Shown: one piece after another, positions 1 through 64,000 of the stretch
Layout of the letters: each line of letters starts with the position of its first letter
How positions within the stretch are numbered: the first letter of the stretch is position 1
Assembly: GCA_023248155.1 (NCBI GenBank)
Contig: JAHFFE010000002.1
Location: 42,263-106,262, forward strand
DNA length: 64,000 bases
Direction of reading: 5' to 3'
Source: Candidatus Omnitrophota bacterium
Lineage (GTDB): Bacteria > Omnitrophota > Gorgyraeia > 1-14-0-20-64-10
The notes under the pieces: generated by a model
Seen by the model: the letters and a program-made list of their open reading frames with translations, nothing else
The model's database searches: none
Told to the model about the DNA's origin: nothing
Translations under genes and position numbers: made by a program

Positions 1-2163
1 TTTCATGACGCGCGCGCTTTTGACCACCTGCGGCAGAAACATTTTTCCCTGGCCGAACAGGTCGCCGACAATTTTCATGCCGGCCATCAGCGGTCCTTCA
101 ATAATCGAGAGCGCCCGCGGGTATCGCGGCATAATTTCGGCCAGGTCCTGGTCGATAAAGTCGGTGATGCCGTTGACCAGCGCGTAGGAGAGCCGTTCTT
201 CGGCTGTTTTTTTGCGCCACTCGGCCTCTTTCTTTTCCGCTTTGGCGCCGGCCCCTTGCTGCAGCCCTTCAGAATATTTCAGCAGCCGCTCGGTCGCGTC
301 GGGACGGCGATTGAGCACCAAATCTTCGACCAGCTCCAGCAGGTCCTTCGGAATTTCTTCGTAGATCGTCAGCAATCCCGGGTTGACGATGCCGGTGTCC
401 ATGCCGGCCCGGATCGCGTGGTACAGAAAGCAGGCGTGGATCGCTTCGCGCACCACATTGATGCCGCGGAAAGAAAAGGAGATGTTGCTGATTCCGCCGG
501 TGATATGCGAAAGCGGAAACCGTTTCTTCAGTTCGCGGCAGGCCTCGATATATTCCAGCGCGTAGTTGTTGTGCTCATCCATGCCGGTCCCGACCGTCAG
601 CACATTCGGATCGAAGAAAATATCTTGAGGAGGGAAACCAACCTCTTCGGTCAGGATTTTGTAGGCGCGCGCGCAGATCGCCACTTTTTGCTCAGCAGTG
701 GTGGCCTGGCCTTTTTCGTCGAACGCCATCACGACGGCGGCGGCGCCATACCGGCGGATCAGCCGCGCCCGCTGCAGAAACGGTTCCGGACCTTCCTTCA
801 AGCTGATCGAGTTAACGATCGATTTTCCCTGAAGGCATTGAAGCCCCGCCTCGATCACCGACCATTTCGACGAGTCGACCATCACCACGACGCGGCTGAT
901 TTCCGGTTCGGATCCGACCATGTTTAAAAACCGCGTCATCGCCGCTTCGGAATCGAGCAGGCCTTCGTCAAGGTTTACATCAATGATGAATGCGCCCGAT
1001 TCGATCTGCTGTTTGGCGACGCGCAGCGCCTCCTCGTAATTGCCCGACAGGATTGCTTTCGAAAATTTGGGAGAACCGGTGATGTTGGTCCGCTCGCCGA
1101 TGTTCGTGAAGTTGATTTCCGGCCGCAGCGCCAGCGGTTCCAGTCCGCTTAAGCGGGTGACCGGTTCCGGGTGCGCCGGTTTTCGCGGCGCCTTGTCGGC
1201 AACGGCCTGCGCGATGGCGGCAATATGATCCGGCGTGGTGCCGCAGCAGCCGCCGACGATATTTACCAGACCGCTGGCGGCGAATTCTCCGACGAGCGCG
1301 GCCATCGACGCGGGCGTCTCGTCGTATTCGCCGAACTGGTTCGGCAGGCCGGCGTTGGGATAAGCGCTGATGAAACAATCGGCCGCGCGCGACAATGTTT
1401 CGATGTGCGGCCGCATTTCAGCGGCGCCCAACGCGCAGTTCAAGCCGACGGCCAGCAGGTTGCCGTGCGCGACCGAATTCCAGAATGCTTCCGGTGTTTG
1501 TCCCGACAATGTGCGGCCGCTGCGGTCGGTGATCGTGCCGCTGATCATCAACGGCAGTTTCTTGCCGGTCTTTTCAAAATGGGAGAGCGCCGCGAAAATC
1601 GCCGCTTTGCAGTTGAGCGTATCGAACACCGTTTCAATCAGCAGCAGATCGGCGCCGCCATCGTCGAGTCCGCGGATCTGTTCGGCGTACACTTCTACCA
1701 GCTGATTGAAATTGACGGCGCGGAAACCCGGGTCGTTTACATTGGGGGAGATTGACGCGGTTTTGTTCGTCGGACCAATTGCACCGGCCACGAACCGCGG
1801 TTTGTTCGGATTCCGGTCGGTGGCCTGATCAGCCGCCGCGCGCGCCAGCCGGGCGGCGGCGACATTCAGGTCATAAACATGGCTCTCGAATCCGTAATCA
1901 GCCATCGAGAACCAGTTTGAGTTGAAGGTATTGGTTTCGATGATATCGGCGCCGGCCGCCAGATATTTGGCATGAATTTCCTGAATGATTTTTGGCTGCG
2001 TAAGAACCAGCGCGTCGTTGTTGCCTTTTAACGACGACGGATGATTTTTGAAAAGATCACCGCGGTAGCCGGCTTCATCCAGTTTGTAGCCCTGGATCAT
2101 CGTGCCCATGGCACCGTCGAGAATCAGGATCCGTTTTTGAATTGCGTCGAGGATATTCTTCAT
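1..2163 (-). CDS. metH: Cobalamin-dependent methionine synthase MetH, N-terminal homocysteine- and pterin-binding modules; partial, the C-terminal part runs past the left edge
   Basis: Manual minus-strand translation from the ATG at 2163 gives [24 protein letters not shown]...[11 protein letters not shown]...[12 protein letters not shown]...[12 protein letters not shown], a canonical MetH N-terminal half. No stop in the window, so it is absent from the supplied ORF track; the plus-strand track ORFs at 256-1755 are antisense artefacts. Confidence 0.9.
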
Positions 2164-2196
2164 CGGACTAGAGAATCAGTATAACAAATAACAAAT

Positions 2197-3408
2197 TTAT
2201 CCGGCGAATTTCCGGGCGATCAACGCCGTGCAAACGCCCAGGTAAGTGCCGAGCAGGTTTCCCAGGATTGCCATCAGCAGGCCGATCGTTGCCATCGCCG
2301 GAGAAAATGCCGCGCCGACCATCGGCGCGGAGACGGTTCCGCCGATGTTTGCCTGCGAGGCGGCGGCCACCAGTCCCAGCGGCGCCCGGAACAGAAACCG
2401 TCCGGCTGAAAATAAAATCAGTCCATGAATAACAATCCAGGTCAGTCCTACTGCCAAAAAAACCGGTGTTTGGAAAACAGAGGCCAGGTCGGCGCGCGCG
2501 CCAATCGTGGTCAGCAGCAGGTAGAGCAGAAATTGCGCGGCCGCCGCAGTCCGGGTGCCGGCCTGTTTTCGCAACGGCGTGGCGGATAACATTAATCCGA
2601 GTGCTGTAACCAGAAGAATTGTCCAGGTGGTTGCGCTGAAACCATTGCCTAGGATTGGCAGACGCTGCGCAATTTTTTGCGCACTGATTGATAGCGCGAT
2701 GCTGAGTCCGATCAATAGAATAAAATCGCCCGAAGGGGAGCTGATGGCCGGGCCGCTTGTCCCGCCCAGCGAGCGGGACTGCACTATTGGAAGTCCTTCG
2801 CTCCCACTCGCTACTACTCGTGGACCGTGCCCGCTTAGGCCTTCCGATGCCCGCTCATCTTCTCCCCTCCGAACGATTTTTCCCCATGTTGTTTCCCATT
2901 TTGCGCTGTAGATTAGCAGCGCCATCCAGCTGTAAGCGACCGCCGCATCGACGATCACCAGTGGTCCCAGCAAACTGTCGGGCATATTCAGCGCTTCTTT
3001 TACGGCCAGCATATTGGCCGATCCGCCGGTCCAGCTTCCGGTTAATGCGCCGATTGCGGCCCAGCTTCCGTCGGGAAGCCATCGCCGGTAAATCCAAAAA
3101 CTAATCAACCCGCCGGCCATTGTTCCTACGCATCCGGCCAGCATCACGCCGATGGCCGATCCCGATAATTTCCGCAGCGCCGGCAGATCGGTCTCGATCA
3201 AAAGCAAAATCAGGCAGACCGGCAGTAATTGTTTTGAGCCGAATAGATAGAGACTGCTTTCGTGCGGGATCAGCCCTGCGGTGGCGGCCAGCATCGGCAG
3301 AAAATAACACCAGAACGGGACCGGCGCCCACTTTAACCAGCGCTGTTTCATCAACAGCAATACAAGTCCGGCCAGCAGAATTCCTAAAACGACGGGGGAA
3401 TGAATCAT
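2197..3408 (-). CDS. DUF819 family polytopic membrane protein with an extra low-complexity central loop
   Basis: 403-aa ORF with many TM segments and DUF819-like N- and C-terminal halves. A central Ser/Gly-rich insert (…GEDERASEGLSGHGPRVVASGSEGL…) overlies a palindromic DNA stretch at about 2760-2890. Confidence 0.55.
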   Translation of the reverse strand: MIHSPVVLGILLAGLVLLLMKQRWLKWAPVPFWCYFLPMLAATAGLIPHESSLYLFGSKQLLPVCLILLLIETDLPALRKLSGSAIGVMLAGCVGTMAGGLISFWIYRRWLPDGSWAAIGALTGSWTGGSANMLAVKEALNMPDSLLGPLVIVDAAVAYSWMALLIYSAKWETTWGKIVRRGEDERASEGLSGHGPRVVASGSEGLPIVQSRSLGGTSGPAISSPSGDFILLIGLSIALSISAQKIAQRLPILGNGFSATTWTILLVTALGLMLSATPLRKQAGTRTAAAAQFLLYLLLTTIGARADLASVFQTPVFLAVGLTWIVIHGLILFSAGRFLFRAPLGLVAAASQANIGGTVSAPMVGAAFSPAMATIGLLMAILGNLLGTYLGVCTALIARKFAG

Positions 3409-4457
3409 CCGTTGCGCGATAGCACAGTTAATCGGGAGCCCTCGGTTTTGAAGCCCGGGTTCCCGCCTGGATTTTTTACCAGCAGGTGCGAATCGAGGTC
3501 GATAAAATCAAATGCGCCGGTTCCGCAGGCCAGCGCCACGCTGGGCCAAAGCCCGATCGCCGATTCTGCCATGCAGCTGATCATTAATTTCAGATGGGCT
3601 TTGCGCGCCATCGCGATAATTTCCAGTGCTCCCGAAAGACCCGATTTCGCCAGTTTTACGCAAACCGCCGATGCCGCTTTCTTGCGGATAATTTTCCGCG
3701 CATCGGCCGCGCTGCGAGCTGATTCATCGGCGCAGACCGGAATTTTCAGCGCCTGCGTCACTTTTTTCAATTCCGTCAGCGCTTTTTTGGGCACCGGCTG
3801 TTCCAATAGATCCACCGGCCATGATCGGTCCAGTTGTTTCATAAACGCAAGTGTGGCCGCGGCGTTGCGGAAACCCTGATTCGCGTCGAGCCATAACCGC
3901 GCGCGGGGCGCTGCCGCATGCACCGCTTGAATCCGCTGAAGATCACCGTCAGCATCTCGGCCGGTCAGCTTGATTTTAAATGTACGGAATCCGCGCTGAT
4001 AAGCGGATCGCACCGCTCGGGCCGCATCGGCGGTGGGCCAGGCCGAGATCGTTAACGCCGTCGTGACCGATCGTTTTTTTCCGCCGAACTGTTTCCAGAG
4101 AGAAGTTTTGTTTGTGAGGGCAAAGGCATCGCGCAGCGCGCATTCCAGCGCGGCCGCTGCCGTCGGATAATGGGACAGTTTTTTCCAGCTGTTGCGGATC
4201 AATTTGGGATATTTTGAAATCGGTTTTCCGATGAGATCTTTTTTTAATCCGGACAGTGCGCGGCTCATTGCCGCTTGCGTTTGGTCGGGCCAGGCCAATG
4301 AGGCGGACGCTTCGCCGATGCCGGTGGTTTCATCGGACAATCTGATTTTTACCAGCAGATTCCGGCTCTCAGTCTTTTGTCCGCGCGCCGTGATAAAAAT
4401 CTGTTTCATCGGCAGGTTCCAGCGGAGAAGCTGGATTTTAATAATGCGCGGGGTCAC
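3405..4457 (-). CDS. L-Ala-D/L-Glu (dipeptide) epimerase, enolase superfamily (MR/MLE)
   Basis: 350 aa with KIKLTG, DANQG and ADES catalytic-region motifs typical of the muconate-lactonizing/dipeptide epimerase family. Adjacent to an NlpC/P60 peptidase, as in B. subtilis ykfB/ykfC. Confidence 0.75.
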   Translation of the reverse strand: MTPRIIKIQLLRWNLPMKQIFITARGQKTESRNLLVKIRLSDETTGIGEASASLAWPDQTQAAMSRALSGLKKDLIGKPISKYPKLIRNSWKKLSHYPTAAAALECALRDAFALTNKTSLWKQFGGKKRSVTTALTISAWPTADAARAVRSAYQRGFRTFKIKLTGRDADGDLQRIQAVHAAAPRARLWLDANQGFRNAAATLAFMKQLDRSWPVDLLEQPVPKKALTELKKVTQALKIPVCADESARSAADARKIIRKKAASAVCVKLAKSGLSGALEIIAMARKAHLKLMISCMAESAIGLWPSVALACGTGAFDFIDLDSHLLVKNPGGNPGFKTEGSRLTVLSRNG

Positions 4458-4536
4458 CCCACCACCTCCATCCGTACCAACAGTACGGTTTCGTTCCGAA
4501 ACATGAAACGGAGTTTCATAGATAGAGGTGGTGGGG

Positions 4537-5499
4537 TTATTCCCAATTTAAGTAAGTTCCATAGTCAACCTGGCGGTCCGGCTCTTCGCGCAGCCGTTCA
4601 TCCAGATCGATTTCGCGCACCGTTTTTCCGGTGTTGGGCGCTTCAATCACGCGGTTGTTTCCACTATAGAGCATCACATGGGTGACTTTTTTGGAATTTT
4701 TCGGATCAAATAGAAAAACAAGATCGCCCAGCCGGAGTAGACTCCGTGAGGTTTTATCGCAGTTCATCCATTGTTCATGCGCATCCCGCGGCAGGAGAAG
4801 GTTATTTGCCTGATAGATCAGCCCGATTAACCCCGAACAGTCAACGCCGGTATGCGGAGGAGACGGTTGTTGCGGATCGTACCCGCTGCGGCCTCCCCAA
4901 TAATAAGGATCTCCCAAAAAGAGGCGCGCGGTCTCAACAATTCTCGGATAAAGCAGTTCTTGGGATGATTGAATTTCCTCAATCCGCTGCTGGGGGAGCG
5001 CCTGATTTTCATGGATCCAGGTCTGCGTTCCGTCCAGCAGACGCAGTTTCCACCAGCCATTTTCTTTTGTTCCAGTCAGATGCGTTCCAATTGAGAAACG
5101 AATGAAGACCGGTTCTTTGTCCGATGGTTTTAAACGGGCGTCCGCTTGTTTCGCCGTGATCGTTATTTTTGGAAACCAGTTGTTTTGATCGCTCACCACC
5201 GCCGTTTTGCGGATCCAGCCGGGGTATCCTTCCCAGCGCTGATGGTGCGTGAATTCCTGTTGTTCGGGGCAGAGAACGCGCAGCCAATCACCGCGTTCTT
5301 CCAAAACGCGTACCGGATCGCCGTAGAGAAGCTGGGTTTCTTCAAGCGGGTCATGGTTCCGTTCAGCCGGCGGGTCCGACGGTTCTGTCCTTACATCGGC
5401 TACCGGCACGCAGATCCGTCCGTTGTATGGGAACGAAGCTCCCTCCGCTGCCGTCAGCGCGAAAAAAAATAATAAAATAAACGCCGGAATGCGAACCAT
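4537..5499 (-). CDS. Secreted NlpC/P60 family peptidoglycan endopeptidase (likely gamma-D-Glu-diamino-acid endopeptidase) with an SH3-like N-terminal domain
   Basis: N-terminal signal peptide (MVRIPAFILLFFFALTAAEG). C-terminal DCSGLIGLIY...H...EAPN block fits the Cys-His-His NlpC/P60 catalytic core. Confidence 0.8.
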   Translation of the reverse strand: MVRIPAFILLFFFALTAAEGASFPYNGRICVPVADVRTEPSDPPAERNHDPLEETQLLYGDPVRVLEERGDWLRVLCPEQQEFTHHQRWEGYPGWIRKTAVVSDQNNWFPKITITAKQADARLKPSDKEPVFIRFSIGTHLTGTKENGWWKLRLLDGTQTWIHENQALPQQRIEEIQSSQELLYPRIVETARLFLGDPYYWGGRSGYDPQQPSPPHTGVDCSGLIGLIYQANNLLLPRDAHEQWMNCDKTSRSLLRLGDLVFLFDPKNSKKVTHVMLYSGNNRVIEAPNTGKTVREIDLDERLREEPDRQVDYGTYLNWE

Positions 5500-5554
5500 A
5501 AATTTATTATCCCACGAAAAACATTCACGCTTCTATTCTGGTATAGTGGAAGCC

Positions 5555-6328
5555 ATGTTCCGGTCAGTCGTGAAATCCGCGTCTCTTTTTCTGCTGGCAT
5601 TTTTCGTTTCTGCGTTGCCGGCGCGGGCCGTTTCTTTGGAAAGCCTGACCGACTCCGAAAAACAACTGCGCATTTCCATCTTCAATAAAGTCGATCCGGT
5701 GCTTGCCAAGAAAAAAGAGAAGGGGACTGCGCCGTTATTTACCTACCGGCAGTTTTACGCGCCGTTGAACAAGAAGGAACGGGCTTTTCTGGACGAAATC
5801 CGCGCCGTGGATCCGGACAAAATCGAAGGAGCCAGCCGCCCATTGCCGCCGCCCGCGCCCGATACGGAATTTGTTCCGCTGGGTAAGCAAGTGACGATTC
5901 GCGACGGAAAATCGATCAAGCTGGATCCGCAATATCTGCCGAGGGCCGTTTACGATGCGTATCAGGCGATGATGGCCGCGATGGAAAAAGAGATTGGCAA
6001 ACGGCTGCTGGTCGAGTCAGGATACCGTTCGCCGGCCTATCAGCTGTACCTATTTTTGTTCTATATGCCGAAGCATGATTTCTCGATCCGCGAGACGAAC
6101 CGCCATGTGGCGCTGCCCGGTTGCAGCGAGCATGGCAGTCCGGCGCGGCAGGCAATCGATTTCATTACGCCGGGCGGCATCAACGGCGAGGATCATCCCG
6201 AAGAGTTCGAAGCGCTTGAAGAATACCGCTGGCTGCAGCGCCGCGCGAAAAGTTTCGGTTTTTATCTGTCATATCCGCGCGGCGGAAAATCGGCGTTCGA
6301 ACCCTGGCACTGGCATTATGAGCAATAA
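5555..6328 (+). CDS. Peptidase M15 (VanY/D-Ala-D-Ala carboxypeptidase-like) secreted enzyme
   Basis: Start chosen at the ATG at 5555 (MFRSVVKSASLFLLAFFVSALPARA signal peptide). SEHGSPARQAIDF (SxHxxGxAxD) and EPWHWHY motifs are typical of M15B/VanY. Divergent from the NlpC/P60-epimerase pair. Confidence 0.75.
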   Translation: MFRSVVKSASLFLLAFFVSALPARAVSLESLTDSEKQLRISIFNKVDPVLAKKKEKGTAPLFTYRQFYAPLNKKERAFLDEIRAVDPDKIEGASRPLPPPAPDTEFVPLGKQVTIRDGKSIKLDPQYLPRAVYDAYQAMMAAMEKEIGKRLLVESGYRSPAYQLYLFLFYMPKHDFSIRETNRHVALPGCSEHGSPARQAIDFITPGGINGEDHPEEFEALEEYRWLQRRAKSFGFYLSYPRGGKSAFEPWHWHYEQ

Positions 6329-7637
6329 CGGTCAATTAAAACGGTCGCTCGGTTTGGTCGACGCCACGTCGCTGGTGATTAGCTGCGTGATTGGCGTCGG
6401 AATTTTCCGCACCGCTGCCTCCGTCGCCGCGCATGCGCAAGCCCCCTGGGTTGTTCTACTGGCCTGGGTCGTCGGCGGCGCGCTCTCATTTTTGGGCGCG
6501 TTGTGCTATGCCGAGCTGGGCGCCGCCTATCCGCAGGCCGGCGGCGATTATATTTATCTGTCGCGCGCCTACGGCCCCTGCGTCGGATTCCTGTTCGGGT
6601 GGACAAAAATATTGATCGAACGGATCGGCACCATCACCATTTTGGGCATCGTCTTTGCTGATTACCTGTCGCGGCTGGTTCATTACGGCCCCGATGTTTC
6701 CCGCGCGGTGGCCACGGCCGCGATCCTTTTGCTGACCGGCGTGAACATTCTGGGCGTTCATCTGGGGAAAAACCTGCAGAATTTTCTGGCCGCGCTTAAA
6801 ATCGCGGCGCTGCTGTTGATCATCGGCGTCGGGTTGTTTTCCGGCGGCGCGCACTGGGATTATTTAAGCACCAGCACCGTTGTCCGGATCAATGCGCAGT
6901 CGATCCAAATGTTCGGCATGGCGCTGGTTTTTGTTTTCTGGACCTACGGCGGATGGGAAGCCTCGGCCTATGTCGCTGAGGAGGTGAACGATCCTGCCCG
7001 CGTTCTGCCCTGGTCGATCCTCTATGGATTACTGATCATCACCGTTCTCTATCTGACGGTGAATATGGTTTATATGCTTTATGTTCCTCTGTCGCAGATG
7101 CCGGGCAAGCCGCTGATGGCCGCCGAGGTAATGAAACAGGCGCTCGGTCCCTGGGGTGAAAAGGGGACTTCGCTGATGGTCGCCTGTTCGGCGCTGGGAG
7201 CGCTCAGCGCGATGGTGATGACCAGCAGCCGCATCTTGCTGGCCGTCGGACGCGATCATGCGCTGATGAAACCGATGGCCGCCATTTCAGAAAAAACGCA
7301 TACGCCGGTCCGCGCGCTGCTGTTTAACGGAGTGGGCGCGGTTGTGCTGCTCTGGATCGGAACGTTCGACCAGATCGTCACCTATTCGACAGTCGCCATC
7401 GCCATTTTCTCGTCGATGGCCGCTTTTTCGGTGATTGTGCTGCGCGCGAAAGATCCGCAGACGCCGCGCCCGTATAAAGTCTGGGGTTATCCGGTAACGC
7501 CAGTGCTGTTCACGGGGGCGATGACGCTCTTTATCGGCAACGCGGCGCTGACATCGCCAAAAGATGCCGGTATCGGGTTCCTGCTGGTGCTGCTGGGAAT
7601 TCCGTTGTATCTTTTCTCGCGCTCTCTAAGAAAATAA
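6318..7637 (+). CDS. APC-superfamily amino-acid permease
   Basis: Real start at ATG 6318 (MSNNGQLKRSLGLVDATSLVISCVIGVGIF…), in frame with track ORF 5994..7637 and overlapping the M15 stop by 11 nt. 12-TM APC-type sequence. Confidence 0.8.
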   Translation: MSNNGQLKRSLGLVDATSLVISCVIGVGIFRTAASVAAHAQAPWVVLLAWVVGGALSFLGALCYAELGAAYPQAGGDYIYLSRAYGPCVGFLFGWTKILIERIGTITILGIVFADYLSRLVHYGPDVSRAVATAAILLLTGVNILGVHLGKNLQNFLAALKIAALLLIIGVGLFSGGAHWDYLSTSTVVRINAQSIQMFGMALVFVFWTYGGWEASAYVAEEVNDPARVLPWSILYGLLIITVLYLTVNMVYMLYVPLSQMPGKPLMAAEVMKQALGPWGEKGTSLMVACSALGALSAMVMTSSRILLAVGRDHALMKPMAAISEKTHTPVRALLFNGVGAVVLLWIGTFDQIVTYSTVAIAIFSSMAAFSVIVLRAKDPQTPRPYKVWGYPVTPVLFTGAMTLFIGNAALTSPKDAGIGFLLVLLGIPLYLFSRSLRK

Positions 7638-7691
7638 AACCGATGGGGGATTGTCTGTTTTTAAACGTTTCATTAATAAAGGAGAATCACA

Positions 7692-7841
7692 ATGACAAAA
7701 TCAATTCTGGCACTCGTGGCGGTTTTGGCAGTGGCGGCGGTTGCAGTGAGCGGCTGTTGCTCGATGAAGAAAAAATCGTGCGATCCGAAAAAAATGAACA
7801 GCTCATCGAGCGCCTGCTGTGTCCCCAGCGCAAAGAAGTAG
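7692..7841 (+). CDS. 49-aa Cys-rich mini-lipoprotein (unannotated small ORF)
   Basis: AAGGAGAA Shine-Dalgarno 7 nt upstream of ATG 7692. MTKSILALVAVLAVAAVAVSG|CCSMKKKSCDPKKMNSSSSACCVPSAKK has a lipobox-like VSGC and five further Cys in CC…C…CC spacing. Below the track's 60-aa cutoff. Confidence 0.5.
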   Translation: MTKSILALVAVLAVAAVAVSGCCSMKKKSCDPKKMNSSSSACCVPSAKK

Positions 7842-7853
7842 GATTAATTTACT

Positions 7854-10103
7854 ATGCCCCGGCCGAGCGGATGGCGCAGTTCCGTTGGCCGGGTTCTTTT
7901 TCTGCTGATTTTGACGGCCGGCTGCCGCACTGCGGGACTAACGCCGGTGAATCCTGAGGCGGAAATGCATTCCAACCGGTTAGCGCGCGAAAAAAGTCCC
8001 TACCTGCTTCAGCACGCCCATAACCCCGTCGACTGGTATCCCTGGAGCGACGAGGCGTTCGAGAAAGCCCGCCGCGAAAACAAACCTATTTTCCTGTCGA
8101 TCGGTTATTCAACCTGCCATTGGTGCCATGTGATGGAGCGCGAATCGTTCGAGAACGATGATCTGGCCGCGGTTCTGAACGCGTCATTCGTTTCCATTAA
8201 AGTCGATCGCGAAGAACGGCCCGATATCGACGGCATTTATATGCAGGCCGTGATGCAGATGACCGGGCATGGCGGTTGGCCGCTTTCTGTTTTTTTGACA
8301 CCCGACAAGAAACCGTTTTATGGTGGAACTTATTTTCCGCCCGAAGACCGCTGGGGCCCGCCCGGATTTAGATCACTGCTGCGCGGCGTGATGAACGCCT
8401 GGGAAAACAAGCGCGCTGAAATCGAAAAATCGGCCAGCGGCATGACCAAAGCGTTGGCGCTCGGCGAAGAAGGGCAGGCGCACCCGCCTGAATCAGAACC
8501 TGCCGGGCGCGCTGTTTTTGACCGTGCATTCATGGCGCTGGAATCGGTTTACGATTCCGTTCACGGCGGTTTTGGAGATGCGCCCAAATTTCCGCGCCCG
8601 CACCTGCTTTTTTTTCTGAACCGCTACGCGCGCCGCGCCAAAAATCCGCGCGCGCTCGAAATGGTCGAGGGAACATTGCGCGCGATGGCTGCCGGCGGGA
8701 TTTGCGATCAGTTGGGCGGCGGCTTTCACCGCTACTCCACCGACGCGCATTGGCACCTGCCTCATTTTGAAAAAATGCTGTATGACCAGGCGCTGCTGGC
8801 CATCGCCTATCTGGAGGCCTATCAGATTACGGGGAAACAAGAGTATGCCCAAACGGCGCGCGCTATCTTCGATTATGTTCTGCGCGATATGACCTCTCCG
8901 GAGGGCGGGTTTTATTCGGCCGAAGATGCGGACAGCGCCGTTGATGCCAGCCAACCGAAGCGCAAGCATGAAGGGGCTTTTTATGTTTGGATGGCGAAAG
9001 AGATCGAGCAGCTGCTGGATTCCGAATCGGCTGCTGTTTTTTCTTACGCCTATGGTATCGGCTTGCACGGTAATGTGACCGAAGATCCGACGGGCGAATT
9101 TCCCGGTAAAAATCATTTGTACCGCGCACGCTCTCTAACCGAGACGGCGCAGCATTTCAAAAAACCGGAGCCGGAAATCGAGTCCATATTAAAGGAAGCT
9201 CGCGTGAAACTATTGCAGGTTCGCACCGGCCGGCCGCGTCCGCATTTAGACGATAAAATTCTTGCCGACTGGAATGGTTGGATGATTGCCGCATTCGCGC
9301 TGGGCGGCCGCGTTTTGCAGGAGCCGCGCTATACGCAGGCCGCCGAACGCGCGATGCAGTTTATTCTGCGTTCGATGGTTCGCTCCGACGGGCGTCTGCT
9401 CCATCGTTGGCGCGGCGGGGAAGCGGCCATTCCGGCAATGCTCGATGATTACGCATTTTTGGCGCATGCATCGATTGAGCTGTATCAGACCACCGGAAAA
9501 ACAACTTATTTAGCCAAAGCCGTCCATTGGACGCGCCGCCAGATTGAACTGTTCTGGCAGGAGGAACCGGCCGGATTTTTTCTCACCGCGCATGATGCCG
9601 AACAGTTGCTGCTCCGTCCGAAGGAATGGACCGACGGCGCGATCCCATCGGGCAATTCGATGGCCGCGGTTAATCTACTCCGCCTCGGGCGGATGACCGG
9701 CGAATCTGATTTTGAGAAACGGGCTGAGCAGATGCTTCGCGCGCAGTCGGCCGCGATCACGCGCAACCCGACCGCTTATCCGCAGGCGCTGGCCGCGCTC
9801 GATTTTTTGTGGGGGCCGACGCGCGAACTGGTGCTGGCCGGTTCTGCCGACGATCCTGTTTTCCAGCGGATGCGCGCCTGGACCGACCGCACATTCCTGC
9901 CGGACACGATCGTCTTGTATCACACGGCCGATGCCGAGGGCCAAGCGCTCGAGAAGGTCGCTCCGTTCGTAAAACCGCAAATTGCGCCGGCCGGCAAGAC
10001 GGCCGCCTACCTCTGCGAGGGCCGGACCTGCCAGGCGCCTGTCGGGGAACTGGATTCGTTGAAACAGCGGTTTGAATTTCCTTCGGCCGATCAGGTACAA
10101 TAA
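7854..10103 (+). CDS. YyaL/DUF255 thioredoxin-domain protein fused to an N-acylglucosamine-2-epimerase-like (six-hairpin) domain
   Basis: NPVDWYPW and [14 protein letters not shown] motifs typical of the DUF255 thioredoxin domain. Long alpha-alpha toroid-like C-terminal part. The 7854 start adds a lipoprotein-like leader (LLILTAGC); an alternative start at ATG 7965 ([18 protein letters not shown]) has a better GAGG Shine-Dalgarno. Confidence 0.85.
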
Positions 10104-10107
10104 TTAT

Positions 10108-10446
10108 ATGGGCAATCCTAACAAACCGACCCGCGCGCGCGATCCGCGCATTGCGGCCGTCGTCAATCAAAACGGGTGTACCGGCTGCGAGGCCTGTCTG
10201 ACCGTTTGTCCCGTCGACTGCATCGAACCGGTTCCGGGGCCTGATGCTCAACAGCCGGCTGTTTTACGGCTGGTTGAAATCGACCAGGACCGCTGCATCG
10301 GCTGCGGACTCTGCCCGAAAATCTGCCCCTGGGATACGATCACCATGGAACCGTATCCGGCTTCGCGTGAAATCGCGGTGGCTTATACGCTGCGCTCCGT
10401 CGTGCCCGGGCACGCGGCCGGCGTTCCTTCCGAGATGATCGGTTAG
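10108..10446 (+). CDS. 2x[4Fe-4S] ferredoxin
   Basis: Two CxxCxxCxxxCP clusters (CTGCEACLTVCPVDC and CIGCGLCPKICPWD). Start taken at ATG 10108 to avoid overlap with the yyaL-like gene; the track's 10072 start is also possible. Confidence 0.8.
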   Translation: MGNPNKPTRARDPRIAAVVNQNGCTGCEACLTVCPVDCIEPVPGPDAQQPAVLRLVEIDQDRCIGCGLCPKICPWDTITMEPYPASREIAVAYTLRSVVPGHAAGVPSEMIG

Positions 10447-10917
10447 ATGACCACTTATCTGACGAAAGCCGGCATCCTCAAGCTTGAGGAGGAAATCAAA
10501 CAGCTTCGCAAACAAAAAGCGGAATTAACCGATGAGGTCCGCAAAGCGCGCGAACATGGCGACCTGCGCGAGAATGCCGAATACCATGCGGCCAAGGAAC
10601 GATTAACACAGGTGGTCGAAAAGCTGGGCGACCTTCAATTCAAGATGGTTGACGTCACGGTGGTCGATCCATCGCAGCAAAAAGCCGATATGGCTGTTCT
10701 GGGTATGCGCATCAAAGTAAAAGACCTCACCACAAAACAGACCGATGAATATACGCTGGTCGGCCCCGACGAGACCGATGCCGCCGCCGGAAAAATCTCC
10801 ATTCAGGCGCCGCTGGGCCGCGCTTTCCTGGGCCATAAAGTCGGTGAAAAAATAACCGTCGCTCTTCCGGCCGGGCCCCGCCCGTTTGAAATTCTCTCCA
10901 TTAAAATCGCCGACTGA
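10447..10917 (+). CDS. greA: Transcription elongation factor GreA
   Basis: 156 aa. N-terminal coiled coil with LTKAGILKLEEEIKQL and DLRENAEYHAAKE acidic-tip motifs, plus C-terminal FKBP-like domain. Confidence 0.9.
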   Translation: MTTYLTKAGILKLEEEIKQLRKQKAELTDEVRKAREHGDLRENAEYHAAKERLTQVVEKLGDLQFKMVDVTVVDPSQQKADMAVLGMRIKVKDLTTKQTDEYTLVGPDETDAAAGKISIQAPLGRAFLGHKVGEKITVALPAGPRPFEILSIKIAD

Positions 10918-12103
10918 TCGCGGCCTGATTTACGCGGCCGCGTTTTTGCGCGCGCTCGCCATTGGCCTTCTCGGTGTTTTATTCGCTTTGACGCTGGCCG
11001 CGCGCGGACTGCGCGCCGGTGAAATCGGAGCGCTGGTCGCCGTCGGCATCGCCGGATGCGCCTGCGGCACATTCTTCGTCGGATTCTGGGCCGATTCGTT
11101 CGGCCGCCGCAATACGCTGCTGCTGCTTTCCGCGTTGTCGGTTTTCGGCGCTATTCTTCTGCTGATCTCCCAATCGTTCATCGTTTTGCTGGCAGCCTGT
11201 TTCATTGGCATGGTCAATGCCATGGGGCGGGAGCGCGGCGCTTTCTTTACGCTGGAACAGGCGATCCTTCCAGAGTCGATCGATGCCGCCGGCCGCACGC
11301 ACGCGTTGGCCTGGTACAACGTGATGATCGACGCCGGCCAGGCGACCGGCGCGCTGATGGGCGGTCTGCCGTTTTTACTGCGCCGGCAGTGGGCGGTTCC
11401 CGAGGTGCAGTCGTATCAAACGCTCTGGTGGATTTACCTTGCTCTGGCGCTGGGCTGCCTGCTGCTCTACACCCGGCTAAGCACCGCCGTCGAAATTCAT
11501 GGGCCTATGCCCTGGCATCAGGTTTCCAAAAATTCCCGTAGTATCATTACCCGGTTAAGTCTTTTATTCGGCTTCGATAGTCTGGCCGGCGGATTTTTGC
11601 CCAGCAGTTTGATCGCCTACTGGTTTTTTAAACGGTTTGGCGTCGGGGAAGAACTCGCGGCGCCTTTATTTTTCTTCTCGCACATCGCCAACGCGGTTTC
11701 GTATCTGGTGGCGGTCCGGCTGGCCAGGCGGATCGGTCTGGTCAAGACGATGGTTTTCACGCATATCCCGGGCAACATTTGCCTGATGGCAATTCCGTTC
11801 GCGCCCAGCCTGCCGATTGCCGCTCTGCTTTATTTCTTGCGCGAATGTCTGGTGGAAATGGATGTTCCGACGCGCCAGTCGTATGTGATGGCCGTGGTGG
11901 CTCCCGGCGAACGGACGATGGCCGCCGGCATTACCAACATGACGCGGCTCTGCGCCTGGACCGTGGCGCCGACGCTGGCCGGGCTGGCGATGCAGTCGGC
12001 CGCGATGAGCGTTCCGTTGGTGCTGGGCGGCGGCATGAAAATTGTTTATGACGGCATGCTCTATTATTCGTTCCGTTCTATCAAGCCGCCCGAGGAATTA
12101 TGA
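10886..12103 (+). CDS. MFS transporter
   Basis: About 12 predicted TM helices; GRRNTLL and D/R-containing loop motifs typical of MFS. Start overlaps the greA 3' end by 32 nt. Confidence 0.7.
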   Translation: MKFSPLKSPTDRGLIYAAAFLRALAIGLLGVLFALTLAARGLRAGEIGALVAVGIAGCACGTFFVGFWADSFGRRNTLLLLSALSVFGAILLLISQSFIVLLAACFIGMVNAMGRERGAFFTLEQAILPESIDAAGRTHALAWYNVMIDAGQATGALMGGLPFLLRRQWAVPEVQSYQTLWWIYLALALGCLLLYTRLSTAVEIHGPMPWHQVSKNSRSIITRLSLLFGFDSLAGGFLPSSLIAYWFFKRFGVGEELAAPLFFFSHIANAVSYLVAVRLARRIGLVKTMVFTHIPGNICLMAIPFAPSLPIAALLYFLRECLVEMDVPTRQSYVMAVVAPGERTMAAGITNMTRLCAWTVAPTLAGLAMQSAAMSVPLVLGGGMKIVYDGMLYYSFRSIKPPEEL

Positions 12104-12459
12104 TTACCGTAATCATTGATGGGAATAATGTCTTTCGCGCGCTGGGCGTCTGGAAAGATCCCGCGGCTGAAGGTTTTTTGCAGGAACTGGAAATGGCTGC
12201 CATTGAAAAAGACTGGCAGGTGATGGTGGTGTTCGACGGCCCGGCGCGGTATCTGCCGCGTGAAACCGGCCCGCTGATCGTTCAGTACGGTAACGGCCGG
12301 CAGGCCGATACGCTGATCGAGCGTATGGTCTATGAAAGCAAAGACCGTTTTTCCGTCATTGTCGTTACGCGCGATTACTCAGTCGCCGATGTGGCACGCG
12401 GTTTCGGCGCGCGGTCCTGGCTGCCGGAAATGTTGAAGCAGGAGATCAATTCCAAATAG
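12100..12459 (+). CDS. NYN/YacP-like PIN-fold RNA-binding protein
   Basis: 119 aa. MITVIIDGNNV…VVFDG…VVTRD fits the YacP/NYN domain pattern. ATGA overlap with the MFS gene. Confidence 0.6.
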   Translation: MITVIIDGNNVFRALGVWKDPAAEGFLQELEMAAIEKDWQVMVVFDGPARYLPRETGPLIVQYGNGRQADTLIERMVYESKDRFSVIVVTRDYSVADVARGFGARSWLPEMLKQEINSK

Positions 12460-12496
12460 CGTTGCGGACGGTTTTTAATTCATATAAAGTATCCCT

Positions 12497-13051
12497 ATGA
12501 GCAAAAACCCGCGCATTCTTCCGATTGAGAAGAAGAGCGATATTCCTTCCAAATACCGCGGTACGCCGATCGGATCGTTTGCCGGATACCATAACCTCGG
12601 CCTGCCGGTGAAGCCGTTCACCGGGGCGCAGATGCTGGTCGGCATGTGCATGGATAACCGCAAGCATTTGAATATCCCGGATAATTTTGCCTATATCATC
12701 CGCGCGGCGGGCGCGAATCTGCGGTACAGCGAATTTAAAATTTCGTATGCCATCGGTGTAGGCGGTGTCTCGCATCTGGCGTTGATCGGTCATACGCAGT
12801 GCGGCATGCAGAACCTGGCCGGAAAAAAAGCGGCGTTCATCCGCGGACTCGTGAAGCGGGCCGGTTGGAACAAGCGCCAGGCCGAAGAACATTTTCTGAA
12901 TTTTTGTATGATGTTTGAAATTGGATCGGTGCAGCGATTTATTGTGAGCGAAGTGATGCGGCTGCGTGCCCGTTATCCGAAAATCTCCGTGGCACCGATG
13001 CTCTATAAAGTCGAAGACAGCCGGCTCTATTTTCTGGAAGACGGTTCTTAG
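12497..13051 (+). CDS. Beta-class carbonic anhydrase-like protein
   Basis: CMDNR (CxDxR) and HTQCG (HxxCG) zinc-ligand motifs of beta-CA. Confidence 0.65.
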   Translation: MSKNPRILPIEKKSDIPSKYRGTPIGSFAGYHNLGLPVKPFTGAQMLVGMCMDNRKHLNIPDNFAYIIRAAGANLRYSEFKISYAIGVGGVSHLALIGHTQCGMQNLAGKKAAFIRGLVKRAGWNKRQAEEHFLNFCMMFEIGSVQRFIVSEVMRLRARYPKISVAPMLYKVEDSRLYFLEDGS

Positions 13052-13068
13052 CAAGGGGAGAAAAGACC

Positions 13069-13620
13069 ATGATGGGATGGATTGTTTTAGCGCTCGTCGC
13101 AGTAATCGTGTTGTGGGCGGTGTCGGTTTACAATCAGCTCACGCAGTTGAAAATCCGGGCCGACGGTTCCTGGTCGGACATTGATGTCCAGTTGAAGCGG
13201 CGGCATGATTTGATTCCCAACCTGGTCGAGACGGTGAAGGGCTATGCCGCGCATGAACAGAAAGTTTTTCAAGCGGTTACCGAAGCGCGCTCCCGCGCGA
13301 TGCAGGCCGAAAACCCGGTTTCCCGTGGACAGGCCGAAGCCGGATTATCCGGCGCTCTGAAAAGCCTGTTCGCCGTGGCTGAAGGTTATCCGCAGCTGCG
13401 CGCCAGTGAAAATTTTCAGGGCCTGCAAAGTTCACTGACGCAGACGGAAGAAGCGATCCAGAGCGCGCGCCGCTATTACAACGCCGTCGTGCGCGATTAC
13501 AACACCAAGGTCAGCGTGATTCCGGACCGTTTTGTCGCCGGTGCGGCCGGTTTTCAGGCCAAGGAATTTTTCCAACCCGACAGCGCGGAAGAGCGGCAGA
13601 ACACCAAGGTTTCGTTCTAG
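13069..13620 (+). CDS. LemA family membrane protein
   Basis: N-terminal TM, then YNQL…LKRRHDLIPNLVETVKGYA…, the conserved LemA signature. Confidence 0.85.
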   Translation: MMGWIVLALVAVIVLWAVSVYNQLTQLKIRADGSWSDIDVQLKRRHDLIPNLVETVKGYAAHEQKVFQAVTEARSRAMQAENPVSRGQAEAGLSGALKSLFAVAEGYPQLRASENFQGLQSSLTQTEEAIQSARRYYNAVVRDYNTKVSVIPDRFVAGAAGFQAKEFFQPDSAEERQNTKVSF

Positions 13621-13634
13621 AGCTGGTTTCGTAA

Positions 13635-15374
13635 ATGACAAGTGCTGTCATTTCTCCGCCAGAGGCGGACCCGCCGATCGTTTTGGCGGGGAGGTTCCCC
13701 TCCCGCCGAGAAATCTTGGGGTTTTTCTTTAGCGCATTCTTTTTCTTGGCAGTTCCTGTTGCCTGGGCCTGGGAAATTGAATCGTTTGATGCCGATCTGA
13801 CCGTCGAGAAAAACGGTTCTCTGCTGGTCACCGAGCATATTCAGGTTGATTTTCAGGGCGAACAGAAACACGGCATCTACCGCGACATTCCGATCCGCGC
13901 GACCGATACCTCCGGAAAATCGCGGCCGATCTTTATCGAATTTCTCGGCGCTTCCGATGAACAGGACACTCCGTGGGGTGCGCAGGTTTCCCGGCAGGGC
14001 GAGTTCCGCCACATTCGCCTGGGTTCTTCCGATAGAACTTATTCCGGCCGCAAACTGTTTGCGATTTCTTACACCGTCCAGAATGCGTTCGACGCCTATC
14101 CCGATTACGATGAACTCTACTGGAACGTGACCGGTAACCAGTGGCAGGTTGCGATCCGGCATGCATCCGCCGCGATTCATTTTCCTCCCGCAATTTCCGC
14201 CAGAGAGATAAAATTCACCGCGTATACCGGTGCTTATGGTTCCAGGGAACAGTCGGTACAAATGACGCGTGTTGATCCGGCCACCGTGCGGTATGAAGCG
14301 ACCCGTTCATTCGCTCCCGGCGAGGGATTAACGGTCGTGGCCGGATGGCCGAAGGGGCTGGTTCCGCTTCCATCGGAAGCCCAGCGGGTGGGCTGGCTGC
14401 TTTCGGAGAACCGGCTCTGGTTTATTCCATTTCTGGTTGCGATTGGCATGTTCGCGATTTGGTGGCGGTTCGGAAAAGATATGTCGCCGGGATCGGTGGC
14501 GACTCGGTATGAGCCGCCTGAAAACATCAGTCCGGCCGAAGCCGGATTTTTGTTGAGTGAACGGGAGCAACTTTCGCAGGTGACCGCCACGCTGGTCGAT
14601 CTCTCCAGCCGTGGTTTTTTGCAGATTGAGCCGTTTCGGGGAGATGATTACCGCCTCAGCTTGGCATCCCCCCCACGATCATTGTCCCAACTCAAACCGC
14701 ACGAAAAATTTTTATTGGAAGATGTCTTTGCAGAATCTTCCGGCATTGTGCTTTTATCCGAGCTTGAAAACAAATTTTATTCGAAACTGCCTGGTATTCA
14801 GGGCGCGATTTATAATCAACTGACTGCGCAGTCGTACTGGTACGGACGTCCCGGAAATGTGCGTTCCATCTGGAACATCACAGCTTTTTACCTTTTGGGG
14901 ATCATGACTTTTATTACTCAGCCGTCCGATCTGTGGGATCTGTTTCCGGCAGTTGCTTCCGCAGGGGTCATTTGCTTATTCGGCCAGTTTATGCCGCGGC
15001 GGACATGGAAGGGCGTTCAAGCGCGCCGGGAATTGCTGGGCCTGAAAGAATTTTTATCGCGTACCGACGAAGATCGGATCCGCCGGGAAAAAGACCCTAA
15101 AATTTTGTTTGAACGGATGATGCCGTACGCGATGGTGTTTGGCGTAGCAGGGGCCTGGGCGCATACCTTCGAGAAATTATATAAGGAAGATCCGGCCCGG
15201 TACGGTTTTTCAAACGGCTATTCTCCAATGCTTTTTTATCACCGCTGGGATCTGGCGCAGCAACGGATGAATACAGTGCTGGCTTCTGCGCCGCGCAGCA
15301 GCGGCAGCGGATTTTCCGGCGGAGGCGGTTTCAGCGGCGGCGGTGGGGGTGGCGGCGGCGGCGGGTCATGGTAA
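13635..15374 (+). CDS. DUF2207 domain membrane protein (LemA partner) with a C-terminal poly-Gly tail
   Basis: Signal/TM at the N-terminus, internal TM pairs, C-terminal SGSGFSGGGGFSGGGGGGGGGGSW tail characteristic of DUF2207. Immediately downstream of LemA. Confidence 0.75.
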   Translation: MTSAVISPPEADPPIVLAGRFPSRREILGFFFSAFFFLAVPVAWAWEIESFDADLTVEKNGSLLVTEHIQVDFQGEQKHGIYRDIPIRATDTSGKSRPIFIEFLGASDEQDTPWGAQVSRQGEFRHIRLGSSDRTYSGRKLFAISYTVQNAFDAYPDYDELYWNVTGNQWQVAIRHASAAIHFPPAISAREIKFTAYTGAYGSREQSVQMTRVDPATVRYEATRSFAPGEGLTVVAGWPKGLVPLPSEAQRVGWLLSENRLWFIPFLVAIGMFAIWWRFGKDMSPGSVATRYEPPENISPAEAGFLLSEREQLSQVTATLVDLSSRGFLQIEPFRGDDYRLSLASPPRSLSQLKPHEKFLLEDVFAESSGIVLLSELENKFYSKLPGIQGAIYNQLTAQSYWYGRPGNVRSIWNITAFYLLGIMTFITQPSDLWDLFPAVASAGVICLFGQFMPRRTWKGVQARRELLGLKEFLSRTDEDRIRREKDPKILFERMMPYAMVFGVAGAWAHTFEKLYKEDPARYGFSNGYSPMLFYHRWDLAQQRMNTVLASAPRSSGSGFSGGGGFSGGGGGGGGGGSW

Positions 15375-15403
15375 ATAGAGTACAGGTAAGGTAGAATTTT
15401 AAA

Positions 15404-16048
15404 ATGAGTTCTAAAAATATTGAGCGGTTGGAAGAAAAGATGTCCGGCCTTGAGCCGGAGTCGCTGCGGTACCAGACACTGAAAGCGGCCAAACAGTTTA
15501 AACTTTCCTGGATTGAACTGGGCCAGATGCTGTGGACCGTCTACAAGGACAAGAAATTCCGCGAATGGGGCTATCTCGCGTTTGATGCCTATTGCTCCAA
15601 AGAAGTCGGCATCCGCGAAGCGACCGCCAAAAAACTTCTGCAGTCCTACTACTTTCTGGAAAAAGAAGAGCCGACCATTCTTCGCCAGTTGAAAGAAGAG
15701 ACGACGCCTGAAAAAATGCCGTCGCCCGATTCGGTGAATCTGCTGCGCCTGCTTAAAAACAAGCCCGAGGTGACCGAGCAAAGTTATCAGAAAGTGCGCG
15801 GCTATGTGCTTGAGAAGGGCAAGGAAGCGCCCGAGATCCGCAAAGAAGTTAAAACCATTTTAGACGAGTCCCGGACCGACGACGAAGATCCGGAAGAAGC
15901 GCGCGATCAGCGGACCCGTACGACGGTCCGCCGCATGGTCGGAACGTTGAAATCGATCCGCCAGCAGTTGACGACCGGCGATCTGGTTCCGGAAAAACTG
16001 TTGAAAGAGATCGACGCGCTTTCTGAAAAACTCGAGGGGATTCTTTAG
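15404..16048 (+). CDS. Hypothetical acidic, K/E-rich protein
   Basis: 214-aa ORF directly after the DUF2207 gene; no recognisable motif. Confidence 0.4.
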   Translation: MSSKNIERLEEKMSGLEPESLRYQTLKAAKQFKLSWIELGQMLWTVYKDKKFREWGYLAFDAYCSKEVGIREATAKKLLQSYYFLEKEEPTILRQLKEETTPEKMPSPDSVNLLRLLKNKPEVTEQSYQKVRGYVLEKGKEAPEIRKEVKTILDESRTDDEDPEEARDQRTRTTVRRMVGTLKSIRQQLTTGDLVPEKLLKEIDALSEKLEGIL

Positions 16049-16055
16049 AACCGGC

Positions 16056-16418
16056 ATGGAACCATGGCCGGTCCGGTTTGCAGTTTGGATGAGTCAAAGA
16101 AATGGCCGTTCGTTCGCGCGCGCACTGCATTCGAAAATGCGTCAGCGCGGTTTGTTGACGACGGCATCGCTTCCGATGGAACAATGGAATTTGTTTTTAG
16201 ACGGCCGGCTTGGCTGGAAAATGCTGGGTCCCGGCCGGTATCAATTTACCGACGGGCAGACGCTCTCGCTGAAACAGTTTTCGACAGCCGATGCCCTGGT
16301 GGAGAAACTTGCAGCAATTGAATTAACAGCGGTCAGCCGCGAATTGCCGCCGCCGTTACAGGCGCGCGTGATTGATGAGGCGATTCGTGCGGCAATGACC
16401 GAATGGAAACGGAGATAA
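16056..16418 (+). CDS. Hypothetical protein
   Basis: 120-aa ORF, tightly spaced with its neighbours; no motif recognised. Confidence 0.35.
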   Translation: MEPWPVRFAVWMSQRNGRSFARALHSKMRQRGLLTTASLPMEQWNLFLDGRLGWKMLGPGRYQFTDGQTLSLKQFSTADALVEKLAAIELTAVSRELPPPLQARVIDEAIRAAMTEWKRR

Positions 16419-16424
16419 GCACCG

Positions 16425-17681
16425 ATGACACCCATTGGATTAAAGCGGGGCCTTCGAACCCCGTTTGTGAAAATGAGCAAGGAGTTCGCCCGCCTTAACG
16501 CGGTTAAACTTTCAACCCGGCTGATTGACGCCATTCTTGAGAAACAGCTGGTTCCGGCCGACCGGATTCAGCACCTGATCTGGGGCAGTGTAGTGGCCGA
16601 CCCGAATATTTATTCAATCGGCCGCGAAGCGGTACTGGGATCGAAGCTGGACAATCGCGTCGAGGCTTACAGCGTCACGCGCGCCTGCGCCACATCGTTG
16701 CAGGCGGCGGCGAATGCGGTTACCTATTACCAGACTTTTCCGGGCGATGCTTCGATCGCGCTGGTCGGCGGCGTCGAATCATTTTCAACGGCCCGTCCTG
16801 TGATTACCGACGAAGCGGCCGCATTTTTTCAGACGATGGCGTCCAAGGCCTCGGTATTTCAGAAGCTGGGCGCTTTTATTAAAACGCCGTTCTGGAAATT
16901 AATGCCGACAGCGCCGTCGGCCAAGGAATATTCGACCGGCCTGACTATGGGCCAGCATTGCGAACAGATGGTGAAAGCGTTTAAAGTTTCACGCCAACGG
17001 CAGGATCGTCTGGCGCTTGCATCGCATCAGAACGCCGTGAAAGCGCGGCCGTTTCTGGCGTCGCAGTTGGTCACCATCGACGGCACGGCGAAAGATACGC
17101 TGATCCGCCAGGACACCTCACTGCAGGCGCTGGGGGCGCTGGCTCCCGTCTTTGACCGCTCGAGCGCGGGAACATTGACGGCCGGCAACTCCAGCCCGTT
17201 AACCGACGGCGCGGCGGCGTTATTCTGCATTTCTCCGTCGCTGGAACGGGTCGTTCCCCCCGAGGCCTACCTGTCTGATTTTGAATTTGTCGGCGTGGAA
17301 CCGAAGGACGGACTTTTGATGGGACCGGGTAAGGCGATGCTGCGCATTCTACAGCGCCGTAAACTGCGCTGGAACGAAATCGATTATGTCGAATTTCATG
17401 AAGCGTTTGCCGGGCAGGTCCTCTGCAACATCGAGGCGATCAACAGCCCGGTCTACCGCAAAAATAGTTACGGCATTGATTATGATGCCGGCACGCTCGA
17501 CGAAGCGCGCATCAATTCGTGGGGCGGCTCGGTCGCTTACGGCCATCCGTTCGGCGCCACCGGCGCCCGGATGCTCAACCAGGCGATTACCTATCTGATG
17601 GAGACCAAGTCCCGCCGCGCGCTGATCGGCATCTGCACGGCCGGCGGTCTCGGCGGAGCGGCGCTTGTTGAGCGTCGATAA
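16425..17681 (+). CDS. Thiolase family protein (acetyl-CoA C-acyltransferase-like)
   Basis: Active-site Cys region (VTRACATSLQAAANA), NSWGGSVAYGHPFGATGARM, and C-terminal GICTAGGLGGAALVER (thiolase signature). Confidence 0.8.
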   Translation: MTPIGLKRGLRTPFVKMSKEFARLNAVKLSTRLIDAILEKQLVPADRIQHLIWGSVVADPNIYSIGREAVLGSKLDNRVEAYSVTRACATSLQAAANAVTYYQTFPGDASIALVGGVESFSTARPVITDEAAAFFQTMASKASVFQKLGAFIKTPFWKLMPTAPSAKEYSTGLTMGQHCEQMVKAFKVSRQRQDRLALASHQNAVKARPFLASQLVTIDGTAKDTLIRQDTSLQALGALAPVFDRSSAGTLTAGNSSPLTDGAAALFCISPSLERVVPPEAYLSDFEFVGVEPKDGLLMGPGKAMLRILQRRKLRWNEIDYVEFHEAFAGQVLCNIEAINSPVYRKNSYGIDYDAGTLDEARINSWGGSVAYGHPFGATGARMLNQAITYLMETKSRRALIGICTAGGLGGAALVERR

Positions 17682-18057
17682 CCGGTTGCGGTTTGTTGGG
17701 CTATGGCTGCCGGTTATCGCCTACATCGCGTTTATTTTCTGGCTCTCCTCGGCGCCGCGGACCGCGCCCTCTTTTTTAAAATGGCCCGGCGGCGATAAGG
17801 CGTTCCATACCGTTGAATATGCAGGCCTCGGTGTTTTGCTGCTGCGCGCGCTGAACGGATCCTGGCCGTCCAAATATGAATGGGGTCAGCTGATTCTGGC
17901 CGGCTGGTTTATCGCCATGATTATCGGCGGGCTCGATGAATATTATCAGCAGTTCACGCCGACGCGCTCCAGCAGCGTTCTCGACTGGTCGGCTGACGCC
18001 ATCGGCGCGTTGATGGGACAGATTCTCTACTGGTTAAAGGTCTCCAATAACCCCTAA
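17665..18057 (+). CDS. VanZ-like family membrane protein
   Basis: DKAFHTVEYAGLG and GGLDEYYQQFTPTRSSSVLDWSAD motifs typical of VanZ. Confidence 0.7.
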   Translation: MLSVDNRLRFVGLWLPVIAYIAFIFWLSSAPRTAPSFLKWPGGDKAFHTVEYAGLGVLLLRALNGSWPSKYEWGQLILAGWFIAMIIGGLDEYYQQFTPTRSSSVLDWSADAIGALMGQILYWLKVSNNP

Positions 18058-18118
18058 GCTTACTTCCCGTTTTTCCGAGCGGTCCCGCTGGGATTTAACT
18101 CAAAACCGGCTCGCTCTT

Positions 18119-19231
18119 TTGCGGTCGCAATTATCGGCGCAAGGCACCCCGGTAATTGATCTGACCGTTTCCAATCCGACGGCTATTGGGTTAACCTATC
18201 CGCCGGAATGGGTCGACGAACTGGCCGATCCGGCTGTTTTTTCGTACGCGCCCGACCCGAAAGGACTTTCGCTCGCGCGCCGCTCGGTCGCCGCTCTCTT
18301 TTCGAAAAAAGGGGTTCCGGTTACTGAAGAACAAATTGTTTTAACGGCCAGCACCAGCGAAGCGTATTCCTGGCTGTTTAAACTGTTGGGCGATCCCGGC
18401 AGTAATGTTTTGGTTCCTACGCCCAGTTATCCGTTATTTGGTTATCTGGCCGGCTTGAATGATCTGGAAGCCGTCCCTTATTTTTTACGCCGTACCGGCG
18501 ACGGCCCATGGCACCTGGACCGCGAATCGGTGGTCGCTGCGTTCGATGAAAAAACCTGCGCCGTGGTTGCCGTGCATCCAAACAATCCGACCGGCTCGGC
18601 GCTGCGCGCCGATGAAGCGCGCTGGCTGGCCGATTTTTGCGCCCAGCGCGGAGTTGCGCTGATTTCCGACGAGGTTTTCGCCGATTATTTGCACACGCCC
18701 GATCCGCAGATTCCGCCGACACTGCTGGGCAATTCCGGCGCGCTGACCTTTGCGCTGGGCGGGTTGTCCAAATTCGCGGCATTGCCGCAGATGAAAATGG
18801 GCTGGATCGCCTGCAACGGTCCGGCGGAGGATTGCGCGCAAGCGCTGGCGCGGCTGGAACTGATCGCCGACACCTATCTCTCGGTCAATACGCCGGTTCA
18901 GCGCGCGGCGCCGGCTTGGATTACGCAGGCCGACAGAATCCAGCAGCCGATCCGCAGCCGTTTGTCTGAGAATCTGAAATTTTTGCGCGAACAAACAGCC
19001 GCTGGATCCTGGCGTTTGTTGCCGTCGGACGGCGGCTGGAGCGCGGTGCTGCATAACCCGGCGCTGGCCGATGAAGAAACGTGGGCTGTTTCGCTGCTGG
19101 AAAAGAAAAATGTTTTTGTGCATCCCGGTTTCTTTTTTGATTTTGAACAGGAAGGATTTGTCGTCGTCAGTTTGTTGTGCGAACTCAAACAGTTCAGGGA
19201 AGGGATTACGCGGCTTTGCTCCCATGAATAA
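18119..19231 (+). CDS. PLP-dependent aminotransferase, class I/II fold
   Basis: Fold-type I aminotransferase pattern (…VIDLTVSNPT…, PSYPLF, GLSKFAALPQMKMGW with the likely Schiff-base Lys). The true start may be a non-ATG codon slightly upstream. Confidence 0.65.
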   Translation: MRSQLSAQGTPVIDLTVSNPTAIGLTYPPEWVDELADPAVFSYAPDPKGLSLARRSVAALFSKKGVPVTEEQIVLTASTSEAYSWLFKLLGDPGSNVLVPTPSYPLFGYLAGLNDLEAVPYFLRRTGDGPWHLDRESVVAAFDEKTCAVVAVHPNNPTGSALRADEARWLADFCAQRGVALISDEVFADYLHTPDPQIPPTLLGNSGALTFALGGLSKFAALPQMKMGWIACNGPAEDCAQALARLELIADTYLSVNTPVQRAAPAWITQADRIQQPIRSRLSENLKFLREQTAAGSWRLLPSDGGWSAVLHNPALADEETWAVSLLEKKNVFVHPGFFFDFEQEGFVVVSLLCELKQFREGITRLCSHE

Positions 19232-20015
19232 AAAAATCCTGATTAGCTTGGTTATTTTTGGCATGGCATCAACGGCGCTGGGCGCGGAATCAACGCGCTG
19301 GCCCTATCCGAAAGAATCGGGCCGGTATCAGGTGCGGCAGTTGTCCAACAACGCGATTCTCTGGACGATTGACTGGACTACCACCGTCACGCAGTCGTCC
19401 GGACATGCGCAAATTCAGATTACGGAAACCGGAGAAGGAAAAATCCCGAAATATAAACAGCCGGTCAAATGGACAAAACAATTTTCATTTAAAGAATCGG
19501 AGGGCGGCACGCTCTCTTTTGATGAAATGAAATCAACCCGCTCGCTTCAGAGTGGAGAGTTTGTGGATGCATCGACGGTCACCCGCGGTTCAGGCGGAAT
19601 CAGCTACCACGATGCCGAGAAGGGAAAGAAAGAAAAGCAGGGAAATTTCCCGGGCGGTCCCGATGTGTTGCCCGACGAGATGTTGTTTCATTGGGCGCGC
19701 ATGGTTCCGAAAGAGGGACCCTTGCCGCAGCCGGTGCGCGAAGCGCTTTTTATTCTATCCGCCGGCCGGGCCGTGACAATGCAGGCCCGCGTTGCGAAAG
19801 TGGAAACCGTTAAAGTGCCGGCCGGAGAATTTGCCTGCTACCGGATGGAGCTTGCACCCAAGTTGCCGGGCGGACTAAAAATGTTTGCCCCGAAAATGAC
19901 CATTTGGTGCCGGCAGGAAGCGCCCTATGCGTGGGTTCGCTATGAAGGGCCGCTGGGTGGAAGCCCCGGTGCCCCGCGCGCTATAATTGAATTAATGGAA
20001 TGGAGCCATCAATAA
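19224..20015 (+). CDS. Secreted hypothetical protein
   Basis: In-frame ATG at 19224 gives the signal peptide MNKKILISLVIFGMASTALGA. The track's 19071 start would overlap the aminotransferase. Confidence 0.5.
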   Translation: MNKKILISLVIFGMASTALGAESTRWPYPKESGRYQVRQLSNNAILWTIDWTTTVTQSSGHAQIQITETGEGKIPKYKQPVKWTKQFSFKESEGGTLSFDEMKSTRSLQSGEFVDASTVTRGSGGISYHDAEKGKKEKQGNFPGGPDVLPDEMLFHWARMVPKEGPLPQPVREALFILSAGRAVTMQARVAKVETVKVPAGEFACYRMELAPKLPGGLKMFAPKMTIWCRQEAPYAWVRYEGPLGGSPGAPRAIIELMEWSHQ

Positions 20016-20155
20016 TGAAGATCAAGTGTGACCAGTGCGAGCGCGCGTTCGATGATGTGCTGATGCAGATTTCGGATCAAAATGGACAGATTTTGTACCT
20101 GTGCCCGGAATGTTTCACGGGCCATGCCGAGCATCCGGCCGACGAACAACCCTAA
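20015..20155 (+). CDS. 46-aa zinc-ribbon micro-protein, translationally coupled (TAATG)
   Basis: MKIKCDQCERAFDDVLMQISDQNGQILYLCPECFTGHAEHPADEQP has two CxxC pairs. Its start codon overlaps the stop of the upstream gene. Confidence 0.45.
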   Translation: MKIKCDQCERAFDDVLMQISDQNGQILYLCPECFTGHAEHPADEQP

Positions 20156-20172
20156 AATTCTTCTCATTTCTT

Positions 20173-20310
20173 GAGTCAGTCCGGGAGCGGGTCCGTGAAC
20201 GCGCTCGAAATCGACTACCGATTTCTCGCTCCGGTTTCGGCCTTACCGGAAACCCCGCTGAAACGGCCTCAACAGGGTTCACGCGACCCATCTCCCGAAC
20301 TGCCTCTTAC
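20173..20310 (+). repeat. Copy 1 of a ~137-nt element with imperfect 15-bp terminal inverted repeats (MITE/REP-like or structured RNA)
   Basis: Near-identical to 51873..52009 (only a few mismatches). Ends gagtcagtccgggag…ctcccgaactgcctc are reverse complements; internal hairpin cgaaatcg-actac-cgatttcg. Lies just 3' of a stop codon. Confidence 0.7.
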
Positions 20311-20478
20311 TCAGCTACGAAGCGGCTTCGGGTGACGCGGGCGGGAGAGGCCTCCGCCGCCACGCGCGCAGCGAAGCGAGCACGGACGGCGGAGAGTGTC
20401 CCCGAGCGGCAGGACCCGAAGCGACGGAGATTTCTGGTATGCCCGAGCCGAATTGAGCACATCCAAAGTTTATTTCGT

Positions 20479-20507
20479 TTGACAAAACCGTATAGGTGAG
20501 GTATTGT
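20479..20507 (+). promoter_or_regulatory. Sigma70-like promoter (TTGACA-17 nt-TATTGT)
   Basis: -35 TTGACA at 20479-84, 17-nt spacer, -10 TATTGT at 20502-07, in an AT-richer island. Confidence 0.5.
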
Positions 20508-20513
20508 ACTTGT

Positions 20514-20748
20514 ACGGTTTATTAGAGTAGAAAAAAATGAATCAGAACTATACCTCGTATAAGAAGGCCATTTGTGCCATGACGGCTGTAGCAGCCGTGT
20601 GGCAGACGGATCTTTTTGTCTGTGCACCGATGCACGACTTGCGTCCGATGGGCCTTAAGGGAGGCGTTCTCTAGTTCCAAAGTAGTCGATAAACAGAGTC
20701 AAAAACCTTAAAGGCCCATGATCAAACGATCGTGGGCCTTTCTCTTTT
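20514..20748 (+). ncRNA. Candidate ~230-nt small transcript or leader between promoter and intrinsic terminator; contains a possible 45-aa sORF (20537..20674)
   Basis: Bounded by the promoter above and the terminator at 20711-48. Lower GC than its surroundings. sORF MNQNYTSYKKAICAMTAVAAVWQTDLFVCAPMHDLRPMGLKGGVL has a weak Shine-Dalgarno. Class not identifiable by eye. Confidence 0.3.
20711..20748 (+). terminator. Rho-independent terminator
   Basis: aaggcccatgatc-aaac-gatcgtgggcctt (13-bp stem, one mismatch) followed by tctctttt. Confidence 0.6.
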
Positions 20749-20783
20749 AGAACCCGCCATTGGGGCGAGGTTAACCAGGAGGA

Positions 20784-21020
20784 ATGAAGATGCCAAGAGT
20801 GAATGAACGAAAAAGTGAAAGCAGCAGCAGCCCGCCGAAATTGGGCCGGGGCAGCCGGAAAAACGCGGTTCAGCTGACCGCGCTGCTTTACCTGCGGGAA
20901 GCTTTAATCAACCAACGGTACGAGAATTGCCCTGAGTTCGTGGCGGTTGCCAAAGAATTCGGAGCGAGTCCTGCCGATATAGAGGCGTTACTGGAAGATG
21001 CTAGACGATTACCGGAGTGA
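20784..21020 (+). CDS. Hypothetical 78-aa protein (more likely 76 aa from ATG 20790)
   Basis: AGGAGG Shine-Dalgarno at 20777-82. MKMPRVNERKSESSSSPPKLGRG…EFVAVAKEFGASPADIEALLEDARRLPE; possible small helical DNA-binding fold, unassigned. Confidence 0.45.
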   Translation: MKMPRVNERKSESSSSPPKLGRGSRKNAVQLTALLYLREALINQRYENCPEFVAVAKEFGASPADIEALLEDARRLPE

Positions 21021-21024
21021 TTGT

Positions 21025-21906
21025 TTACGCAGCCAGAGCGGCGGGCGCTTTAACGGCCATCTGCTGGCGCTGTTGGGGTGTGGGCAGCTGGATGTTCCAG
21101 GCCAGCCCGAGCAACGAGAGAAGCCGGACTGTGCCATGGGTTATGTCCAGCTCCCACCACCGCAGCCCGTGGGCCGCGGAACGGGGGAATGCATGATGGT
21201 TATTGTGCCAGCCTTCGCCGTAGGTCAGCAGAGCAACCCACCAGTTGTTCGTCGACTGATCGTTGGATGCCCAGGTGCGGTAGCCCCAGACATGCGAAGC
21301 CGAATTGACGAACCATGTGGAGTGCCAGACGAATACGGTGCGCAACGCGAAGCCCCAAAGAAACGCGGACCATCCGCCCCAGAGAAACAGGCCGGCTGCC
21401 AAAATCAATTGATAGTACGGAAAAGTTTTTTCGATGAAACGGTAGACTGGATCGCGGTCAAGATCGGACGCGTAATGCCGGTAATTTTCGTACCGGTCGA
21501 GCTCGTCGCTGAACGAACAGAGCCAGCCCATGTGCGCCCAGAAGAAACCGCGCGTCGGGCTGTGAGGATCGTTCGGCATATCGGAGCGCGCGTGATGCAT
21601 GCGGTGAACAGCCACCCATTTGATGGGGCCGTTCTGCCAGGCCAAGCAGGCTAACCAGGTAATAAAATAATCCAGCGGTTTCCAGAGCTGGAACGACCGG
21701 TGCGTTAGCATCCGGTGATACGCAAGGCAAATCCCGATCCCGCCAGTAAGCCACTGCAGCACAAAGAATGCCCAGAACCCTTTCCAGCTGAAGCAAAAGA
21801 GAGCGGCCACCGCCAAAATGTGCATAACAGCGAAGACAGCAACGCTGTCCCACTTAATGCGCACCGGTTTGAGTAAATCGGTAGGAGTCTTTGATTCTTC
21901 TTGCAT
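21025..21906 (-). CDS. Membrane acyl-CoA/acyl-lipid delta-9 desaturase (stearoyl-CoA desaturase family)
   Basis: Three histidine boxes HRMLTHRSF, HRMHHARSD and HNNHHAFP, plus TM helices. Confidence 0.85.
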   Translation of the reverse strand: MQEESKTPTDLLKPVRIKWDSVAVFAVMHILAVAALFCFSWKGFWAFFVLQWLTGGIGICLAYHRMLTHRSFQLWKPLDYFITWLACLAWQNGPIKWVAVHRMHHARSDMPNDPHSPTRGFFWAHMGWLCSFSDELDRYENYRHYASDLDRDPVYRFIEKTFPYYQLILAAGLFLWGGWSAFLWGFALRTVFVWHSTWFVNSASHVWGYRTWASNDQSTNNWWVALLTYGEGWHNNHHAFPRSAAHGLRWWELDITHGTVRLLSLLGLAWNIQLPTPQQRQQMAVKAPAALAA

Positions 21907-22012
21907 GATAAGAATAGGTTAGCACCGGACAAGCGCTGTGTCAAAGTAAATCGGGCCTTGTTTTTGCCCGCCTATTGACCCGCGTTGAAGAGTCTGTTAC
22001 TGTGAAATTCTT

Positions 22013-23167
22013 ATGAAAAATATCCGGTGGCGCGACTTACTGATTGTGGCGGTGGCGGTCTCTCTGTCCTGGGGTTTGCGCGGCCAGCAGGGGCATGAGC
22101 GGGGTGCTGCCGCTGCCGGTGCGATGATCGGTTTGGCGCTGGGTGCCGTGACCGGCGGAGCTCCGTGGATCGGGTCGGCCGTCATCGGGTCGCTGACGTT
22201 TGCCATAGGCGGATCATTAAGCTACGGCCGGTTTGTGCAGGCCGCGTATGAAGGATCCTGGGAAGCGATCGGCTCGCTGGCCTTGATCGGTTTCGTCTGG
22301 GGCGGATTGGGCGCGCTCGGTTTGGGTCTGGGGCTGGCACTGCCCCGGTATAAATTGTGGGAGCGCGTCGTCATCGCCGGCGGATTGTTTCTCGTCTGGT
22401 TTTTAGTCGACCGTCTTTTATGGGGGTGGCTGGCCGGCCCCGATGATTTCTGGACGCGCGAACTAATGGCCATTATCCTGCTGGGCGTCTGGTCGCTGGT
22501 ATCGGCCTATGTCGGCGTCTGGCGCGGCGATTCCACTTCGTTAAAACTGGCCGTGGCCGGCGCGATCGGATTCGCCGTCGGATTTCCTCTGGCGGCCGGT
22601 GTGCAGGGCCTGGGCCAGTTAACCGGAATTCAGGCCGACTGGTGGGCCATCTCGGAACATTTAATCGGTTTGTGCGGCGGGTTAAGTCTGGGGATTACCG
22701 TTCTTTCGATGAAACCAACCTGGCAGTTGCCGCTGGCCGTCAAGCCGTGGGAACGGTGGTCGGGCATGGTCTGGCTGCTCTGGTTTTTGCCGGCCTGGCT
22801 GCTGGCCAATAATGTCGATTATTGGGTGAAGGAGCGAGCGCTGTTTCCGGCCGGTATCGGCCATGCAATCAGCTGGCTGATGATTCTGATTCTCGTTGGG
22901 CTGGCGGTTTGGGGCTGGTCTGAAATGCGCCGCGGCCGGTTATTCGTGATCTCCTGGATGCCGCGCCACCTGCGCCGTATATTTCTATTCTTCGTCTGGA
23001 TTACGACGATCCTGGCCTGCTCCAAGACGCTGCTTACTGAAACATTGAACAGTTCCGTTTTCGTTTTTGCCGGCATGGCGCTGCTGCTGACTTGGCTGGT
23101 CGGCACCTACCGTTCCGGTCTTCCGCCGGTTCGCCAAGCACGGGCCATAAAAACCGCCTCAAATTAG
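22013..23167 (+). CDS. Hypothetical polytopic membrane protein
   Basis: 384 aa, Gly/Trp-rich, about 10 hydrophobic segments; no motif recognised. Confidence 0.5.
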   Translation: MKNIRWRDLLIVAVAVSLSWGLRGQQGHERGAAAAGAMIGLALGAVTGGAPWIGSAVIGSLTFAIGGSLSYGRFVQAAYEGSWEAIGSLALIGFVWGGLGALGLGLGLALPRYKLWERVVIAGGLFLVWFLVDRLLWGWLAGPDDFWTRELMAIILLGVWSLVSAYVGVWRGDSTSLKLAVAGAIGFAVGFPLAAGVQGLGQLTGIQADWWAISEHLIGLCGGLSLGITVLSMKPTWQLPLAVKPWERWSGMVWLLWFLPAWLLANNVDYWVKERALFPAGIGHAISWLMILILVGLAVWGWSEMRRGRLFVISWMPRHLRRIFLFFVWITTILACSKTLLTETLNSSVFVFAGMALLLTWLVGTYRSGLPPVRQARAIKTASN

Positions 23168-23313
23168 GGATTGCCCTTGTATTTTGAGAGGGGATAAGCC
23201 ATTATGAGAGTGGGCCTTTCTGTCAGAACTGTTGAAAAAACTTAAAATTGTTAATCGTATGGAATCCGATAGTGGGGAATTGGGGCTGCACCATTAATTG
23301 AGGGAGGCAAGGA

Positions 23314-23718
23314 ATGGAAGAAACGCAGAACACTCATATTTTATTGGTGGATGATGAACCGGATTTGGTCCAAATGGTCTCGGTTCGGTTGAAAGCGGCC
23401 GGATACAATGTCGCCGTTGCGTATGACGGGCAGCAGGCGCTCGATTATGTCAAGCAGACGCGGCCGGACATGATTATTCTCGACTTGATGCTGCCGAAGC
23501 TCGATGGCTACAAGGTCTGCCGGCTATTGAAATTCGACGAGCGGACGAAAGGAATTCCGATCCTGATTTTCACGGCGCGCGCGCAGGTGGAAGATGTAAC
23601 GCTGGCGACTGAGTGCGGGGCCGACGCCTACCTGACCAAACCGTTCGAGGCGAAAACGCTGTTGACCAAGATTCAGGATTTAGTCGGGCTGGGCAAGAAA
23701 AACGCGGAACCAAAATAA
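23314..23718 (+). CDS. Single-domain response regulator (CheY-like receiver)
   Basis: ILLVDDEPD…ILDLMLPKLDG…TKPF with the phospho-acceptor Asp. Confidence 0.85.
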   Translation: MEETQNTHILLVDDEPDLVQMVSVRLKAAGYNVAVAYDGQQALDYVKQTRPDMIILDLMLPKLDGYKVCRLLKFDERTKGIPILIFTARAQVEDVTLATECGADAYLTKPFEAKTLLTKIQDLVGLGKKNAEPK

Positions 23719-23735
23719 TCCGGCGAGGGAAACGA

Positions 23736-25382
23736 ATGCCCACCGCGAAAAAGCAGCTTAACCGAAAAGAACTGCGGAGCTGGCTCGCTCAGCTGGATCA
23801 GCAGCTGGATCTGGAAGCGCTGATGAAAGGCTGCTGCGGGATGTTGATTAAGCTGACCGGAGCCGACCGTTGTTCGATTATGGTGCTCGACAGCGATACC
23901 GACCACCTGATCGTCCGCTGGGCGCATGGAAACCGGGTGCAGATGAAGGGCTCCGGCATGAAATTCCGCGTCGGTGAAGGGTTGTGCGGATGGGTGGCCC
24001 GTTCGCAAAAATCATTCTGCTCTTTGGATGCCACGAAAGAAGTCCGTTTCATGCCGCGCGCGCAGCAATCGGGGCAACCGCGCAATTTCAAAGAAGTGCG
24101 CGGCATTTGCTGCACGCCGCTGGTGGTCGACGGACGAACCGTCGGCGTGATCAATTTCTCCAGCTTTGACGCCAAAAAAACCCGCTTCGACTGGATCCGC
24201 AAGGACGAAGTCAAACTGTTTATCGAACGGCTGGCCCGCGTGATTTACCAGGCCGCGCTGCTGCGCGAATCGCAGGCCGTTTCAGAACGGTTCCGGCGGC
24301 AGGCCAAGGCCACCTCGGAGACCGTCGCTCAGGTCAGCCACGAAGTGCGCACGCCGCTGACGCTGGTCACTGAGGCGTCGCAGCAGCTGATTGATGAACT
24401 CGCCGGACCGCTTCAACCCGACCAGAAAAAACTGGTCCATATCATTCAATCCCAATCCCAGCGGATGCTGAAGCTGGTTTCGGAACTGCTCGACATTTCG
24501 CGCATCGAAGCCGGCCGCATGGCGCTGTACCGCGAACCGATGTCGATGGCCGATGCCATCCGCGACGTGGCCGACCGTTACCAGATGCTGGTTTCGCCGC
24601 GCAAACTGATTTTGGAAATCGGACTGGTCCCGCTGGTTTACGGCGACAAGACGCGGCTGGCGCAGATCGTCGAGAACCTGCTCGGCAATGCCGTTAAATT
24701 CACGCCGCCGGAGGGTTCAATTACCATTGGACTGCGCGAAAAAGGCAAAACGGCCGAGATCTCCGTGCAGGATACCGGCGCCGGCATTCCGCACAAGCAA
24801 CTCAAACTGCTGTTCCAGCGTTTTTCAAAACTCAAAGTGGCCGCCGGCATTAATGTGCGCGGCACCGGTTTGGGGCTGATGATCGTCAAGGAAGTGGCGC
24901 AGATGCACGGCGGGGCGGTACGCGTTGACTCGGAACCGGGCAAGGGAACCCGCTTTTCGGTGACGCTGCCGCTGTATTCGTCGACGCTGGCGCTCTCGGA
25001 AGAGTTCCGTGTGATGCGCGAGCAATCGTCGCGCGAAGGGCGGGATCTGGCGATTCAATTGCTGCGCCTGAAAAAAGATCCGAAAGCCACGCTCAATGAA
25101 ATCCGTGAAATGCTGGTCAAGCATGTGTCGCGCGAAGACCGCATTTTGGAAAACCCCGACGGCGGCCTGGTGATTTTGTCGGTCGTCGACCCGGAAGGGT
25201 TCGCGGCGATGCGAAAAAGAATCGATCAGGTATTTGCCGCGAATTTGCCGGCGGTCAATTCCCGCGATTTAGGCTGGGGGTGGGCGCTGGTTCCAAAAGA
25301 GGGAACGACGCTGACCATGGTGCTGCCGATTGCCGAGCGCCGCGCGCAGGAAGAAAAATTGGAGGCCGCGAAAAGCCGATGA
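23736..25382 (+). CDS. GAF-domain sensor histidine kinase
   Basis: Start at ATG 23736 (MPTAKKQLNRKEL…), in frame with track ORF 23613. GAF-like N-terminus, H-box VSHEVRTPLT, then N, G1 (DTGAGI) and G2 (GTGLGL) boxes. Confidence 0.85.
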   Translation: MPTAKKQLNRKELRSWLAQLDQQLDLEALMKGCCGMLIKLTGADRCSIMVLDSDTDHLIVRWAHGNRVQMKGSGMKFRVGEGLCGWVARSQKSFCSLDATKEVRFMPRAQQSGQPRNFKEVRGICCTPLVVDGRTVGVINFSSFDAKKTRFDWIRKDEVKLFIERLARVIYQAALLRESQAVSERFRRQAKATSETVAQVSHEVRTPLTLVTEASQQLIDELAGPLQPDQKKLVHIIQSQSQRMLKLVSELLDISRIEAGRMALYREPMSMADAIRDVADRYQMLVSPRKLILEIGLVPLVYGDKTRLAQIVENLLGNAVKFTPPEGSITIGLREKGKTAEISVQDTGAGIPHKQLKLLFQRFSKLKVAAGINVRGTGLGLMIVKEVAQMHGGAVRVDSEPGKGTRFSVTLPLYSSTLALSEEFRVMREQSSREGRDLAIQLLRLKKDPKATLNEIREMLVKHVSREDRILENPDGGLVILSVVDPEGFAAMRKRIDQVFAANLPAVNSRDLGWGWALVPKEGTTLTMVLPIAERRAQEEKLEAAKSR

Positions 25383-25795
25383 CCATTCTAATCATTGAAG
25401 ATGAAGCGCAGGTCCGTGAATTGCTCGGCCGCCGCCTGCAGGCGCACAGCTACGAAACGCAGGAGGCCGAGAACGGCAAGGTCGGCCTTGAAAAGGCCAA
25501 ACAGCTGAAGCCCGAACTGATCATCCTTGATTTGAATATGCCGGAGATCGACGGAATCCAGGTTTATCAGCGGCTGCGCCAGGATCCGGACACCGCGAAG
25601 ATTCCGGTTCTTTTTCTGACCGCATTGTCGGCCGGTGGAACGATGACCGAGCAAAGCCTGGCGATTATCGCTTCGGCGAAGCACCGTGTGCAGTTGACGG
25701 GAAAATATGCCGTCATGGGTAAACCATATGATGCTCAGCAGCTGTTGGAGACGATCCGAAAACTGCTGGGGCAGGAGAGCGCGCCGGCGGTATGA
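25379..25795 (+). CDS. Single-domain response regulator
   Basis: ATGA overlap with the kinase. ILIIEDEAQ…ILDLNMPEIDG…K. Confidence 0.85.
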   Translation: MTILIIEDEAQVRELLGRRLQAHSYETQEAENGKVGLEKAKQLKPELIILDLNMPEIDGIQVYQRLRQDPDTAKIPVLFLTALSAGGTMTEQSLAIIASAKHRVQLTGKYAVMGKPYDAQQLLETIRKLLGQESAPAV

Positions 25796-27465
25796 AATCG
25801 ACCAAGCAGACCGATGAACGGCTCGTTGAAGAAGGGCTGATTACGCCGGAACAGCTGGCGAAGGCCCGCTCGGAAGCGCTGCGCGGCGGAGGCACCGTGC
25901 GCGAAGCGATCCTGCGAATGCGGTTTGTCGAGCCGTCGCGCATGGCCGACTGGCTCAGCCAGCAGCTGCAGATTCCGCGCGTGGAATTAAAATCGTACGT
26001 GATCGATTCGAAAGTTCTGCAGCTTGTTCCCGAGGCGCTGGCCCGCAAGCATCGCGTCATCCCGTTGTTTAAGGTAGGTAATTCGCTCACCGTTGCCACG
26101 GCCGATCCGCTGAATTTAATCGCGCTCGACGAACTGCATTTGAAAACCGCCAAAACGATCGAACCGGTTGTCGCCACCGATCAGGAAATTAATCAGGCGC
26201 TGGCCGATTATTACGGCACGAAAGGGCGCGTCGATGAGCTGGTGTCGGGGATGCCGGCCGAGACCGCCGCGGCGGAACTTCCTTCCGGCGCCGCTGCCGC
26301 GCAGAAAGCGTCGGACCCGCCTGTGGTGCAGCTGGTTAATCTGCTGCTCACCGACGCGGCCCGTTACCGCGCGTCAGATATTCACCTGGAACCCGAGCAT
26401 GAGGGGATGCGCGTCCGGTTCCGCATCGACGGAATTTTGCGCGAACAAACGGTGCTGCCCAAATCGCTGGAGCCGGCCGTTGTTTCGCGCATCAAGATTC
26501 TTGCCGGCATGGACATTGCCGACCAGCGCAAACCGCAGGACGGCCGTTTCCGGACGACGCTGGAAGGGCACGAGGTCGATCTGCGTATTTCGGTGATTCC
26601 GTCGATGGACGGAGAAACGGTCGTGATGCGTTTGCTGGATACGCAGGGCTTGCGCCTCGACATGAGCCAGCTGGGCATGGATGCCGACATGTTGGCACGC
26701 TACCAGCAGCTGGTTCAGCGCGCCTGGGGAATTTTGCTGGTGACCGGTCCGACCGGTTCCGGAAAAACGACGACACTGTATTCGACGCTGGCGTCGCTCA
26801 ATGCCGTCGAGCGCAACATCGTCACGATTGAAGATCCAGTCGAATATCGTTTGTCCGGCATCCGGCAGATTCAGGTGAATTCATCCGTGCAGCTGACGTT
26901 CGCCACCGGCTTGCGTTCGATTTTGCGTCAGGACCCCAACATCATCATGGTCGGAGAAATCCGTGACCGCGAAACGGCCGAGATCGCGATTCAATCGGCG
27001 TTGACGGGTCATATGGTTTTCTCGACGCTGCATACCAATGACGCGGCCACCGCCATTACACGGCTGCTCGACATGGGCATCGAGCCGTTCCTGGTCAGTT
27101 CCAGCTTGATCGGCGTGTTGGCCCAGCGGCTGGTGCGCACACTTTGTCCCGAATGCAAAACCGACGATCCGGCGCAGGAAGAAAAAGCGCGCAAGATGGG
27201 GTTCACCGGGACGGGTCACTGGATGAAAGCGGCCGGCTGCCGCCAATGCGGAAAAACCGGATACCGCGGCCGGATCGCGCTGTTTGAGCTGATGCCGATG
27301 GATGAAACGATTCAGAAAATGACGCTGGCCAAAACGTCGGCGTCCGATATCGCCACGCACGCGCATTCCGCCGGCATGAAAGCGCTGCGCGAAGACGGGC
27401 TGGCCAAGGCGGCGGCCGGAATCACGACGATCGACGAGGTGTTCCGCGTCGTCTCGGAGGCGTAA
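25792..27465 (+). CDS. Type IV pilus/T2SS assembly ATPase (GspE/PilB family)
   Basis: GspE N-terminal domain, Walker A VTGPTGSGKTTTLYS, Asp and His boxes, tetracysteine CPEC…CRQC zinc motif. Confidence 0.9.
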   Translation: MKSTKQTDERLVEEGLITPEQLAKARSEALRGGGTVREAILRMRFVEPSRMADWLSQQLQIPRVELKSYVIDSKVLQLVPEALARKHRVIPLFKVGNSLTVATADPLNLIALDELHLKTAKTIEPVVATDQEINQALADYYGTKGRVDELVSGMPAETAAAELPSGAAAAQKASDPPVVQLVNLLLTDAARYRASDIHLEPEHEGMRVRFRIDGILREQTVLPKSLEPAVVSRIKILAGMDIADQRKPQDGRFRTTLEGHEVDLRISVIPSMDGETVVMRLLDTQGLRLDMSQLGMDADMLARYQQLVQRAWGILLVTGPTGSGKTTTLYSTLASLNAVERNIVTIEDPVEYRLSGIRQIQVNSSVQLTFATGLRSILRQDPNIIMVGEIRDRETAEIAIQSALTGHMVFSTLHTNDAATAITRLLDMGIEPFLVSSSLIGVLAQRLVRTLCPECKTDDPAQEEKARKMGFTGTGHWMKAAGCRQCGKTGYRGRIALFELMPMDETIQKMTLAKTSASDIATHAHSAGMKALREDGLAKAAAGITTIDEVFRVVSEA

Positions 27466-27469
27466 ACCG

Positions 27470-28699
27470 ATGCCGACGTTTGCGTATCAGGCGCGCGATG
27501 AAGCGGGGCGGCTGGTGAAAGGGTTTCAGGAGGCGGAATCCCAGACTCTGCTGCTGCAGCAATTGCGCAAGGCCGGTTATTTAATCACGCGGCTGGAAGA
27601 AAAGACACAACAGAGTACGAGCTGGCTGCCTGACCTTCAGTTTGGAAAAAGGGTCGACGGGCAGGACCTGCTGATGGCTATTTTACAGCTGGCGAATCTG
27701 GTCGAGGCCGGACTTCCGCTGTTAACGGCGCTCAATACCGTTTGCGAGCAGTGGGCCGACGGTCCGCTGAAAGAGGCGCTCAGCGCCGTCGTGCGCGACA
27801 TTGAATCGGGCGAGAAATTTTCGCAGGCGCTCAAAAAGCATCCGCATATTTTCCCGAAATTAATGGTGAGCATGGTGATGGTCGGCGAGCAGACCGGAAA
27901 ATTGGACCTGGTGCTGATGCGGTTCTCGTCGTTTCTCGAACGGGACATGGCCGAACGCAGGGCGCTTCAGTCGGCTCTGAGTTATCCGATTTTGCTGTTT
28001 TGCGCCAGCATCGTGCTGGTGCTTTTCGTGGTGACGTTTGTGGTGCCGCAGTTTTCCGAGTTGTTCGTCAAGGCCGGCGTGCGGATGCCGGCGCCCACGC
28101 TCTTTTTATGCGGCGTCGGAAAATCGATCCGGCAATACTGGTGGCTCATGATTCTTTCGGTGCCGGCGGCCGGGGTTGGGGTTCCTCTGCTGATGCGCCG
28201 TCCCGATGTTCGCGCGTTCTGCGACCGATGGATTCTGAAAGTTCCGATATTCGGGAAGGTGATTTATCAGACGGTCATCCTGCGTTTCGCGCGCAGCCTG
28301 GCCACGCTGGTGGCCAGCGGCATCTCGATTTTGAGCGCGCTGGATACCGCCCGGGAAATGGTCGACAACCAGATGATCGAAGCCGAGCTCAAGCGCGTGC
28401 GCAGCGCCGTCGAGCGCGGCGAGAAACTGTCGGCGGCGCTGGCTGCCGGGAAAATTTTTCATCCCGACGTGGTGCAGATGGTCAAGGCCGGCGAAGAATC
28501 CGGCCGCATGGACGCGATGCTCGACAAGGTCGCCGATTTTTATGAGATGCGCGTTAATTTTTCATTGAAACAAATGGTTACTTTTCTGGAACCGCTTTTA
28601 TTAATGGGGATGGGAGGCATCGTCGTTTTAATTATGGCGTCTTTGATCTTGCCGATGTTTGATATGGTCAAGGTCTTACAAAATGGAGGGTTACGCTGA
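27470..28699 (+). CDS. Type IV pilus/T2SS inner-membrane platform protein (GspF/PilC)
   Basis: Two T2SSF repeats, three TM segments. ATGA overlap with the following gene. Confidence 0.85.
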   Translation: MPTFAYQARDEAGRLVKGFQEAESQTLLLQQLRKAGYLITRLEEKTQQSTSWLPDLQFGKRVDGQDLLMAILQLANLVEAGLPLLTALNTVCEQWADGPLKEALSAVVRDIESGEKFSQALKKHPHIFPKLMVSMVMVGEQTGKLDLVLMRFSSFLERDMAERRALQSALSYPILLFCASIVLVLFVVTFVVPQFSELFVKAGVRMPAPTLFLCGVGKSIRQYWWLMILSVPAAGVGVPLLMRRPDVRAFCDRWILKVPIFGKVIYQTVILRFARSLATLVASGISILSALDTAREMVDNQMIEAELKRVRSAVERGEKLSAALAAGKIFHPDVVQMVKAGEESGRMDAMLDKVADFYEMRVNFSLKQMVTFLEPLLLMGMGGIVVLIMASLILPMFDMVKVLQNGGLR

Positions 28700-29172
28700 T
28701 GAAAATGAGGCAACGTAAAATAAGCAAAGGGTTCACGCTGGTCGAGTTGATCATCGTGATCGCCGTGATCGCGATTTTGCTGGGCATCGCGCTTCCGCGG
28801 CTGCGCGGCATGATTGACGAAGGCAACTCCGCCCGCGCCGCTGCCGAAGTCCGCGCGCTGCAGGCGGCAGTCGAGTCTTTCTTTATCCATAACGCCCGCG
28901 TTTATCCGGCGGCCGGCGCGACCTGGGAAAACGCGTTAGTGGCCGCGAGCCCGCGGCTGATTGGCGCCGCGCTGCTCGATCCGTTTAACGGGGCTGTTCA
29001 ATATCAGTACGCGCTATCGGCCAACGGCCAGTTTTATGTAATCTCGTCGTTCGGCCCCAACAGGGCTGCAACGATTATCGGCATTGATAACACCGGCGCG
29101 GTCACTCCTGCGGGAGCTACCGGAGACGATATCTTCAGCTCGAACGGCACTCCGGGTAACGGCGGGTTTTAA
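28699..29172 (+). CDS. GspG-like major (pseudo)pilin with prepilin peptidase site
   Basis: KGFTLVELIIVIAVIAILLGIALP N-methylation motif. AAAEVRALQAAVESFFIHNARVYP resembles the GspG alpha-beta loop. Confidence 0.8.
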   Translation: MKMRQRKISKGFTLVELIIVIAVIAILLGIALPRLRGMIDEGNSARAAAEVRALQAAVESFFIHNARVYPAAGATWENALVAASPRLIGAALLDPFNGAVQYQYALSANGQFYVISSFGPNRAATIIGIDNTGAVTPAGATGDDIFSSNGTPGNGGF

Positions 29173-30153
29173 TTGGTAGTGGAGTTACTGCGAGGGAAGG
29201 GACGGCTCCAGCTGGTGCTTGGGGCCGTCCTGACCTGCGGCGTGGGGATCGCGTTGTCAATGGCCGCGCTGATGGTGCCCGAGCGTTTTGATGCCTGGCG
29301 CATCTACGCGTTCGGCGTGGGCGTTATTTTTTTCATGCTGGCCTATCTGATTTCCAGCTTTCGGCACGCTTCTAAAATCGAAACACTGGTTCTTGAACGG
29401 ACCGCTGAGTTGCAGGCGGCCAACCTGCGTCTGCTTGAGTTGGGAAAAATCAAGGATGAATTTGTCGCGGTGGTCAGCCATGAACTGCGCACGCCGATCG
29501 CCGTGATGCGCGAGGGGATCTGCCAGATGCAGGAAGGGGTTTGCGGTCCGATTACTCTGGAACAGCAGGCAACCATCGCGATCACATTAAGAAATCTCGA
29601 GCGGCTGCGCGAGCTGGTTGAGGATATGCTCGATATTTCCAAAATTGAAGCGGGAAAAATTGTTTTACAGCATGAAAAATTCGATTTTATTCAACTGGTT
29701 CGGGAAATCCAGAATTCTTTTTTGCCCCGTTCGCGCGAGAAAGAGATCGGCCTTGAATTGCATTTGCCGGGGCCGCATCTCTGGGTCCGGGCCGACCGCG
29801 CGAAACTGGCGCAGGTATTAACGAACCTGGTCAGCAACGCCATAAAGTTTACCGATCAGGGCGAGGTGCGCGTGACCGTGGAAGAGGACGCGCAACAGAT
29901 CCGGTGCGCGGTCTCCGACAGCGGCATCGGCATTTCGGACGAGAACATGCCCAAGCTGTTCCAGAAATTCCAGCAGTTTACGCGTCTCAGCAACGGTGAA
30001 AAAGGCAGCGGTCTGGGCCTGGCCATCTGCAGGGGGTTAATCGATCTGCATCAGGGCCGTCTCTGGGCCGAGTCGTCTTACGGAAAAGGAAGCCGTTTTA
30101 TTTTCAGCATCCCCAAGGGGGAAAACAGGGAGCCGTCCGCCGCCATCCGATGA
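29173..30153 (+). CDS. Membrane-anchored histidine kinase (2 TM, no periplasmic sensor domain)
   Basis: TTG start directly after the pilin stop (ATG 29260 is an alternative). H-box VSHELRTPIA, G1 DSGIGI, G2 GSGLGL. Confidence 0.75.
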   Translation: MVVELLRGKGRLQLVLGAVLTCGVGIALSMAALMVPERFDAWRIYAFGVGVIFFMLAYLISSFRHASKIETLVLERTAELQAANLRLLELGKIKDEFVAVVSHELRTPIAVMREGICQMQEGVCGPITLEQQATIAITLRNLERLRELVEDMLDISKIEAGKIVLQHEKFDFIQLVREIQNSFLPRSREKEIGLELHLPGPHLWVRADRAKLAQVLTNLVSNAIKFTDQGEVRVTVEEDAQQIRCAVSDSGIGISDENMPKLFQKFQQFTRLSNGEKGSGLGLAICRGLIDLHQGRLWAESSYGKGSRFIFSIPKGENREPSAAIR

Positions 30154-31274
30154 ACGAGTCGCCATTTGCCGTCAATCCGTTTTCGCGGGAAATCCGCGTT
30201 TTGCTGATCGAAAACGACCTGGCTGAAGTCCGCCGATTTAAAGAAGTACTCTCCGAGGCGGGAGAGAAATTATTTCCGGTCACCTGGGCCGATCGTATGG
30301 CCGAGGGTTTGAGCCGTATTTCGGGAGATTCCGTTGATCTGATCGCGCTTGGGCTTTCTCTGCCTGACTCGTCAGGAGCGGATCTGTTCGCGCGCGTCCA
30401 CGCGCAGGCGTCGCATCTGCCGATCGTGCTGCTGGTATCGGCCGCGCAGGAAACAGAAGCCCAGCAGGCCGTTCTGGCTGGCGCACAGGATTATCTAATC
30501 AGGGGAAAATGGGAATCGTCGGTTCTTCCGCGCGTATTGCGTTACGCGGTGGAGCGCAAAGCGGTCGAGCGGATGAAAGACGAATTCGTCAGCAGTGTTT
30601 CGCACGAATTGCGCACGCCGCTGGCGATCGTCAAGGAAGGCGTCAGCCTGGTTCTCGACGGAGTTTCCGGTCCGCTTACCGCCGACCAGGATAAAATCCT
30701 GAAAGTCGCCCAGGACAACATCGACCGGCTCGCGCGTATTATCGAGAACCTGCTGGATGTTTCGGAACTGGACCGCGGCCGCATGAAGCTGAAGATTCAG
30801 CCGATCGATATTTTTGATCTGATCCGAAAAAAAGCCGAACAGCTGGCGCCAAAAATCCGCGAGAAGGGCATCGAATTTTCAGTGCAGATCCCTTCTGAAA
30901 AAAAGATGATGGAAGCCGATCCGATCCGCGTCGAACAAATATTAACCAGCCTTTTGGGCAATGCGTTGAAATTCACACGTAAAGGTTCCATCGTGCTGTC
31001 GGTGACCGAAGAACCGGACCGTTTAATCTGCCAAATATCCGATACCGGCATCGGCATTGCGCGCGAAGATCTGCCTAAAATTTTCCGCCGGTTCCAGCAG
31101 TTTGGGCGCAAAGACGGCCCCGGCGAGCAGGGGACCGGGCTGGGACTGTGGCTTTCGCAGCAGTTTATCGAGCTTCATGGAGGATCGGTCTGGGTTGAGA
31201 GCGAACAGGGCCGCGGCACGCGCGTTTTCTTTTCGCTTCCGAAGCCGGTTGTTCCGGCGGTAGAACCGGCATGA
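30150..31274 (+). CDS. Hybrid receiver-histidine kinase (REC + HisKA + HATPase_c)
   Basis: N-terminal receiver (VLLIENDLAE…DLIALGLSLPDS…), then H-box VSHELRTPLA and DTGIGI/GTGLGL boxes. Confidence 0.8.
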   Translation: MNESPFAVNPFSREIRVLLIENDLAEVRRFKEVLSEAGEKLFPVTWADRMAEGLSRISGDSVDLIALGLSLPDSSGADLFARVHAQASHLPIVLLVSAAQETEAQQAVLAGAQDYLIRGKWESSVLPRVLRYAVERKAVERMKDEFVSSVSHELRTPLAIVKEGVSLVLDGVSGPLTADQDKILKVAQDNIDRLARIIENLLDVSELDRGRMKLKIQPIDIFDLIRKKAEQLAPKIREKGIEFSVQIPSEKKMMEADPIRVEQILTSLLGNALKFTRKGSIVLSVTEEPDRLICQISDTGIGIAREDLPKIFRRFQQFGRKDGPGEQGTGLGLWLSQQFIELHGGSVWVESEQGRGTRVFFSLPKPVVPAVEPA

Positions 31275-31663
31275 AAATCCGTCGGAATGCCGGTGGTTTT
31301 ACGCTGCTCGAGATGCTGATCGCGCTGGGCATTTTAATGACGGGTGTTCTTGCGACGGTCTACCTGGTAAGCCGCGGCATTGCCGCGACGAATGATACCG
31401 AGTCCACCGAGCAGGCGCTGGCATTGGCGCAGCAGCGGATGGAAGCGCTTCGCTCGGGCGCTTATGCCGCGATTGTCAACGAACCGCGTGCCGCCGTGGC
31501 CGGCTGGGTTAATTTCGACCGCCAGGTGGTTGTAGCACAGCCGGCCGGTACCGGTGTGAGCAATCAGATTCGCCAGGTCACCGTTACGGTATTTTGGCCG
31601 ACGACCGGCGGCGAGCAGAACCTGACATTAACCACCTATGTCTGCAATGTCGTCAATAACTAG
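31271..31663 (+). CDS. Minor pseudopilin (prepilin-type N-terminal domain)
   Basis: GGFTLLEMLIALGILMTGVL. Confidence 0.75.
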   Translation: MKIRRNAGGFTLLEMLIALGILMTGVLATVYLVSRGIAATNDTESTEQALALAQQRMEALRSGAYAAIVNEPRAAVAGWVNFDRQVVVAQPAGTGVSNQIRQVTVTVFWPTTGGEQNLTLTTYVCNVVNN

Positions 31664-32180
31664 GCGGTCGCGCGGCGTCAGTCTGCTTGAATTGATTTTG
31701 GCGGTTGGTCTTTTTTCTGTACTGCTGATTGCGCTGTTCGGTGTTTACCGGATCATTTTTATCTCGACCACGTCGGTTCAGGACCGGATGCAGCTGCAGC
31801 GGAGCGCCGAGCATGGCCTTGAAAAAGCGATCCGCGATTTGCGTACCGCGGTGGCGCTGCAGAACGATCCGAGCAACGCGATCCGGTACACGCTTCAACA
31901 GGGCGCTGCGCAGAATTCGTTTATTTTATATCTCTACAACGCGGCCGACCCGTTTCTGCCGCCTTACACGCAGCCGACGTATGAACTTCGGCAGGCGCCC
32001 GTCGCCGGCGCGATTGGCGGCGCGTTTGTGTATGGCGCCGGCACGCTGTTGGTGCGCGATGTTCAGCCGCCGCCGGCATCGGTTATTCAGGTTGCCGGAA
32101 CATTGGCAACGCTGGATCTCAGCGTGACGCGGGGAAACGAAACTTACCGTCTGGTTAAACAGGTCAGGCGCAGAAGTTGA
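31638..32180 (+). CDS. Minor pseudopilin (prepilin-type N-terminal domain)
   Basis: RGVSLLELILAVGLFSVLLIAL; overlaps the preceding gene. Confidence 0.65.
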   Translation: MSAMSSITRRSRGVSLLELILAVGLFSVLLIALFGVYRIIFISTTSVQDRMQLQRSAEHGLEKAIRDLRTAVALQNDPSNAIRYTLQQGAAQNSFILYLYNAADPFLPPYTQPTYELRQAPVAGAIGGAFVYGAGTLLVRDVQPPPASVIQVAGTLATLDLSVTRGNETYRLVKQVRRRS

Positions 32181-33073
32181 TGCGCGCCTCTGCGCAGCGC
32201 GGAGTGGCGCTGGTGATGGTGATGGCTTTTTTGATTCTGTTCGCGACGATGGCGACATTTTTTGTTTTCACGGCCTCTGTTTTCGTAAAGAACAGCGGCT
32301 GGGAGCAGGTGGACCACCAGGTATTCTGGATTGCGGAGGCCGGTTTGCAAAAAGCGATTTGGAATTTGAAAACGCCGGTTGCCAGCGGTGGGCGGGGTGA
32401 GCTCTGGACAACGGCTGGAACTCTGGAAAATTTGGCCAATGGGAACTATACGATGGTGGTTGAGGCCTGGGATTACGCACTTGCCGCCAATGGGGCCACT
32501 GCGGTGTCCGTACCACCCACTGTTGTCAATCCCGCTTCTAATGCGATTGATGGCAACGGCGCTACTTTCTGGGAGTCCAGTGGATCACCTGTAATCACTC
32601 AACAAGATTTAATCATCACACTGCCTTATGCGATTACCGTGAATCGGTTGCGGTTCTTAGCGTTTAGTACTCCAGCGTTTCCACAAAACTACATTCCGCG
32701 GGATTATAGTTGGGCTGTTTCCCCAGACAACGCGGTTTGGACGCCTGCTTTACCCGCGATTACCAACAACACCAGTGCTGACAGTGATCTTGCCGTTCCA
32801 CCGGCTTTAGCTGTGGGCGGGCCGGCGGATGTTTTTCCCGCTCAGACGAATGTGCGGTTTGTCCGTTTGCGGACGACGCGGGATGGTGTCGGGGCTCCCG
32901 CGCGCGCGCGTGTCATTGCTCTGGAGATCAACGGCCGGCGGATTACTTCCACGGGCCGGATTACGACCGGCGGGGTTACCATTGCCAGGACTGTCCGCCA
33001 AACGGTTGTCACCGACGACGCGCTTCCTCAAAATCAAGTGGCTTATTACCAGCCCGACTGGACGGAGCAGTAG
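32177..33073 (+). CDS. GspK/PilX-like minor pseudopilin carrying a discoidin (F5/8 type C)-like domain
   Basis: RGVALVMVMAFLILFATMA leader region. Central NAIDGNGATFWESSG…QDLIITL…YSWAVSPDNAVW matches the discoidin-domain pattern. Confidence 0.6.
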   Translation: MMRASAQRGVALVMVMAFLILFATMATFFVFTASVFVKNSGWEQVDHQVFWIAEAGLQKAIWNLKTPVASGGRGELWTTAGTLENLANGNYTMVVEAWDYALAANGATAVSVPPTVVNPASNAIDGNGATFWESSGSPVITQQDLIITLPYAITVNRLRFLAFSTPAFPQNYIPRDYSWAVSPDNAVWTPALPAITNNTSADSDLAVPPALAVGGPADVFPAQTNVRFVRLRTTRDGVGAPARARVIALEINGRRITSTGRITTGGVTIARTVRQTVVTDDALPQNQVAYYQPDWTEQ

Positions 33074-33075
33074 CG

Positions 33076-34653
33076 ATGGCCGAACGAATTTTAGCGCTTG
33101 ATCTGGGAACCGAATCGTTCAAACTGCTGACGGCTGAGGAGCAGGCTGGTTCATGGGTCATCACGCATCTGGGTTCCAAAGAGATTCCTCCCGGCGCCAA
33201 TGACGCGATTCGTCTGCAGGCCTTAAAAGAATTAATCGGCGAGATTCAGTTAAAACAATTCCGCACCGTCGTCAGCGTGCTGGACGATTCTTTTTCATCT
33301 GTGCGCCAGATTTACACGCCGCCGATACCGGCATCGGAACTGCTTTCAGCGGTCCGCTGGGAAATGCAGAATTTTCTGGCGATCCCTCCGGAAGAAACGG
33401 CGGTTGATTTAATTTCTTTGGGCACGGTTGATTTAGGCGGCGTTACCAAACAGAGGCATATCGCGGCGGCGGTCTCCGTCGAGGCGGTCCGCAATCATTG
33501 CGCGCTGCTGGCGTCGGCCGGCATTCGTCCGTCGCAACTGATCCCGAAAAATTTAGCGCTCGCTCTCTGCGCCGAAAAGCTACAGCCGTCTTCGGCCGAT
33601 CTGCCCCGCGTTATTTTGGATATCGGGTCGTCTTCGGCCGAATGCGTCGTGCAGGAAGGGCTGTGGCCGGTGTTTGCGCGCAGAATTCCCGGCGGATCGC
33701 AGGGGCTGACGCGCGAGATGAGCGGCATGATCGTTTCGGGCCAGGGGCAGGTGGCGCTTACGGCCGATGAAGCCGAACAGTTAAAACGCCGCGTCGGGAT
33801 CCCTTCAAGGGACGCCGGAGACCTGGGCGTCAAAGGGATTTCCGGCATGCAGCTTTTTTCGCTGATGCGCGCCTGGCTGGACCGCCTGGCCGTTGAAACC
33901 GAACGCTCGGTCACTTTTTATGGTGAGACTTCCGGCCGCAATGCCGTTGCCGAAATTATTCTGCTGGGCGGCGGCGCCCATCTGCGCGGATTGCCCGAAT
34001 GGCTCTCGGAACGGCTCGGGGTCCGCGTGAGCGTTCCGGCCGGATTAACGGGTGATCAGGCCGTTTTCGGAAAATTTCCGTCTGTCCGGGGCGTGGAATG
34101 CGCTTACGCGGCCGTTCTGGGTGCTGTTTACGGCGAAGGCAAAGGCCTGAATCTTTTACCGGCTGAAATACGCGAAAAAACAAAACGGACGGTTCAACGG
34201 ATGGCGGCCGCGGCGCTGGGCGCCGCTTTCGCGGTGGCGCTGATCGTCGGCGGCGTAGGCTTGCGATTGTATCAGCGTAATTTACGGGGACAGATCGCCG
34301 CGATGGAAATCGAAGCCGCTTCGACTAACCAGCGCTGGGCTGATTTAAAAGAATATTTGTCGGCCCGGAACCGCATTATCTCCGAACCGCGCTGGCGTGA
34401 TTTTTTAATGGAGTTAAGCCAAGCGACCCCCGCTCAAATAAAGCTCTCTTCGTTGACAGTGGATGAAACCCGCCAGGTCACGCTGCGCGGAGTTATTCAT
34501 GCCGGGCCGCGCTCCGTGCAAGATCTGATGGCCGATTATTTGCGCGTGCTGCATGGCCGCTCATTAACTCAGGTCGAATTGCGACGGACCCGCCGTACGG
34601 ATAATGATTCGGCTGAGGCGGAGTTTGAAATCGGAGGCCGCTTACTGCCATGA
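33076..34653 (+). CDS. PilM-PilN fusion protein (actin-like ATPase + bitopic N component)
   Basis: N-terminal ILALDLGTESFKLL (PilM/FtsA-like). Internal TM (AAAALGAAFAVALIVGGVGL) followed by a PilN-like coiled coil. Confidence 0.7.
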   Translation: MAERILALDLGTESFKLLTAEEQAGSWVITHLGSKEIPPGANDAIRLQALKELIGEIQLKQFRTVVSVLDDSFSSVRQIYTPPIPASELLSAVRWEMQNFLAIPPEETAVDLISLGTVDLGGVTKQRHIAAAVSVEAVRNHCALLASAGIRPSQLIPKNLALALCAEKLQPSSADLPRVILDIGSSSAECVVQEGLWPVFARRIPGGSQGLTREMSGMIVSGQGQVALTADEAEQLKRRVGIPSRDAGDLGVKGISGMQLFSLMRAWLDRLAVETERSVTFYGETSGRNAVAEIILLGGGAHLRGLPEWLSERLGVRVSVPAGLTGDQAVFGKFPSVRGVECAYAAVLGAVYGEGKGLNLLPAEIREKTKRTVQRMAAAALGAAFAVALIVGGVGLRLYQRNLRGQIAAMEIEAASTNQRWADLKEYLSARNRIISEPRWRDFLMELSQATPAQIKLSSLTVDETRQVTLRGVIHAGPRSVQDLMADYLRVLHGRSLTQVELRRTRRTDNDSAEAEFEIGGRLLP

Positions 34654-35159
34654 AACTTAAAAACCCGAAGCCGGCCGCCGCCGCGGGTCTTATTTTTTCC
34701 ATACTGATTCTGGTGATCGGTTATCTGCTGCCTGCGGCCGACATTCAGGCTCTATTGCGCCAGAAAAAACAGATTCAAATGACCGTGGATCAAGCAACTG
34801 ACGCCGTCCGTCCCGCGCGCGGTTCTGAATTCCGTGAACTGCCTTTACAAGAAGAAACTCCGGAGTTGTTTAAGCGTTTTTACCGGCTGGCTGAACGGCA
34901 CCGGGTTCGCGTGATGGAGTTCTCGCCGCGCATCGTTTTGCCCGGAACGGCCGATCAACCGGCCGTTCTTCCCATCGATATTCAGATGGAGGCCGCTTAT
35001 TCCGACGCGGGAGACTTTATCGGAAAGCTGACGACGGATCCGGAAATGGGGATTGTTTCCGTCCGCCGAATCGATATGGTTCCCGATGGCGAAAATAACG
35101 GACAGCTGCGGCTGTCCGTCGTGGTAGAGTTTTGTTTGAAAGCCGATAGCAATGCGTGA
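34650..35159 (+). CDS. PilO/GspM-like bitopic protein
   Basis: N-terminal TM, coiled coil, ferredoxin-like C-terminal part. Position directly after pilMN. Confidence 0.5.
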   Translation: MKLKNPKPAAAAGLIFSILILVIGYLLPAADIQALLRQKKQIQMTVDQATDAVRPARGSEFRELPLQEETPELFKRFYRLAERHRVRVMEFSPRIVLPGTADQPAVLPIDIQMEAAYSDAGDFIGKLTTDPEMGIVSVRRIDMVPDGENNGQLRLSVVVEFCLKADSNA

Positions 35160-35610
35160 TCCAAAACAAAAAATTATCCTGACGGTTTTAGGGATTGTGC
35201 TCGTCGTGGTTTGGACGCGGGCGTTCATGATGAAGCCGGTCTATCGCCATAATCCGCCGCCGGTTTCTTTTCATGCCTCCGGCAGGGTTGTTGCGCCCCG
35301 GCCTTTAGCCAAAGAATCGCCGGATGAAGAACCGCCTGTCCTGAGATGGAAACGTGATCCGTTCGCTGTTTCCGAGATAGTACTGTCTTCCGGGCCGGAG
35401 AAATCAACTTTGTCGTCGGGGGCCAATGCAAAGCCGGCCGCCCCTCTGCGCCTGGAGGGGATTTTATGGGATGCCCGCAAACCGGCCGCGCTGATTAATG
35501 ACACGCTGGTTGAGGTCGGTTCTTCCGTGGGCGGCTGGAAAGTGGTTGAAATCAGGGAAGACCGCGTGAGTCTTTCCGATGGACAATCCACCCAAACTCT
35601 TGAAATCTAG
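35152..35610 (+). CDS. PilP/GspC-like protein
   Basis: N-terminal TM, Pro-rich linker. C-terminal LRLEGILWDARKPAALINDTLVEVGSSVGGWKVVEIREDRVSL matches the PilP/GspC HR-domain pattern. Confidence 0.5.
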   Translation: MRDPKQKIILTVLGIVLVVVWTRAFMMKPVYRHNPPPVSFHASGRVVAPRPLAKESPDEEPPVLRWKRDPFAVSEIVLSSGPEKSTLSSGANAKPAAPLRLEGILWDARKPAALINDTLVEVGSSVGGWKVVEIREDRVSLSDGQSTQTLEI

Positions 35611-36133
35611 CCGCCATCCCTTTTTTTGTTTGGCTGCTTTTCTGGTTTTCACGCAGATTGTTTTGTTTTCCGGAACGTGCGCGCGTGCCGCCGATGTTCC
35701 GTGGACGCTTCAGGAGCTGTCTGCCTATTACCGCGGTCCCGATCAAATCGCCCAATTTCTCAGAAAAAAAATCGTGCTGGTTTCCGACAGGCAATTGTTC
35801 GGCTGCGACGATTACTGGCAGTCTCCGGCCGAAACATTGCGAAGCGGAAAAGGCGATTGCGAAGATTACGCGTTGTTGGCCGAAGCGCTGTTGCGCCGGC
35901 AGAAAATTCCGGCCTGGGTTTTTTCGGTCTACGGCCCGGGCGGGTACGCGCATACGGTCTGCGCGTTTAAACAAAATGGCCGATACAATGTCATCAATGT
36001 GGATCAACTGATTTCGTATCAGGCCGAGTCCTTTAAAGAACTTGCCGGGAAGCTTCATCCTCGATGGGAATGGGCCGCGGTGGCCCGAAGAGCCGGTCAC
36101 CGCGGCAAAGCACTGCGCCGGATTACTCCGTAA
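35579..36133 (+). CDS. Secreted transglutaminase-like cysteine protease
   Basis: Signal peptide. [16 protein letters not shown]…YAHTVCAF…NVD gives the Cys-His-Asp transglutaminase-like core. Last gene of the pilus cluster. Confidence 0.65.
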
Positions 36134-36665
36134 TTGTCACTTTCTCCATCTTGATTTCGGAAAGCGGCCGGTCGCCCGAATCTCGGGGGGCATTGGCGAT
36201 CGCATCGGCCACAGACTGGCCTTCGATGACCTTACCGAAAATCGCATGCTTGCCGTCCAGCCAGGGGGTGGGAGCTACCGTGATGAAAAACTGGCTTCCA
36301 TTCGTGTTCGGTCCGGCGTTGGCCATTGAAAGCATGCCGGCAGAGGTGTGCTTGAGCCCCGGCCCGAATTCGTCCGGAAAGCTGTATCCGGGGCCGCCCC
36401 GGCCGGTTCCGGCCGGGTCTCCGGTCTGGATCATGAAACCGGGGATAACTCGGTGAAAGATGATTCCATTATAGAAACCTTTATTGGCCAGCGTCACGAA
36501 ATTCCCGACTGTTTTGGGCGCTTTGTCCTTGTACAGCTCTACGACAATCTTGCCTTTTGTCGTTTCGATCGTTGCTTTGGGATTTGCGGGTGCTGCGTTG
36601 GCATTCGACATCAGAAAAAATCCTCCGGTGAATAATAGACTAATGATTAGGATAAATTTTCGCAT
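36123..36665 (-). CDS. ppiB: Secreted cyclophilin-type peptidyl-prolyl cis-trans isomerase
   Basis: Start at ATG 36665 ([24 protein letters not shown] signal peptide). [15 protein letters not shown] and GSQFFIT cyclophilin signatures. Confidence 0.85.
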
Positions 36666-36684
36666 GAGAGACCCCTGTTGGAAA

Positions 36685-36722
36685 TCTAAAAAACCTGTCA
36701 TGCCGAGATCGTTTCTGCTCGG
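36685..36722 (-). terminator. Probable intrinsic terminator after nrdJ
   Basis: Minus strand: gccgagcagaaacgatctcggc hairpin followed by a T-run (ttttttag) about 10 nt downstream. Confidence 0.35.
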
Positions 36723-36748
36723 CATCTTACACGCCTAATACCAGGTTT

Positions 36749-39544
36749 TTACGAACAGCCGGATGTTTCGCCGCAGTTGAAGCACTTGTAGCAGCTTCCC
36801 GAGCGAACCATCATCGATCCGCAGCTATGACAGGGCGGGGCATCCACCTGGCCCTGGAACCCTTGCCGGGTTGTGGGCGTTATGGTGGAGGTGGTCCCGT
36901 CCGTTGATGCCGGCTGCGTGATATCCGCCTGCTTGGCGGCCAGGTCAGTCACCGTTGCCGGGGCTTGCGGCTGCTCTGCAGTCGGCAGAAACTTTAACGC
37001 CAGCCACCGGAACACATAGTCGAGAATCGACTGCGCGAACCGGATCTGCGGGTTGGAAGTGATGCCGGCCGGCTCGAACCGCATATGGGTGAATTTCTTC
37101 ACCAGCGCTTCCAGCGGCACGCCGTACTGCAGCGCCAGCGAGATCGCCGTCGCGAAGGCGTCCAGAAGTCCCGAGATCACGGTGCCTTCCTTGGACATCA
37201 CGATGAAAATCTCACCCGGCTTGCCGTCTTCGTACAGGCCGACCGTTAAATAGCCGTCATGGCCAGCGATCGAAAACTTGTGCGTGAACGCCTGACGCTC
37301 ATCCGGCAGGTACTTGCGTTTCGCGCGCGTCTTGATTTGCGCGGCGATTTCCCGCGAGATCGCTTCACCGGTTTCTGATTTTTCGCTCTTCTCTTCTTTT
37401 CCGGCCGAGAGCGGCTGAACTTTCTTGGATCCGTCACGGTAGATCGCCACCGCTTTTACGCCCAGTTTCCACGATTCGATGTAGGTCTGCATAATCTCAT
37501 CAATCGTGATGTCGGTGGGAACGTTGACCGTCTTGGAGATGGCGCCGCTGATAAACGGCTGAACGGCTCCCATCATCCGGACATGGCCCATGTAATGGAT
37601 ATACCGCGTCCCTTTCATTGATTTGAACGCGCAGTCGAAGACCGCCAGGTGCTCGTCTTTGAGCCCGGGCGCTCCCTCGATGGTTTCTTCCTTGTCGAGG
37701 TGCTGACAGATCGCGGTAACCTCGTCCTCGGAATAGCCCAGCCGTGAAAGCGCTTTCGGAACGGTCTGGTTCACAATTTTCATCAACCCGCCGCCAACCA
37801 GCTTCTTGTATTTGATCAGCGCGATGTCAGGCTCCACGCCGGTCGTATCGCAGTCCATCATGAACCCGATCGTTCCGGTCGGCGCCAGCACTGACATCTG
37901 GGAATTGCGCACGCCCTGGGCCGTGCCCAGCTTGAGAGCTTCGTCCCAGGACTGCTGTGCGGCGCTGAACATTGCCTCGGGAACCAGGCGGTCATCGACG
38001 GCCACCAGCGCGTCGCGGTGCATTCGGATTACTTTCAACTGCGCGTCGCGGTTGGCGGCAAATCCGGCGTACGGACCTTTAACTCCGGCGATTTCCGCCG
38101 AGGTCCGGTACGCTTCGCCGCACATCAGCGCGGTGATCGCCGCGGCGTAGGCGCGGCCTTTGTCGGAATCATAAGGAACACCCAGCGACATCAGCAAAGC
38201 GCCCAGGTTTGCATAACCCAGACCCAGTTCGCGGAACGCGCGGGCATTCTCGCCGATCTTCTGCGTCGGGTAGGAAGAATTGTCCACGACGATATCCATT
38301 GCCGTTGAAATCGTCCGGACCGCCGACTTGAAATCTGACACATGAAAATGTCCGGCCTCGTCGACGAATTTCATCAGGTTCAGACTGGCCAGGTTGCAGG
38401 CGCTGTCGTCGAGGTGCATATATTCGGAGCAGGGGTTGCTGGCATTAATTCGCCCGCTGTTGGGGCAGGTGTGCCATTTGTTGATGGTCGTATCGAACTG
38501 CATGCCCGGGTCGCCGCAATGCCAGGTCGCTTCCGCGATGGAGTAGAGCAGATCGCGTGCCTGAACGGTATGCACCGGTTTGCGGTCGGCCGTGCCGAGA
38601 AGATCCCATGCTTTATTGTCGGCGGCGGCCTGCATGAACTCGTCGGTCGCACGGACCGAATTGTTCGCGTTCTGAAAGTAAACGCTGCCGTAGGCTTCTC
38701 CGTCGATGGCGGAGTCATAACCGGCTTCAACCAATGCCCAGGCCTTGCGTTCTTCGTCCCACTTGCAGCGGATAAATCGCTCGATGTCCGGATGATCCGA
38801 ATTCAGAACCACCATTTTCGCGGCGCGCCGGGTTTTACCGCCCGACTTGATCACGCCGGCGGATGCATCGGCGGCCCGCATGAACGAAACCGGTCCGGAA
38901 GCGGTTCCGCCGCCGGCCAATCGTTCCTTGCTGCCGCGGATCGGGGAAAGGTTCACGCCCGATCCGGACCCGTACTTGAAAATCATTCCTTCGGTCTTGT
39001 ACCAGTCGAGGATCGACTCCATCGTGTCTTTGACCGACAGGATGAAGCAGGCCGAGCATTGCGGCTTGGCTTCGATTCCAACATTGAACCAGACCGGGGA
39101 GTTGAACGCGACGCGCTGCATGACCAGCATATGCGTCAATTCCGCGCGGAACGATTCAGCATCTTCGGCGCTGGCGAAATAGCCGTCTTTGATGCCCCAC
39201 TCGGTGATGGTGTTGGCGACGCGATTGATCAGCTGTCGAACCGACGATTCGCGCTGCGGGGTTCCCAACTGGCCGCGGAAATATTTGGAGACCACCACAT
39301 TGGTGGCCGTCTGCGACCAGAAGATAGGCATTTCCACCTGCTTCTGCTCAAAGACAACCTCGCCATGCTCATTGGTGATTGAGGCGGCGCGGAACTCCCA
39401 CGAAATCTCATCGTAGGGGTGCGTCCCGGCTGTAGTGAAATACCGCGGAATCTCCAAACCTTTCAAAGACGCATTACTCTTGGCTTGTCCTCGTGTGGTC
39501 ATCGATTTGGCGGAAGCCTCTCCCAAGGCGGAATCGTTCGACAT
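36749..39544 (-). CDS. nrdJ: Class II (adenosylcobalamin-dependent) ribonucleotide reductase NrdJ with C-terminal zinc ribbon
   Basis: About 930 aa. Conserved NrdJ blocks (…VMQRVAFNSPVWFN…, NPCSEYMHLDDSACNLASLNL). C-terminal CHSCGSMMVRSGSCYKCFNCGETSG. Start taken at ATG 39544 (MSNDSALGEAS…); ATG 39604 is the alternative. Confidence 0.9.
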   Translation of the reverse strand: MSNDSALGEASAKSMTTRGQAKSNASLKGLEIPRYFTTAGTHPYDEISWEFRAASITNEHGEVVFEQKQVEMPIFWSQTATNVVVSKYFRGQLGTPQRESSVRQLINRVANTITEWGIKDGYFASAEDAESFRAELTHMLVMQRVAFNSPVWFNVGIEAKPQCSACFILSVKDTMESILDWYKTEGMIFKYGSGSGVNLSPIRGSKERLAGGGTASGPVSFMRAADASAGVIKSGGKTRRAAKMVVLNSDHPDIERFIRCKWDEERKAWALVEAGYDSAIDGEAYGSVYFQNANNSVRATDEFMQAAADNKAWDLLGTADRKPVHTVQARDLLYSIAEATWHCGDPGMQFDTTINKWHTCPNSGRINASNPCSEYMHLDDSACNLASLNLMKFVDEAGHFHVSDFKSAVRTISTAMDIVVDNSSYPTQKIGENARAFRELGLGYANLGALLMSLGVPYDSDKGRAYAAAITALMCGEAYRTSAEIAGVKGPYAGFAANRDAQLKVIRMHRDALVAVDDRLVPEAMFSAAQQSWDEALKLGTAQGVRNSQMSVLAPTGTIGFMMDCDTTGVEPDIALIKYKKLVGGGLMKIVNQTVPKALSRLGYSEDEVTAICQHLDKEETIEGAPGLKDEHLAVFDCAFKSMKGTRYIHYMGHVRMMGAVQPFISGAISKTVNVPTDITIDEIMQTYIESWKLGVKAVAIYRDGSKKVQPLSAGKEEKSEKSETGEAISREIAAQIKTRAKRKYLPDERQAFTHKFSIAGHDGYLTVGLYEDGKPGEIFIVMSKEGTVISGLLDAFATAISLALQYGVPLEALVKKFTHMRFEPAGITSNPQIRFAQSILDYVFRWLALKFLPTAEQPQAPATVTDLAAKQADITQPASTDGTTSTITPTTRQGFQGQVDAPPCHSCGSMMVRSGSCYKCFNCGETSGCS

Positions 39545-39960
39545 GAAAGCTCTCCAAAATAGATTACCTGATGCAAGGGAGAAAATAAACCCTTGGACAG
39601 GCAATCAAAAAAGTTGTTGTTTCAAACTGCTCATACTGCCGCTTGCCCTGCAGCGTTTGCGGTGGGAGGGAATCCCCTTCGGGGAGTATGGGGATGAAGC
39701 CCTATTCATTCCGTACAATTGGTGCTTTTTGCTGAACAGAACCTAGTCTGCCTTCTCACTTAGGCCGACGAGGCCCTCTCAACTGCACCCACCCCCCTCC
39801 ACAACATCTTGCGGGCAGAGATTGTTTTACCGCAATATGTGGCGCTTTGTCAAGTCTAAAAGCAGAAAAAATTTCAACAATCAACTATTGTATATATTAA
39901 CAAATCGTTTCCGTCGGGGGGTATCGTTTGGGCGCACAATTCATGCTATAATCGGTTTTA

Positions 39961-40521
39961 ATGGAAACCGCAATTGCGTTAAAAGAATGGGCGATTATCA
40001 CTCAGGCCGCGGGTGCCGGAGAACAGGTGATTTTGCTGCGAAAGGGAGGGATCCGCGACCCGCAGGGACTCTTTGCTCTCGAACACCGCGAATTTTTGCT
40101 TTACCCTACCTGGGAACATCAGAAAAAAGAATGGGTTCGCGCGCCGTTCCAGCAGAAATACAGCGCTGTTTTAGAAGCCAAAGAACCGGCCCAGGTCCCA
40201 TTTTCAGTTTATGCCGGCGTAGCGTACCACACCGAAATTAAAAACCTTTCTGTTTTCACGAGGCTCGAAAAATACCATATCTGGACGCCCGAATTTTTTG
40301 CCTACCGGGCGCAATACCATCCGGAATCACCCACGCTGCTGGCGGTCATCCGCGCTTATCATCTGCCCAAGACGGTGAACGTTTCTCCGGAACCGGACTA
40401 TGCCGGCTGTAAATCCTGGGTGAATTTAAAGAGGCCGGTTTCAGTGGATGGCGGTGAGCCGGTGATTGAAAACCGGAAATTCCGGACGATATTGGAAGAG
40501 ATTAGAGAGGTTTGCGGTTAG
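39961..40521 (+). CDS. DUF1802 family protein
   Basis: METAIALKEWAIITQAAGAGEQVILLRKGGI… fits the DUF1802 N-terminal signature. Divergent from nrdJ. Confidence 0.6.
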   Translation: METAIALKEWAIITQAAGAGEQVILLRKGGIRDPQGLFALEHREFLLYPTWEHQKKEWVRAPFQQKYSAVLEAKEPAQVPFSVYAGVAYHTEIKNLSVFTRLEKYHIWTPEFFAYRAQYHPESPTLLAVIRAYHLPKTVNVSPEPDYAGCKSWVNLKRPVSVDGGEPVIENRKFRTILEEIREVCG

Positions 40522-40528
40522 TTAAGAG

Positions 40529-41926
40529 TTAATTACCGGCGCCGGTATTGCGCGCCAGTGCGAAGAACGATTCGGCCACATCTTCGGCCACCTGCCCGTT
40601 GCGGATCAAATCCATGATGGAACGCTCCAGCGTGTACATCTTGGCGTTTCCACCGGTTTCAATCACGGAAGGCAGCTGGGAAAGAGTGCCGTTGCGGATA
40701 ATGTTCCGGCCGGCCGAGGTGGGCACGAATACCTCGGTGGCGAGTGCCAGCCCGCCCTCAAGCGCTTGTTCGCGCGGAATCAGGTACTGCGTCAAGACTC
40801 CCTGAAGACAGCTGGCCAGCTGGAAGGTTGCTTGCTGGCGCTGTTCCGGCGAGCAAATAGTCGCGAACCGGTCGATCGCCTGCACGGTGTTGGTGGCGTG
40901 GAACGACGCGAGCACCAGCGTGCCGGTTTCAGCCGCGTTGAGAACTACCTGCGCCGTTTCAGCGTCATCGACCTCACCGACGACAATGACATCGGGGTCC
41001 TGCCGCAGCGCGCGGCGCACGGCCTCGGCGAATGACAGCGTATCGGAACCCACCTCGCGCTGTTTGATCACCGCTTTTTTGTTTTGGTGAATATATTCAA
41101 TCGGCCGCTCCAGGCAGATGACGATGGCATCGCGATCTTCGTTGATCTGTTCCACCAGGCTGTTGAGCGTCGTTGTTTTTCCGGACCCCGTCGGGCCAAC
41201 CACCAGAATCAGGCCGCTGTTTTTGCGCGTCCAGTCAATGACTACCGACGGAAGCCCCAGTTTTTCCCAATGGGTTACTTTCGCCGGGATACTGCGGATT
41301 GCTGTCTCGACCTGGCCGCGCTGCCAATGCACATTCAGGCGGAACCGTTGCGTGACCGAGATCGAGTAGGCCAGATCCATCTCCCGCTGTTTCTCAAACA
41401 TGCAGATCTGCTCATCGGACATGACACTATAGACCAGCGAACGGATCTCGCCGGGTTTCAAAATTGGAAACTTCATCGGCTTGAGCCGTCCGCGCACGCG
41501 CGCGATCGGCGGGCTGTTCGTGGTTAAATGCAGGTCGGAACCGCCCATTTTGATTAATTCTTCCAGCAGGTTGCGGATATCCATCGTTTCCAGCCGCTGC
41601 AAGATTTCGATGGCGCTGGAAGGATCGATTCTTTCGAACTGCAGGCCAAGCCAATATTTTTGCGCCGGGATTTTTTCTTCCACGCGAATGACGCGGCAGT
41701 TGGCCAGCAATGTTTGATTGTACCCGGGAACATGCAGCTGCAACCGTATCGCCGCGCCGATTTCCACAGGGGAAGCGGTGTTAATGAGCGCGCCGGTTGA
41801 GCTGACATTAACGGTGGTGGAGGGAAGCAGTACTCCGAAAGGAGCACCGTCTTTCAGCAGCTGATACGCTGCCACATAGGCCAGTTGGGCGCGATACGCG
41901 CGCGATGTTTCAGTAGTGTTCGCCAT
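40529..41926 (-). CDS. PilZ-domain/PilT-family retraction ATPase fusion
   Basis: N-terminal ~110 aa contain RAYRA (RxxxR) and NVSSTG ((D/N)xSxxG) c-di-GMP-binding PilZ motifs. C-terminal part is PilT-like (Walker A VVGPTGSGKTTTL, Asp box, His box). Confidence 0.75.
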   Translation of the reverse strand: MANTTETSRAYRAQLAYVAAYQLLKDGAPFGVLLPSTTVNVSSTGALINTASPVEIGAAIRLQLHVPGYNQTLLANCRVIRVEEKIPAQKYWLGLQFERIDPSSAIEILQRLETMDIRNLLEELIKMGGSDLHLTTNSPPIARVRGRLKPMKFPILKPGEIRSLVYSVMSDEQICMFEKQREMDLAYSISVTQRFRLNVHWQRGQVETAIRSIPAKVTHWEKLGLPSVVIDWTRKNSGLILVVGPTGSGKTTTLNSLVEQINEDRDAIVICLERPIEYIHQNKKAVIKQREVGSDTLSFAEAVRRALRQDPDVIVVGEVDDAETAQVVLNAAETGTLVLASFHATNTVQAIDRFATICSPEQRQQATFQLASCLQGVLTQYLIPREQALEGGLALATEVFVPTSAGRNIIRNGTLSQLPSVIETGGNAKMYTLERSIMDLIRNGQVAEDVAESFFALARNTGAGN

Positions 41927-42003
41927 GAACTCGGTTGATTAGTATGCTATCGAACGAAACCGGATTTGACAAGCGAAAATAAAAAAACCGCACGGAAACA
42001 TTC

Positions 42004-43446
42004 TTAGCTTGAATAGGTGATAACCACCCGCCCGACGGCGCCGTTATTGGATCCGGACGGAGATCGGGCAAACCAGCCGCATCCTCCGCCTCCGGGAGCT
42101 ACGCCGTCTGTTCCGATAAAGCGTGAACTGTTCAATTCACCAACGCTTCCGGCGCCACCATTTCCTCCGCTTCCTCCCGCCCGTTGGTATAATGTAAAAA
42201 ACGGCGCTATGGCATCCTGGCCCGAAATATTAAATGTTGCCGTACTGGTTCCGCCTCGTCCTACAATAGCTCCTTCAATTCCTCCAGAGCTTCCGCCTCT
42301 TCCGCCTGTAGCGCTAACAGCAGGGGGAACATTCAGTCCTGTTACGGAGGAGGTGCCGCCGTTGCCTCCGGTATTTGAATTTGTTTTCTGACCTGTTCCT
42401 CCGGCACCGACCGTGATGGTCAAAACGGCTCCAGGTGTTACCGTCGCGAGTTGTCTGCCGTAACCTCCACCTCCACCTCCGTGACCAAACTGAGCGCCGC
42501 CAGCGTTGGGGCTTCCGCCACCGCCACCTCCACCTCCCCAAACTTCAACTGTGACTCCTGTTACTCCGGCCGGTACAGTCCAGTTCGTTGCTCCGGCTGT
42601 GCCAAATACCACTTGCGTTGTCAGGCCTACGCTTCCGCTTACGGAGGCTAAAATAGTAGTCCATGCTGTTCCGTTGTAGAGATTTAATTGGTTCGTAGTG
42701 GTGTTGTAAATTATCAGCCCGGCTACTGGACCGGCAATCGCGTTCCGCTCGGCCGTGATCATTCGAGGAGGGAGAAACCCCTTTGTCGTAGAAGTCAGAT
42801 CCAATGCCGCCGATGCGGCCGGCGCCGCCGTTCCGATCCCCACATTCCCGCCCAGAGGGTTCAACACCAGGTTTCGGAAAGCCACATTCTGTGACTCCGC
42901 TTGAATGTAGCCGGTATTGGTAAAGTTGGTGCTGTCGTAATCCCGGTTGAACCCCAGCGCTAGGCCTCCATTCCCCGCAGCGAGGCTCGGCGTGTTCAGA
43001 TAAATGCCGCTTTGCCCGTTCGCTGAAATCCGCGCCCCGCTGGCCCCAGCTACATCCAACGCGTAAGCGGGGGCCGCCGTCCCAATCCCAACCCGTATTC
43101 CCGGAGTTCCCGGCACTCCAGCGTTGTCTGCTCCAGACGAGAAAATGACATTACTGATGGCGTCATCGGCCCCCACCACATGCAGCGGTCCCTGCGGGTT
43201 GGTAGTCCCGATACCCACTGGACCTACGATGAACGCCGCGCCATTGTTTAGAGGAGGGGTTGGCGTTGCCTCAAAATCGGTTCCGACCGTTAAGCTTTGG
43301 AGATGTTGATTGCCTGTGTTGGACGAAGAGGGGTAGTAGGTGACCAGTTCGACGGTTTCCGCCCACGCGTAACCGGCGAGGATGCCAATGATGAGGAATA
43401 AAAACAATGCGTTGCCGCTGGAAAACCTGCTTTTAATTTTTATCAA
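42004..43446 (-). CDS. Secreted glycine-rich protein with tail-fibre-like repeat motifs
   Basis: Signal peptide. Repeated VGIGTTNPQGPLHV, NVGIGTAAP…LDL and KGFLPPRMT…YNGTAW motifs reminiscent of phage tail-fibre/collar modules. C-terminal GGGGGGG-rich region. Confidence 0.5.
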   Translation of the reverse strand: MIKIKSRFSSGNALFLFLIIGILAGYAWAETVELVTYYPSSSNTGNQHLQSLTVGTDFEATPTPPLNNGAAFIVGPVGIGTTNPQGPLHVVGADDAISNVIFSSGADNAGVPGTPGIRVGIGTAAPAYALDVAGASGARISANGQSGIYLNTPSLAAGNGGLALGFNRDYDSTNFTNTGYIQAESQNVAFRNLVLNPLGGNVGIGTAAPAASAALDLTSTTKGFLPPRMITAERNAIAGPVAGLIIYNTTTNQLNLYNGTAWTTILASVSGSVGLTTQVVFGTAGATNWTVPAGVTGVTVEVWGGGGGGGGSPNAGGAQFGHGGGGGGYGRQLATVTPGAVLTITVGAGGTGQKTNSNTGGNGGTSSVTGLNVPPAVSATGGRGGSSGGIEGAIVGRGGTSTATFNISGQDAIAPFFTLYQRAGGSGGNGGAGSVGELNSSRFIGTDGVAPGGGGCGWFARSPSGSNNGAVGRVVITYSS

Positions 43447-43522
43447 ACAATCTCCCTGTTCGAATAAGTATACCCGATAAAAACGAGTATGAACAGCGGC
43501 GGTTGACAGCGTGAATTAGAGC

Positions 43523-44023
43523 GTGGTAGCTTCCTATACAATGAACCGCTGGAGACCCGTTCTCACGATGATCGCCGCGCTGGCGGCCGGTTTTGCCATC
43601 GGCGCCGGGATCGGCTGGATCCACCGCCAATCGCGGCCGGCACCCGCTCCGGCGCTTCCGGCCCAAACCCAGTTTCGCATCAACGGCCTGATCGATATCC
43701 ATCCGAAATTCAAAAAAAGAGTCAAGCAGTCCGATGTTTTATTTCTCGTGGTTCGTCTTGAAGGGCAGGCCGTTCCGTACGCGGTTAAAAAAATAGCCCC
43801 GGTTTCTTTTCCTCTGCCATACGCGATTGGCCCCGAAGACCGGATGCTCGGAGAAGCGTCGGAACCGCTGAGTCCCGGCCGCAAAATCTCGCTGGCGGCG
43901 CGGCTGGACCACGACGGAGAAGTGTCTGCGAGTCCCGGGGATTTGGAGGGGAGCCCTGCCGAAGGATCATTCGAGTTGCCCGCCGATTCTCTGCATATTT
44001 TAATCGACCGCGTCGTGAAATAA
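43523..44023 (+). CDS. Hypothetical membrane-anchored protein
   Basis: N-terminal TM (PVLTMIAALAAGFAIGAGIGWI); no motif recognised. Directly upstream of the ECF sigma gene. Confidence 0.4.
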   Translation: MVASYTMNRWRPVLTMIAALAAGFAIGAGIGWIHRQSRPAPAPALPAQTQFRINGLIDIHPKFKKRVKQSDVLFLVVRLEGQAVPYAVKKIAPVSFPLPYAIGPEDRMLGEASEPLSPGRKISLAARLDHDGEVSASPGDLEGSPAEGSFELPADSLHILIDRVVK

Positions 44024-44028
44024 AGGGG

Positions 44029-44054
44029 GGAACTTTTTCCTGAACAAGGGGTCT
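44029..44054 (+). promoter_or_regulatory. ECF-type promoter P1 (GGAAC-N17-GTCT) in front of the sigma gene; probably autoregulated
   Basis: -35 GGAAC at 44029-33, 17-nt spacer, -10 GTCT at 44051-54, only 2 nt before ATG 44057, which implies a leaderless mRNA. Confidence 0.55.
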
Positions 44055-44056
44055 TT

Positions 44057-44641
44057 ATGAGTGACGCGGAGCTGGTTGAACAAGCGCGTGCCGGAGACCG
44101 GCAGGCATTTGATCAACTGATGCAACGCTATGAGCGCGAAATGATCGGCGTGGCCTATCGAATGCTGGGCCACTCCGAAGACGCGGTCGATTTGGCACAG
44201 GAGGTGTTCTTGCGCGCCTGGCGCGGGCTCGGCCAGTTTCGCGGCGAAGCGTCGTTTCGCAGCTGGCTTTACCGGATCGCGCTCAATCTGGCGCGCAACA
44301 AACGCCGGTGGTACGCGCGCCATCGGATTGCTTCGATGGTTTCATTAAGCCCGTCCGACGAAGAGACCGAAGAAGGGGACCCTGCGCCGGTTGTACCGAT
44401 CGCTGACCCCTCGACGGATCCGCGTGCCGAGGCGCAGGCGAGTCAGTTTCAGGAAGCGGTGCGGCAGGCGTTGGAAAAACTTCCGGCGGAATTTCGGGAA
44501 ACGGTGATATTAAGGGATATTCAACAGTTGTCGTATGAGGAAGTCGCGCAAGCGACCGGACAACCGGTTGGAACGGTCCGGTCGCGGTTATCCCGCGGCC
44601 GGCATTTGCTGCGGGAAGCGTTAAAAGGAATTTATCCATGA
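44057..44641 (+). CDS. ECF (group IV) sigma-70 factor
   Basis: Region 2 (…DLAQEVFLRAWRGLGQFRG…SWLYRIALNLARN) and region 4 HTH (LSYEEVAQATGQPVGTVRSRLSRGR). Confidence 0.9.
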   Translation: MSDAELVEQARAGDRQAFDQLMQRYEREMIGVAYRMLGHSEDAVDLAQEVFLRAWRGLGQFRGEASFRSWLYRIALNLARNKRRWYARHRIASMVSLSPSDEETEEGDPAPVVPIADPSTDPRAEAQASQFQEAVRQALEKLPAEFRETVILRDIQQLSYEEVAQATGQPVGTVRSRLSRGRHLLREALKGIYP

Positions 44642-45591
44642 ACTGTCAGCAGTGCAGCGAACATCTTTCGGCGTACCTTGACGGACTGCTGTCGGCCTCT
44701 GAGCGGCAGGCGCTGGAGAGCCATTGCGCCGGCTGCGCCCGGTGCGCGGCGGAACTCGCCGATCTTCAGAAAATCCTGATAGCGCTTCCTCAATTGCCGC
44801 AGCCGCCGGTTCCGGAAAATTTCCGCCGCCGTGTCTGGTCTGAGATCGACCGGAAAGGACGGCCGCTCGATTCCTGGCTCATTAAATTGCCGGTAGGCGC
44901 TTTGGCGACGGCGGCCGTTATTTTATTGGTCGCGCGGGTTTCGCAAGATACCATGCCGCAAATGAAGGAACAGGCCGTGCTTTCCGATGTTGCCGCTGCT
45001 CGTTTTGCCGAGCCGACTATGCGACAGCAGAAGGCAGCTCCGCTTGCTGAACAAGAAGAATCAGTATCTGCAAAGGTCATTAATCAAGATAAAAACAAAA
45101 TGGAGTTAAAAGACAAAGCCGATCGATCCGAAGAAACATTGGGAAAATCCCAATCGGTTTCAGCGGCCGCGTCGCCTCAATTAGCGCCGCAACAAAACAG
45201 GGCTTCTATGAAAATGTTGGAAACGGAAGATGGAGAACTTGTTTCTGGGAGGAAAATGTCCGCCGATAGTTCTTCGGCAGCCAGCTTGGTTGCCGATGGT
45301 TTGGAAGATAAAAAATCCAGTTTCGATTCTGCTTATGGCGAATCTGAGCGATGGTTTTTAAGAGTAGAAGATCCATCGGCTACGCAGGTTTTGGTTAGGC
45401 ATATCCTCCAAGAAATGAATGCTTTCAATATTCGGTCGATTTCGCCCTACATAACCGAATTTCAGGTCTCGTTCGGCCAACGCGATTCTTTAAAACAGTA
45501 TTTAAATGAACTGGGCGATCTTCAGCAAGTATCTTCGGAAGATTCCACAATCGAAACAATAACCATTATTGTTCTCCAGCGAACATCGTAA
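44638..45591 (+). CDS. Zinc-binding (ZAS-type) anti-sigma factor, single TM, periplasmic C-terminal domain
   Basis: ATGA overlap with the sigma gene. CQQC…HCAGCARC HxxxCxxC-type motif. TM at PVGALATAAVILLVA. Confidence 0.75.
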   Translation: MNCQQCSEHLSAYLDGLLSASERQALESHCAGCARCAAELADLQKILIALPQLPQPPVPENFRRRVWSEIDRKGRPLDSWLIKLPVGALATAAVILLVARVSQDTMPQMKEQAVLSDVAAARFAEPTMRQQKAAPLAEQEESVSAKVINQDKNKMELKDKADRSEETLGKSQSVSAAASPQLAPQQNRASMKMLETEDGELVSGRKMSADSSSAASLVADGLEDKKSSFDSAYGESERWFLRVEDPSATQVLVRHILQEMNAFNIRSISPYITEFQVSFGQRDSLKQYLNELGDLQQVSSEDSTIETITIIVLQRTS

Positions 45592-45598
45592 ATTTTTG

Positions 45599-45624
45599 GG
45601 AACTTTTTCTTCCGCCCGGTGTCT
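45599..45624 (+). promoter_or_regulatory. ECF-type promoter P2 (GGAAC-N17-GTCT) before the precursor-MNIO operon
   Basis: GGAAC at 45599-603, GTCT at 45621-24. About 55 nt including the 5' UTR and GGGAGG Shine-Dalgarno are nearly identical to P3. Confidence 0.6.
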
Positions 45625-45653
45625 GCATCAGTAGAAAAGGGAGGAATAAACCA

Positions 45654-45863
45654 ATGAAAATTCCAGCGTCAGTGTTAGCGGTCATGTTGGTTGGATTGGG
45701 AAGCGTCGGCGTGATGGGCTGTGCCGCGCACCAGACTCCGACTGAAAAAGCACCCAAAAATAAACCGGACTCTGTTGAGCCGGCTGCCAACCCCCAACCC
45801 GAAACACCGAATCGCCCGAGTCGTTCTGCCGGTTATGAGTGTCGTGCCTGCGGAATGGGATAA
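45654..45863 (+). CDS. 69-aa secreted/lipobox peptide with C-terminal YECRACGMG; candidate RiPP precursor
   Basis: MKIPASVLAVMLVGLGSVGVMG|C signal + lipobox. Pro/Glu-rich linker, C-terminal CxxC. Immediately upstream of the DUF692 gene and behind the GGGAGG Shine-Dalgarno of P2. Confidence 0.55.
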   Translation: MKIPASVLAVMLVGLGSVGVMGCAAHQTPTEKAPKNKPDSVEPAANPQPETPNRPSRSAGYECRACGMG

Positions 45864-45865
45864 AA

Positions 45866-46738
45866 ATGGGGATTCCTCTCGTAGGGCTGTCGTTAATGCC
45901 GGAGGACCCCTTTCGTCAGGCGGCCTACCCTCTTTTTGAAGCGGGGGAAGTCGATGTTCTGGAATGGAGTTTTGATATGGGGTGGGCCGGCGCTCCGTTG
46001 CCTGAATGGATGGAGCAACTGCTCCATCTTTATGGGCAGCGGGGCCGCCTGCTGGGGCATGGAGTTTCATTTTCGCTCTTGTCCGGACAGTGGACCGACC
46101 GCCATCAGAGGTGGCTGCAATTATTATCGGAAGAAGCCACTCGCCACCGGTACCGGCATATCTCCGAACATTATGGATTTATGACGGCCGGAACTTACCA
46201 GAAAGGGGCTCCATTACCGGTCCCCAAAACTCCCGATACAGTTCGTCTCGGGCAGGACCGGTTGCGCCGGCTGGCCGAAGCGGCCGGATGTCCGGTCGGG
46301 CTGGAAAATCTGGCGTTTGCGTTTGGCGCTCATGATGTTTGGGATCAAGGTTCTTTTTTGGAAGAACTGCTGGAATCAGTGGATGGCTTTCTTCTGCTCG
46401 ATCTTCATAATCTCTACTGCCAGTCGGTAAATTTCAAAGCGCCTTGGACTGAATTAGTCGCGCAATACCCGCTCCATCGCGTTCGGGAGCTGCATCTTTC
46501 AGGCGGGTCCTGGTTCGCCGGTGAGCCGTCTTCCCGCTATGAACCGATCCGGCGCGATACGCACGATGGCGCTGTGCCCGAGGAACTTTTCGCTATGCTG
46601 CAGTCCATTTTGAAACGGGCTCCGGCGGTTGAAGCGGTAATTCTCGAACAGCTGGGCGATTCATTAGAGAGCGACGAATCGAAGGTTCGATTCCAGGCCG
46701 ATTACCGGAAAATTCGGGCGATTGTCCATGGACAATAA
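45866..46738 (+). CDS. DUF692 / MNIO (multinuclear non-haem iron oxidative) enzyme, MbnB/TglH/BufB-like
   Basis: Start at ATG 45866 (MGIPLVGLSL…), 3 nt after the peptide stop. HGVSFSL, SEHYGF, PVGLENLAFAF, LLLDLHNLYCQSVNF, VRELHLSGG and RRDTHDG match the conserved DUF692 TIM-barrel blocks. Confidence 0.8.
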   Translation: MGIPLVGLSLMPEDPFRQAAYPLFEAGEVDVLEWSFDMGWAGAPLPEWMEQLLHLYGQRGRLLGHGVSFSLLSGQWTDRHQRWLQLLSEEATRHRYRHISEHYGFMTAGTYQKGAPLPVPKTPDTVRLGQDRLRRLAEAAGCPVGLENLAFAFGAHDVWDQGSFLEELLESVDGFLLLDLHNLYCQSVNFKAPWTELVAQYPLHRVRELHLSGGSWFAGEPSSRYEPIRRDTHDGAVPEELFAMLQSILKRAPAVEAVILEQLGDSLESDESKVRFQADYRKIRAIVHGQ

Positions 46739-46934
46739 AACCTGCGAAGATAAAAACCTCGATAATTTCCAAAGCCGCTTGCTGGAGCTTATGCTGCAGC
46801 CGCTCTCGCAAGAACAGCGCTGGAGAGCTCTGAAAACAGACCCTCTTTTTATACCCTACCAGAACTACATCGCCTCATTTGATCCGCGCATGATGGAAGT
46901 GGCCGCGCAGATTATCCGGAAATGGACTGTTTAG
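46722..46934 (+). CDS. 70-aa protein resembling only the N-terminal (substrate-recognition) part of the DUF2063 MNIO partner
   Basis: Overlaps the MNIO 3' end by 17 nt. LDNFQSRLLELMLQP…YQNYIASF pattern resembles the DUF2063 N-terminus; the C-terminal domain is absent. Confidence 0.4.
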   Translation: MSMDNKTCEDKNLDNFQSRLLELMLQPLSQEQRWRALKTDPLFIPYQNYIASFDPRMMEVAAQIIRKWTV

Positions 46935-46937
46935 CCG

Positions 46938-46963
46938 GGAACTTTTTCCTCCGCCCGGTGTCT
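46938..46963 (+). promoter_or_regulatory. ECF-type promoter P3 (GGAAC-N17-GTCT) before the 639-aa secreted protein gene
   Basis: GGAAC at 46938-42, GTCT at 46960-63; near-duplicate of P2 including UTR and Shine-Dalgarno. Confidence 0.6.
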
Positions 46964-46991
46964 GCATTAGTAGAAAAAGGGAGGAACGACG

Positions 46992-48911
46992 ATGACTATT
47001 CAAACAAAGATTTTCGCGATTGCGGTGGCAGCGGTAGCGTGGATTACAGCCGGCCAGTCTTTTGCCGAGGCAACGACCGAGCCGTATTCATTGGAGCAGG
47101 GCCGTTATTCCGCGGTTGTCGACGGGGAAAAAGTTAAAATTCAGGCGGCGCTGGAATTCAAGGTGCTTGAAGACGGCCTGATCCAGATTCCGGTTTCGTT
47201 TGGCGGCGCCGAAATTCTGGATCTGAAATTATCCGGAGGATCCGCCGTGTTGGCGGTTGAGAACGACCAATACACGGTTCGGATTAGCCGCAAAGGAACC
47301 GTTCGGCTGACGGCCATGTTGATCGTGCCGTTGTCGCGCAATGCGGATCAGGAAGGGTTTTATCTCGAGATTCCGCAGGCGGTTTTTTCTTTCTGCACGG
47401 TCACGGTTCGGCGCGCCAGCGTGCAGTTAAGTCCTAATTATGCGGCCGCCGGAACCAGTCAGACCCGCGGCGATCAGACGATCATTACGCTGCCGTTGGG
47501 CTTAAAGCGGCAGGCCCAGGTTTTCTGGACGGTCCGCCCAATCCAGGAAACGCCGAAAACAACAGAACCGGTGGAGCCGGTTTATTTGGCGAATCTGCAG
47601 CTGCTGGGCACGCTGGAAGAAGAAACATTCCGTTGTTTGGCCACCGTTGATTTGCATCTGCTGCAGGGCGAATTAAAAACGGCTTTGTTCGAGCTGCCTT
47701 CGGGCTGGACCGTTACCGGGGTGCGCGGGGGTTCCGGCATTGCGGATTGGAAGACCGAGGCGGCCGGTTCGAATCAGCAGATCACGGTTATTTTCAACCA
47801 GCCGTTCAAGGAGGGGAACCTTCGTCTGCTGATTGATGCCGAACAACCGCTGAGCAGCGGCAGTGCCTCGGTTTCTTTGCCGAGTATTATTCCGGTCGGC
47901 GCAAAACGGTTAACGGGCCAATTGGCGCTGGCAACGGCCACGGCCATGGAATTGAAAGATCCGGTGATGGAAGGGGTCAAGCGGATCGATGTCCGGGAAT
48001 TGCCCGACGAATTGCGCGCGATGGCCAACGCGCCGGTCGTGGCGGCATTTCGTTATATGGAAGCCCCTTACCATGTGACGACCCAATTAATCCGTCCCGA
48101 AGAATTGCCGGTATTGGTGGCGATCGCTGAATCGGGAGAGTTAATCACGGTGGCTGCGCCGACGGGTGAAACCATTACGCGCGCGATTTATCAAATCCGT
48201 AATAACAAAAAAACAACGCTGAGCGTCACACTGCCGGCGGGGTCTACGCTCTGGTCGGTGCTGGTCGACCAGCGTCCGGTGAAGCCGTCGGCCGGACCGC
48301 GCGGGCAGATTCAAATTCCGATCATGAACAACCATGGTCCGGAAACGGTCTTCCCGGTGGAAATCGTCTATGTCCAGAAAACCGGTTCATTGAAATCGTT
48401 ACTTGGCCAAGTCCGTTACGAAGGTCCCGGCCTCGATATCCCGGTCACCGTTTCGTCCTGGAAACTGCTTTTACCCGACGGATTGATAAAGATCGGTTAT
48501 TCCGGCAATGTAGAAGCTGGTTTTTCGGTGAACACGGTGCCAGTCGAATTGGCTGCTTATCGCGATGTTTCGGCGAATGCGGCGCTCCGACGGGACTCTG
48601 CCCGATGCCAAAAAGTATTAGCCGCTGCTCCGGCAGCGCAGTCGTTGGCCGATTGCGAGTATAAGGTAAAGGAAGAATTTCAGGAGGTGGTTGGTAAAAC
48701 TCAGCAAACCGGCGTGCTGCCGTTCCGGATTTCAATTCCGCAGAGCGGCCGCGTTTACCGGTTTGGCCGGTTGCTGGCCGTCAACGAGCCGATGTCGGTC
48801 CAGATTAATTATGTCCGGACATCCGCAATGCCGTTCGCCAGCGGCGGAATGGTGTTTGTTGGATTGATGGGGCTGGCGGGTGTTGCCCGGCTGGTTCGTG
48901 CCAAGAAGTAA
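46992..48911 (+). CDS. Large secreted beta-rich protein with C-terminal TM anchor; member of the ECF regulon
   Basis: Signal peptide MTIQTKIFAIAVAAVAWITAGQSFA, C-terminal GGMVFVGLMGLAGVARLVRAKK. No catalytic motif recognised. Confidence 0.55.
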   Translation: MTIQTKIFAIAVAAVAWITAGQSFAEATTEPYSLEQGRYSAVVDGEKVKIQAALEFKVLEDGLIQIPVSFGGAEILDLKLSGGSAVLAVENDQYTVRISRKGTVRLTAMLIVPLSRNADQEGFYLEIPQAVFSFCTVTVRRASVQLSPNYAAAGTSQTRGDQTIITLPLGLKRQAQVFWTVRPIQETPKTTEPVEPVYLANLQLLGTLEEETFRCLATVDLHLLQGELKTALFELPSGWTVTGVRGGSGIADWKTEAAGSNQQITVIFNQPFKEGNLRLLIDAEQPLSSGSASVSLPSIIPVGAKRLTGQLALATATAMELKDPVMEGVKRIDVRELPDELRAMANAPVVAAFRYMEAPYHVTTQLIRPEELPVLVAIAESGELITVAAPTGETITRAIYQIRNNKKTTLSVTLPAGSTLWSVLVDQRPVKPSAGPRGQIQIPIMNNHGPETVFPVEIVYVQKTGSLKSLLGQVRYEGPGLDIPVTVSSWKLLLPDGLIKIGYSGNVEAGFSVNTVPVELAAYRDVSANAALRRDSARCQKVLAAAPAAQSLADCEYKVKEEFQEVVGKTQQTGVLPFRISIPQSGRVYRFGRLLAVNEPMSVQINYVRTSAMPFASGGMVFVGLMGLAGVARLVRAKK

Positions 48912-48991
48912 AAAGAGTGGGCTCCCTGACCAGGTTTTCAGGGAGCCCGGTTCTTTGTTCTTTTTGATTCTCTGCGTGGTAAAATAACAGT

Positions 48992-49444
48992 TTGCCGATG
49001 ACCTCCTTAGATCAGTTTTTTCAAAATCGCATTATTTGGTCTACGTTTGCCGCCTGGGTGATTGCTCAGGGGGCCAAGATGATGCTGTTCTTTCGGCAAA
49101 AACGGCGGTTTGATGTCCGCTGGATTACAGAAACCGGCGGCATGCCATCGGCCCACTCGGCCGGCGTGGCGGCGCTGGCGATGTCGGTCGGATTGACCGA
49201 CGGTGTTGGAACAACCACATTCGGCATCGCGCTGATTTTCGCGCTGGTTACGATGTTTGACGCGCAGGGTGTCCGCCGCGCGGCGGGCCGGCAGGCGGTT
49301 GCGTTTAATCTGATTATTGAAGAGTTATACGCCAAGGGCCATGTCAGCAACCAGCGTGTGCGTGAACTGCTGGGGCATACGCCGGTCGAGGTGTTGGTCG
49401 GCGCGCTGGTCGGGGCGTTAACAGCATGGGCCATTTGCCGCTAA
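48992..49444 (+). CDS. Divergent PAP2 (YuiD/DUF212) family membrane protein
   Basis: GGMPSAHSAG and surrounding TM pattern typical of the divergent PAP2 family. Confidence 0.6.
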   Translation: MPMTSLDQFFQNRIIWSTFAAWVIAQGAKMMLFFRQKRRFDVRWITETGGMPSAHSAGVAALAMSVGLTDGVGTTTFGIALIFALVTMFDAQGVRRAAGRQAVAFNLIIEELYAKGHVSNQRVRELLGHTPVEVLVGALVGALTAWAICR

Positions 49445-49459
49445 AGTGAAAGAGTAAAG

Positions 49460-50296
49460 ATGAACTCGAAATTACGATGGATTGTAGTCGCCGCGGTGGT
49501 TTTAATCGCGGCCGTTTCGTTAGGGATGGTGATTGGACGCGGTTCGGCCAAGCAAACCCCGGCCATTGTTGCTACTGAGGAAGCGGTTTCTCCGGCTCCG
49601 TCCGACAACGCAAAAGTGGTTTTAGCGCGCGGCGACACGGCCAAGGCCCAGGGTTCTTACCAGCAAGCCCAGAAATTATACGAGCAGGCGCTCGATAAAA
49701 GCCCCGATACCGCCACTTCCACGAAGGCGCAGTCGCAATTGGGCCAGGCTAATATCCAGGCAATCTTCTCGACGCAATTTAGCCCAAGCGACTTATCCTA
49801 CGAAGTGCAGTCGGGCGATACGCTCACAAAAATCGCGCGCAAACATCATGTCACGGTCGAACTGCTGCGCGTTTGCAACGGCCTGCGCGGCGACTTAGTC
49901 CGGCTCGGACAGACGCTCAAAATCCCCAACGTCAACTTCATCGTTTTCGTCGATAAATCACAAAACCTGCTGACGCTCAAAAACGGCGAGCAGGTATTCA
50001 AGACCTACCGCTGTTCCACCGGCCGCGGCGGAATTACGCCGGTCGGTGATTTTAAAATTGCCAACAAAATGATCGATCCGGTCTGGAAAGGCCTTGTCTC
50101 TCCCAGCGATCCGAAAAATCCGCTGGGCACGCGCTGGCTCGGGTTTGATCTGCCGCAATACGGAATTCATGGAACCAACGATCCGTCTACGATCGGACAG
50201 CCGGTCACCCAGGGATGCGTGCGAATGCTCAACGAAGATGTGGAAGAGCTTTATACGCTGCTGCCGGTCGGAACCGTAATCATCATCGCTGAGTAA
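49460..50296 (+). CDS. L,D-transpeptidase (YkuD) with LysM domain
   Basis: LysM (YEVQSGDTLTKIARKHHVTVELLRVCNGL). Catalytic HGTNDPSTIGQPVTQGCVRM with the conserved His/Cys. Confidence 0.8.
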   Translation: MNSKLRWIVVAAVVLIAAVSLGMVIGRGSAKQTPAIVATEEAVSPAPSDNAKVVLARGDTAKAQGSYQQAQKLYEQALDKSPDTATSTKAQSQLGQANIQAIFSTQFSPSDLSYEVQSGDTLTKIARKHHVTVELLRVCNGLRGDLVRLGQTLKIPNVNFIVFVDKSQNLLTLKNGEQVFKTYRCSTGRGGITPVGDFKIANKMIDPVWKGLVSPSDPKNPLGTRWLGFDLPQYGIHGTNDPSTIGQPVTQGCVRMLNEDVEELYTLLPVGTVIIIAE

Positions 50297-50306
50297 GGAG
50301 ACTTTT

Positions 50307-51278
50307 ATGGCGACATTCACTTTTACGCTGGATTTTGAACGGCCGATCATCGAGCTGGAACAAAAAATCCAGGAACTCAAAAACTTGAACGGATCCAAGG
50401 CCAAGGGCGTCGACATGGGCCACGAGATCCAGCTGCTCGAGGGCAAAGTCGCGCAGATGCGCAAGCAGGTGTATGACAATTTAACGCCCTGGCAGCGCGT
50501 GCAGATGGCGCGCCATCCCAAGCGTCCCTACACGCTTGATTACGTCGGCAAATGCATGACCGATTTCGTCGAGCTGCACGGCGACCGTTTATTCGCCGAC
50601 GATAAAGCGCTCATCGGCGGGTTTGCCAAGATCGACGGCATCCCGGTCATGATCATCGGCCACCAAAAAGGCAAAGACACCAAAGAAAACCTTTTCCGCA
50701 ATTTTGGTTCGGCGCACCCGGAAGGCTACCGCAAAGCGATCCGCCTGATGCAGATGGCCGACAAGTTCAAACTGCCGATCCTCTGTTTTGTCGATACGCC
50801 GGGCGCTTACCCGGGCGTCGGCGCCGAGGAGCGCGGCCAGTCATCGGCGATCGCCTATAACCTGCGCGAAATGGCGCGGTTCAAGGTTCCGATCATCGTT
50901 TCGGTCATCGGCGAGGGCGGTTCCGGCGGCGCGCTGGGCATCGGCGTGGGCGATTATGTGATGGTAATGGAAAACGCTTATTACTCGGTGATCTCGCCCG
51001 AAGGCTGCGCGGCTATTTTGTGGAAAGATCGCGCCAAGGCCCCCGATGCCGCGACTAATTTGAAGATGACCGGCAAAGATCTGCTGGCGCTGAAAATCAT
51101 CGACGAGATTATCCCGGAACCGTTCGGCGGCGCGCATAAAGATCCCGACGCCGCGGCGGCCAATTTGAAAGCGGCGCTTCTGAAGAATTTGCGCGCGCTG
51201 CAAAAAATGACGCCCGATCAACTAGTGGCGCACCGCGACCAGAAATACCGCAACATCGGTTTATTCACCGAAGTCTAG
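50307..51278 (+). CDS. accA: Acetyl-CoA carboxylase carboxyltransferase alpha subunit
   Basis: …DTPGAYPGVGAEERGQSSAIA…SVIGEGGSGGALGIGVGD… canonical AccA. Confidence 0.9.
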   Translation: MATFTFTLDFERPIIELEQKIQELKNLNGSKAKGVDMGHEIQLLEGKVAQMRKQVYDNLTPWQRVQMARHPKRPYTLDYVGKCMTDFVELHGDRLFADDKALIGGFAKIDGIPVMIIGHQKGKDTKENLFRNFGSAHPEGYRKAIRLMQMADKFKLPILCFVDTPGAYPGVGAEERGQSSAIAYNLREMARFKVPIIVSVIGEGGSGGALGIGVGDYVMVMENAYYSVISPEGCAAILWKDRAKAPDAATNLKMTGKDLLALKIIDEIIPEPFGGAHKDPDAAAANLKAALLKNLRALQKMTPDQLVAHRDQKYRNIGLFTEV

Positions 51279-51287
51279 CCTCTTAGT

Positions 51288-51839
51288 ATGGCCGCCCGTA
51301 AAGGACTTGTTATTGTTTATACCGGCGACGGCAAGGGTAAAACCTCCGCTTCACTCGGTGCCGCGATGCGCGCGCTGGGCCACGGCTGGCGCGTACTAAT
51401 CATCCAGTTTTTCAAGGGTGACTGGCCGGTGGTTTACGGCGAGCTGGAACTGGCCAAAAAACTCTATCCGCAATTTGAAGTTCTGCAGTTGGGCAAAGGC
51501 TTCGTAAAAATCATGGGCGACAAGAAACCATTTGATGCCCATGTCGACGCCGCCCGCGAAGCGCTCAAGATCGCGCGCGAAAAAATGCTCTCGGGAGATT
51601 ACGATCTGATCATCCTCGACGAGGTCAACTACGCGCTGGGCTATATGGATTTTAAACTGCTCGAACCGTCCGATGTCATCGAGTTTTTAAAGCAGAGACC
51701 GCCGAAAGTTCATATCATTCTGACCGGCCGCAACGCACTGCCTGAAATCATCGAAATGGCCGATCTCGTCACCGAAATGAAAGAGATCAAACATCCGATG
51801 AAAAAGGGAATCCCCGCCCAGCAGGGCATCGACTTCTAA
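51288..51839 (+). CDS. cobO: ATP:cob(I)alamin adenosyltransferase (CobA/CobO/BtuR type)
   Basis: GLVIVYTGDGKGKTSASLG P-loop and DEVNYAL motif. Confidence 0.8.
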   Translation: MAARKGLVIVYTGDGKGKTSASLGAAMRALGHGWRVLIIQFFKGDWPVVYGELELAKKLYPQFEVLQLGKGFVKIMGDKKPFDAHVDAAREALKIAREKMLSGDYDLIILDEVNYALGYMDFKLLEPSDVIEFLKQRPPKVHIILTGRNALPEIIEMADLVTEMKEIKHPMKKGIPAQQGIDF

Positions 51840-51872
51840 ACCCCGCGCTTCCCGTCGATAAACTGTGATTCG

Positions 51873-52009
51873 AGGCAGTTCGGGAGCGGGTCCGTGAACG
51901 CGCTCGAAATCGACTACCGATTTCTCGCTCCGGTTTCGGCCTTACCTAAAACCCCGCTGAAACGGCCTCAACAGGGTTCACGCGACCCATCTCCCGAACT
52001 GCCTCTTAC
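51873..52009 (+). repeat. Copy 2 of the ~137-nt inverted-repeat element
   Basis: Perfect 15-bp terminal inverted repeats (gaggcagttcgggag / ctcccgaactgcctc). Same orientation as copy 1, again directly 3' of a gene, and next to two tRNA genes. Confidence 0.7.
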
Positions 52010-52251
52010 CGATTCTTGCGTGAGCGATTCCGTGCAGGATAAGGCTGAGCAGGCACTGGAAACCCTGAGCGGGCATGGTTCTCCGCTAAAAGCGGAGAGA
52101 GCGAAGGGTTGACCGTAGTGCAGCGAGACTCGCAGGGGCGAGCAAGCGGCCTGCGAACGCCTTGCCTGACGGAAGCGGGAGCGCAGAATTTGCGGCGATC
52201 GAATCAAGTTGAATGCCCGGACTGACTTGAAAAAGTAGATTCGGAAAGTTA

Positions 52252-52335
52252 TGCCGAGGGAGAGAATCGAACTCTCATGGGGTTGCCCCCGCAGGTTTTT
52301 GAGACCTGTGCGTCTACCGATTTCGCCACCTCGGC
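52252..52335 (-). tRNA. tRNA-Leu (anticodon CAA)
   Basis: Minus-strand cloverleaf GCCGAGG…CUCAAAA…long variable arm…GAGAG-UUCGAUU-CUCUC…CCUCGGC-A. CCA is not encoded. Confidence 0.85.
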
Positions 52336-52357
52336 GGGAGAATGAAGAGAAAATTTA

Positions 52358-52430
<73 letters not shown>

Positions 52431-52507
52431 GATTAGAACTCCCAGTCTACCCAGCAGGGCGTTGGTTGTCAATCATACCCCCCTCTGCTAGAATCAGTTT
52501 CTTGACC

Positions 52508-54937
52508 ATGAGTTATCCATTCTCCGATATCGAATCCAAATGGCAGAAGCGCTGGGAAGAACAGGGCGCTTTCCGTGCCGTTATGGGCAAGTCCGCCTCT
52601 TCCAAAAAATATTATCTGCTGGAGATGTTCCCTTATCCGTCGGGCCGCATCCATATGGGCCATGTCCGCAACTATACCATCGGTGATGTGATGGCCCGGT
52701 TTCGCAAGGCGCAGGGCTGCCAGGTGCTGCACCCGATGGGGTTCGACGCGTTCGGGCAGCCGGCCGAGAACGCCGCCATCAAGAAAGGCGTTGATCCGGC
52801 CGCCTGGACCTATGACTGCATCGCGCAGATGCGCGACGGCCTTAAAAAACTGGGCATCTCCTACGACTGGGACCGCGAGCTGGCCACCTGCGACGCCGAT
52901 TATTATCGGTGGAACCAGTGGATCTTCCTGAAAATGGCCGAGAAGGGGTTGGCTTATCGCGCCAAGTCGCCGGTCAACTGGTGCCCCTCCTGTCAGACAA
53001 CGCTGGCCAATGAAGAGGTGATCGACGGCGAATGCTGGCGCTGCCATTCCAAAGTCGACCCGAAACTGCTCGAACAATGGTTTTTAAAAATCACCGCGTA
53101 TGCCGAACCGCTGCTCAACGATCTTGATAAATTAGCCCACTGGCCCGACCGCGTCCGAGCCATGCAGCGCAATTGGATCGGTCGCAGCGAAGGCGTTGAG
53201 ATTTTCTTTTCGGTGAAAGGGACCGGCGAGAAATTGCCGGTTTTCACAACGCGCCCCGATACGATTTTCGGCGCGACTTATGTGGTGCTGGCGCCCGAAC
53301 ATCCACTGGCCAAAAAATTAAGCGCCGGAACGCCGCAGGAAAAACCGGTCGCTGCGTTTGCTGAAGCGGTGGCACGCCGTTCCAAAATAGAGCGGACCGC
53401 CGAAGGCGTAAACAAGCAGGGGGTTTTCACGGGCGGCTATGCCGTGAATCCGGTCAACGGCGAAACGATCCCTATCTGGATCGCCGATTATGTGCTGATG
53501 GAGTACGGCACCGGCGCGATCATGGCGGTTCCGACGCACGATCAGCGCGATTTTCTGTTTGCCAAAGAACAAAAACTTCCAATGCGCGTCGTTATTCAGG
53601 GGGGAGAGGGCGGGGGTGAGGGGGCTTATGTAGGCGAAGGGGTGTTGGTCAACTCAGCGCAGTTCAGCGGTCTGAAAAATACCGACGCCAAAAAGAAAAT
53701 CGCGCTCTGGATGGAAGAAAAAGGGCACGGCAAGCGGGTCACGCAATGGCGTCTGCGCGACTGGCTGATCTCGCGCCAGCGCTGCTGGGGAACGCCGATC
53801 CCGATGATCTATTGCGCGGCCTGCGGCGTGGTGCCGGTGCCGGAAGATCAACTGCCGGTCCGCCTCCCTGAAAAACTTCCGATTACCGGAGAGGGCGGCT
53901 CTCCGTTGGCCAAGGTCAAAGAGTTTGTCGAAACCACCTGTCCGTGCTGTAAAAAACCGGCCCGGCGCGAAACCGATACGATGGCCACCTTTTTTGACTC
54001 CTCCTGGTATTTTCTGCGCTTTTGTTCGCCGAAAGAAACCCAACTGCCGTTTGATCCGAAAGAAGCCGCGCACTGGATGCCGGTTGATCAATACATCGGC
54101 GGCATCGAGCATGCGATTCTGCATCTGCTTTACTCGCGCTTCTTCACCAAGTTTCTGAAAGATATCGGCCTGTTGTCTGTCGACGAGCCGTTCACGCGCC
54201 TGTTAACGCAGGGCATGGTGCTCAAAGACGGCGAGGTGATGTCGAAGTCGCGCGGCAATGTGGTTGACCCTGACGGTGTCATTGAAAAACATGGCACCGA
54301 CGCGATGCGCCTTTTTATTTTATTTGCGGCGCCCCCCGAAGACCAGCTCGAATGGAACGACAGCGGCATCGACGGCGTCGATCGTTTTTTAAATCGCGTC
54401 TGGAATTTAGTTGAGCGTCTGGATGGTTATGCGCCGACCGAATCCAATGGTACTGAAACCAAAGAACTGCGCCGCATTACGCACGCCACGATCAAGCGGG
54501 TAACCGATGAGGTCGACGCGTTCAAATTCAACACCGCCATCAGCGCGTTGATGGAGATGCGTAACGCAATTGAAAAATCATGGGGAAAAGTTCCCACCGA
54601 TGCCGCGCGCGAGTCGGTCGAAGCGCTGGTCTGTTTACTGAATCCGTTCGCGCCGCATATCGCCGAAGAGCTTTGGCAGAAGTTGGGCCACTCCGACCTA
54701 CTGGCAATCCGCACTTGGCCTGCATACGATCCGACATTGCTGACGCAGTCGGAAGTTTCAATCATCCTTCAGGTCAACGGCAAACTTCGCTCTAAAATTA
54801 CACTACCCAAAGATGCGCCGGCCGAGCAGGTAAAGGCATCGGCGTTGGCCGATCCTGCTGTTCAGAAATGGCTGGAAGGGAAAGCCCCGCGCGACATCAT
54901 CATCGTTCCAAACCGCCTCGTCAACCTCGTCATTTAA
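52508..54937 (+). CDS. leuS: Leucyl-tRNA synthetase
   Basis: Start at ATG 52508 (MSYPFSDIESKWQKRWEE). HMGH and KMSKS (VMSKS) class I motifs; CP1 editing domain. Confidence 0.9.
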   Translation: MSYPFSDIESKWQKRWEEQGAFRAVMGKSASSKKYYLLEMFPYPSGRIHMGHVRNYTIGDVMARFRKAQGCQVLHPMGFDAFGQPAENAAIKKGVDPAAWTYDCIAQMRDGLKKLGISYDWDRELATCDADYYRWNQWIFLKMAEKGLAYRAKSPVNWCPSCQTTLANEEVIDGECWRCHSKVDPKLLEQWFLKITAYAEPLLNDLDKLAHWPDRVRAMQRNWIGRSEGVEIFFSVKGTGEKLPVFTTRPDTIFGATYVVLAPEHPLAKKLSAGTPQEKPVAAFAEAVARRSKIERTAEGVNKQGVFTGGYAVNPVNGETIPIWIADYVLMEYGTGAIMAVPTHDQRDFLFAKEQKLPMRVVIQGGEGGGEGAYVGEGVLVNSAQFSGLKNTDAKKKIALWMEEKGHGKRVTQWRLRDWLISRQRCWGTPIPMIYCAACGVVPVPEDQLPVRLPEKLPITGEGGSPLAKVKEFVETTCPCCKKPARRETDTMATFFDSSWYFLRFCSPKETQLPFDPKEAAHWMPVDQYIGGIEHAILHLLYSRFFTKFLKDIGLLSVDEPFTRLLTQGMVLKDGEVMSKSRGNVVDPDGVIEKHGTDAMRLFILFAAPPEDQLEWNDSGIDGVDRFLNRVWNLVERLDGYAPTESNGTETKELRRITHATIKRVTDEVDAFKFNTAISALMEMRNAIEKSWGKVPTDAARESVEALVCLLNPFAPHIAEELWQKLGHSDLLAIRTWPAYDPTLLTQSEVSIILQVNGKLRSKITLPKDAPAEQVKASALADPAVQKWLEGKAPRDIIIVPNRLVNLVI

Positions 54938-55208
54938 CGTCACCGTCGCGCGCTTCCGTCAGGCAAACCCTTTTTCGAGTCGGCTCGTGTATGGGGACCG
55001 TGGACACGCTCGGAATTGATTACCCATTCCATCGGTGCGCCGAGGCGCCTGGTGGCGTAACTTCCGCTATCGCCAGCCGCTCTGTCTCCGGCCTTGCCGA
55101 AGAACAATTCGATTCGGCCTCCGCCAAGGTCCACTTGCCCCATATCCCGATCCGCCTCTACCCACGCAGGCGCTTTGGTGACGCGGGTGATGTAAAAAAT
55201 AGATAAAC

Positions 55209-55243
55209 TTGCATTGATTTATTGTAATTTATAAGGTATAGTT
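55209..55243 (+). promoter_or_regulatory. Sigma70-like promoter in an AT-rich island before the giant gene (TTGATT-17 nt-TATAGT)
   Basis: -35 TTGATT at 55214-19, -10 TATAGT at 55237-42. ATG at 55255 has no obvious Shine-Dalgarno, so the leader is very short or absent. Confidence 0.4.
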
Positions 55244-55254
55244 TCTCTATCATC

Positions 55255-58200
55255 ATGAAACACCAATCTAGTCACCCTATGGGGCCGCGAACCCCATTTT
55301 TATTTGGCCGTTTTTTGAGCGCTTTGCTAATCATTAGCATGGTGCTGACGATCCCGCATGCCTATGCCGACACTCTGCGCGTTTCCAACGCCGGTCAGGA
55401 AGAGAATCCAGTTCGCACCCTTCTGGAAACCGAATTATCCGCCGACCAGAAGGCGGATGCTGAAACTTCTCTTTCCATAAAACAAGCAGTCTCCGAGGAA
55501 GACGAAGACGAAAATGAGTTTGAATGGAGAATGCCGTTGCCGAAACAAGCGGGTGATTTCGAGCTGAACGAAGGTTTTCTGTCGGATGACCATCCGGCAG
55601 TTCGGGTTGTATCCGAGCGGCTGAACGCGCTTCTTCCTGATCTGAAACCGGATGAACGGCCTCAATTGCGGGTCCTGGCTTCCCGCGGCCAGGGGATCCA
55701 GGCCCTGATGTTTGAGGATGGCACCCTCGTGGTAAGCCCAGAATTGGTAGATGTGGTCGAATATGAAGAGGAGTTGGATTTTGTCCTCCTGCATGAAATC
55801 AACCACTGGCATCGAAAACATATTAAGCAAACGGAGCGACTTCTGGAAAGCGGAGGAATTCTCACTGCCGTAGTGCGCTCGTTGGGATTAGACAGGTACC
55901 AGGAGTATGAGTCGGATATGGCCGCTTTCTGGGGGTTGCTCGATCGCCGGCGCAGCGGGTTGGGGGCCGTGATTTTTATGGAACGTCTGGAAAAGGAACG
56001 CCTGGAGAAAAAGAGGATCATGGTGGATTGGGATCTCGCGCACGGGACAATGCGGGACCGGATCCTGAATATGAAGAGTTTGATCCCATTGGTGCATATG
56101 CAATATCTAGACGCACCCCTGCATCCGATGGACCCGTCGGTCCGGCAGTCGCTCTCCTCCCTTCCGATTGAAGGGTTAATGGATCGATTGATGAGGATTC
56201 CGAGCCGGCAATCCGGAGTTCAAGAAAAGCATCTGGAGGCGCTGGAGCCGGAAATCCGGGCCCTCTCTCCCGAACTTCGTCTTCAGTTTATCGGTTATGC
56301 GGTGGGCCTGATGGATCAAGCGTTTGCTCATGCGCTGACGGAAATGGAATTGAGAGTAATTAATCTTGACAGCGAGAGAAACGCGGCGGGCGATGTGATT
56401 TGGAGTAAGGAAGAATTGCGCCGTCTTTCTGAGGTGTCGGGTCGCGTGAACTATGCCCCGCGCGCTATACCGCGCTTTTTGCACTTATGGAATGAAACCG
56501 TTTCCGGGATGCTCTCTGGAGTTTCTCCTGAGGTAGCGATTTTCCTGAACCAGCTTCTTTACAAACTGAATATGGAAGGACGTCTTTATAACATCCTGGA
56601 GGATCAAACCTTTGAAGGCCTAAAAGAAGTTCTTCTATCGGAAACGGATGCGGAACGGGAATCGGTGGATGAAGAGCTTCTGCAGATCAAAAACCATCTC
56701 CTGGCACAACGGGAAAGCTATTTATCCGTTTTGGAATTGCCAAAATTGGAGAATGCTTTGGAGGTGTTGGAAAATCCGGTTTCAAGGGCGGAATGGGTGG
56801 ATCGGCTCGGAAGAATGTCCCGAATGGGAGCTGGAATCAACGCCGGTTTGTCGTTTATGGTGGAGCAGATCTCTTCCACTATGGCTCAGCGGCCCGGAAG
56901 AGATTTTCTTTCGGAAACGGGGGAGCTGCTGGCTGCGTTTCGTGACCTGATGAGCCGATCCGAAGTCCTGCGTCAGGAAACCGTGGTCCGGCATATGAAC
57001 CGGGTTTGGACCCAGCTTTTTATGAGACAGGCGGCGCTTCTGCATACCGAAGCAGCGGGCCTGGAAGAAGGGTTCCATAAGACGGTTGCGGAGGTGGCCC
57101 GGCGGCATGGTTTTCAGGAGGATGTCACCGGGATCAGAGAAGAGCTTAGAGTCCATCCGGAGATGAAACCCTGGGTTGGAAAATACTTTGATGCGTTTAC
57201 TCAGCAGGAGTCGCTGTTTCGACGGTTGGATCAGATTGAGGAAGACCTTTCAAAAATCGATGTAAAGGATCGAAAAGCCGCCTCCGCACCTTATCAAATC
57301 CTGTTGCTGGAGGCCGCGAATTTGCTCAACGGTGTTCCCGAGATTGTTCCTGTGGAAGGCGAACTACGGAAAAGAATCGATCGGGCTGAATTCAAGATCC
57401 GGTATTTGAACAGGGTGGTGGGGCTGCGGGTCAATTATAGAGATTTCACGCTCTGGGGACCAGAGCAAGCCCTGTTGCCCGATCCGATTTCGATGGATGA
57501 TCTGCGGTTTCTGGTTGGCTGGTGGGCTTCTGTGGCGGAGGACAGTCGGGAGTATCAGGAAGGGGTTAAGCTCCTCTCACAAAAGGAACAATGGATGGAT
57601 CATTGGAAGAAAGTGGCCAGAGTGGAGGAAGTGAATGCTTTGGCGGACACATTGACGAGTCCCAGTGAAGCGGCGCAATCCATAGGGACGGTCATCCACA
57701 GCGGTCTTGCCGGGTCCCAAATCCATTCCGAAGAAATCAGGAAGGTTTTTTACGATTTGGCGCAAGAAGTATTGGAGCGTGACATGGCCCAGGCAAAGAG
57801 CGAGGAGGTGTTTTTTGGTTTATTGGATGGTTACGCCCAGCGGTGGCCGGTTCGTCCTAATGCTGAGGTGGTACGAAAAGGGGTGCAGTTCCTGAACGCT
57901 TCGAAAAGCACCGATCAACCCCTGATTTGGCAGAGGAGATTACTGTTGAGTTTCTTTGCCTCCGACCCGCTCATTCGACGTCAATTGGGCGAGTATTCAG
58001 TGCTTCAAATCGTTCAATCAGAGAGGGTCTCCTTCGATGACGCCTACGCGCTTTTGTTCGAGCGCTACAAACCGCAGGGAACGGCCGGTGGGTTGAGGGC
58101 CCTGAGGGCTTTGCTGGATCGGGCACATACCTACCCGGAACTGGACCGGTTGAAAGAGGCCGGCGCCGATTTCCTGAAGTTCCTGCAAAGTTCTCTGCTG

Positions 58201-61200
58201 GCTGGTGGAGCGGTGCTCGCGGAAGGGGGTGTGGAGCATTGGCTCGACGTCGGGGACCGATCCCAGCTTTTTCGATCTTTGATGGCCAGCGGGCAGGACG
58301 ATTGGCTGCTGCGCCGGCAGGTGGCTTCTTATTGGACGGGAATTTACAGCGAAATAATTAACTCCATGCTTATGAACAATTTCGAGCGCGACCTGCGCTA
58401 TTGGGACGACGCAGACGAAATCGAGGACTGGAGCGGCAGGAGTCCGTCTATCTCTGTGAACCGTGTCAGCCCGTTTGAGCTGGCCATGGACCGGATTTAT
58501 ATGTTGGGGGATCCCGAACGCTACGCCATGCTTCGAAAGCTGCTGGCGGATGAGGATGGTATTTTGCGCAGGGCCCGCCATGACCTGTTGGATGCTTTCC
58601 TGAACCAGCACCTGGATTCCAGCGGAGAGGAGCGGGCGGCTGAAGTGGTTTCTGAGGTGCTGGGGACAGTTCTCAAGATCATGCCCGAAGACGATCTGTT
58701 TTTGCTGGTTGCCCCGTTGTTGATGGATCGGATTGGCAACCCGCCGGAATCTCCCGCGGAACCGGCTGAAGCAAGCGTGGAGACGGAAGATTGGAGCCGG
58801 CGGATTGCGCTGCGACTGGCAAGGAGTGCCGGGCTTAGGAAGGGTCAGCGCCAGAATTTTGTGGAGACGATGGCGCCGGCGCTTGAAAGAAAGTTTTCCT
58901 GGTTCTTGCGGGGACACGGTCCGGATGTGACGCCCGACCCTGGAGCGGAGCGGGATCTTTTCTCGGTGGTTCCGCCGGAGTTTTACCAGAACAGAACGCA
59001 TCCGATGAGTCCGCTGGAGATGACTCTCGAGACGGCCCGCCAGCTGGGAGCGCCGGGGGTGCGGTTCCTTCAGTTGGTGGGGCAGACGGTCCGGCTTCCT
59101 GAAGATTACCGGAAGCAATTTCTGACCGTTTACGACAATGTAGAGGGGCAGTCTTTGCTGTCCGTCGCCGAAACGATCCGGAATCTTCTTCCAGAGTATG
59201 CCGGGCGGATTCAGCGGTTTGTGCGCCGTCTTGGAGGAGGCTCGATCTACACGGTATGGGAAGTAGAGGTCGTGGCCACCGAGGAGGAATATCCGGGCCG
59301 CGCCGGGGAGCTGGTCCGTGAGGCGGTGCGGGTTGTCAATCCGAACGCGCTGTATCGCTCGCGCAAATCGGTGCAGGTGATCCGGGACGCGCTGACCCAG
59401 CTGGCTCAAGAACAGCCGCAATCCGGCTATGCGCTGGCGCTTCCCATGGTGGATCTTCTGGAGGAGTGGATCGCGAAAGAGCTGGAGGACACTTCTTTTG
59501 AAGCCGATGATCAAGAGTTCCGGAGCCGCTGGAACGGCTGGGCCCCCGAAGGATTCCAGAAAACGGTAGTGGTCCCGCGAACCCTGCCCACTGGCATTCC
59601 GGAGATCCGACGGGCGGAGTTCCTGCCCGGGGAGAGCTTCACGTCCCTGGATTCGCTGGAGAACGCAGAACAGAGAGAGCTGGTTGCGTTGGCCAGTCAT
59701 TTTTATTTTCAACAGGTGGTGGATTCGGTTCAGCAAGTTTTGTCCGGGCAGAGAGAGGAGACCCTGATCCTCTCCGATATTTCTGTTGGGAATTTTCTGA
59801 GGACTTCCGAGGGACATCTGGGGGATCTGGACCGAGGGATGTTCTTGAAGTTTAATCGGACGGAGGCCGGGGTTCTCATGAATTTCAGCTTTGCCGCCAC
59901 GGTCCAACAACGGGCCGAGGTGTTGATCTCGCATCTCTGGACGCTGGACCTGAACCAGGCATCCTCCGAAGACCTTGCCCAGCGGGGGGTGAGCCCGGCC
60001 TCCATGGCGGCGGAGATTGCGGGCGGATTGGACCCTGTCGGCTCCATGGAGAAAACGGCTTTGGATGTAATTTTGGGCATTCAAAACCGTGGGTTGCGTG
60101 TTCCATTGCAGTTCCAGTTATTGTTCAAGAATTTCAATGCTTTAAGAGAGATCGCTGACGGGGAGATGAGCCCGCAGGCCCGTTTCGGTTCTTTGGAAGC
60201 GGCTCTGCAGTATCTCCCCACCGCTGGCCAGGAAGAAAACGGAACTGATCAGCTGGTGAATGGTGCGCGCGGCCAGCTGATTCTTTACCATCGGTTTAGA
60301 GCCGCCGCTACCACCTCGGAAGCGCTTAAACAATATGGTTTATACGAAGCAGCTAGGATCAAACCCCGGTTAGAAAAAATTCTTTCTTCCGCTGCGCTAG
60401 GAGGACTTAAGTATGCGGTCATTAATTTAATGGAACATGGAAATGGCGGCGACCTGGAAATTTTCTTAACCCAGCCCGATGCCGACGGCATCTCTCGCGT
60501 GACGGTCCGTCTGGCCGATGATGGCCCCGGGATTGCGGATCCTCGTGAATTGCTGGCACGAAGCATCGAGGCGCATTCCGGCGTGCGGGCAAGTCGGTAT
60601 GAAGAACCGCGCGGATACGGCTGGAAAAATATCGCCGCCCCGTCCGCTGAAATGACAGTCGAGTCGGGCCATGTGAAATGGCGACTTTTCAAAGAGGCAA
60701 ATAATCTTCGTTTTAAATTGGACGAGGAACCCTCCGATGTGAGTAAAGGCACTGTGATTACTGTGGTTTACGAATCCACCGCTGCCGGGCAGGAAGAAAC
60801 AACATGGAAGGGGCCGACCGATCCGGTTGATGCGGTAACCCGGTTGGTGAACGCATTGATCGCGCAGGGATATAAAGGAGAACAGAGGCTTACTTTAGAC
60901 CGGACATCAACACTGCTCAAGCGATCGCCAACACAGCAAGCGCTTTCTTTGAATCCGGGGCTGGTTGCCGAGATGAACAGCCTCTTGAAAAGAGTGGCTG
61001 CAGTAAAAGAACCACGGATGAAATTATTGAAACCGGTTTGGACAAAGTTCCACGGATCAGAATTAGCAGTCGTCATTATTCAAAAAGGACCCGTTCCGGT
61101 TCGCACCGATCCCGTTGAAGTGGTATCCCGCTTGGTGGATGCATTGATTGCGCAGCAGGCCAGCGGAGAACGGCAGCTTGCTTTAAAACAGACAGTACGG

Positions 61201-64000
61201 CTTTTGAATGGGGTACCCAGCCAAGCGACTCTGTCCAGGAATTCAAAGGTTCTCACTCGTATAAATGAACTGTTAGAAATTGTGGCAGCGGATGAACAAC
61301 CTTCCGAGCCGCAGTTGATACCGGCTTGGGAGAAGTTCCATGCATCGCGGCTGAAATCGGTGGTCATCGCGAAAGAAGTGCGCACTGCCGGCCAGGAGGA
61401 GAGTATCTGGGAGGATATTTCGCAGGCATTTGGAATTTCAAAGGATTCGCTTCTGGAGCGCTTATCGGAGCGGGATAGAAATCAGCTAAGAAGGGCAACC
61501 GATATCACTGCTCCTAAAATGATTGTTCTTTACGCGCGGATTTTTGGTGTATCGATCCCGGCGCTTCAGCAAACGCAGCTGGCGCAAAGAATCGTAGCCG
61601 CTCGAATTGTTACAGAAAAGCCCATGCCGGCAAGAGTTCGGAGGGCCTACGACTCTTTGGAGCGAAGCCTGCTTGATTCCGATATTGATAGCGGAGTCCG
61701 GCAAATGGCGCAGAATGTCCGCGAAGAATTGGCAGAACTCTCTTCGGAAGATCCAGCCGTCCGGACGCTGAGGCAGCTGGTTCAGCCGAAGGATTATTCA
61801 CAACAGCAGGAAACTATTTTGGAAAGAGCGGCTCGATGGGTGGCGGGGGCTCTGGACCCTGAATCTCAGAATATAGATGAAACCGTCGCCGATCTTCGGG
61901 CCATTACGTCATCTCACTCCATAGAACAGATGGCCAAAGTCCTTAAGGCGGATCAGGCGTTCTCATTGGGTGAGCCCTGGCGGCTGAAGGCTCTGTTGAG
62001 AAGCCTGCTTCAAACAGACAGCTTCTTTTTTCCGGCTCGGTTTTCAGGCGGCAGAATAGTTCCCCTGCTGGTTGTTGTTGATTCCGACAGTGCGTATCCA
62101 TTGCCGCGGTTTGCCGGCAATGCCGCCCATGAATACGCCCATGCTCTGTTGATCCGCCGTCCGTTTTGGAAGGAACAGGTCACGGGAACTTCGATGGCGG
62201 ATTGGATTACCCAAGCCGTAGAATTACTTGCTGCGGATCGAATCGCTTTGGAAAACAGCGAGAATCCGGACCCCTATTTGTCTGTCTTGTATCGTGAGGG
62301 AGAGCGACTTGCCTTGCAGGGGTCTTCCTCGGAATGGGAGTCAATGCTGAGAGAATTAGATCAATTCCCTGATTCAAAGCGCTGGTACTTGCAAGGTGTT
62401 TTCATTGGCGGGTTGGCCAAAGGACTTGGAAAGCGGGCGGCCGATCAAACAGCGCGGTCGGCGGAACCGTTCGCAGCGCATGAACTGGGACTCCGTTTTA
62501 TTTCCTCTTTGGCGGATGCGATTGCTGAATCCGGCGGGCGTTCTCCGATCGAGGTCTTGATTAAAACGGCACAAGGTTTCCCGGAGATCGCTCCCGCCGG
62601 CCAGGAAGAGCGACAAGTTCTTCGATTCTATCCGGACCAGGGCGGAGCAAAAATAATTGCAGAACAAGGAACAAGTTGGACACCACTCTCCCCGGTTTCT
62701 CCTCAACGATTGATTTTACCCAACGATCCAGGCTGGCGTCTTGCCGTCGAAGAGCCCCGGCTTCGACAGCTGGCGGAATTTCTGTTCCAGCAATTCCAAA
62801 CTAATATTGCCCAGGGATATCCGCTTCAAACGGGGGATAGAAATATCGTAGAAGCCATTCGAGCTGTTTATCCCATTCCTGGTTTAGAACCATACGAAGG
62901 AATGCTTACTCAGAGTAATTTCATGAATCTGATTGATCTGCTGGACAGAGGGCTGTTTCTTCGGGCTGGCGCGTCCATTCAATTATTCGCAGGCGGAAAG
63001 ATTGCTGCTTACATTACGCTGGATCTTCCGTGGCAAGAAATTTCATATCTGGGCGGGCGTGCCAGCACGTGGCTTGTCTCCACGAAACTTCAAATCGATC
63101 AAAGAGATCCGTACTCGTTCATTTACGGGTCTAGCTTCATGAACCTGAGCCTGTACGATCCCGCGGTTGGCCAGCAAGCGATGGAGTTCCAGTATCAGGA
63201 ATTTTTATCTAAGGGAAAAAGCCGAGGTGTTCCACCGGCGGCTCTCCAGCTGATGCAGCAGCTTCATGACCGTGATCCGGTAATATATCAGCGGTTATTT
63301 GGTGTTGACAGCTCGAAACAAGAGGAAATTAACCACGCGCGTGATTTTGTCTGGGCTGCCTATTTCTATCCGATTGTTGTTGACGCTAAAGAAGGGGCGA
63401 CGCAGCCCTTTGTCGCGGAAGCGGTCATTCGACCCGATTCCTTTTTGGACCGGACGGTCTGGAATCGTTCCAAGCGAAGAGCTTCAGACCTTGTATTCTC
63501 TGCTCGAAATATTGTAGAACTCTCCGGGCAGACGCAGGGATTGGTCGATACACTGCAGGCATTAAGAGATAATCAGGGGGAAGATTGGGCGTACGGTTAT
63601 TTCTGGCTCTATCTGTTCCAAAAAACGGAGGAAAGGTTGCATCGGCCCGGAACGGTTGCCGCGGGGCATGATCGGACAGCGGCAGAATCAGTTTTTGATT
63701 TTTTGAAGGGGGAAGGGTTCGCCGATCTTCAGCAGATAGAAGATCATCTGCGGATGGTGCCCAACGCTCACGGATCCAGAGCGCTGGGAATTGCCCAACG
63801 GCTCCATGATGAAAATTTTCTGACCGAAGCCGAACGCGTCGCTATTCTGGAAAAAAGTGAACGAGGAGAACTGGTTTCCCTGGGTGTTCGCCAGACCGCC
63901 GCCGGCCAGGAAGAAAATGCAGTGCAAGCAATTACCGCCGACGAAATCCGCGCGCGGTTTGCCGATATTTCGGTGCAGGATGGGGAAACCGGATATTTGG
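55255..64000 (+). CDS. Giant secreted multidomain protein; at least 2915 aa within the window and continuing past the right edge
   Basis: Manual frame-1 translation from ATG 55255 to 64000 shows no stop; frame confirmed against the +1-offset track ORFs at 56648 and 57707. N-terminal signal peptide (MKHQSSHPMGPRTPFLFGRFLSALLIISMVLTIPHAYA|D). HEINH at about 55792 and HEYAH at about 62128. GHKL-like motif block (DDGPGI…GYGW) at about 60520-60620. Two ~96-aa tandem repeats at 60784-61402. Recurring AGQEE motif. Absent from the track because it has no stop; track ORFs on the minus strand here (e.g. 58018..60084) are antisense artefacts. Confidence 0.8.
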   Translation, partial: MKHQSSHPMGPRTPFLFGRFLSALLIISMVLTIPHAYADTLRVSNAGQEENPVRTLLETELSADQKADAETSLSIKQAVSEEDEDENEFEWRMPLPKQAGDFELNEGFLSDDHPAVRVVSERLNALLPDLKPDERPQLRVLASRGQGIQALMFEDGTLVVSPELVDVVEYEEELDFVLLHEINHWHRKHIKQTERLLESGGILTAVVRSLGLDRYQEYESDMAAFWGLLDRRRSGLGAVIFMERLEKERLEKKRIMVDWDLAHGTMRDRILNMKSLIPLVHMQYLDAPLHPMDPSVRQSLSSLPIEGLMDRLMRIPSRQSGVQEKHLEALEPEIRALSPELRLQFIGYAVGLMDQAFAHALTEMELRVINLDSERNAAGDVIWSKEELRRLSEVSGRVNYAPRAIPRFLHLWNETVSGMLSGVSPEVAIFLNQLLYKLNMEGRLYNILEDQTFEGLKEVLLSETDAERESVDEELLQIKNHLLAQRESYLSVLELPKLENALEVLENPVSRAEWVDRLGRMSRMGAGINAGLSFMVEQISSTMAQRPGRDFLSETGELLAAFRDLMSRSEVLRQETVVRHMNRVWTQLFMRQAALLHTEAAGLEEGFHKTVAEVARRHGFQEDVTGIREELRVHPEMKPWVGKYFDAFTQQESLFRRLDQIEEDLSKIDVKDRKAASAPYQILLLEAANLLNGVPEIVPVEGELRKRIDRAEFKIRYLNRVVGLRVNYRDFTLWGPEQALLPDPISMDDLRFLVGWWASVAEDSREYQEGVKLLSQKEQWMDHWKKVARVEEVNALADTLTSPSEAAQSIGTVIHSGLAGSQIHSEEIRKVFYDLAQEVLERDMAQAKSEEVFFGLLDGYAQRWPVRPNAEVVRKGVQFLNASKSTDQPLIWQRRLLLSFFASDPLIRRQLGEYSVLQIVQSERVSFDDAYALLFERYKPQGTAGGLRALRALLDRAHTYPELDRLKEAGADFLKFLQSSLLAGGAVLAEGGVEHWLDVGDRSQLFRSLMASGQDDWLLRRQVASYWTGIYSEIINSMLMNNFERDLRYWDDADEIEDWSGRSPSISVNRVSPFELAMDRIYMLGDPERYAMLRKLLADEDGILRRARHDLLDAFLNQHLDSSGEERAAEVVSEVLGTVLKIMPEDDLFLLVAPLLMDRIGNPPESPAEPAEASVETEDWSRRIALRLARSAGLRKGQRQNFVETMAPALERKFSWFLRGHGPDVTPDPGAERDLFSVVPPEFYQNRTHPMSPLEMTLETARQLGAPGVRFLQLVGQTVRLPEDYRKQFLTVYDNVEGQSLLSVAETIRNLLPEYAGRIQRFVRRLGGGSIYTVWEVEVVATEEEYPGRAGELVREAVRVVNPNALYRSRKSVQVIRDALTQLAQEQPQSGYALALPMVDLLEEWIAKELEDTSFEADDQEFRSRWNGWAPEGFQKTVVVPRTLPTGIPEIRRAEFLPGESFTSLDSLENAEQRELVALASHFYFQQVVDSVQQVLSGQREETLILSDISVGNFLRTSEGHLGDLDRGMFLKFNRTEAGVLMNFSFAATVQQRAEVLISHLWTLDLNQASSEDLAQRGVSPASMAAEIAGGLDPVGSMEKTALDVILGIQNRGLRVPLQFQLLFKNFNALREIADGEMSPQARFGSLEAALQYLPTAGQEENGTDQLVNGARGQLILYHRFRAAATTSEALKQYGLYEAARIKPRLEKILSSAALGGLKYAVINLMEHGNGGDLEIFLTQPDADGISRVTVRLADDGPGIADPRELLARSIEAHSGVRASRYEEPRGYGWKNIAAPSAEMTVESGHVKWRLFKEANNLRFKLDEEPSDVSKGTVITVVYESTAAGQEETTWKGPTDPVDAVTRLVNALIAQGYKGEQRLTLDRTSTLLKRSPTQQALSLNPGLVAEMNSLLKRVAAVKEPRMKLLKPVWTKFHGSELAVVIIQKGPVPVRTDPVEVVSRLVDALIAQQASGERQLALKQTVRLLNGVPSQATLSRNSKVLTRINELLEIVAADEQPSEPQLIPAWEKFHASRLKSVVIAKEVRTAGQEESIWEDISQAFGISKDSLLERLSERDRNQLRRATDITAPKMIVLYARIFGVSIPALQQTQLAQRIVAARIVTEKPMPARVRRAYDSLERSLLDSDIDSGVRQMAQNVREELAELSSEDPAVRTLRQLVQPKDYSQQQETILERAARWVAGALDPESQNIDETVADLRAITSSHSIEQMAKVLKADQAFSLGEPWRLKALLRSLLQTDSFFFPARFSGGRIVPLLVVVDSDSAYPLPRFAGNAAHEYAHALLIRRPFWKEQVTGTSMADWITQAVELLAADRIALENSENPDPYLSVLYREGERLALQGSSSEWESMLRELDQFPDSKRWYLQGVFIGGLAKGLGKRAADQTARSAEPFAAHELGLRFISSLADAIAESGGRSPIEVLIKTAQGFPEIAPAGQEERQVLRFYPDQGGAKIIAEQGTSWTPLSPVSPQRLILPNDPGWRLAVEEPRLRQLAEFLFQQFQTNIAQGYPLQTGDRNIVEAIRAVYPIPGLEPYEGMLTQSNFMNLIDLLDRGLFLRAGASIQLFAGGKIAAYITLDLPWQEISYLGGRASTWLVSTKLQIDQRDPYSFIYGSSFMNLSLYDPAVGQQAMEFQYQEFLSKGKSRGVPPAALQLMQQLHDRDPVIYQRLFGVDSSKQEEINHARDFVWAAYFYPIVVDAKEGATQPFVAEAVIRPDSFLDRTVWNRSKRRASDLVFSARNIVELSGQTQGLVDTLQALRDNQGEDWAYGYFWLYLFQKTEERLHRPGTVAAGHDRTAAESVFDFLKGEGFADLQQIEDHLRMVPNAHGSRALGIAQRLHDENFLTEAERVAILEKSERGELVSLGVRQTAAGQEENAVQAITADEIRARFADISVQDGETGYL
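60784..61402 (+). repeat. Tandem ~288-nt (about 96-aa) intragenic repeat inside the giant gene
   Basis: Unit 1 …TDPVDAVTRLVNALIAQGYKGEQRLTL…WTKFHGSELAVVII…; unit 2 …TDPVEVVSRLVDALIAQQASGERQLAL…WEKFHASRLKSVVI…. Each unit is bounded by A-G-Q-E-E (gccgg(g/c)caggaagaa). Confidence 0.7.

Follow-up and report, generated by a model that had tools for sequence, protein, structure and literature searches.

Palindromic repeat units and mosaic repeat clusters behind co-oriented genes in one group of Candidatus Omnitrophota

The 64,000-nucleotide stretch of Candidatus Omnitrophota DNA analyzed here (the window) carries the same strongly palindromic sequence twice, each time shortly behind a gene, and this raises the question of whether such a sequence is a dispersed repeat, a structured RNA or the trace of some larger duplication. 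Proteobacteria, Neisseria, Firmicutes and cyanobacteria are well known to harbor structured intergenic repeats; our literature search returned nothing comparable for Candidatus Omnitrophota. The initial annotation of the window had described two near-identical copies of about 137 nt in the same orientation, and we have re-confirmed both this description and its coordinates: the copies at 20173-20310 and 51872-52009 lie on the same strand and agree at 134 of 138 positions (blastn E ~2e-63), and a 31-mer taken from the unit occurs exactly twice in the window versus an expectation of zero from shuffles. The unit bounded by inverted repeats measures 134 nt (unit 1a, 20173-20306; unit 1b, 51872-52005; both on the plus strand and both of the sequence type that we call mod1), and the 4 nt TTAC directly 3' of each bounded unit are common to both copies, the shared span thus being the unit plus 4 nt. 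The 15-bp terminal inverted repeats that had been noticed, GAGGCAGTTCGGGAG...CTCCCGAACTGCCTC, are perfect in unit 1b (15/15 bp) and pair at 13 of 15 positions in unit 1a, whose two mismatches both fall in the left arm. Comparable arms are found in all seven units of the alignment from which we built a covariance model, R1, and against this model units 1a and 1b score 157.7 and 157.5 bits, respectively.

Unit 1a begins 17 nt past the stop codon of a 51-aa CxxC...CxxC ORF (20000-20155), that is, behind the micro-ORF previously called a zinc ribbon, whose match to Zn_ribbon_8 (E 0.007) lies under the Pfam cut-off. Unit 1b begins 32 nt past the stop codon of cobO (51839; PF02572). That copy 2 follows cobO had been correctly stated; that it abuts the neighboring tRNA pair had not, for tRNA-Leu(CAA) (52252-52335, minus strand) lies 246 nt further on and the gap between them is filled by further repeat modules.

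Copies beyond the window became accessible through the protein databases, since gene callers have annotated a spurious ORF of 70-80 aa across the unit in several public assemblies. The peptide of one such ORF (L001 4445-4561), used as query, led to four protein clusters, P0001 to P0004, of which P0001, P0003 and P0004 run on into the sequence of 52010-52112 and P0002 into that of 20330-20440. Two of the four clusters led to DNA, in metagenome contigs belonging to the same Omnitrophota or to close relatives. In contig L006 the unit lies 23 nt past an HhH-GPD gene, and in contigs L007/L008 it lies 25 nt past a tRNA-Ala(CGC), with a convergent LPG-synthase gene on its other side; identity with the window copies is 97% for these units, and the flanks are unrelated. 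A further contig, L009, from a JGI metagenome, carries two more diverged units. The 64-kb window contains three units, and in all about 12 distinct copies (from ~100 kb of relevant genome sequence read) are distributed over five or more unrelated loci. The element is thus spread over several intergenic regions in one Candidatus Omnitrophota group. An ENA contig of the cobO locus (L001) stops 5 nt past the unit and a Logan contig (L002) stops inside it, ends that may reflect assembly breaks at the repeat.

This distribution disposes of the simplest rival, namely that the two copies are part of a larger segmental duplication or that the palindrome arose by chance. The rival could appeal to the presence of only two near-identical copies within the 64-kb window; we consider it refuted, its probability being practically nil, since the flanks are unrelated on both sides, the mean identity of 76% across all alignment columns is driven by the unit alone, the unit recurs at other loci with different neighbors, and a chance palindrome is confronted with an E value of ~1e-63. 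The earlier view of a discrete and dispersed element, based on differing flanks, is accordingly borne out by the 97% identical units in unrelated contexts.

That the ORF is called in several assemblies may also be taken to mean that the repeat encodes a small protein (MNALEIDYRFLAPVSALPKTPLKRPQQGSRDPSPELPLT...), and an imperfect palindrome of ~130 nt located 3' of a co-oriented ORF is reminiscent of an integron attC site; we regard both proposals, which may be treated together, as highly improbable. In L009 the reading frame is broken by a 1-nt insertion, with a stop after 30 codons, and base pairing is kept, and the ORF runs into different downstream modules at different loci. As for attC, the core motifs RYYYAAC/GTTRRRY do not occur (CGTGAAC...GTTCACG comes nearest), the genes in front of the units have housekeeping functions (cobO, leuS, tRNA-Ala) and lie 3-32 kb apart in place of a cassette array, and the ~50 window ORFs scanned include no integrase. 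Template and variable repeats of a diversity-generating retroelement (DGR) and a retron were also considered and set aside, as there is no reverse transcriptase, no adenine-specific difference between copies and no cassette array.

The restriction of the family to a narrow lineage emerges from several searches. When 1.84 billion representative proteins were searched exhaustively, just two further copies came to light, both diverged (P0127 and P0128), and we take the family to be narrow for this reason. GTDB representative genomes (queried with an exact 32-mer and with a gap pattern of left arm plus right inverted repeat), JGI metagenomes (an exact 29-mer and a degenerate hairpin-1 pattern) and viral contigs (two patterns) returned nothing or chance matches only, as did a search of the GTDB representatives with the exact inverted-repeat pattern; the chance matches in these large collections lack interior similarity and a covariance-model score. 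A blastn search of plasmids and phages with the composite sequence gave no match. In none of these genome, metagenome, viral, plasmid and phage collections was a copy found outside the narrow Omnitrophota lineage.

The initial annotation had counted only two copies in the window and had missed a diverged third member, unit 2, located at 54977-55158 on the plus strand. This unit of 182 nt, the inverted repeat of which reads GAGTCGGCTCGTGTAT...ATATCCCGATCCGCCTC, scores 119.2 bits against R1 (E 6e-24), and retains the mod1 architecture with an additional internal insertion of 46 nt; it starts 39 nt past the stop codon of leuS (54937), and a promoter-like site (55214-55242) lies downstream of it. 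Unit 2 belongs to a second sequence type, type C, and the family thereby comprises at least two sequence types with unit sizes of 134-182 nt. Type C was recognized first as the inverted second unit in L009, the right end of which matched a weak repeat of the window (family D4); a further D4 match at 56257-56283 lies inside a giant ORF, has no covariance-model support and was treated as chance. The R1 scores of all seven units range from 118 to 158 bits, with unit 2 and the two L009 units at 118-128 bits, and an R1 scan with filters off detected no further unit within the 64-kb window and none in the other loci read.

Units do not usually stand alone. The weak similarity between the sequences downstream of the two copies had previously been held to argue against a large duplication; these downstream flanks proved to be repeated palindromic modules themselves, and the 137-mer is one module of a larger mosaic. 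Units are usually joined to a second palindromic module plus unit fragments, forming mosaic clusters in which the second modules and fragments occupy the distal side of the unit. Behind unit 1a, TTAC and an alpha linker, TTACTCAGCTACGAA (20307-20321, plus strand), which resembles the linkers after the L009 unit and after unit 2 (a likeness read directly from the sequences: TTACYCAGCWACGRAGCSGCTT), lead into module 2A (20322-20425, no strand assigned), a 104-nt GC-rich imperfect palindrome with arms GCGGCTTCGGGT...ACCCGAAGCGAC and a closed fold of its own. Module 2A adjoins a mod1 unit in another contig too (ORF translation P0002), and its slot holds an inverted unit in L009. The cluster ends in ATGCCCGAGCCGAATTGAGC (20439-20458, minus strand), which by sequence resemblance would be a far-end remnant of a unit, its reverse complement being similar to the unit 5' end found at 54977.

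The cobO cluster is built along the same lines with different parts. A short fragment in the left flank of unit 1b, GCGCTTCCCGTC (51845-51856, plus strand), resembles an arm of module 2B; the left flank of the L006 unit contains a fragment akin to it, and so does the interval 54951-54966. On the other side of the unit follow TTAC and a beta linker, TTACCGATTCTTGCGTG (52006-52022, plus strand; identical in L006, shorter in L007), and then module 2B itself (52023-52180, minus strand), a 158-nt imperfect palindrome with arms AGCGATTCCGTGCAGG...CCTGACGGAAGCG and its own closed fold. Module 2B is 97-99% identical to copies adjoining mod1 units in L006 and L007/L008 (three loci), and in L006 its CTCCGCT...AGCGGAG hairpin contains a compensatory change from T-A to C-G. 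The minus strand of module 2B aligns end to end with R1 at a weak 15.9 bits (E 5.6e-4 for the local search and 0.14 for the entire window), and the module may be a distant unit in inverted orientation; in L009, a forward unit is followed by an inverted unit of type C, and the second modules of the window are palindromes that are weakly unit-like (at the 15.9 bits just mentioned). The cluster closes with a putative far-end remnant, GAATGCCCGGACTGACTTG (52211-52229, minus strand), the reverse complement of which, CAAGTCAGTCCGGGCATTC, matches a unit 5' end (12 nt exactly, against 20174-20185). In both mod1 clusters the last piece is a short sequence that, read in reverse complement, is similar to the unit 5' end. 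Around unit 2, a solo fragment of a module 2B arm, CGCTTCCGTCAGGCAA (54951-54966, plus strand), directly follows the leuS stop codon and matches the opposite strand of 52163-52178 at 16 of 16 positions (E 0.005), and the unit is followed by an alpha-type linker and a putative truncated start of a module 2A-like palindrome, TACCCACGCAGGCGCTTTGGTGACGCGGGTGATG (55159-55192, plus strand), an assignment suggested by a weak similarity that includes the 11-nt exact match GGTGACGCGGG.

The cobO locus permits a comparison across relatives. CobO homologues assign the organism to Candidatus Omnitrophota, the named CobO matches at 77-83% identity being Omnitrophica/Omnitrophota metagenome-assembled genomes. 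L009 carries the closest CobO homologue (93% identity) and has a unit 18 nt past cobO, which is 83% identical to copy 2; the corresponding identities of the cobO DNA are 87% overall and 70% at third codon positions. The units behind cobO in the window and in L009 may be orthologous; the short spacers between stop codon and unit do not align. Different genes follow cobO and the repeats in L009, namely those for a Gly-zipper protein, an ECF sigma factor and an anti-sigma factor. Relatives with CobO identities of 83-85% (L010/L011; L012-L014, i.e. assembly GCA_023818545.1; and L018-L020) keep the gene order accA, cobO, tRNA-Leu, tRNA-Ala, leuS. In these relatives the interval from cobO to the tRNAs is occupied by either a response-regulator or a Pyr_excise gene and contains no unit, and since they lack the unit, the repeats appear to be confined to one sub-lineage. 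The response-regulator gene is absent from the window at the cobO locus. We also observe that repeat clusters coincide with breaks in synteny, in the form of the response-regulator gene loss and of the rearrangement in L009. No clean pair of filled and empty sites at close evolutionary distance was found.

The strongly self-complementary interior ascribed to the copies at the outset is confirmed by folding, with RNA minimum free energies of -63 to -80 kcal/mol and z-scores of -5.2 to -7.5 relative to dinucleotide shuffles. Both RNA strands are predicted to form a closed branched structure in which a 15-bp outer stem leads to a second stem of ~12 bp and from there to three inner hairpins, one of which, in the mod1 unit, is CGAAATCG-ACTAC-CGATTTCG. 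All units fold more stably, by 7-17 kcal/mol, on the strand antisense to the upstream gene, a difference that we give little weight in either direction, as it arises largely because the left arm is G-rich; for the same reason we did not take the strand asymmetry as evidence of an antisense RNA. A.C mismatches of the forward strand become G.U pairs on the reverse strand.

A covariance model and an analysis of compensatory mutations had been recommended as a check on the proposal of a conserved structured RNA, and the compensatory changes speak for conserved pairing. In the seven-unit alignment, eight base pairs are changed on both sides, compared with 2.6 +/- 1.3 in column shuffles (none of 500 reaching 8) and with 0-2 in slid controls, and the compensatory changes span three helices. 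In L009, for example, hairpin 1 has passed from AAATCG...CGATTT to AAATGG...CCATTT, and the second stem from CG...CG to TT...AA. Unpaired junctions are invariant in all seven aligned units (CGCTCG before hairpin 1, CGCTC after it), as is the CTT located 3' of the paired GGCC of an inner helix. Given that only about four of the seven sequences are independent, the covariation is supportive of a conserved secondary structure without being conclusive, and palindrome-templated repair in the absence of selection could also give rise to it.

These observations carry the case for a functional structured RNA, i.e. a multi-copy cis-acting 3'-UTR element or a family of sRNA genes, the fold of which would be bound by a protein or ribonuclease and the spread of which would be secondary. 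Besides the compensatory changes in three helices and the invariant junctions, such a function would account for the complex multibranched fold, for the constant place of the units 17-39 nt past the end of a co-oriented gene and for the greater conservation of the L009 post-cobO unit (83%) relative to synonymous sites (70%). We nonetheless judge this explanation unlikely, if worth serious consideration. At gathering thresholds, Rfam matches only the two tRNAs, and at E<=10 it adds only two miRNA-type matches that we judged to be chance; the collections searched contain no copy outside one narrow lineage, and conservation beyond close relatives was not found; the cobO locus of the 83-85% relatives is devoid of a unit; the units possess no promoter or terminator of their own; the stabler fold lies on the strand opposite the upstream gene; and the truncated fragments and solo arms of the mosaics are typical of selfish repeats rather than of RNA genes. 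The earlier suggestion of a conserved structured RNA acting as terminator, stabilizer or sRNA thus retains its structural half, in that structure is kept via compensatory changes, and is weakened by the missing U-tract and the lack of an Rfam match.

The location of the units with regard to genes is constant. A preference for gene 3' ends had been proposed as something to be looked for in related genomes, and all six units with known context, including those at the additional loci, begin 17-39 nt past the 3' end of a gene or tRNA of their own orientation. A gene in the same direction follows the units at 20173, 54977 and in L009, and a convergent gene follows those at 51872 and in L007. Between stop codon and unit there is no terminator-like site, and since the cluster begins this closely behind a co-oriented gene without an ordinary terminator in between, the first unit of each cluster is probably part of the 3' UTR of the upstream gene. 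The unit has no promoter or terminator of its own in a signal scan of the loci. Sigma-70-like promoters of the next genes are located just past two clusters (20479-20507 and 55214-55242), and at the cobO cluster the promoter-like site of the tRNA operon (52472-52444, minus strand) aims at the cluster from the other side. Units are not canonical intrinsic terminators, as no T-run or U-tract follows the structure. Ordinary terminators consisting of a hairpin and a T-run exist elsewhere in the genome, e.g. at 48911-48965, and an R1 match at 48903-48965 was recognized on inspection as such an intrinsic terminator rather than a unit. Most genes of the window lie on the plus strand, as does its positive GC skew, and the orientation bias of the units could stem from replication instead of transcription. 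The stronger fold on the antisense strand fits poorly with a purely sense-strand 3'-UTR role.

With respect to mobility, which is suggested here by the distribution of the copies, the initial annotation had proposed a MITE/REP-like element and had noted the absence of a nearby transposase or integrase. The latter holds: a Pfam scan of ~50 window ORFs and the gene tables of L006 and L007 contain no transposase, integrase or reverse transcriptase, and neither a RAYT (Y1 transposase) gene nor a parent insertion sequence is present in the ~100 kb read. The former holds in part, for terminal inverted repeats and dispersed copies are indeed seen and a target-site duplication is not. A classical MITE would derive by deletion from a DDE-transposase insertion sequence (IS5-like or IS630-like, for instance) that has these 15-bp terminal inverted repeats elsewhere in the genome and provides cut-and-paste transposition in trans, and the perfect 15-bp terminal inverted repeats, the small size, the lack of coding capacity and the several dispersed, near-identical copies are all as expected from such an element. 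The inverted type C unit of L009 even lies between direct TTAAA sequences; this is ambiguous, since an extension of the palindrome explains it equally well. The six forward mod1 and type C units have no direct repeat at their ends; their left flanks are T-rich (TTC, CTT, ATC or TTT), and their right flanks are TTAC in five of six, with TTAC, TTAA or TAC among the variants. Among four copies that are 97-98% identical, the left arm varies at four positions and the right arm is invariant, which is unexpected if a single transposase binds two equivalent ends, and a MITE has no need of a conserved, covarying interior. Taking into account also the missing parent insertion sequence, we consider a classical MITE distinctly improbable. 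Spread by a single-strand, hairpin-recognizing route (HUH/Y1, RAYT- or IS200/IS605-like) or by recombination or gene conversion would be more likely than DDE cut-and-paste, judging from the strong hairpins, the asymmetrically conserved ends and the lack of target-site duplication.

Comparison with known systems places the element among structured intergenic repeats in general, without making it a strict REP or a strict MITE, since it is large and branched and lacks both GTAG/CGTC tags and target-site duplications; searches of Rfam, plasmids and phages revealed no known family similar to it in sequence. Elements such as Correia/NEMIS in Neisseria and ERIC/IRU in enterobacteria are ~100-160 nt long, have terminal inverted repeats or form an imperfect palindrome, and are intergenic and co-transcribed, their RNA stem-loops being able to affect termination, processing and mRNA stability; Correia elements in particular have 26-bp inverted repeats and a TA duplication. 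Compared by description, the Omnitrophota units share with them a size of this order, a palindromic nature, an intergenic location and long RNA stem-loops. They differ in having no duplication (as opposed to Correia) in possessing an interior with three hairpins and conserved junctions, and in being orientation-locked behind genes.

A REP unit is a short (20-40 nt) palindrome with a GTAG or CGTC tag (PMC3733652); REPs are found chiefly 3' of coding regions, where the neighboring genes are co-directional or convergent, and are often paired in opposite orientation and plausibly transcribed (Di Nocera et al. 2013, PMC3733652), and a hairpin-forming REP doublet, the REPIN, constitutes a replicative unit (Bertels & Rainey 2011, PMC3116915). 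Like REPs, REPINs and BIMEs, the Omnitrophota units are extragenic and non-coding, lie behind genes whose next neighbor is co-directional or convergent, have no target-site duplication, are predicted to form hairpins in single-stranded DNA or mRNA and fall into several sequence types per genome. Unlike them, they are branched, measure 134-182 nt (i.e. four to five times more), carry no GTAG or CGTC tag (the flanks being TTC...TTAC) and appear to be low in copy number (three units in 64 kb). PATEs derived from IS200/IS605 and other elements mobilized by HUH/Y1 enzymes (PMC6006769) offer a mechanistic analogy only: here, too, there are strong hairpins, asymmetric ends, a short conserved flank (TTAC), no target-site duplication and an orientation consistent with respect to the likely leading strand, whereas the Omnitrophota hairpins span the whole unit instead of being subterminal and neither TnpA nor RAYT was found in the sequence read.

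Taken together, we regard it as moderately probable that these units form a lineage-restricted family of non-autonomous, palindromic REP/BIME/MITE-like repeats that is organized in mosaic clusters and contributes stem-loops to 3' UTRs. The selfish side of this reading is drawn from the spread over multiple loci, the sequence types, the mosaics of truncated pieces, the restriction to one lineage and the lack of units in relatives. As regards the 3'-UTR side, the upstream gene would be transcribed through into the first unit, the stable stem-loop of which would then stop 3' exonucleases and/or hinder transcription from continuing into the following transcription unit, a role suggested by position and by analogy with REP, ERIC and Correia elements. 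We view with more reserve, as a rather doubtful proposition, that the units represent an undescribed, Omnitrophota-specific class of elements, namely a branched stem-loop of ~135 nt with conserved junctions, placed in a locked orientation 17-39 nt past genes and tRNAs as a 3'-end or insulator RNA module or, alternatively, the recognition structure of a single-strand transposition system; such a system would target gene 3' ends, and the homogeneity within the genome would be kept by active copying or gene conversion.

Returning to the favored reading of a dispersed repeat family with stem-loops in 3' UTRs, its wider meaning depends on the orientation-locked placement. If this placement reflects function, the family would show, in a tractable case from an uncultured phylum, how repeats come to serve as 3'-end RNA structures; if it does not, the units would be an ordinary selfish repeat. 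The covariance model R1 could be used as a marker for the lineage.

The spacer between cobO and tRNA-Leu is built differently in this genome and in its relatives. In four contigs of relatives whose CobO is 83-85% identical (L010, L012, L018 and L019), a response-regulator gene on the minus strand or a Pyr_excise gene separates cobO from tRNA-Leu, whereas the corresponding interval of the window (51840-52251) lacks the gene that these relatives carry there, the gap being occupied instead by the repeat mosaic. In L009, a metagenome contig in which a forward unit and then an inverted type C unit follow cobO, synteny is lost immediately after the repeats. The inverted unit is bordered on either side by TTAAA (L009 1737-1741 and 1881-1885), which represents either a 5-bp target duplication or a mere extension of the palindrome, the latter reading arising because TTTAAA is self-complementary. 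At the cobO locus, two short contigs assembled independently of each other end at or within the unit: the MEGAHIT k141 contig L001 terminates at 4561, 5 nt past it, and the Logan contig L002 terminates at 927, within it. These breaks could be the expected effect of a repeat on assemblies; alternatively, they could reflect coverage or strain variation.

Several type II secretion/type IV pilus-like gene sets, including T2SSE, T2SSF, N_methyl pseudopilins, PilM and PilO, are found at window positions 25792-35159 and 40529-41926 and at 383-9832 of L007, a contig with a unit after tRNA-Ala(CGC). Paralogous histidine kinases stand in tandem at 29173-31274 of the window. The long "inverted repeat" I1 (26737-26777 versus 41166-41206) lies inside two T2SSE-family genes, one on the plus strand (25792-27465) and the other on the minus strand (40529-41926), and is probably an ATPase motif common to both. 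At the 3' end of the window, a plus-strand frame open from the ATG at 55255 meets no stop codon before position 64000; running off the window end, it encodes at least 2915 aa, and we take it to be a giant gene of the kind reported for Omnitrophota.

A motif of about 44 nt starting GGGAACTTTTTC occurs in three copies in the window, 61-93% identical, and each of them closely precedes a gene on the plus strand. The copy at 44028-44071 stands before an ECF sigma factor gene (44057), which is followed by a zf-HC2 anti-sigma gene at 44638, the copy at 45598-45641 before an MbnB/TglH/ChrH-like RiPP-modification enzyme gene (45839), and the copy at 46937-46980 before an unannotated 639-aa ORF (46992). 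The motif resembles an ECF-sigma promoter, and the three copies together with their downstream genes look like a small ECF regulon. Directly 3' of the last of these genes (ORF 46992-48911) lies a plus-strand intrinsic terminator (48911-48965; GGGCTCCCTGA...TCAGGGAGCCC, then a T-run), from which it follows that classical terminators are in use by this genome where the repeat units are absent.

What the first reader, a model, noticed from the sequence alone, without database searches (positions are those of the whole stretch)
23314..36133. T4P/T2SS-hybrid pilus cluster with no secretin, three interleaved two-component modules and a terminal transglutaminase-like protease
GspE/PilB, GspF/PilC and a GspG-like pilin are followed by a histidine kinase and a hybrid receiver-kinase that split the pilin genes from three minor pseudopilins, then PilMN(fused)-PilO-PilP. 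A GAF-kinase and two CheY-like response regulators sit upstream. No PilQ/GspD secretin and no prepilin peptidase lie in the cluster. A secreted transglutaminase-like Cys protease sits in the position a secretin would occupy. The PilM-PilN fusion and the discoidin-domain pseudopilin (32177-33073, a possible carbohydrate-binding tip adhesin) are individually uncommon.
Basis: partly seen in the sequence, partly recalled or inferred. Interest (0 to 1): 0.6.

Follow-up and report, generated by a model that had tools for sequence, protein, structure and literature searches.

The report
Omnitrophota type IV pilus operon
This is the standard type IV pilus gene cluster of an uncultured Omnitrophota bacterium, with built-in signalling genes and a sugar-binding tip subunit. 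Its outer-membrane pore gene is missing from the locus but is probably encoded elsewhere, so it is a lineage-typical variant and not a new kind of machine.

Summary
Fifteen tightly coupled + strand genes (23314-36133) encode two CheY-like regulators, three histidine kinases, a PilB-type ATPase, a PilC/GspF platform and a GspG-like major pilin. They also encode three minor pilins in GspI/J/K order, a PilM-PilN fusion, PilO, a small PilP/GspC-HR-like protein and a transglutaminase-like Cys protease. No secretin or prepilin peptidase was found in the 64-kb window.

The same core recurs in about 16 related loci, mostly labelled Omnitrophota, so the PilM-PilN fusion and the discoidin pilin are the norm in this lineage. 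The ATPase, platform and PilM are closest to type IVa pilus proteins. A PilZ-PilT retraction ATPase lies 4.4 kb away. The gene order and pilin set look like type II secretion.

The parts
23314..23718 (+). RR1, single-domain (CheY-like) response regulator
   Evidence: Response_reg 103.8 bits, no output domain. Acidic pocket and phospho-acceptor Asp present.
23736..25382 (+). Histidine kinase with GAF sensor, no membrane segment apparent by eye, plus an unassigned ~130-aa C-terminal extension
   Evidence: GAF_2, HisKA and HATPase_c. 59% identical homologue at the same place in L002 and L009.
25379..25795 (+). RR2, single-domain response regulator, translationally coupled to the ATPase gene
   Evidence: Response_reg 76.3 bits. 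DVU0259/DivK-type best NCBIfam hit. 4-nt overlaps on both sides.
25792..27465 (+). PilB-type extension ATPase (PilB/GspE family)
   Evidence: T2SSE 450 bits + MshEN. TIGR02538 PilB 605 vs TIGR02533 GspE 603 bits. Best solved relative is M. xanthus PilB, 523 bits over full length.
27470..28699 (+). PilC/GspF platform protein
   Evidence: T2SSF x2. GspF 348 vs PilC 297 bits. Best solved relative is M. xanthus PilC, 229 bits.
28699..29172 (+). Major pilin, GspG-like, class III signal peptide (KG|FTLVE)
   Evidence: N_methyl 33.5 bits. GspG N-terminal match 41.6 bits. Homologues in L042 and L044 hit T2SSG.
29173..30153 (+). Membrane histidine kinase with two N-terminal hydrophobic segments and almost no external loop
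   Evidence: HisKA + HATPase_c. Sequence read directly. Present in L002, L013 and L043, absent in L006 and L042.
30150..31274 (+). Histidine kinase with an N-terminal pseudo-receiver domain
   Evidence: Response_reg 46 bits + HisKA + HATPase_c. Phospho-acceptor Asp replaced by Gly (His in L002) and DD pocket degenerate.
31271..31663 (+). Minor pilin 1 (PilV/GspI-like), GG|FTLLE
   Evidence: N_methyl 27.7 bits. PilV 34 bits and GspI 28 bits.
31638..32180 (+). Minor pilin 2 (GspJ position), RG|VSLLE
   Evidence: N_methyl 21.7 bits. Conserved at 41-53% identity in relatives.
32177..33073 (+). GspK-position modular minor pilin carrying a CBM32/discoidin module. N-terminus RG|VALVM lacks Glu5.
33076..34653 (+). 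Natural PilM-PilN fusion (GspL-like architecture)
   Evidence: PilM_2 residues 8-320 and PilN residues 443-474. The PilN 'GLNLLP' motif at 357-362 is conserved at the junction (G357, N359, L361 and P362 invariant). One hydrophobic segment about 376-400. GspL 30.8 bits. Best solved relative is Thermus PilM.
34650..35159 (+). PilO
   Evidence: PilO 29.7 bits, cut-off 22.
35152..35610 (+). PilP/GspC-HR/GspB-like protein: membrane anchor, disordered linker, ~50-aa beta domain
   Evidence: AF2 C-terminal domain pLDDT ~90. Foldseek top hits are PilP, GspC HR, GspB and PulC HR at probability 0.87-1.0. Family of 5494 representatives, of which 107/150 hit T2SSB and 70/150 hit T2SSC. The homologue in L046 is followed by a secretin.
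35579..36133 (+). Exported transglutaminase-like cysteine protease (BTLCP/LapG-like), an accessory gene
   Evidence: Transglut_core 30.9 bits and Peptidase_C93 27.9 bits. Partial LapG match 43 bits. Cys94/His125/Asp142 invariant in 5 homologues. Present in L002, L006, L009 and L013 only.
40529..41926 (-). PilZ-PilT: retraction-type ATPase with N-terminal PilZ domain. It lies outside the finding's coordinates but is probably part of the system.
   Evidence: pilT_fam 368 bits, above cut-off 319. PilZ 33.8 bits. Same relative position in L002.

Best explanation
This is the lineage-typical type IVa-like pilus operon of an Omnitrophota bacterium with an outer membrane.

**Proposed mechanism**
- A PilB-type ATPase and a PilC platform polymerise a GspG-like major pilin. 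They are held in an alignment complex made of a PilM-PilN fusion, PilO and a PilP/GspC-HR-like protein.
- Assembly is primed by a GspI/J/K-like trio of minor pilins.
- The K-position subunit lacks Glu5 and carries a CBM32 lectin module. It should sit at the filament tip and bind glycans on a partner cell or particle (inferred).
- The nearby PilZ-PilT would retract the filament, possibly under c-di-GMP control (inferred).
- The embedded kinases and the two CheY-like regulators have no DNA-binding output. They most likely tune the motor or alignment proteins directly (inferred).
- The prepilin peptidase must be encoded elsewhere, because all four pilins keep class III cleavage sites.
- The secretin was detached from the locus in this clade and is probably also encoded elsewhere. 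The PilP-like module would dock onto its N0 domain (inferred).
- The transglutaminase-like protease is an optional add-on of unknown substrate.
For: - **Components and coupling:** domain calls and tight gene coupling.
- **T4aP affinity:** the motor, platform and PilM are closest to T4aP proteins, and a PilT-family ATPase above its cut-off lies 4.4 kb away and is syntenic in L002.
- **Conservation:** the core E-F-pilin-I-J-K-MN-O-P recurs in about 16 loci down to 28% PilMN identity, mostly labelled Omnitrophota.
- **PilP-like protein:** fold and family links to PilP/GspC HR/GspB, and a secretin lies directly after its homologue in L046.
- **Outer membrane:** ShlB/POTRA TpsB genes lie next to the cluster in L010, L043 and L044.
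- **Literature:** PulL is a PilM+PilN fusion and T2SS derives from T4aP (PMC10191384). Modular adhesive pilins are widespread (PMC8179133). T4aP has been reported across Omnitrophota (PMC10066038).
Against: - No secretin or prepilin peptidase could be shown for this genome. Only 64 kb of a 350-kb contig was readable.
- None of 15 relatives covered downstream has a secretin within about 10 kb.
- Foldseek E-values for the PilP-like domain are weak (0.025-0.6) because the domain is small.
- The gene order and pilin set are closer to T2SS than to textbook T4aP.
- No experiment exists for any member.
Confidence: 0.65

Rival explanations
1. This is a truly secretin-independent system. The clade has lost the pilus secretin. 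The filament either crosses the outer membrane by another route or works as a periplasmic piston, and the PilP-like protein has been repurposed.
For: - No secretin in the window or in 15 related loci, while the one unfused relative keeps it.
- The slot after PilP is filled by varied genes: protease, TpsB/TpsA or a regulator.
- A Phycisphaerae pilus cluster also lacks an adjacent secretin.
Against: - The HR-like domain stays strongly conserved, with motifs shared with the secretin-linked homologue.
- Pilus genes are commonly scattered in genomes (background knowledge).
- Omnitrophota do encode secretins of other systems: RcpA and gspD are reported in PMC10066038 and 10.1101/2023.11.21.568195.
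- In other bacteria, filaments made without a secretin stay trapped in the periplasm (PMC10191384).
Confidence: 0.15
2. This is a type II secretion system, not an adhesive pilus. A short pseudopilus pushes folded exoproteins out, and the lectin-bearing K subunit recognises glycosylated cargo or the cell wall.
For: - Gene order E-F-G-I-J-K-L(MN)-M(O) is collinear with gsp operons.
- The major pilin N-terminus is GspG-like, and the K subunit has a GspK-like N-terminus without Glu5.
- The L015 homologue of the K subunit has a true T2SSK domain.
- The platform scores GspF above PilC.
Against: - A PilT-family ATPase is syntenic, whereas T2SS lack PilT (PMC10191384).
- The ATPase aligns over its full length best with T4aP PilB.
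- PilM is complete and PilM-like, with GspL scoring only 30.8 bits against a cut-off of 65.
- No GspC PDZ domain, no GspH and no GspD.
Confidence: 0.15
3. The transglutaminase-like protease is a functional core part of the machine. It would replace the secretin or process or cross-link pilins.
For: - It is co-transcribed, with a 32-nt overlap with the PilP-like gene.
- It has an intact Cys-His-Asp triad and a signal peptide.
- It occupies the secretin position of L046.
Against: - It is present in only 4 of 15 relatives.
- A 184-aa soluble enzyme cannot form an outer-membrane channel.
- The pilins carry standard prepilin-peptidase sites, which are cleaved on the cytoplasmic face.
Confidence: 0.05

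Closest known systems
Type IVa pilus machines (Myxococcus, Thermus, Pseudomonas: PilB/C/M/N/O/P/Q/T)
   Same: - PilB-type ATPase, PilC, PilM, PilO and a PilP-fold protein.
- A PilT-family ATPase.
- Class III signal pilins.
- A tip set of minor pilins.
   Different: - PilM and PilN are one polypeptide.
- The major pilin is GspG-like.
- No PilY1-type tip protein; a lectin-bearing pilin is present in its place.
- Secretin and PilD are not in the locus.
- Kinases are embedded in the operon.
- PilT carries a PilZ domain.
Type II secretion systems (gspC-O operons)
   Same: - Gene order E-F-G-I-J-K-L-M.
- GspL-like fused architecture.
- GspK-like Glu5-less cap subunit.
- GspC/GspB-type HR domain.
   Different: - No GspD, no GspH, and no PDZ domain on the C-like protein.
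- A PilT-family ATPase is present.
- The motor and PilM sequences are closer to T4aP.
- The K-subunit alpha-domain is replaced by CBM32.
Modular pilins (S. sanguinis PilB vWA, PilC lectin; Raynaud et al. 2021, PMC8179133)
   Same: A pilin module presents a grafted adhesive domain, with carbohydrate binding predicted.
   Different: - The module here is CBM32/discoidin.
- It appears to be inserted between pilin strands, as the extra domain is in GspK. This is read from the order of secondary-structure elements in the model and was not tested further.
- The N-terminus lacks a detectable N_methyl motif.
LapG / BTLCP periplasmic cysteine proteases
   Same: Signal peptide, Cys-His-Asp triad, and Peptidase_C93 just above its threshold.
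   Different: - Only 43 bits against the LapG cut-off of 320.
- No LapD partner in the window.
- It is linked to a pilus operon instead of a type I secreted adhesin.
PilS-PilR pilin-sensing two-component system
   Same: A membrane kinase is encoded directly next to the major pilin gene.
   Different: - No sigma-54-type or any DNA-binding regulator.
- Only CheY-like receivers.
- The kinase repertoire varies between relatives and is replaced by GGDEF-EAL in L045.

Membership tests
Type IVa pilus system | PilB-type extension ATPase and PilC platform | tested here: met
   The scores are below the NCBIfam equivalog cut-offs, but the best relatives are full-length T4aP proteins.
Type IVa pilus system | PilM, PilN and PilO alignment proteins | tested here: met
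   PilM_2 and PilO are above cut-offs. PilN is present as a fused C-terminal part with a conserved NLLP motif.
Type IVa pilus system | PilP-type protein | tested here: met
   Met by fold and family links only. The protein has a membrane anchor and not a lipoprotein signal.
Type IVa pilus system | PilT retraction ATPase | tested here: met
   TIGR01420 at 368 bits, above cut-off 319, located at 40529-41926(-).
Type IVa pilus system | PilQ secretin (in diderms) | tested here: not met
   None in the 64-kb window or in 15 related loci. The rest of the genome could not be read.
Type IVa pilus system | PilD prepilin peptidase | tested here: not met
   No Peptidase_A24 hit in the window ORFs scanned. 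The genome-wide test is not possible with these tools. The pilins keep G|F/V...E5 sites, so a peptidase is required.
Type II secretion system | GspD secretin and GspC with HR + PDZ domains | tested here: not met
   No secretin. The C-like protein has only the HR-type domain.
Type II secretion system | GspL and GspM | tested here: inconclusive
   The fused M-N architecture matches GspL. However, GspL scores 30.8 bits against a cut-off of 65, and there is no T2SSM hit for the PilO-like protein.
Type II secretion system | No retraction ATPase | tested here: not met
   A PilT-family gene is syntenic.
Modular pilin | N-terminal pilin helix plus a grafted domain not specific to pilus biology | tested here: met
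   AF2 helix 2-64 plus a CBM32 module. Pfam F5_F8_type_C is above its cut-off.
BTLCP / LapG | Cys-His-Asp triad, export signal and family HMM threshold | tested here: met
   Triad invariant. Peptidase_C93 scores 27.9 bits against a cut-off of 27.
BTLCP / LapG | LapG equivalog score and LapD partner | tested here: not met
   43 bits against a cut-off of 320. No LapD-like gene in the window.
PilS-PilR regulation | DNA-binding (sigma-54 activator) response regulator | tested here: not met
   RR1 and RR2 are receiver-only.

The most novel reading that the evidence does not exclude
A whole clade of diderm Omnitrophota, marked by the PilM-PilN fusion, has dispensed with the pilus secretin. It would run a retractile type IV filament that either exits through a different outer-membrane route or acts beneath it. 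The PilP-like module would be retargeted and the post-PilP slot reused for lineage-specific surface effectors (protease, two-partner secretion).
Probability: 0.15. Interest if true: 0.75.

Novelty: new variant of a known kind. Interest (0 to 1): 0.4.

Why it matters
- **Role in the phylum.** Omnitrophota are ultra-small, uncultured bacteria thought to attach to or prey on other cells. Their pili are the presumed attachment organ (PMC10066038).
- **Concrete anatomy.** This locus suggests a lectin-tipped filament, a retraction motor with a c-di-GMP-type sensor domain, and signalling proteins wired into the operon.
- **Evolutionary form.** It preserves a form between type IVa pili and type II secretion: T4aP-like sequences with gsp-like order and a GspL-like fusion. 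That is useful for reconstructing how the two machines diverged.
- **If no secretin exists.** If the secretin is truly absent genome-wide, it would overturn the rule that diderm type IV filaments need one.

Tried and rejected
- **Reading beyond the window.** Exact-protein look-ups returned only a 31-kb ENA contig that ends after the pilin gene. The 350-kb NCBI contig was not retrievable.
- **First genome scan.** The scan with the ATPase alone found nothing.
- **PDB profile searches for the 152-aa protein.** These gave only a marginal GspC hit, E 0.42. Fold search was needed.
- **Looking for secretin seeds.** Downstream ORFs in the Phycisphaerae, Myxococcota and Bacteroidales loci gave none. 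The Bacteroidales 'PilM' hits are FtsA next to FtsZ. The secretin upstream in Myxococcota L027 turned up only later, by tblastn.
- **Metagenome scans.** The scan with the PilMN alignment added loci but no secretin.
- **Literature supplements.** The Seymour et al. supplement tables on T4P loci were truncated. Kizina et al. 2022 is not held.
- **Candidate divergent secretin.** The 639-aa unannotated ORF at 46992-48911 was considered and rejected. It has a signal peptide and a C-terminal membrane anchor, no family hit, and no tblastn match to the secretin probes.
- **Candidate peptidase.** The conserved 384-aa membrane protein upstream (22013-23167) was considered as a hidden prepilin peptidase. 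It has no family hit and no peptidase motif was apparent by eye.
- **Promoter and terminator scans.** These were no better than shuffled sequence.


Full report
**What is there**

Between 23314 and 36133 the + strand carries 15 ORFs. Their ends overlap by 1-32 nt or are separated by at most 18 nt, so they read as one operon.

Pfam and NCBIfam assign them as follows:
- a receiver-only regulator (RR1);
- a GAF histidine kinase;
- a second receiver-only regulator (RR2);
- a PilB/GspE ATPase (T2SSE 450 bits, plus MshEN);
- a PilC/GspF platform;
- a 157-aa pilin with a KG|FTLVE class III signal;
- a kinase with two membrane segments;
- a REC-HisKA-HATPase kinase;
- two small pilins (GG|FTLLE and RG|VSLLE);
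- a 298-aa protein with an F5/8 type C domain (30.6 bits, cut-off 28.2);
- a 525-aa PilM protein with a PilN-like tail;
- PilO;
- a 152-aa protein without any family hit;
- a 184-aa transglutaminase-like protein (Transglut_core 30.9 bits, Peptidase_C93 27.9 bits).

I scanned nearly all of the picked ORFs of 90 aa or more across the 64-kb window; two short ones (104 and 90 aa) were left out. None matches Secretin or Peptidase_A24.

**Where it comes from**

The window is part of a 350,776-bp NCBI contig. I could only reach a 31-kb ENA copy that ends after the pilin gene.

The PilM-PilN protein has very few relatives in 5.8 billion proteins. A profile scan of GTDB genomes places its closest relatives in MAGs titled 'Candidatus Omnitrophota bacterium' or loosely labelled 'uncultured Planctomycetia'. 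The discoidin pilin's homologues that carry NCBI names are 'discoidin domain-containing protein [Candidatus Omnitrophica]'.

GC content is even across the locus. The flanking genes keep their order in a relative with only about 40% protein identity. These are a fatty-acid desaturase and a 384-aa membrane protein upstream, then cyclophilin, class II ribonucleotide reductase, DUF1802 and PilZ-PilT downstream. This is a stable chromosomal locus and not an island.

**How conserved it is**

I compared about 16 distinct related loci.
- The core order ATPase - platform - major pilin - three minor pilins - PilMN fusion - PilO - 152-aa protein is present in every locus whose contig covers that span. 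PilMN identity goes down to 28%.
- Signalling genes always accompany the core, but they vary in number, type and position. L042 has none between the pilin genes. L043 has one kinase. L009 and L010 have kinases with other sensor domains. L045 has a GGDEF-EAL protein in that slot.
- The gene after the 152-aa protein also varies. It is the transglutaminase-like protease in 4 of 15 relatives (L002, L006, L009, L013). It is a ShlB-type TpsB plus a very large ORF in three (L010, L043, L044); in L010 that ORF carries a TPS domain. It is a regulator in two, and housekeeping genes elsewhere.
- None of the 15 has a secretin within reach.

The discoidin pilin alone has at least 160 homologous clusters.

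**What kind of machine**

By sequence, the motor parts are type IVa-pilus-like.
- The ATPase aligns over its full length best with M. xanthus PilB (523 bits), then Geobacter PilB and Thermus PilF, ahead of Vibrio GspE.
- The platform is closest to M. xanthus PilC.
- PilM is closest to Thermus and Myxococcus PilM.
- A PilT/PilU-family ATPase above its curated cut-off lies 4.4 kb downstream on the other strand and is syntenic in L002. It scores 368 vs 319 bits and has an N-terminal PilZ domain.

By organisation, the locus is gsp-like.
- The order E-F-G-I-J-K-L-M is that of type II secretion operons.
- The major pilin's N-terminal half matches GspG.
- The first minor pilin matches PilV/GspI.
- The third has a GspK-type N-terminus without Glu5. 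Its counterpart in L015 has a true T2SSK domain.
- The PilM-PilN fusion keeps the PilN 'GLNLLP' peptide at the junction. It has the architecture that defines GspL/PulL (PMC10191384).

The 'hybrid' label is fair. However, the syntenic PilT-family ATPase and the T4aP-like motor make a retractile pilus more likely than a secretion pseudopilus.

**The 152-aa protein and the secretin question**

AlphaFold gives an N-terminal membrane helix, a disordered linker and a confident C-terminal beta domain (pLDDT about 90). Foldseek's best PDB matches are all of one kind:
- M. xanthus, P. aeruginosa and N. meningitidis PilP;
- the GspC HR domain in complex with GspD;
- PulC HR;
- Dickeya GspB.

Probabilities are 0.75-1.0, but E-values are weak because the domain is small. 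An exhaustive profile search finds 5494 representative proteins of the same size and layout. Of the best 150, 107 hit Pfam T2SSB and 70 hit T2SSC. From background knowledge of the families, these are modules that dock onto secretin N0 domains.

One more distant relative, L046, has the same gene order but separate PilM, PilN-like and PilO-like genes. There the homologue of this protein is followed directly by a 444-aa Secretin_N + Secretin protein. That homologue shares the RDPF and GI.WD..P.AIIN motifs.

I used this secretin and a Myxococcota one as tblastn probes. They find each other but nothing in the window or in any fused-PilMN locus. The lineage also has an outer membrane, as shown by the POTRA/ShlB transporters next to the cluster.

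The simplest reading is that the ancestral locus ended with a secretin. In the PilMN-fusion clade the gene left the locus, and the conserved PilP-like module still serves a secretin encoded elsewhere. I could not test the rest of any genome, so true loss remains possible (about 15%).

A prepilin peptidase must exist elsewhere in any case, because all four pilins keep cleavage sites.

**The discoidin pilin**

An alignment-based AlphaFold model is confident (pLDDT 91, pTM 0.82). It has a 63-residue N-terminal helix typical of pilins, followed by beta structure.
- Foldseek matches CBM32 modules at E 3e-8 (chitosan-binding modules, NanJ, EndoD, GH84/GH89 CBM32s).

It is a modular pilin in the sense of Raynaud et al. 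(PMC8179133). It sits in the K (cap) position, so a glycan-binding pilus tip is the natural inference. The size and content of this subunit change between relatives: 269-298 aa with CBM32, 484 aa in L048, 397 aa without a recognisable module in L002, and a GspK domain in L015. This fits an adhesin that is swapped between lineages.

**Signalling genes**

There are three kinases but only two phosphorylatable receivers. The receiver fused to the third kinase has Gly (His in L002) at the phospho-acceptor position and a degenerate acidic pocket. Neither free regulator has an output domain. RR2 overlaps the ATPase start codon. I infer post-translational control of extension and retraction and not transcriptional control. 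The two-helix kinase next to the pilin gene is reminiscent of pilin-sensing PilS, but no PilR-type partner is present.

**The protease**

It has a signal peptide, an invariant Cys94-His125-Asp142 triad and a partial LapG-like match. It overlaps the preceding gene. However, it is present in a minority of relatives and cannot form a channel. It is an accessory periplasmic or secreted enzyme of unknown substrate. The resemblance to a secretin is positional only.

**Novelty and score**

Pilus clusters in Omnitrophota have been counted as T4aP before (PMC10066038), and secretion or pilus loci near giant genes have been noted (10.1101/2023.11.21.568195; 10.64898/2026.06.07.730766). In the papers I could search, I found no description of these features:
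- the PilM-PilN fusion;
- the gsp-like order;
- the CBM32 cap pilin;
- the embedded kinases;
- the detached secretin.

I rate it a new variant of a known kind, with moderate interest (0.4). It would rise sharply if complete genomes prove to lack a secretin.

Noticed in passing
window 40529-41926 (-): A PilT/PilU-family ATPase with an N-terminal PilZ domain, a possible c-di-GMP-gated retraction motor. It is conserved at the same relative position in L002.
   Followed up: partly
window 55255-64000 (+): An ORF of more than 2,914 aa that runs off the end of the window. Its only hit is a weak Peptidase_M48 match near the N-terminus. It is consistent with the giant genes reported for Omnitrophota.
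   Followed up: no
window 44057-46738 (+): An ECF sigma factor, a zf-HC2 anti-sigma factor and an MbnB/TglH/ChrH-type (DUF692) peptide-modifying enzyme in a row. This may be a small RiPP-like locus.
   Followed up: no
window 23736-25382, residues ~415-548 of the GAF kinase; L009 5945-7774: An unassigned ~130-aa C-terminal extension after the HATPase domain. It recurs at the end of a differently built kinase in L009.
   Followed up: no
L010 12448-19420; L043 14739-20810; L044 13714-17797: A two-partner secretion pair lies directly after the PilP-like gene in three relatives: a ShlB/POTRA TpsB plus a very large TpsA-like ORF. This suggests a recurring link between the pilus locus and large surface exoproteins.
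   Followed up: partly
L045 8071-9489: A GGDEF-EAL protein sits between the minor pilin genes, where the window has histidine kinases. The signalling slot is conserved but its content is interchangeable.
   Followed up: no
L044 8741-9493: One called gene of 250 aa carries both a receiver domain and an N_methyl pilin motif. It is either a real receiver-pilin fusion or two overlapping genes merged by the gene caller; they are separate in L002.
   Followed up: no
L046 7677-12087: A more distant relative (ATPase 45% identical) with unfused PilM, 220-aa and 192-aa proteins, a PilP-like protein and a 444-aa secretin, in the same overall order. It is the only related locus with a secretin. No fused-PilMN locus examined has a secretin nearby.
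   Followed up: yes
window 22013-23167 (+): A 384-aa polytopic membrane protein with no family hit, directly upstream of the operon. A 369-aa gene with no family hit lies next to a fatty-acid desaturase at the corresponding place in L043, and the same protein is present in L001, which is a copy of the window region. Its function is unknown.
   Followed up: partly

Follow-up and report, generated by a model that had tools for sequence, protein, structure and literature searches.

A complete open reading frame of 480 residues lies on the minus strand at positions 42004..43446 of the window, the 64-kb stretch of DNA analyzed here, and includes its stop codon (42004-42006). The record of an identical protein, P0001, exists on a 350,776-bp NCBI contig. 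Translation is predicted to begin at a TTG codon; as read from the sequence, a Shine-Dalgarno-like AGGGAGA (43451..43457, minus strand) is situated 4 nt upstream of it, and the equivalent start position is used by homologues. Residues 1-29 (43360..43446, minus strand) were read by eye as a Sec-type signal peptide, MIKIKSRFSSGNALFLFLIIGILAGYAWA followed by ETVEL, in which a basic n-region and a hydrophobic core precede an AxA site with predicted cleavage between AWA and E. This layout is common to all full-length relatives and agrees with the initial annotation, made from the DNA alone, in which the protein was described as secreted. The whole protein is rich in Gly, Ala, Thr, and Ser, poor in Cys, and low in charge. 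Glycine accounts for 20% of all residues and for 30.3% of residues 283-480, where WGGGGGGGGSPNAGG begins at W303 and the C-terminus (ending in GRVVITYSS) falls inside the Gly-rich domain. The repeat motifs noted previously (VGIGT three times, the LPPRM...YNGTAW block, and the Gly-rich C-terminal half) are all present in the ORF; the block was correctly recognized, although its letters read LPPRMI instead of LPPRMT.

The host was judged to belong to Candidatus Omnitrophota from the similarity of its LeuRS, for which the best named matches, at 63-71% identity, all come from this phylum. The surroundings of the gene are cellular. All large ORFs of the window were tested, and they had cellular Pfam assignments or were without a PHROG match, so the earlier statement that the window holds no other phage gene is true at the Pfam and PHROG level. 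The next gene downstream, on the same strand after 78 nt, encodes a protein with PilZ and T2SSE ATPase domains (40529-41926); the 78-nt gap contains no terminator-like site and has a weak promoter-like site. A PilB/PilC/pilin/PilM/PilO cluster is found at 25792-35610. No fibre-assembly chaperone was evident next to the gene, its neighbors being the PilZ-T2SSE ATPase and an Ig_CycH-like protein, and no outer-membrane route or anchoring partner for the fibre was identified. Prophage remnants had been suggested as something to look for around the relatives; the context check found housekeeping surroundings instead (futalosine, TCA-cycle, shikimate, and GHMP-kinase genes). Across the loci of the relatives there was no conserved partner gene, the PilZ-PilT neighbor included, and only the fibre genes matched the window.

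Handle, stalk, and PTL_trimer block

The mature protein would start with a short N-terminal segment, here termed the handle, that spans residues 30-55 (ETVELVTYYPSSSNTGNQHLQSLTVG; 43282..43359, minus strand) and was delimited by alignment conservation and profile search. In close relatives the segment has the pattern AE-x-x-EL-x-TYYPS, and the predicted mature N-terminus here reads ETVELVTYYPS. The extended pattern, found in proteins of about 110 to >570 residues, consists of the signal peptide and then E-x-(I/L)-(T/E)-L-x-TYYPSP-x-G-x-Y. Within alignment A2, no substitution occurs at A29, E30, Y37, or Y38 and hardly any at T36 or P39, and TYYP shows no variation across the 50-sequence alignment A3. 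A profile search with the handle returned 118 proteins, the named ones being almost all from Omnitrophota; these matches are all about 175 residues or shorter and, because many are probably short-contig fragments, their number is not usable as the size of the family. Neither Pfam nor NCBIfam, both of which were searched, has a model covering the handle. Judged from these sequences, the handle appears to be lineage-restricted, and we propose that it serves as the base or anchor of the fibre.

Three stalk repeats follow, all on the minus strand. Repeat 1 comprises residues 77-90 (VGIGTTNPQGPLHV; 43177..43218), with T81, P84, and L88 unchanged throughout A2; repeat 2 comprises residues 119-132 (VGIGTAAPAYALDV; 43051..43092) and was assigned by motif reading and statistics; repeat 3 comprises residues 202-217 (VGIGTAAPAASAALDL; 42796..42843) and runs into the PTL_trimer block. 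VGIGT thus occurs at V77, V119, and V202, each time succeeded by xxPxxxL(H/D)V. On the basis of composition 0.008 copies of VGIGT would be expected, in comparison to the 3 observed, and at least one copy appeared in only 0.8% of 200,000 shuffles.

The last VGIGT together with the PTL_trimer block occupies about residues 199-268 (GFLPPRMITAERNAI...LIIYNTTTNQLNLYNGTAW; 42643..42852, minus strand) and was assigned from a precomputed, unmarked match to Pfam PF26696 (E <= 1e-5) recorded for the identical protein P0001. Residues 217-278 were also matched by PHROGs 1325 and 25721. The model shows the block as three strands and one short helix, with a pLDDT of 77-93. In an exhaustive search no other stretch was matched as widely; the best stretches mostly covered query residues 195-275, and giant proteins contain several matching stretches each, up to 11. 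The reading of LPPRM...YNGTAW as a collar or short-tail-fibre module was not upheld: the block is Pfam PTL_trimer, and it gave no match to a collar or short-tail-fibre family. We propose that the VGIGT and PTL_trimer block acts as a trimerization node. Residues 25-218, the stalk and handle, have pLDDT <50 in the monomer model, and the monomer model of P0412, a small handle-bearing relative (50-sequence alignment), is extended with a pTM of 0.28. Given this low confidence of the monomer models, it is analogy and the Pfam family name that suggest a trimer.

The glycine-rich tip and its exchange

The C-terminal domain, residues 283-478 (42013..42600, minus strand), matched Pfam Gly_rich_2 (PF21722) with 48.9 bits against a gathering cut-off of 24.3 (E 1.1e-12), aligning to profile positions 2-225 of 226. 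It is predicted to form a TNF-like beta-sandwich with glycine-rich extended segments, in agreement with the fold of characterized Gly_rich_2 members, and the pLDDT of the region is mostly 85-98. The poly-Gly runs had been regarded as a mere ending of the protein; they are not a low-complexity tail, because they constitute the conserved core of the folded Gly_rich_2 domain and are modeled at this confidence. We propose that this domain is the ligand-binding tip. Both Gly_rich_2 and PTL_trimer are already catalogued domains, to which the protein adds one more member; a search for literature on either family (PF21722 or PF26696) found nothing.

The homology to tail fibres that the initial annotation had put forward is real. 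In total 157 viral models matched the protein at E<=1e-3, PHROG 863 (category tail) matched at E 5e-25, and fold and profile searches against the PDB showed the tip to be homologous to solved phage fibre tips at both the fold and the sequence level. The remote-homology and structure check thus led to phage fibres and not to a non-phage fold lacking such homology. The resemblance is, however, strongest in the Gly-rich C-terminal domain and not in the VGIGT and LPPRM motifs. A phage contig (L073) that encodes major head, virion structural, and lytic tail proteins also specifies a 312-aa fibre with a tip like the one described here (39% identity over 176 residues, E 2e-8). A phmmer search of PDB sequences with the single sequence gave no match, the link to the PDB being made only through the family profile and fold searches. 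A tblastn search of 50,697 annotated phage genomes with either the whole protein or residues 196-300 gave no match, a result to which low-complexity masking of the glycine runs probably contributes. Sequence ties to cultured phages are weak: the connection was made through profiles, structures, and metagenomic viral contigs. Calling the protein "domesticated" presumes transfer from phage to cell, a direction that goes beyond the data.

One handle and stalk carries several tips: Gly-rich in the window protein, tail-collar-like in P0259, and Peptidase_S74 in P0019, a domain for which the window protein itself had no Pfam match at E <= 1. This handle and stalk bears still other tips in P0008, P0015, P0016, and P0017. 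Close relatives are often arranged as tandem paralogs, with three copies in L004 and two each in L003 and L002. Tips are mosaic on a common handle. The kinds of tip listed for the handle family are Gly-rich, collar-like (as in the family member P0259), S74, and small Cys-rich.

Comparison with known fibres and adhesins

In the cyanophage Pam3 tail fibre gp24 (PDB 7YPX / 7YFW), the TNF-like plus glycine-rich unit makes up the distal part of the trimeric fibre, and recognition of the host receptor is ascribed to it (PMC9608196). This fibre docks to the baseplate through an alpha-helical bundle, is phage-encoded without a signal peptide, and requires a separate chaperone, gp25 (PMC9608196), whereas the window protein combines a signal peptide with the TYYPS handle, VGIGT repeats, and the PTL_trimer block in a cellular context, and a chaperone was not evident. 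Two tail-tip proteins of mycobacteriophage Bxb1, gp33 ("tail wing brush") and gp29 (tail spike; PDB 9D93), are actinophage virion components that have no N-terminal architecture in common with the window protein. Phage homologues begin with motifs such as MADTTTTNLxLTKPEVG...W, in contrast to the Sec signal peptide and TYYPS handle observed here.

In design logic the protein resembles the mosaic adhesive trimer (MAT) fibres of Bdellovibrio bacteriovorus, in which a signal peptide and a conserved N-terminal domain are combined with a trimeric stalk and exchanged tips (PMC10769870). Both are cellular, non-phage fibres with a signal peptide, a conserved N-terminal part, similar stalk motifs of the V-G-x-x-x-x-P-x-x-x-L type, exchanged C-terminal tips (those of MATs include S74 and TNF-like ones), and multiple paralogs per genome. 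The MAT stalk is a trimeric beta-helix whose capping loops have the consensus V-G-G/N-pi-X-X-P-X-X-X-L (PMC10769870), and the three VGIGTxxPxxxL repeats are similar to it with a one-residue offset. The two differ in that MATs are ~1,000 residues long with a beta-rich N-terminal domain of ~130 residues, whereas the window protein has 480 residues, a much shorter conserved block, and its own TYYPS signature. They also belong to different phyla, and surface display and glycan binding of MATs have experimental support (PMC10769870), whereas display and binding by the window protein are predictions.

RemZ, a secreted cell-surface protein of 1,114 residues that is exported by the T9SS via its C-terminal CTD, contains a region clearly homologous in sequence to the Gly-rich domain (profile E 2.4e-14, chain residues 3-198), the only feature that the two proteins have in common. 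The domain is N-terminal in RemZ, where it is not resolved in the structure, and C-terminal in the window protein, which had no Pfam or NCBIfam match to a T9SS sorting domain (CTD). The TNF-like plus glycine-rich "TG" unit is also part of the ectodomains of the metazoan receptor tyrosine kinases ALK and LTK (PDB 7LIR, 7LS0, 7NX3); the similarity of the tip to these is much weaker than to phage tips, and ALK and LTK have no fibre context.

Proposed function and alternatives

We consider it probable that the gene encodes an exported Omnitrophota fibre protein, made up of modules that have homologues in phage receptor-binding proteins, and that its tip serves to bind a ligand on a second surface. 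Such a protein would most likely be a trimeric cell-surface adhesin, and the prophage-remnant, S-layer, pilus-cargo, and ice-binding readings all rank lower. A prophage or tailocin remnant, that is, a tail-fibre gene that has survived the decay of its element and has no cellular function of its own, could account for the homology of the tip to phage fibre tips and for the match to PHROG 863, and the ParE/Phd toxin-antitoxin pairs that adjoin handle-bearing genes in two unrelated loci hint at mobility. However, the ORF shows no decay and is preceded by a good ribosome-binding site, paralogs are kept across genomes amid housekeeping genes, and the Sec signal peptide and Omnitrophota-conserved handle stand in place of the TTTNLxLTKPxxG...W N-terminus of the L073 fibre. 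We regard a prophage remnant as very improbable, because the 64 kb contain no phage gene among the other large ORFs, the gene product carries a signal peptide, and its relatives are located among housekeeping genes. Binding of ice, minerals, or polymers through flat polyglycine surfaces, instead of cell binding, is less probable still. Springtail antifreeze proteins contain polyglycine-II bundles. Stacked glycine-rich extended segments also make flat lattices in the Pam3 fibre (PMC9608196), but the fold matches were to TNF-like and Gly-rich receptor-binding units, with no antifreeze bundle among the significant PDB matches, and both the fibre architecture and the tip exchange point to cell recognition.

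Two further explanations, each unlikely, concern proteins of the cell envelope. An S-layer, sheath, or matrix-fibre protein would contribute to a cell coat and not to specific partner recognition; export, a Gly/Ala/Thr/Ser-rich, Cys-poor composition of low charge that is common in surface-layer and matrix proteins, and several paralogs per genome are compatible with this role. The S-layer-type protein considered possible earlier nevertheless found no backing, since Pfam and NCBIfam gave no match at E <= 1 to SLH or to any other domain of S-layers or of anchoring. Moreover, the tip fold is used for ligand recognition or adhesion by phages, ALK/LTK, and probably RemZ, and the exchange of tips on a constant chassis fits diversifying recognition better than it fits a lattice. 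The protein might alternatively serve the nearby type IV pilus or T2SS-like machinery as a cargo or as its tip adhesin, working with the downstream PilZ-PilT-type ATPase. The short same-strand gap to that gene, which is free of a terminator-like site, and the pilus cluster within the window are in line with such a role, as is P0066, a relative of the PTL block that bears an N_methyl prepilin motif; a T2SS-type system could, in addition, supply the missing outer-membrane route. Against this stand the leader, which is a Sec signal peptide and not a prepilin one, the weak promoter-like site within the intergenic gap, and the lack of conservation of the ATPase adjacency among the relatives, which are flanked by the futalosine, TCA-cycle, shikimate, and GHMP-kinase genes.

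For the surface fibre that we favor, we infer the following course. The precursor would be exported by Sec and cut after AWA (residue 29), and the protein would then have to pass the outer membrane. The new N-terminus, ETVELVTYYPS, would be the handle that fastens the fibre by its base to the cell envelope. Three chains would assemble into a short stalk through the VGIGTxxPxxxL repeats and the PTL_trimer block, and the TNF-like/polyglycine tip on each chain would act as the adhesin, binding a ligand of another surface; a glycan or protein of a partner, host, or prey cell is the most plausible target. Retention of handle and stalk with exchange of the tips may have diversified specificity within the lineage.

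Omnitrophota have been proposed to be a largely host-dependent phylum, and its members are mostly ultra-small; proposals for how they attach to partners have centered on giant ORFs and on pili of the type IV/Tad kind (PMC10066038). Our results raise the more tentative possibility that the phylum owns a phage-like family of recognition fibres, in which the handle would fit the proteins into an envelope anchor and interchangeable, phage-derived tips would set the host or prey cells. If so, this family and the Bdellovibrio MAT system would be independent counterparts, and the window gene would be one host-range determinant among the Omnitrophota fibres. The protein would add one more phylum to the bacteria that have phage receptor-binding modules on their own surface, and it places the TNF-like/polyglycine tip, common to ALK/LTK, in yet another architectural setting. 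As a compact, expressible fibre with a confidently modeled tip, it offers a concrete reagent: a labeled tip domain could fish the partner organism or ligand from environmental samples. The common handle provides a simple sequence signature with which to catalogue the fibre repertoire of the phylum. For these widespread and uncultivated bacteria, which are thought to depend on other cells, the fibre bears on how partners may be found and held.

Modules of the fibre protein and their phage homologues

The initial annotation had placed the fibre ORF exactly, at window positions 42004..43446 on the minus strand (480 aa); its TTG start is preceded, 4 nt upstream, by AGGGAGA (43451-43457, read from the sequence). 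Judged by eye, the N-terminus, MIKIKSRFSSGNALFLFLIIGILAGYAWA followed by ETVEL, looks, as had been claimed, like a signal peptide, of the Sec type and with an AxA site for cleavage. The VGIGT motif described earlier occurs three times, at V77, V119, and V202, and each copy extends to VGIGTxxPxxxL(H/D)V. From composition, 0.008 copies of VGIGT are expected against the 3 observed, and only 0.8% of shuffled fibre sequences (n = 200,000) contained even one. The reported GFLPPRMITAERNAI...LIIYNTTTNQLNLYNGTAW block is present at aa 223-263 but reads LPPRMI, not LPPRMT. The glycine-rich stretches were likewise recovered, with a WGGGGGGGGSPNAGG run from W303 on and a glycine content of 20% overall and 30% in aa 283-480.

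Residues 283-478 matched Gly_rich_2 (PF21722) in Pfam (48.9 bits versus a cut-off of 24.3), and PTL_trimer (PF26696) has a precomputed match, at the LPPRM block, on P0001, the identical protein from a 350,776-bp NCBI contig; an NCBIfam search of the fibre protein gave no match. Both domains are already catalogued in Pfam, as families whose members number in the thousands, and their pairing recurs in many database proteins. Among PHROGs, phrog_863 (category tail, "tail fiber assembly") matched aa 153-473 (E 5e-25), and the PTL block matched two more, both function-unknown phage families. We searched 1.84 billion representatives exhaustively with HMMER and obtained 31,361 matching proteins at E ≤ 1e-3, of which 190 reached E ≤ 1e-30; the usual best-matching stretch was query 195-275 (VGIGT plus PTL_trimer), and giant proteins matched in several places, with as many as 11 distinct stretches in one protein. 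On the basis of these thousands of matches and the multiple stretches per giant protein, the parts of the fibre protein are, as judged by sequence, common, reusable modules.

The family sequence profile alone matched the Pam3 fibre (E 4e-7) and the phage protein Bxb1 gp33 (E 8.6e-3). Among predicted viral structures, 157 proteins matched at E ≤ 1e-3, including annotated tail fibres, minor tail proteins, and giant-virus collagen-like fibre proteins. A genuine phage contig from IMG/VR (L073), with a major head protein, a virion structural protein, and a lytic tail protein, encodes a 312-aa fibre that joins a classic phage fibre N-terminus to the same tip as in the window protein (39% identical across 176 aa, E 2e-8). 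With these profile, viral-structure, and L073 matches, the phage-fibre homology first suggested for this protein stands, and a non-phage fold without such homology is not what was found. We modelled the fibre protein with AlphaFold2 from a family alignment of 23 sequences (A1): aa ~220-480 came out confident (pLDDT mostly 85-98) and the stalk poor, which is to be expected of an intertwined fibre treated as one chain. Pam3 gp24 is a trimeric fibre whose domains, similar to S16 gp38 and to ALK, are described as responsible for host receptor recognition, with receptor-binding sites proposed at the distal loop ends (PMC9608196).

Genomic setting

Every other large ORF tested in the 64-kb window was cellular or unassigned and none matched a PHROG family, in line with the earlier statement that the window holds no other phage gene. 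The cellular genes include those for class II ribonucleotide reductase, cyclophilin, LeuRS, AccA, thiolase, transporters, an ECF sigma/anti-sigma pair, and a type IV pilus/T2SS-like cluster; all named top matches of the LeuRS were from Omnitrophota (63-71% identity; Ca. Velamenicoccus archaeovorus, 64%), which assigns the window to Candidatus Omnitrophota. Moreover, the fibre protein has a signal for export, a feature missing from virion fibres. Since both its context and its N-terminus differ from those of virion fibres, the protein is outside that class, and its gene is cellular. We consider it highly probable that the protein is an exported, non-phage homologue of phage fibre tips. The next gene downstream, 78 nt away on the same strand (40529-41926, minus), encodes a T2SSE ATPase of PilT-like type whose N-terminal part is a PilZ domain (c-di-GMP-binding type), and no terminator-like site was found between the two genes. 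This pairing is unconserved among relatives, and when all ORFs of five relatives' loci were compared with the window by tblastn for a conserved neighbour, the fibre gene alone matched.

Several other features of the window were recorded. The pilus cluster (25792-35610, plus strand) encodes a PilB-like ATPase with an MshEN domain, PilC/T2SSF, two N_methyl pilin-like proteins, PilM, and PilO, and is split by genes for two histidine kinases, one of them a hybrid that includes a receiver domain; a protein with a discoidin (F5/8 type C) domain (32177-33073), encoded beside a pilin-like gene, is possibly a pilus-associated adhesin. At 44057-46738 (plus strand), genes for an ECF sigma factor and a zf-HC2 anti-sigma factor precede a 69-aa ORF (45654-45863) that has a lipoprotein-like signal (…GVMGC), finishes in …YECRACGMG, and extends into the beginning of a gene for an MbnB/TglH/ChrH-family (DUF692) enzyme (45839-46738). 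This layout resembles a Cys-modifying RiPP cluster, of a bufferin-like kind, whose precursor is exported. A DUF2207 membrane protein (13635-15374, plus strand) ends in a pure glycine tail, …SGGGGFSGGGGGGGGGGSW, unrelated to the Gly-rich domain of the fibre and the only further poly-Gly run among the window's long ORFs. Immediately upstream of the LeuRS gene, and transcribed divergently from it, lie two adjacent tRNA genes (52252-52430, minus strand); at the gathering threshold, Rfam matched nothing else in the window.

A conserved handle with variable tips

In all close full-length relatives, the signal peptide is followed directly by AE(T/D/K)(V/I/L)(E/T)L(V/T)TYYP(S/T) and then by VGIGT repeats. 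This handle, the conserved start of the mature protein, spans aa 30-55 of the fibre protein (43282-43359, minus strand), directly after the signal peptide, and its pattern, recorded with alignments A2 and A3 and with relatives P0393-P0510, is E-x-(I/L)-(T/E)-L-x-TYYPSP-x-G-x-Y-x-(E/Q)-L. No Pfam or NCBIfam model covering the handle was found, and it was absent from the 49 genome loci and 32 viral loci in which a Gly-rich tip occurs outside this group of relatives. A handle profile search retrieved 118 proteins, the named ones nearly all from Omnitrophota and one from Elusimicrobia. Some, on long contigs, are apparently complete at 113-172 aa and secreted, with Cys-rich ends; the handle is common to large fibres and to these small proteins.

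Behind this front end the C-termini differ: PTL_trimer and a Gly-rich tip in the fibre gene of the window, PTL_trimer and a tail-collar-like domain in P0259 (...FNLPDLRSR...), an S74 intramolecular chaperone in P0019 (...SDRRLKKNI...; PF13884 on record), and other beta-rich tips in P0008, P0015, P0016, and P0017. Handle-bearing paralogs with differing tips often stand in tandem, two in L002 (209-4692), two in L003 (6036-9182), and three in L004 (6775-10573), the last a consecutive trio flanked by the genes for chorismate synthase and shikimate kinase; the L003 paralog at 6036-7307 was missed as a gene by the source annotation. A Phd/ParE-type toxin-antitoxin pair lies beside a handle-bearing gene in two unrelated Omnitrophota loci that are otherwise biosynthetic operons (sites at L003 7394-7993, L090 8556-9051, and L091 1111-1606), and because of this adjacency the fibre genes may travel as small cassettes.

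A proposed surface fibre and its alternatives

The fibre protein is probably an exported homotrimeric fibre with ligand-binding tips, a composite reading in which we infer trimerisation, outer-membrane crossing, anchoring, and ligand. The precursor would be exported by Sec and then cleaved, the handle would form the base, the stalk would be built from the VGIGT loops and the PTL_trimer node, and three TNF-like/polyglycine tips would attach to a ligand carried by another surface. In its sequence the VGIGTxxPxxxL repeat resembles, with an offset of one residue, the capping-loop consensus V-G-G/N-pi-X-X-P-X-X-X-L of S74 phage fibres and of the mosaic adhesive trimer (MAT) fibres of Bdellovibrio, an established cellular use of phage fibre modules (PMC10769870). 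The S74-bearing P0019 links the family to the MAT/S74 trimeric beta-helix fibre class; swapped tips are common to the family and to MATs, and membership of the MATs would hinge on their defining N-terminal domain. RemZ of Flavobacterium johnsoniae is a cellular precedent for a Gly-rich tip domain on an adhesin-type protein. In phage fibres and Omnitrophota this domain is the C-terminal tip, whereas in Bacteroidota it is usually at the very N-terminus, the opposite polarity. There, as in RemZ, it comes straight after the signal peptide, and the proteins concerned are very large (up to about 2,500 aa); examples within L005-L053 are L025 745-6939, L042 7845-12212, and L030 7857-9299.

Origin as a prophage remnant is very improbable in view of the cellular gene context, the signal peptide, and the conservation of the handle within the lineage; the relatives, too, sit among housekeeping genes, adjoining GHMP kinase and ribosomal genes (L003) or shikimate and chorismate genes (L004), or lying among futalosine (L086) and TCA-cycle genes (L088). 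The S-layer-type protein suggested in the initial annotation, or a matrix protein, is unlikely: no supporting domain was found, and tip swapping favours recognition. Equally doubtful is a pilus or T2SS cargo tied to the downstream ATPase, which would offer an attractive export route, but the fibre-ATPase linkage is unconserved. Ice or mineral binding, unsupported by the fold matches, is hardly credible.

Fibres and phage-like proteins are absent from the text of the main Omnitrophota survey (PMC10066038), and the Omnitrophota handle family is without description in the literature searched. We suggest, tentatively and as the less probable case, that this family is an Omnitrophota host-recognition system; if it is indeed that of the phylum, the finding would be clearly more interesting.
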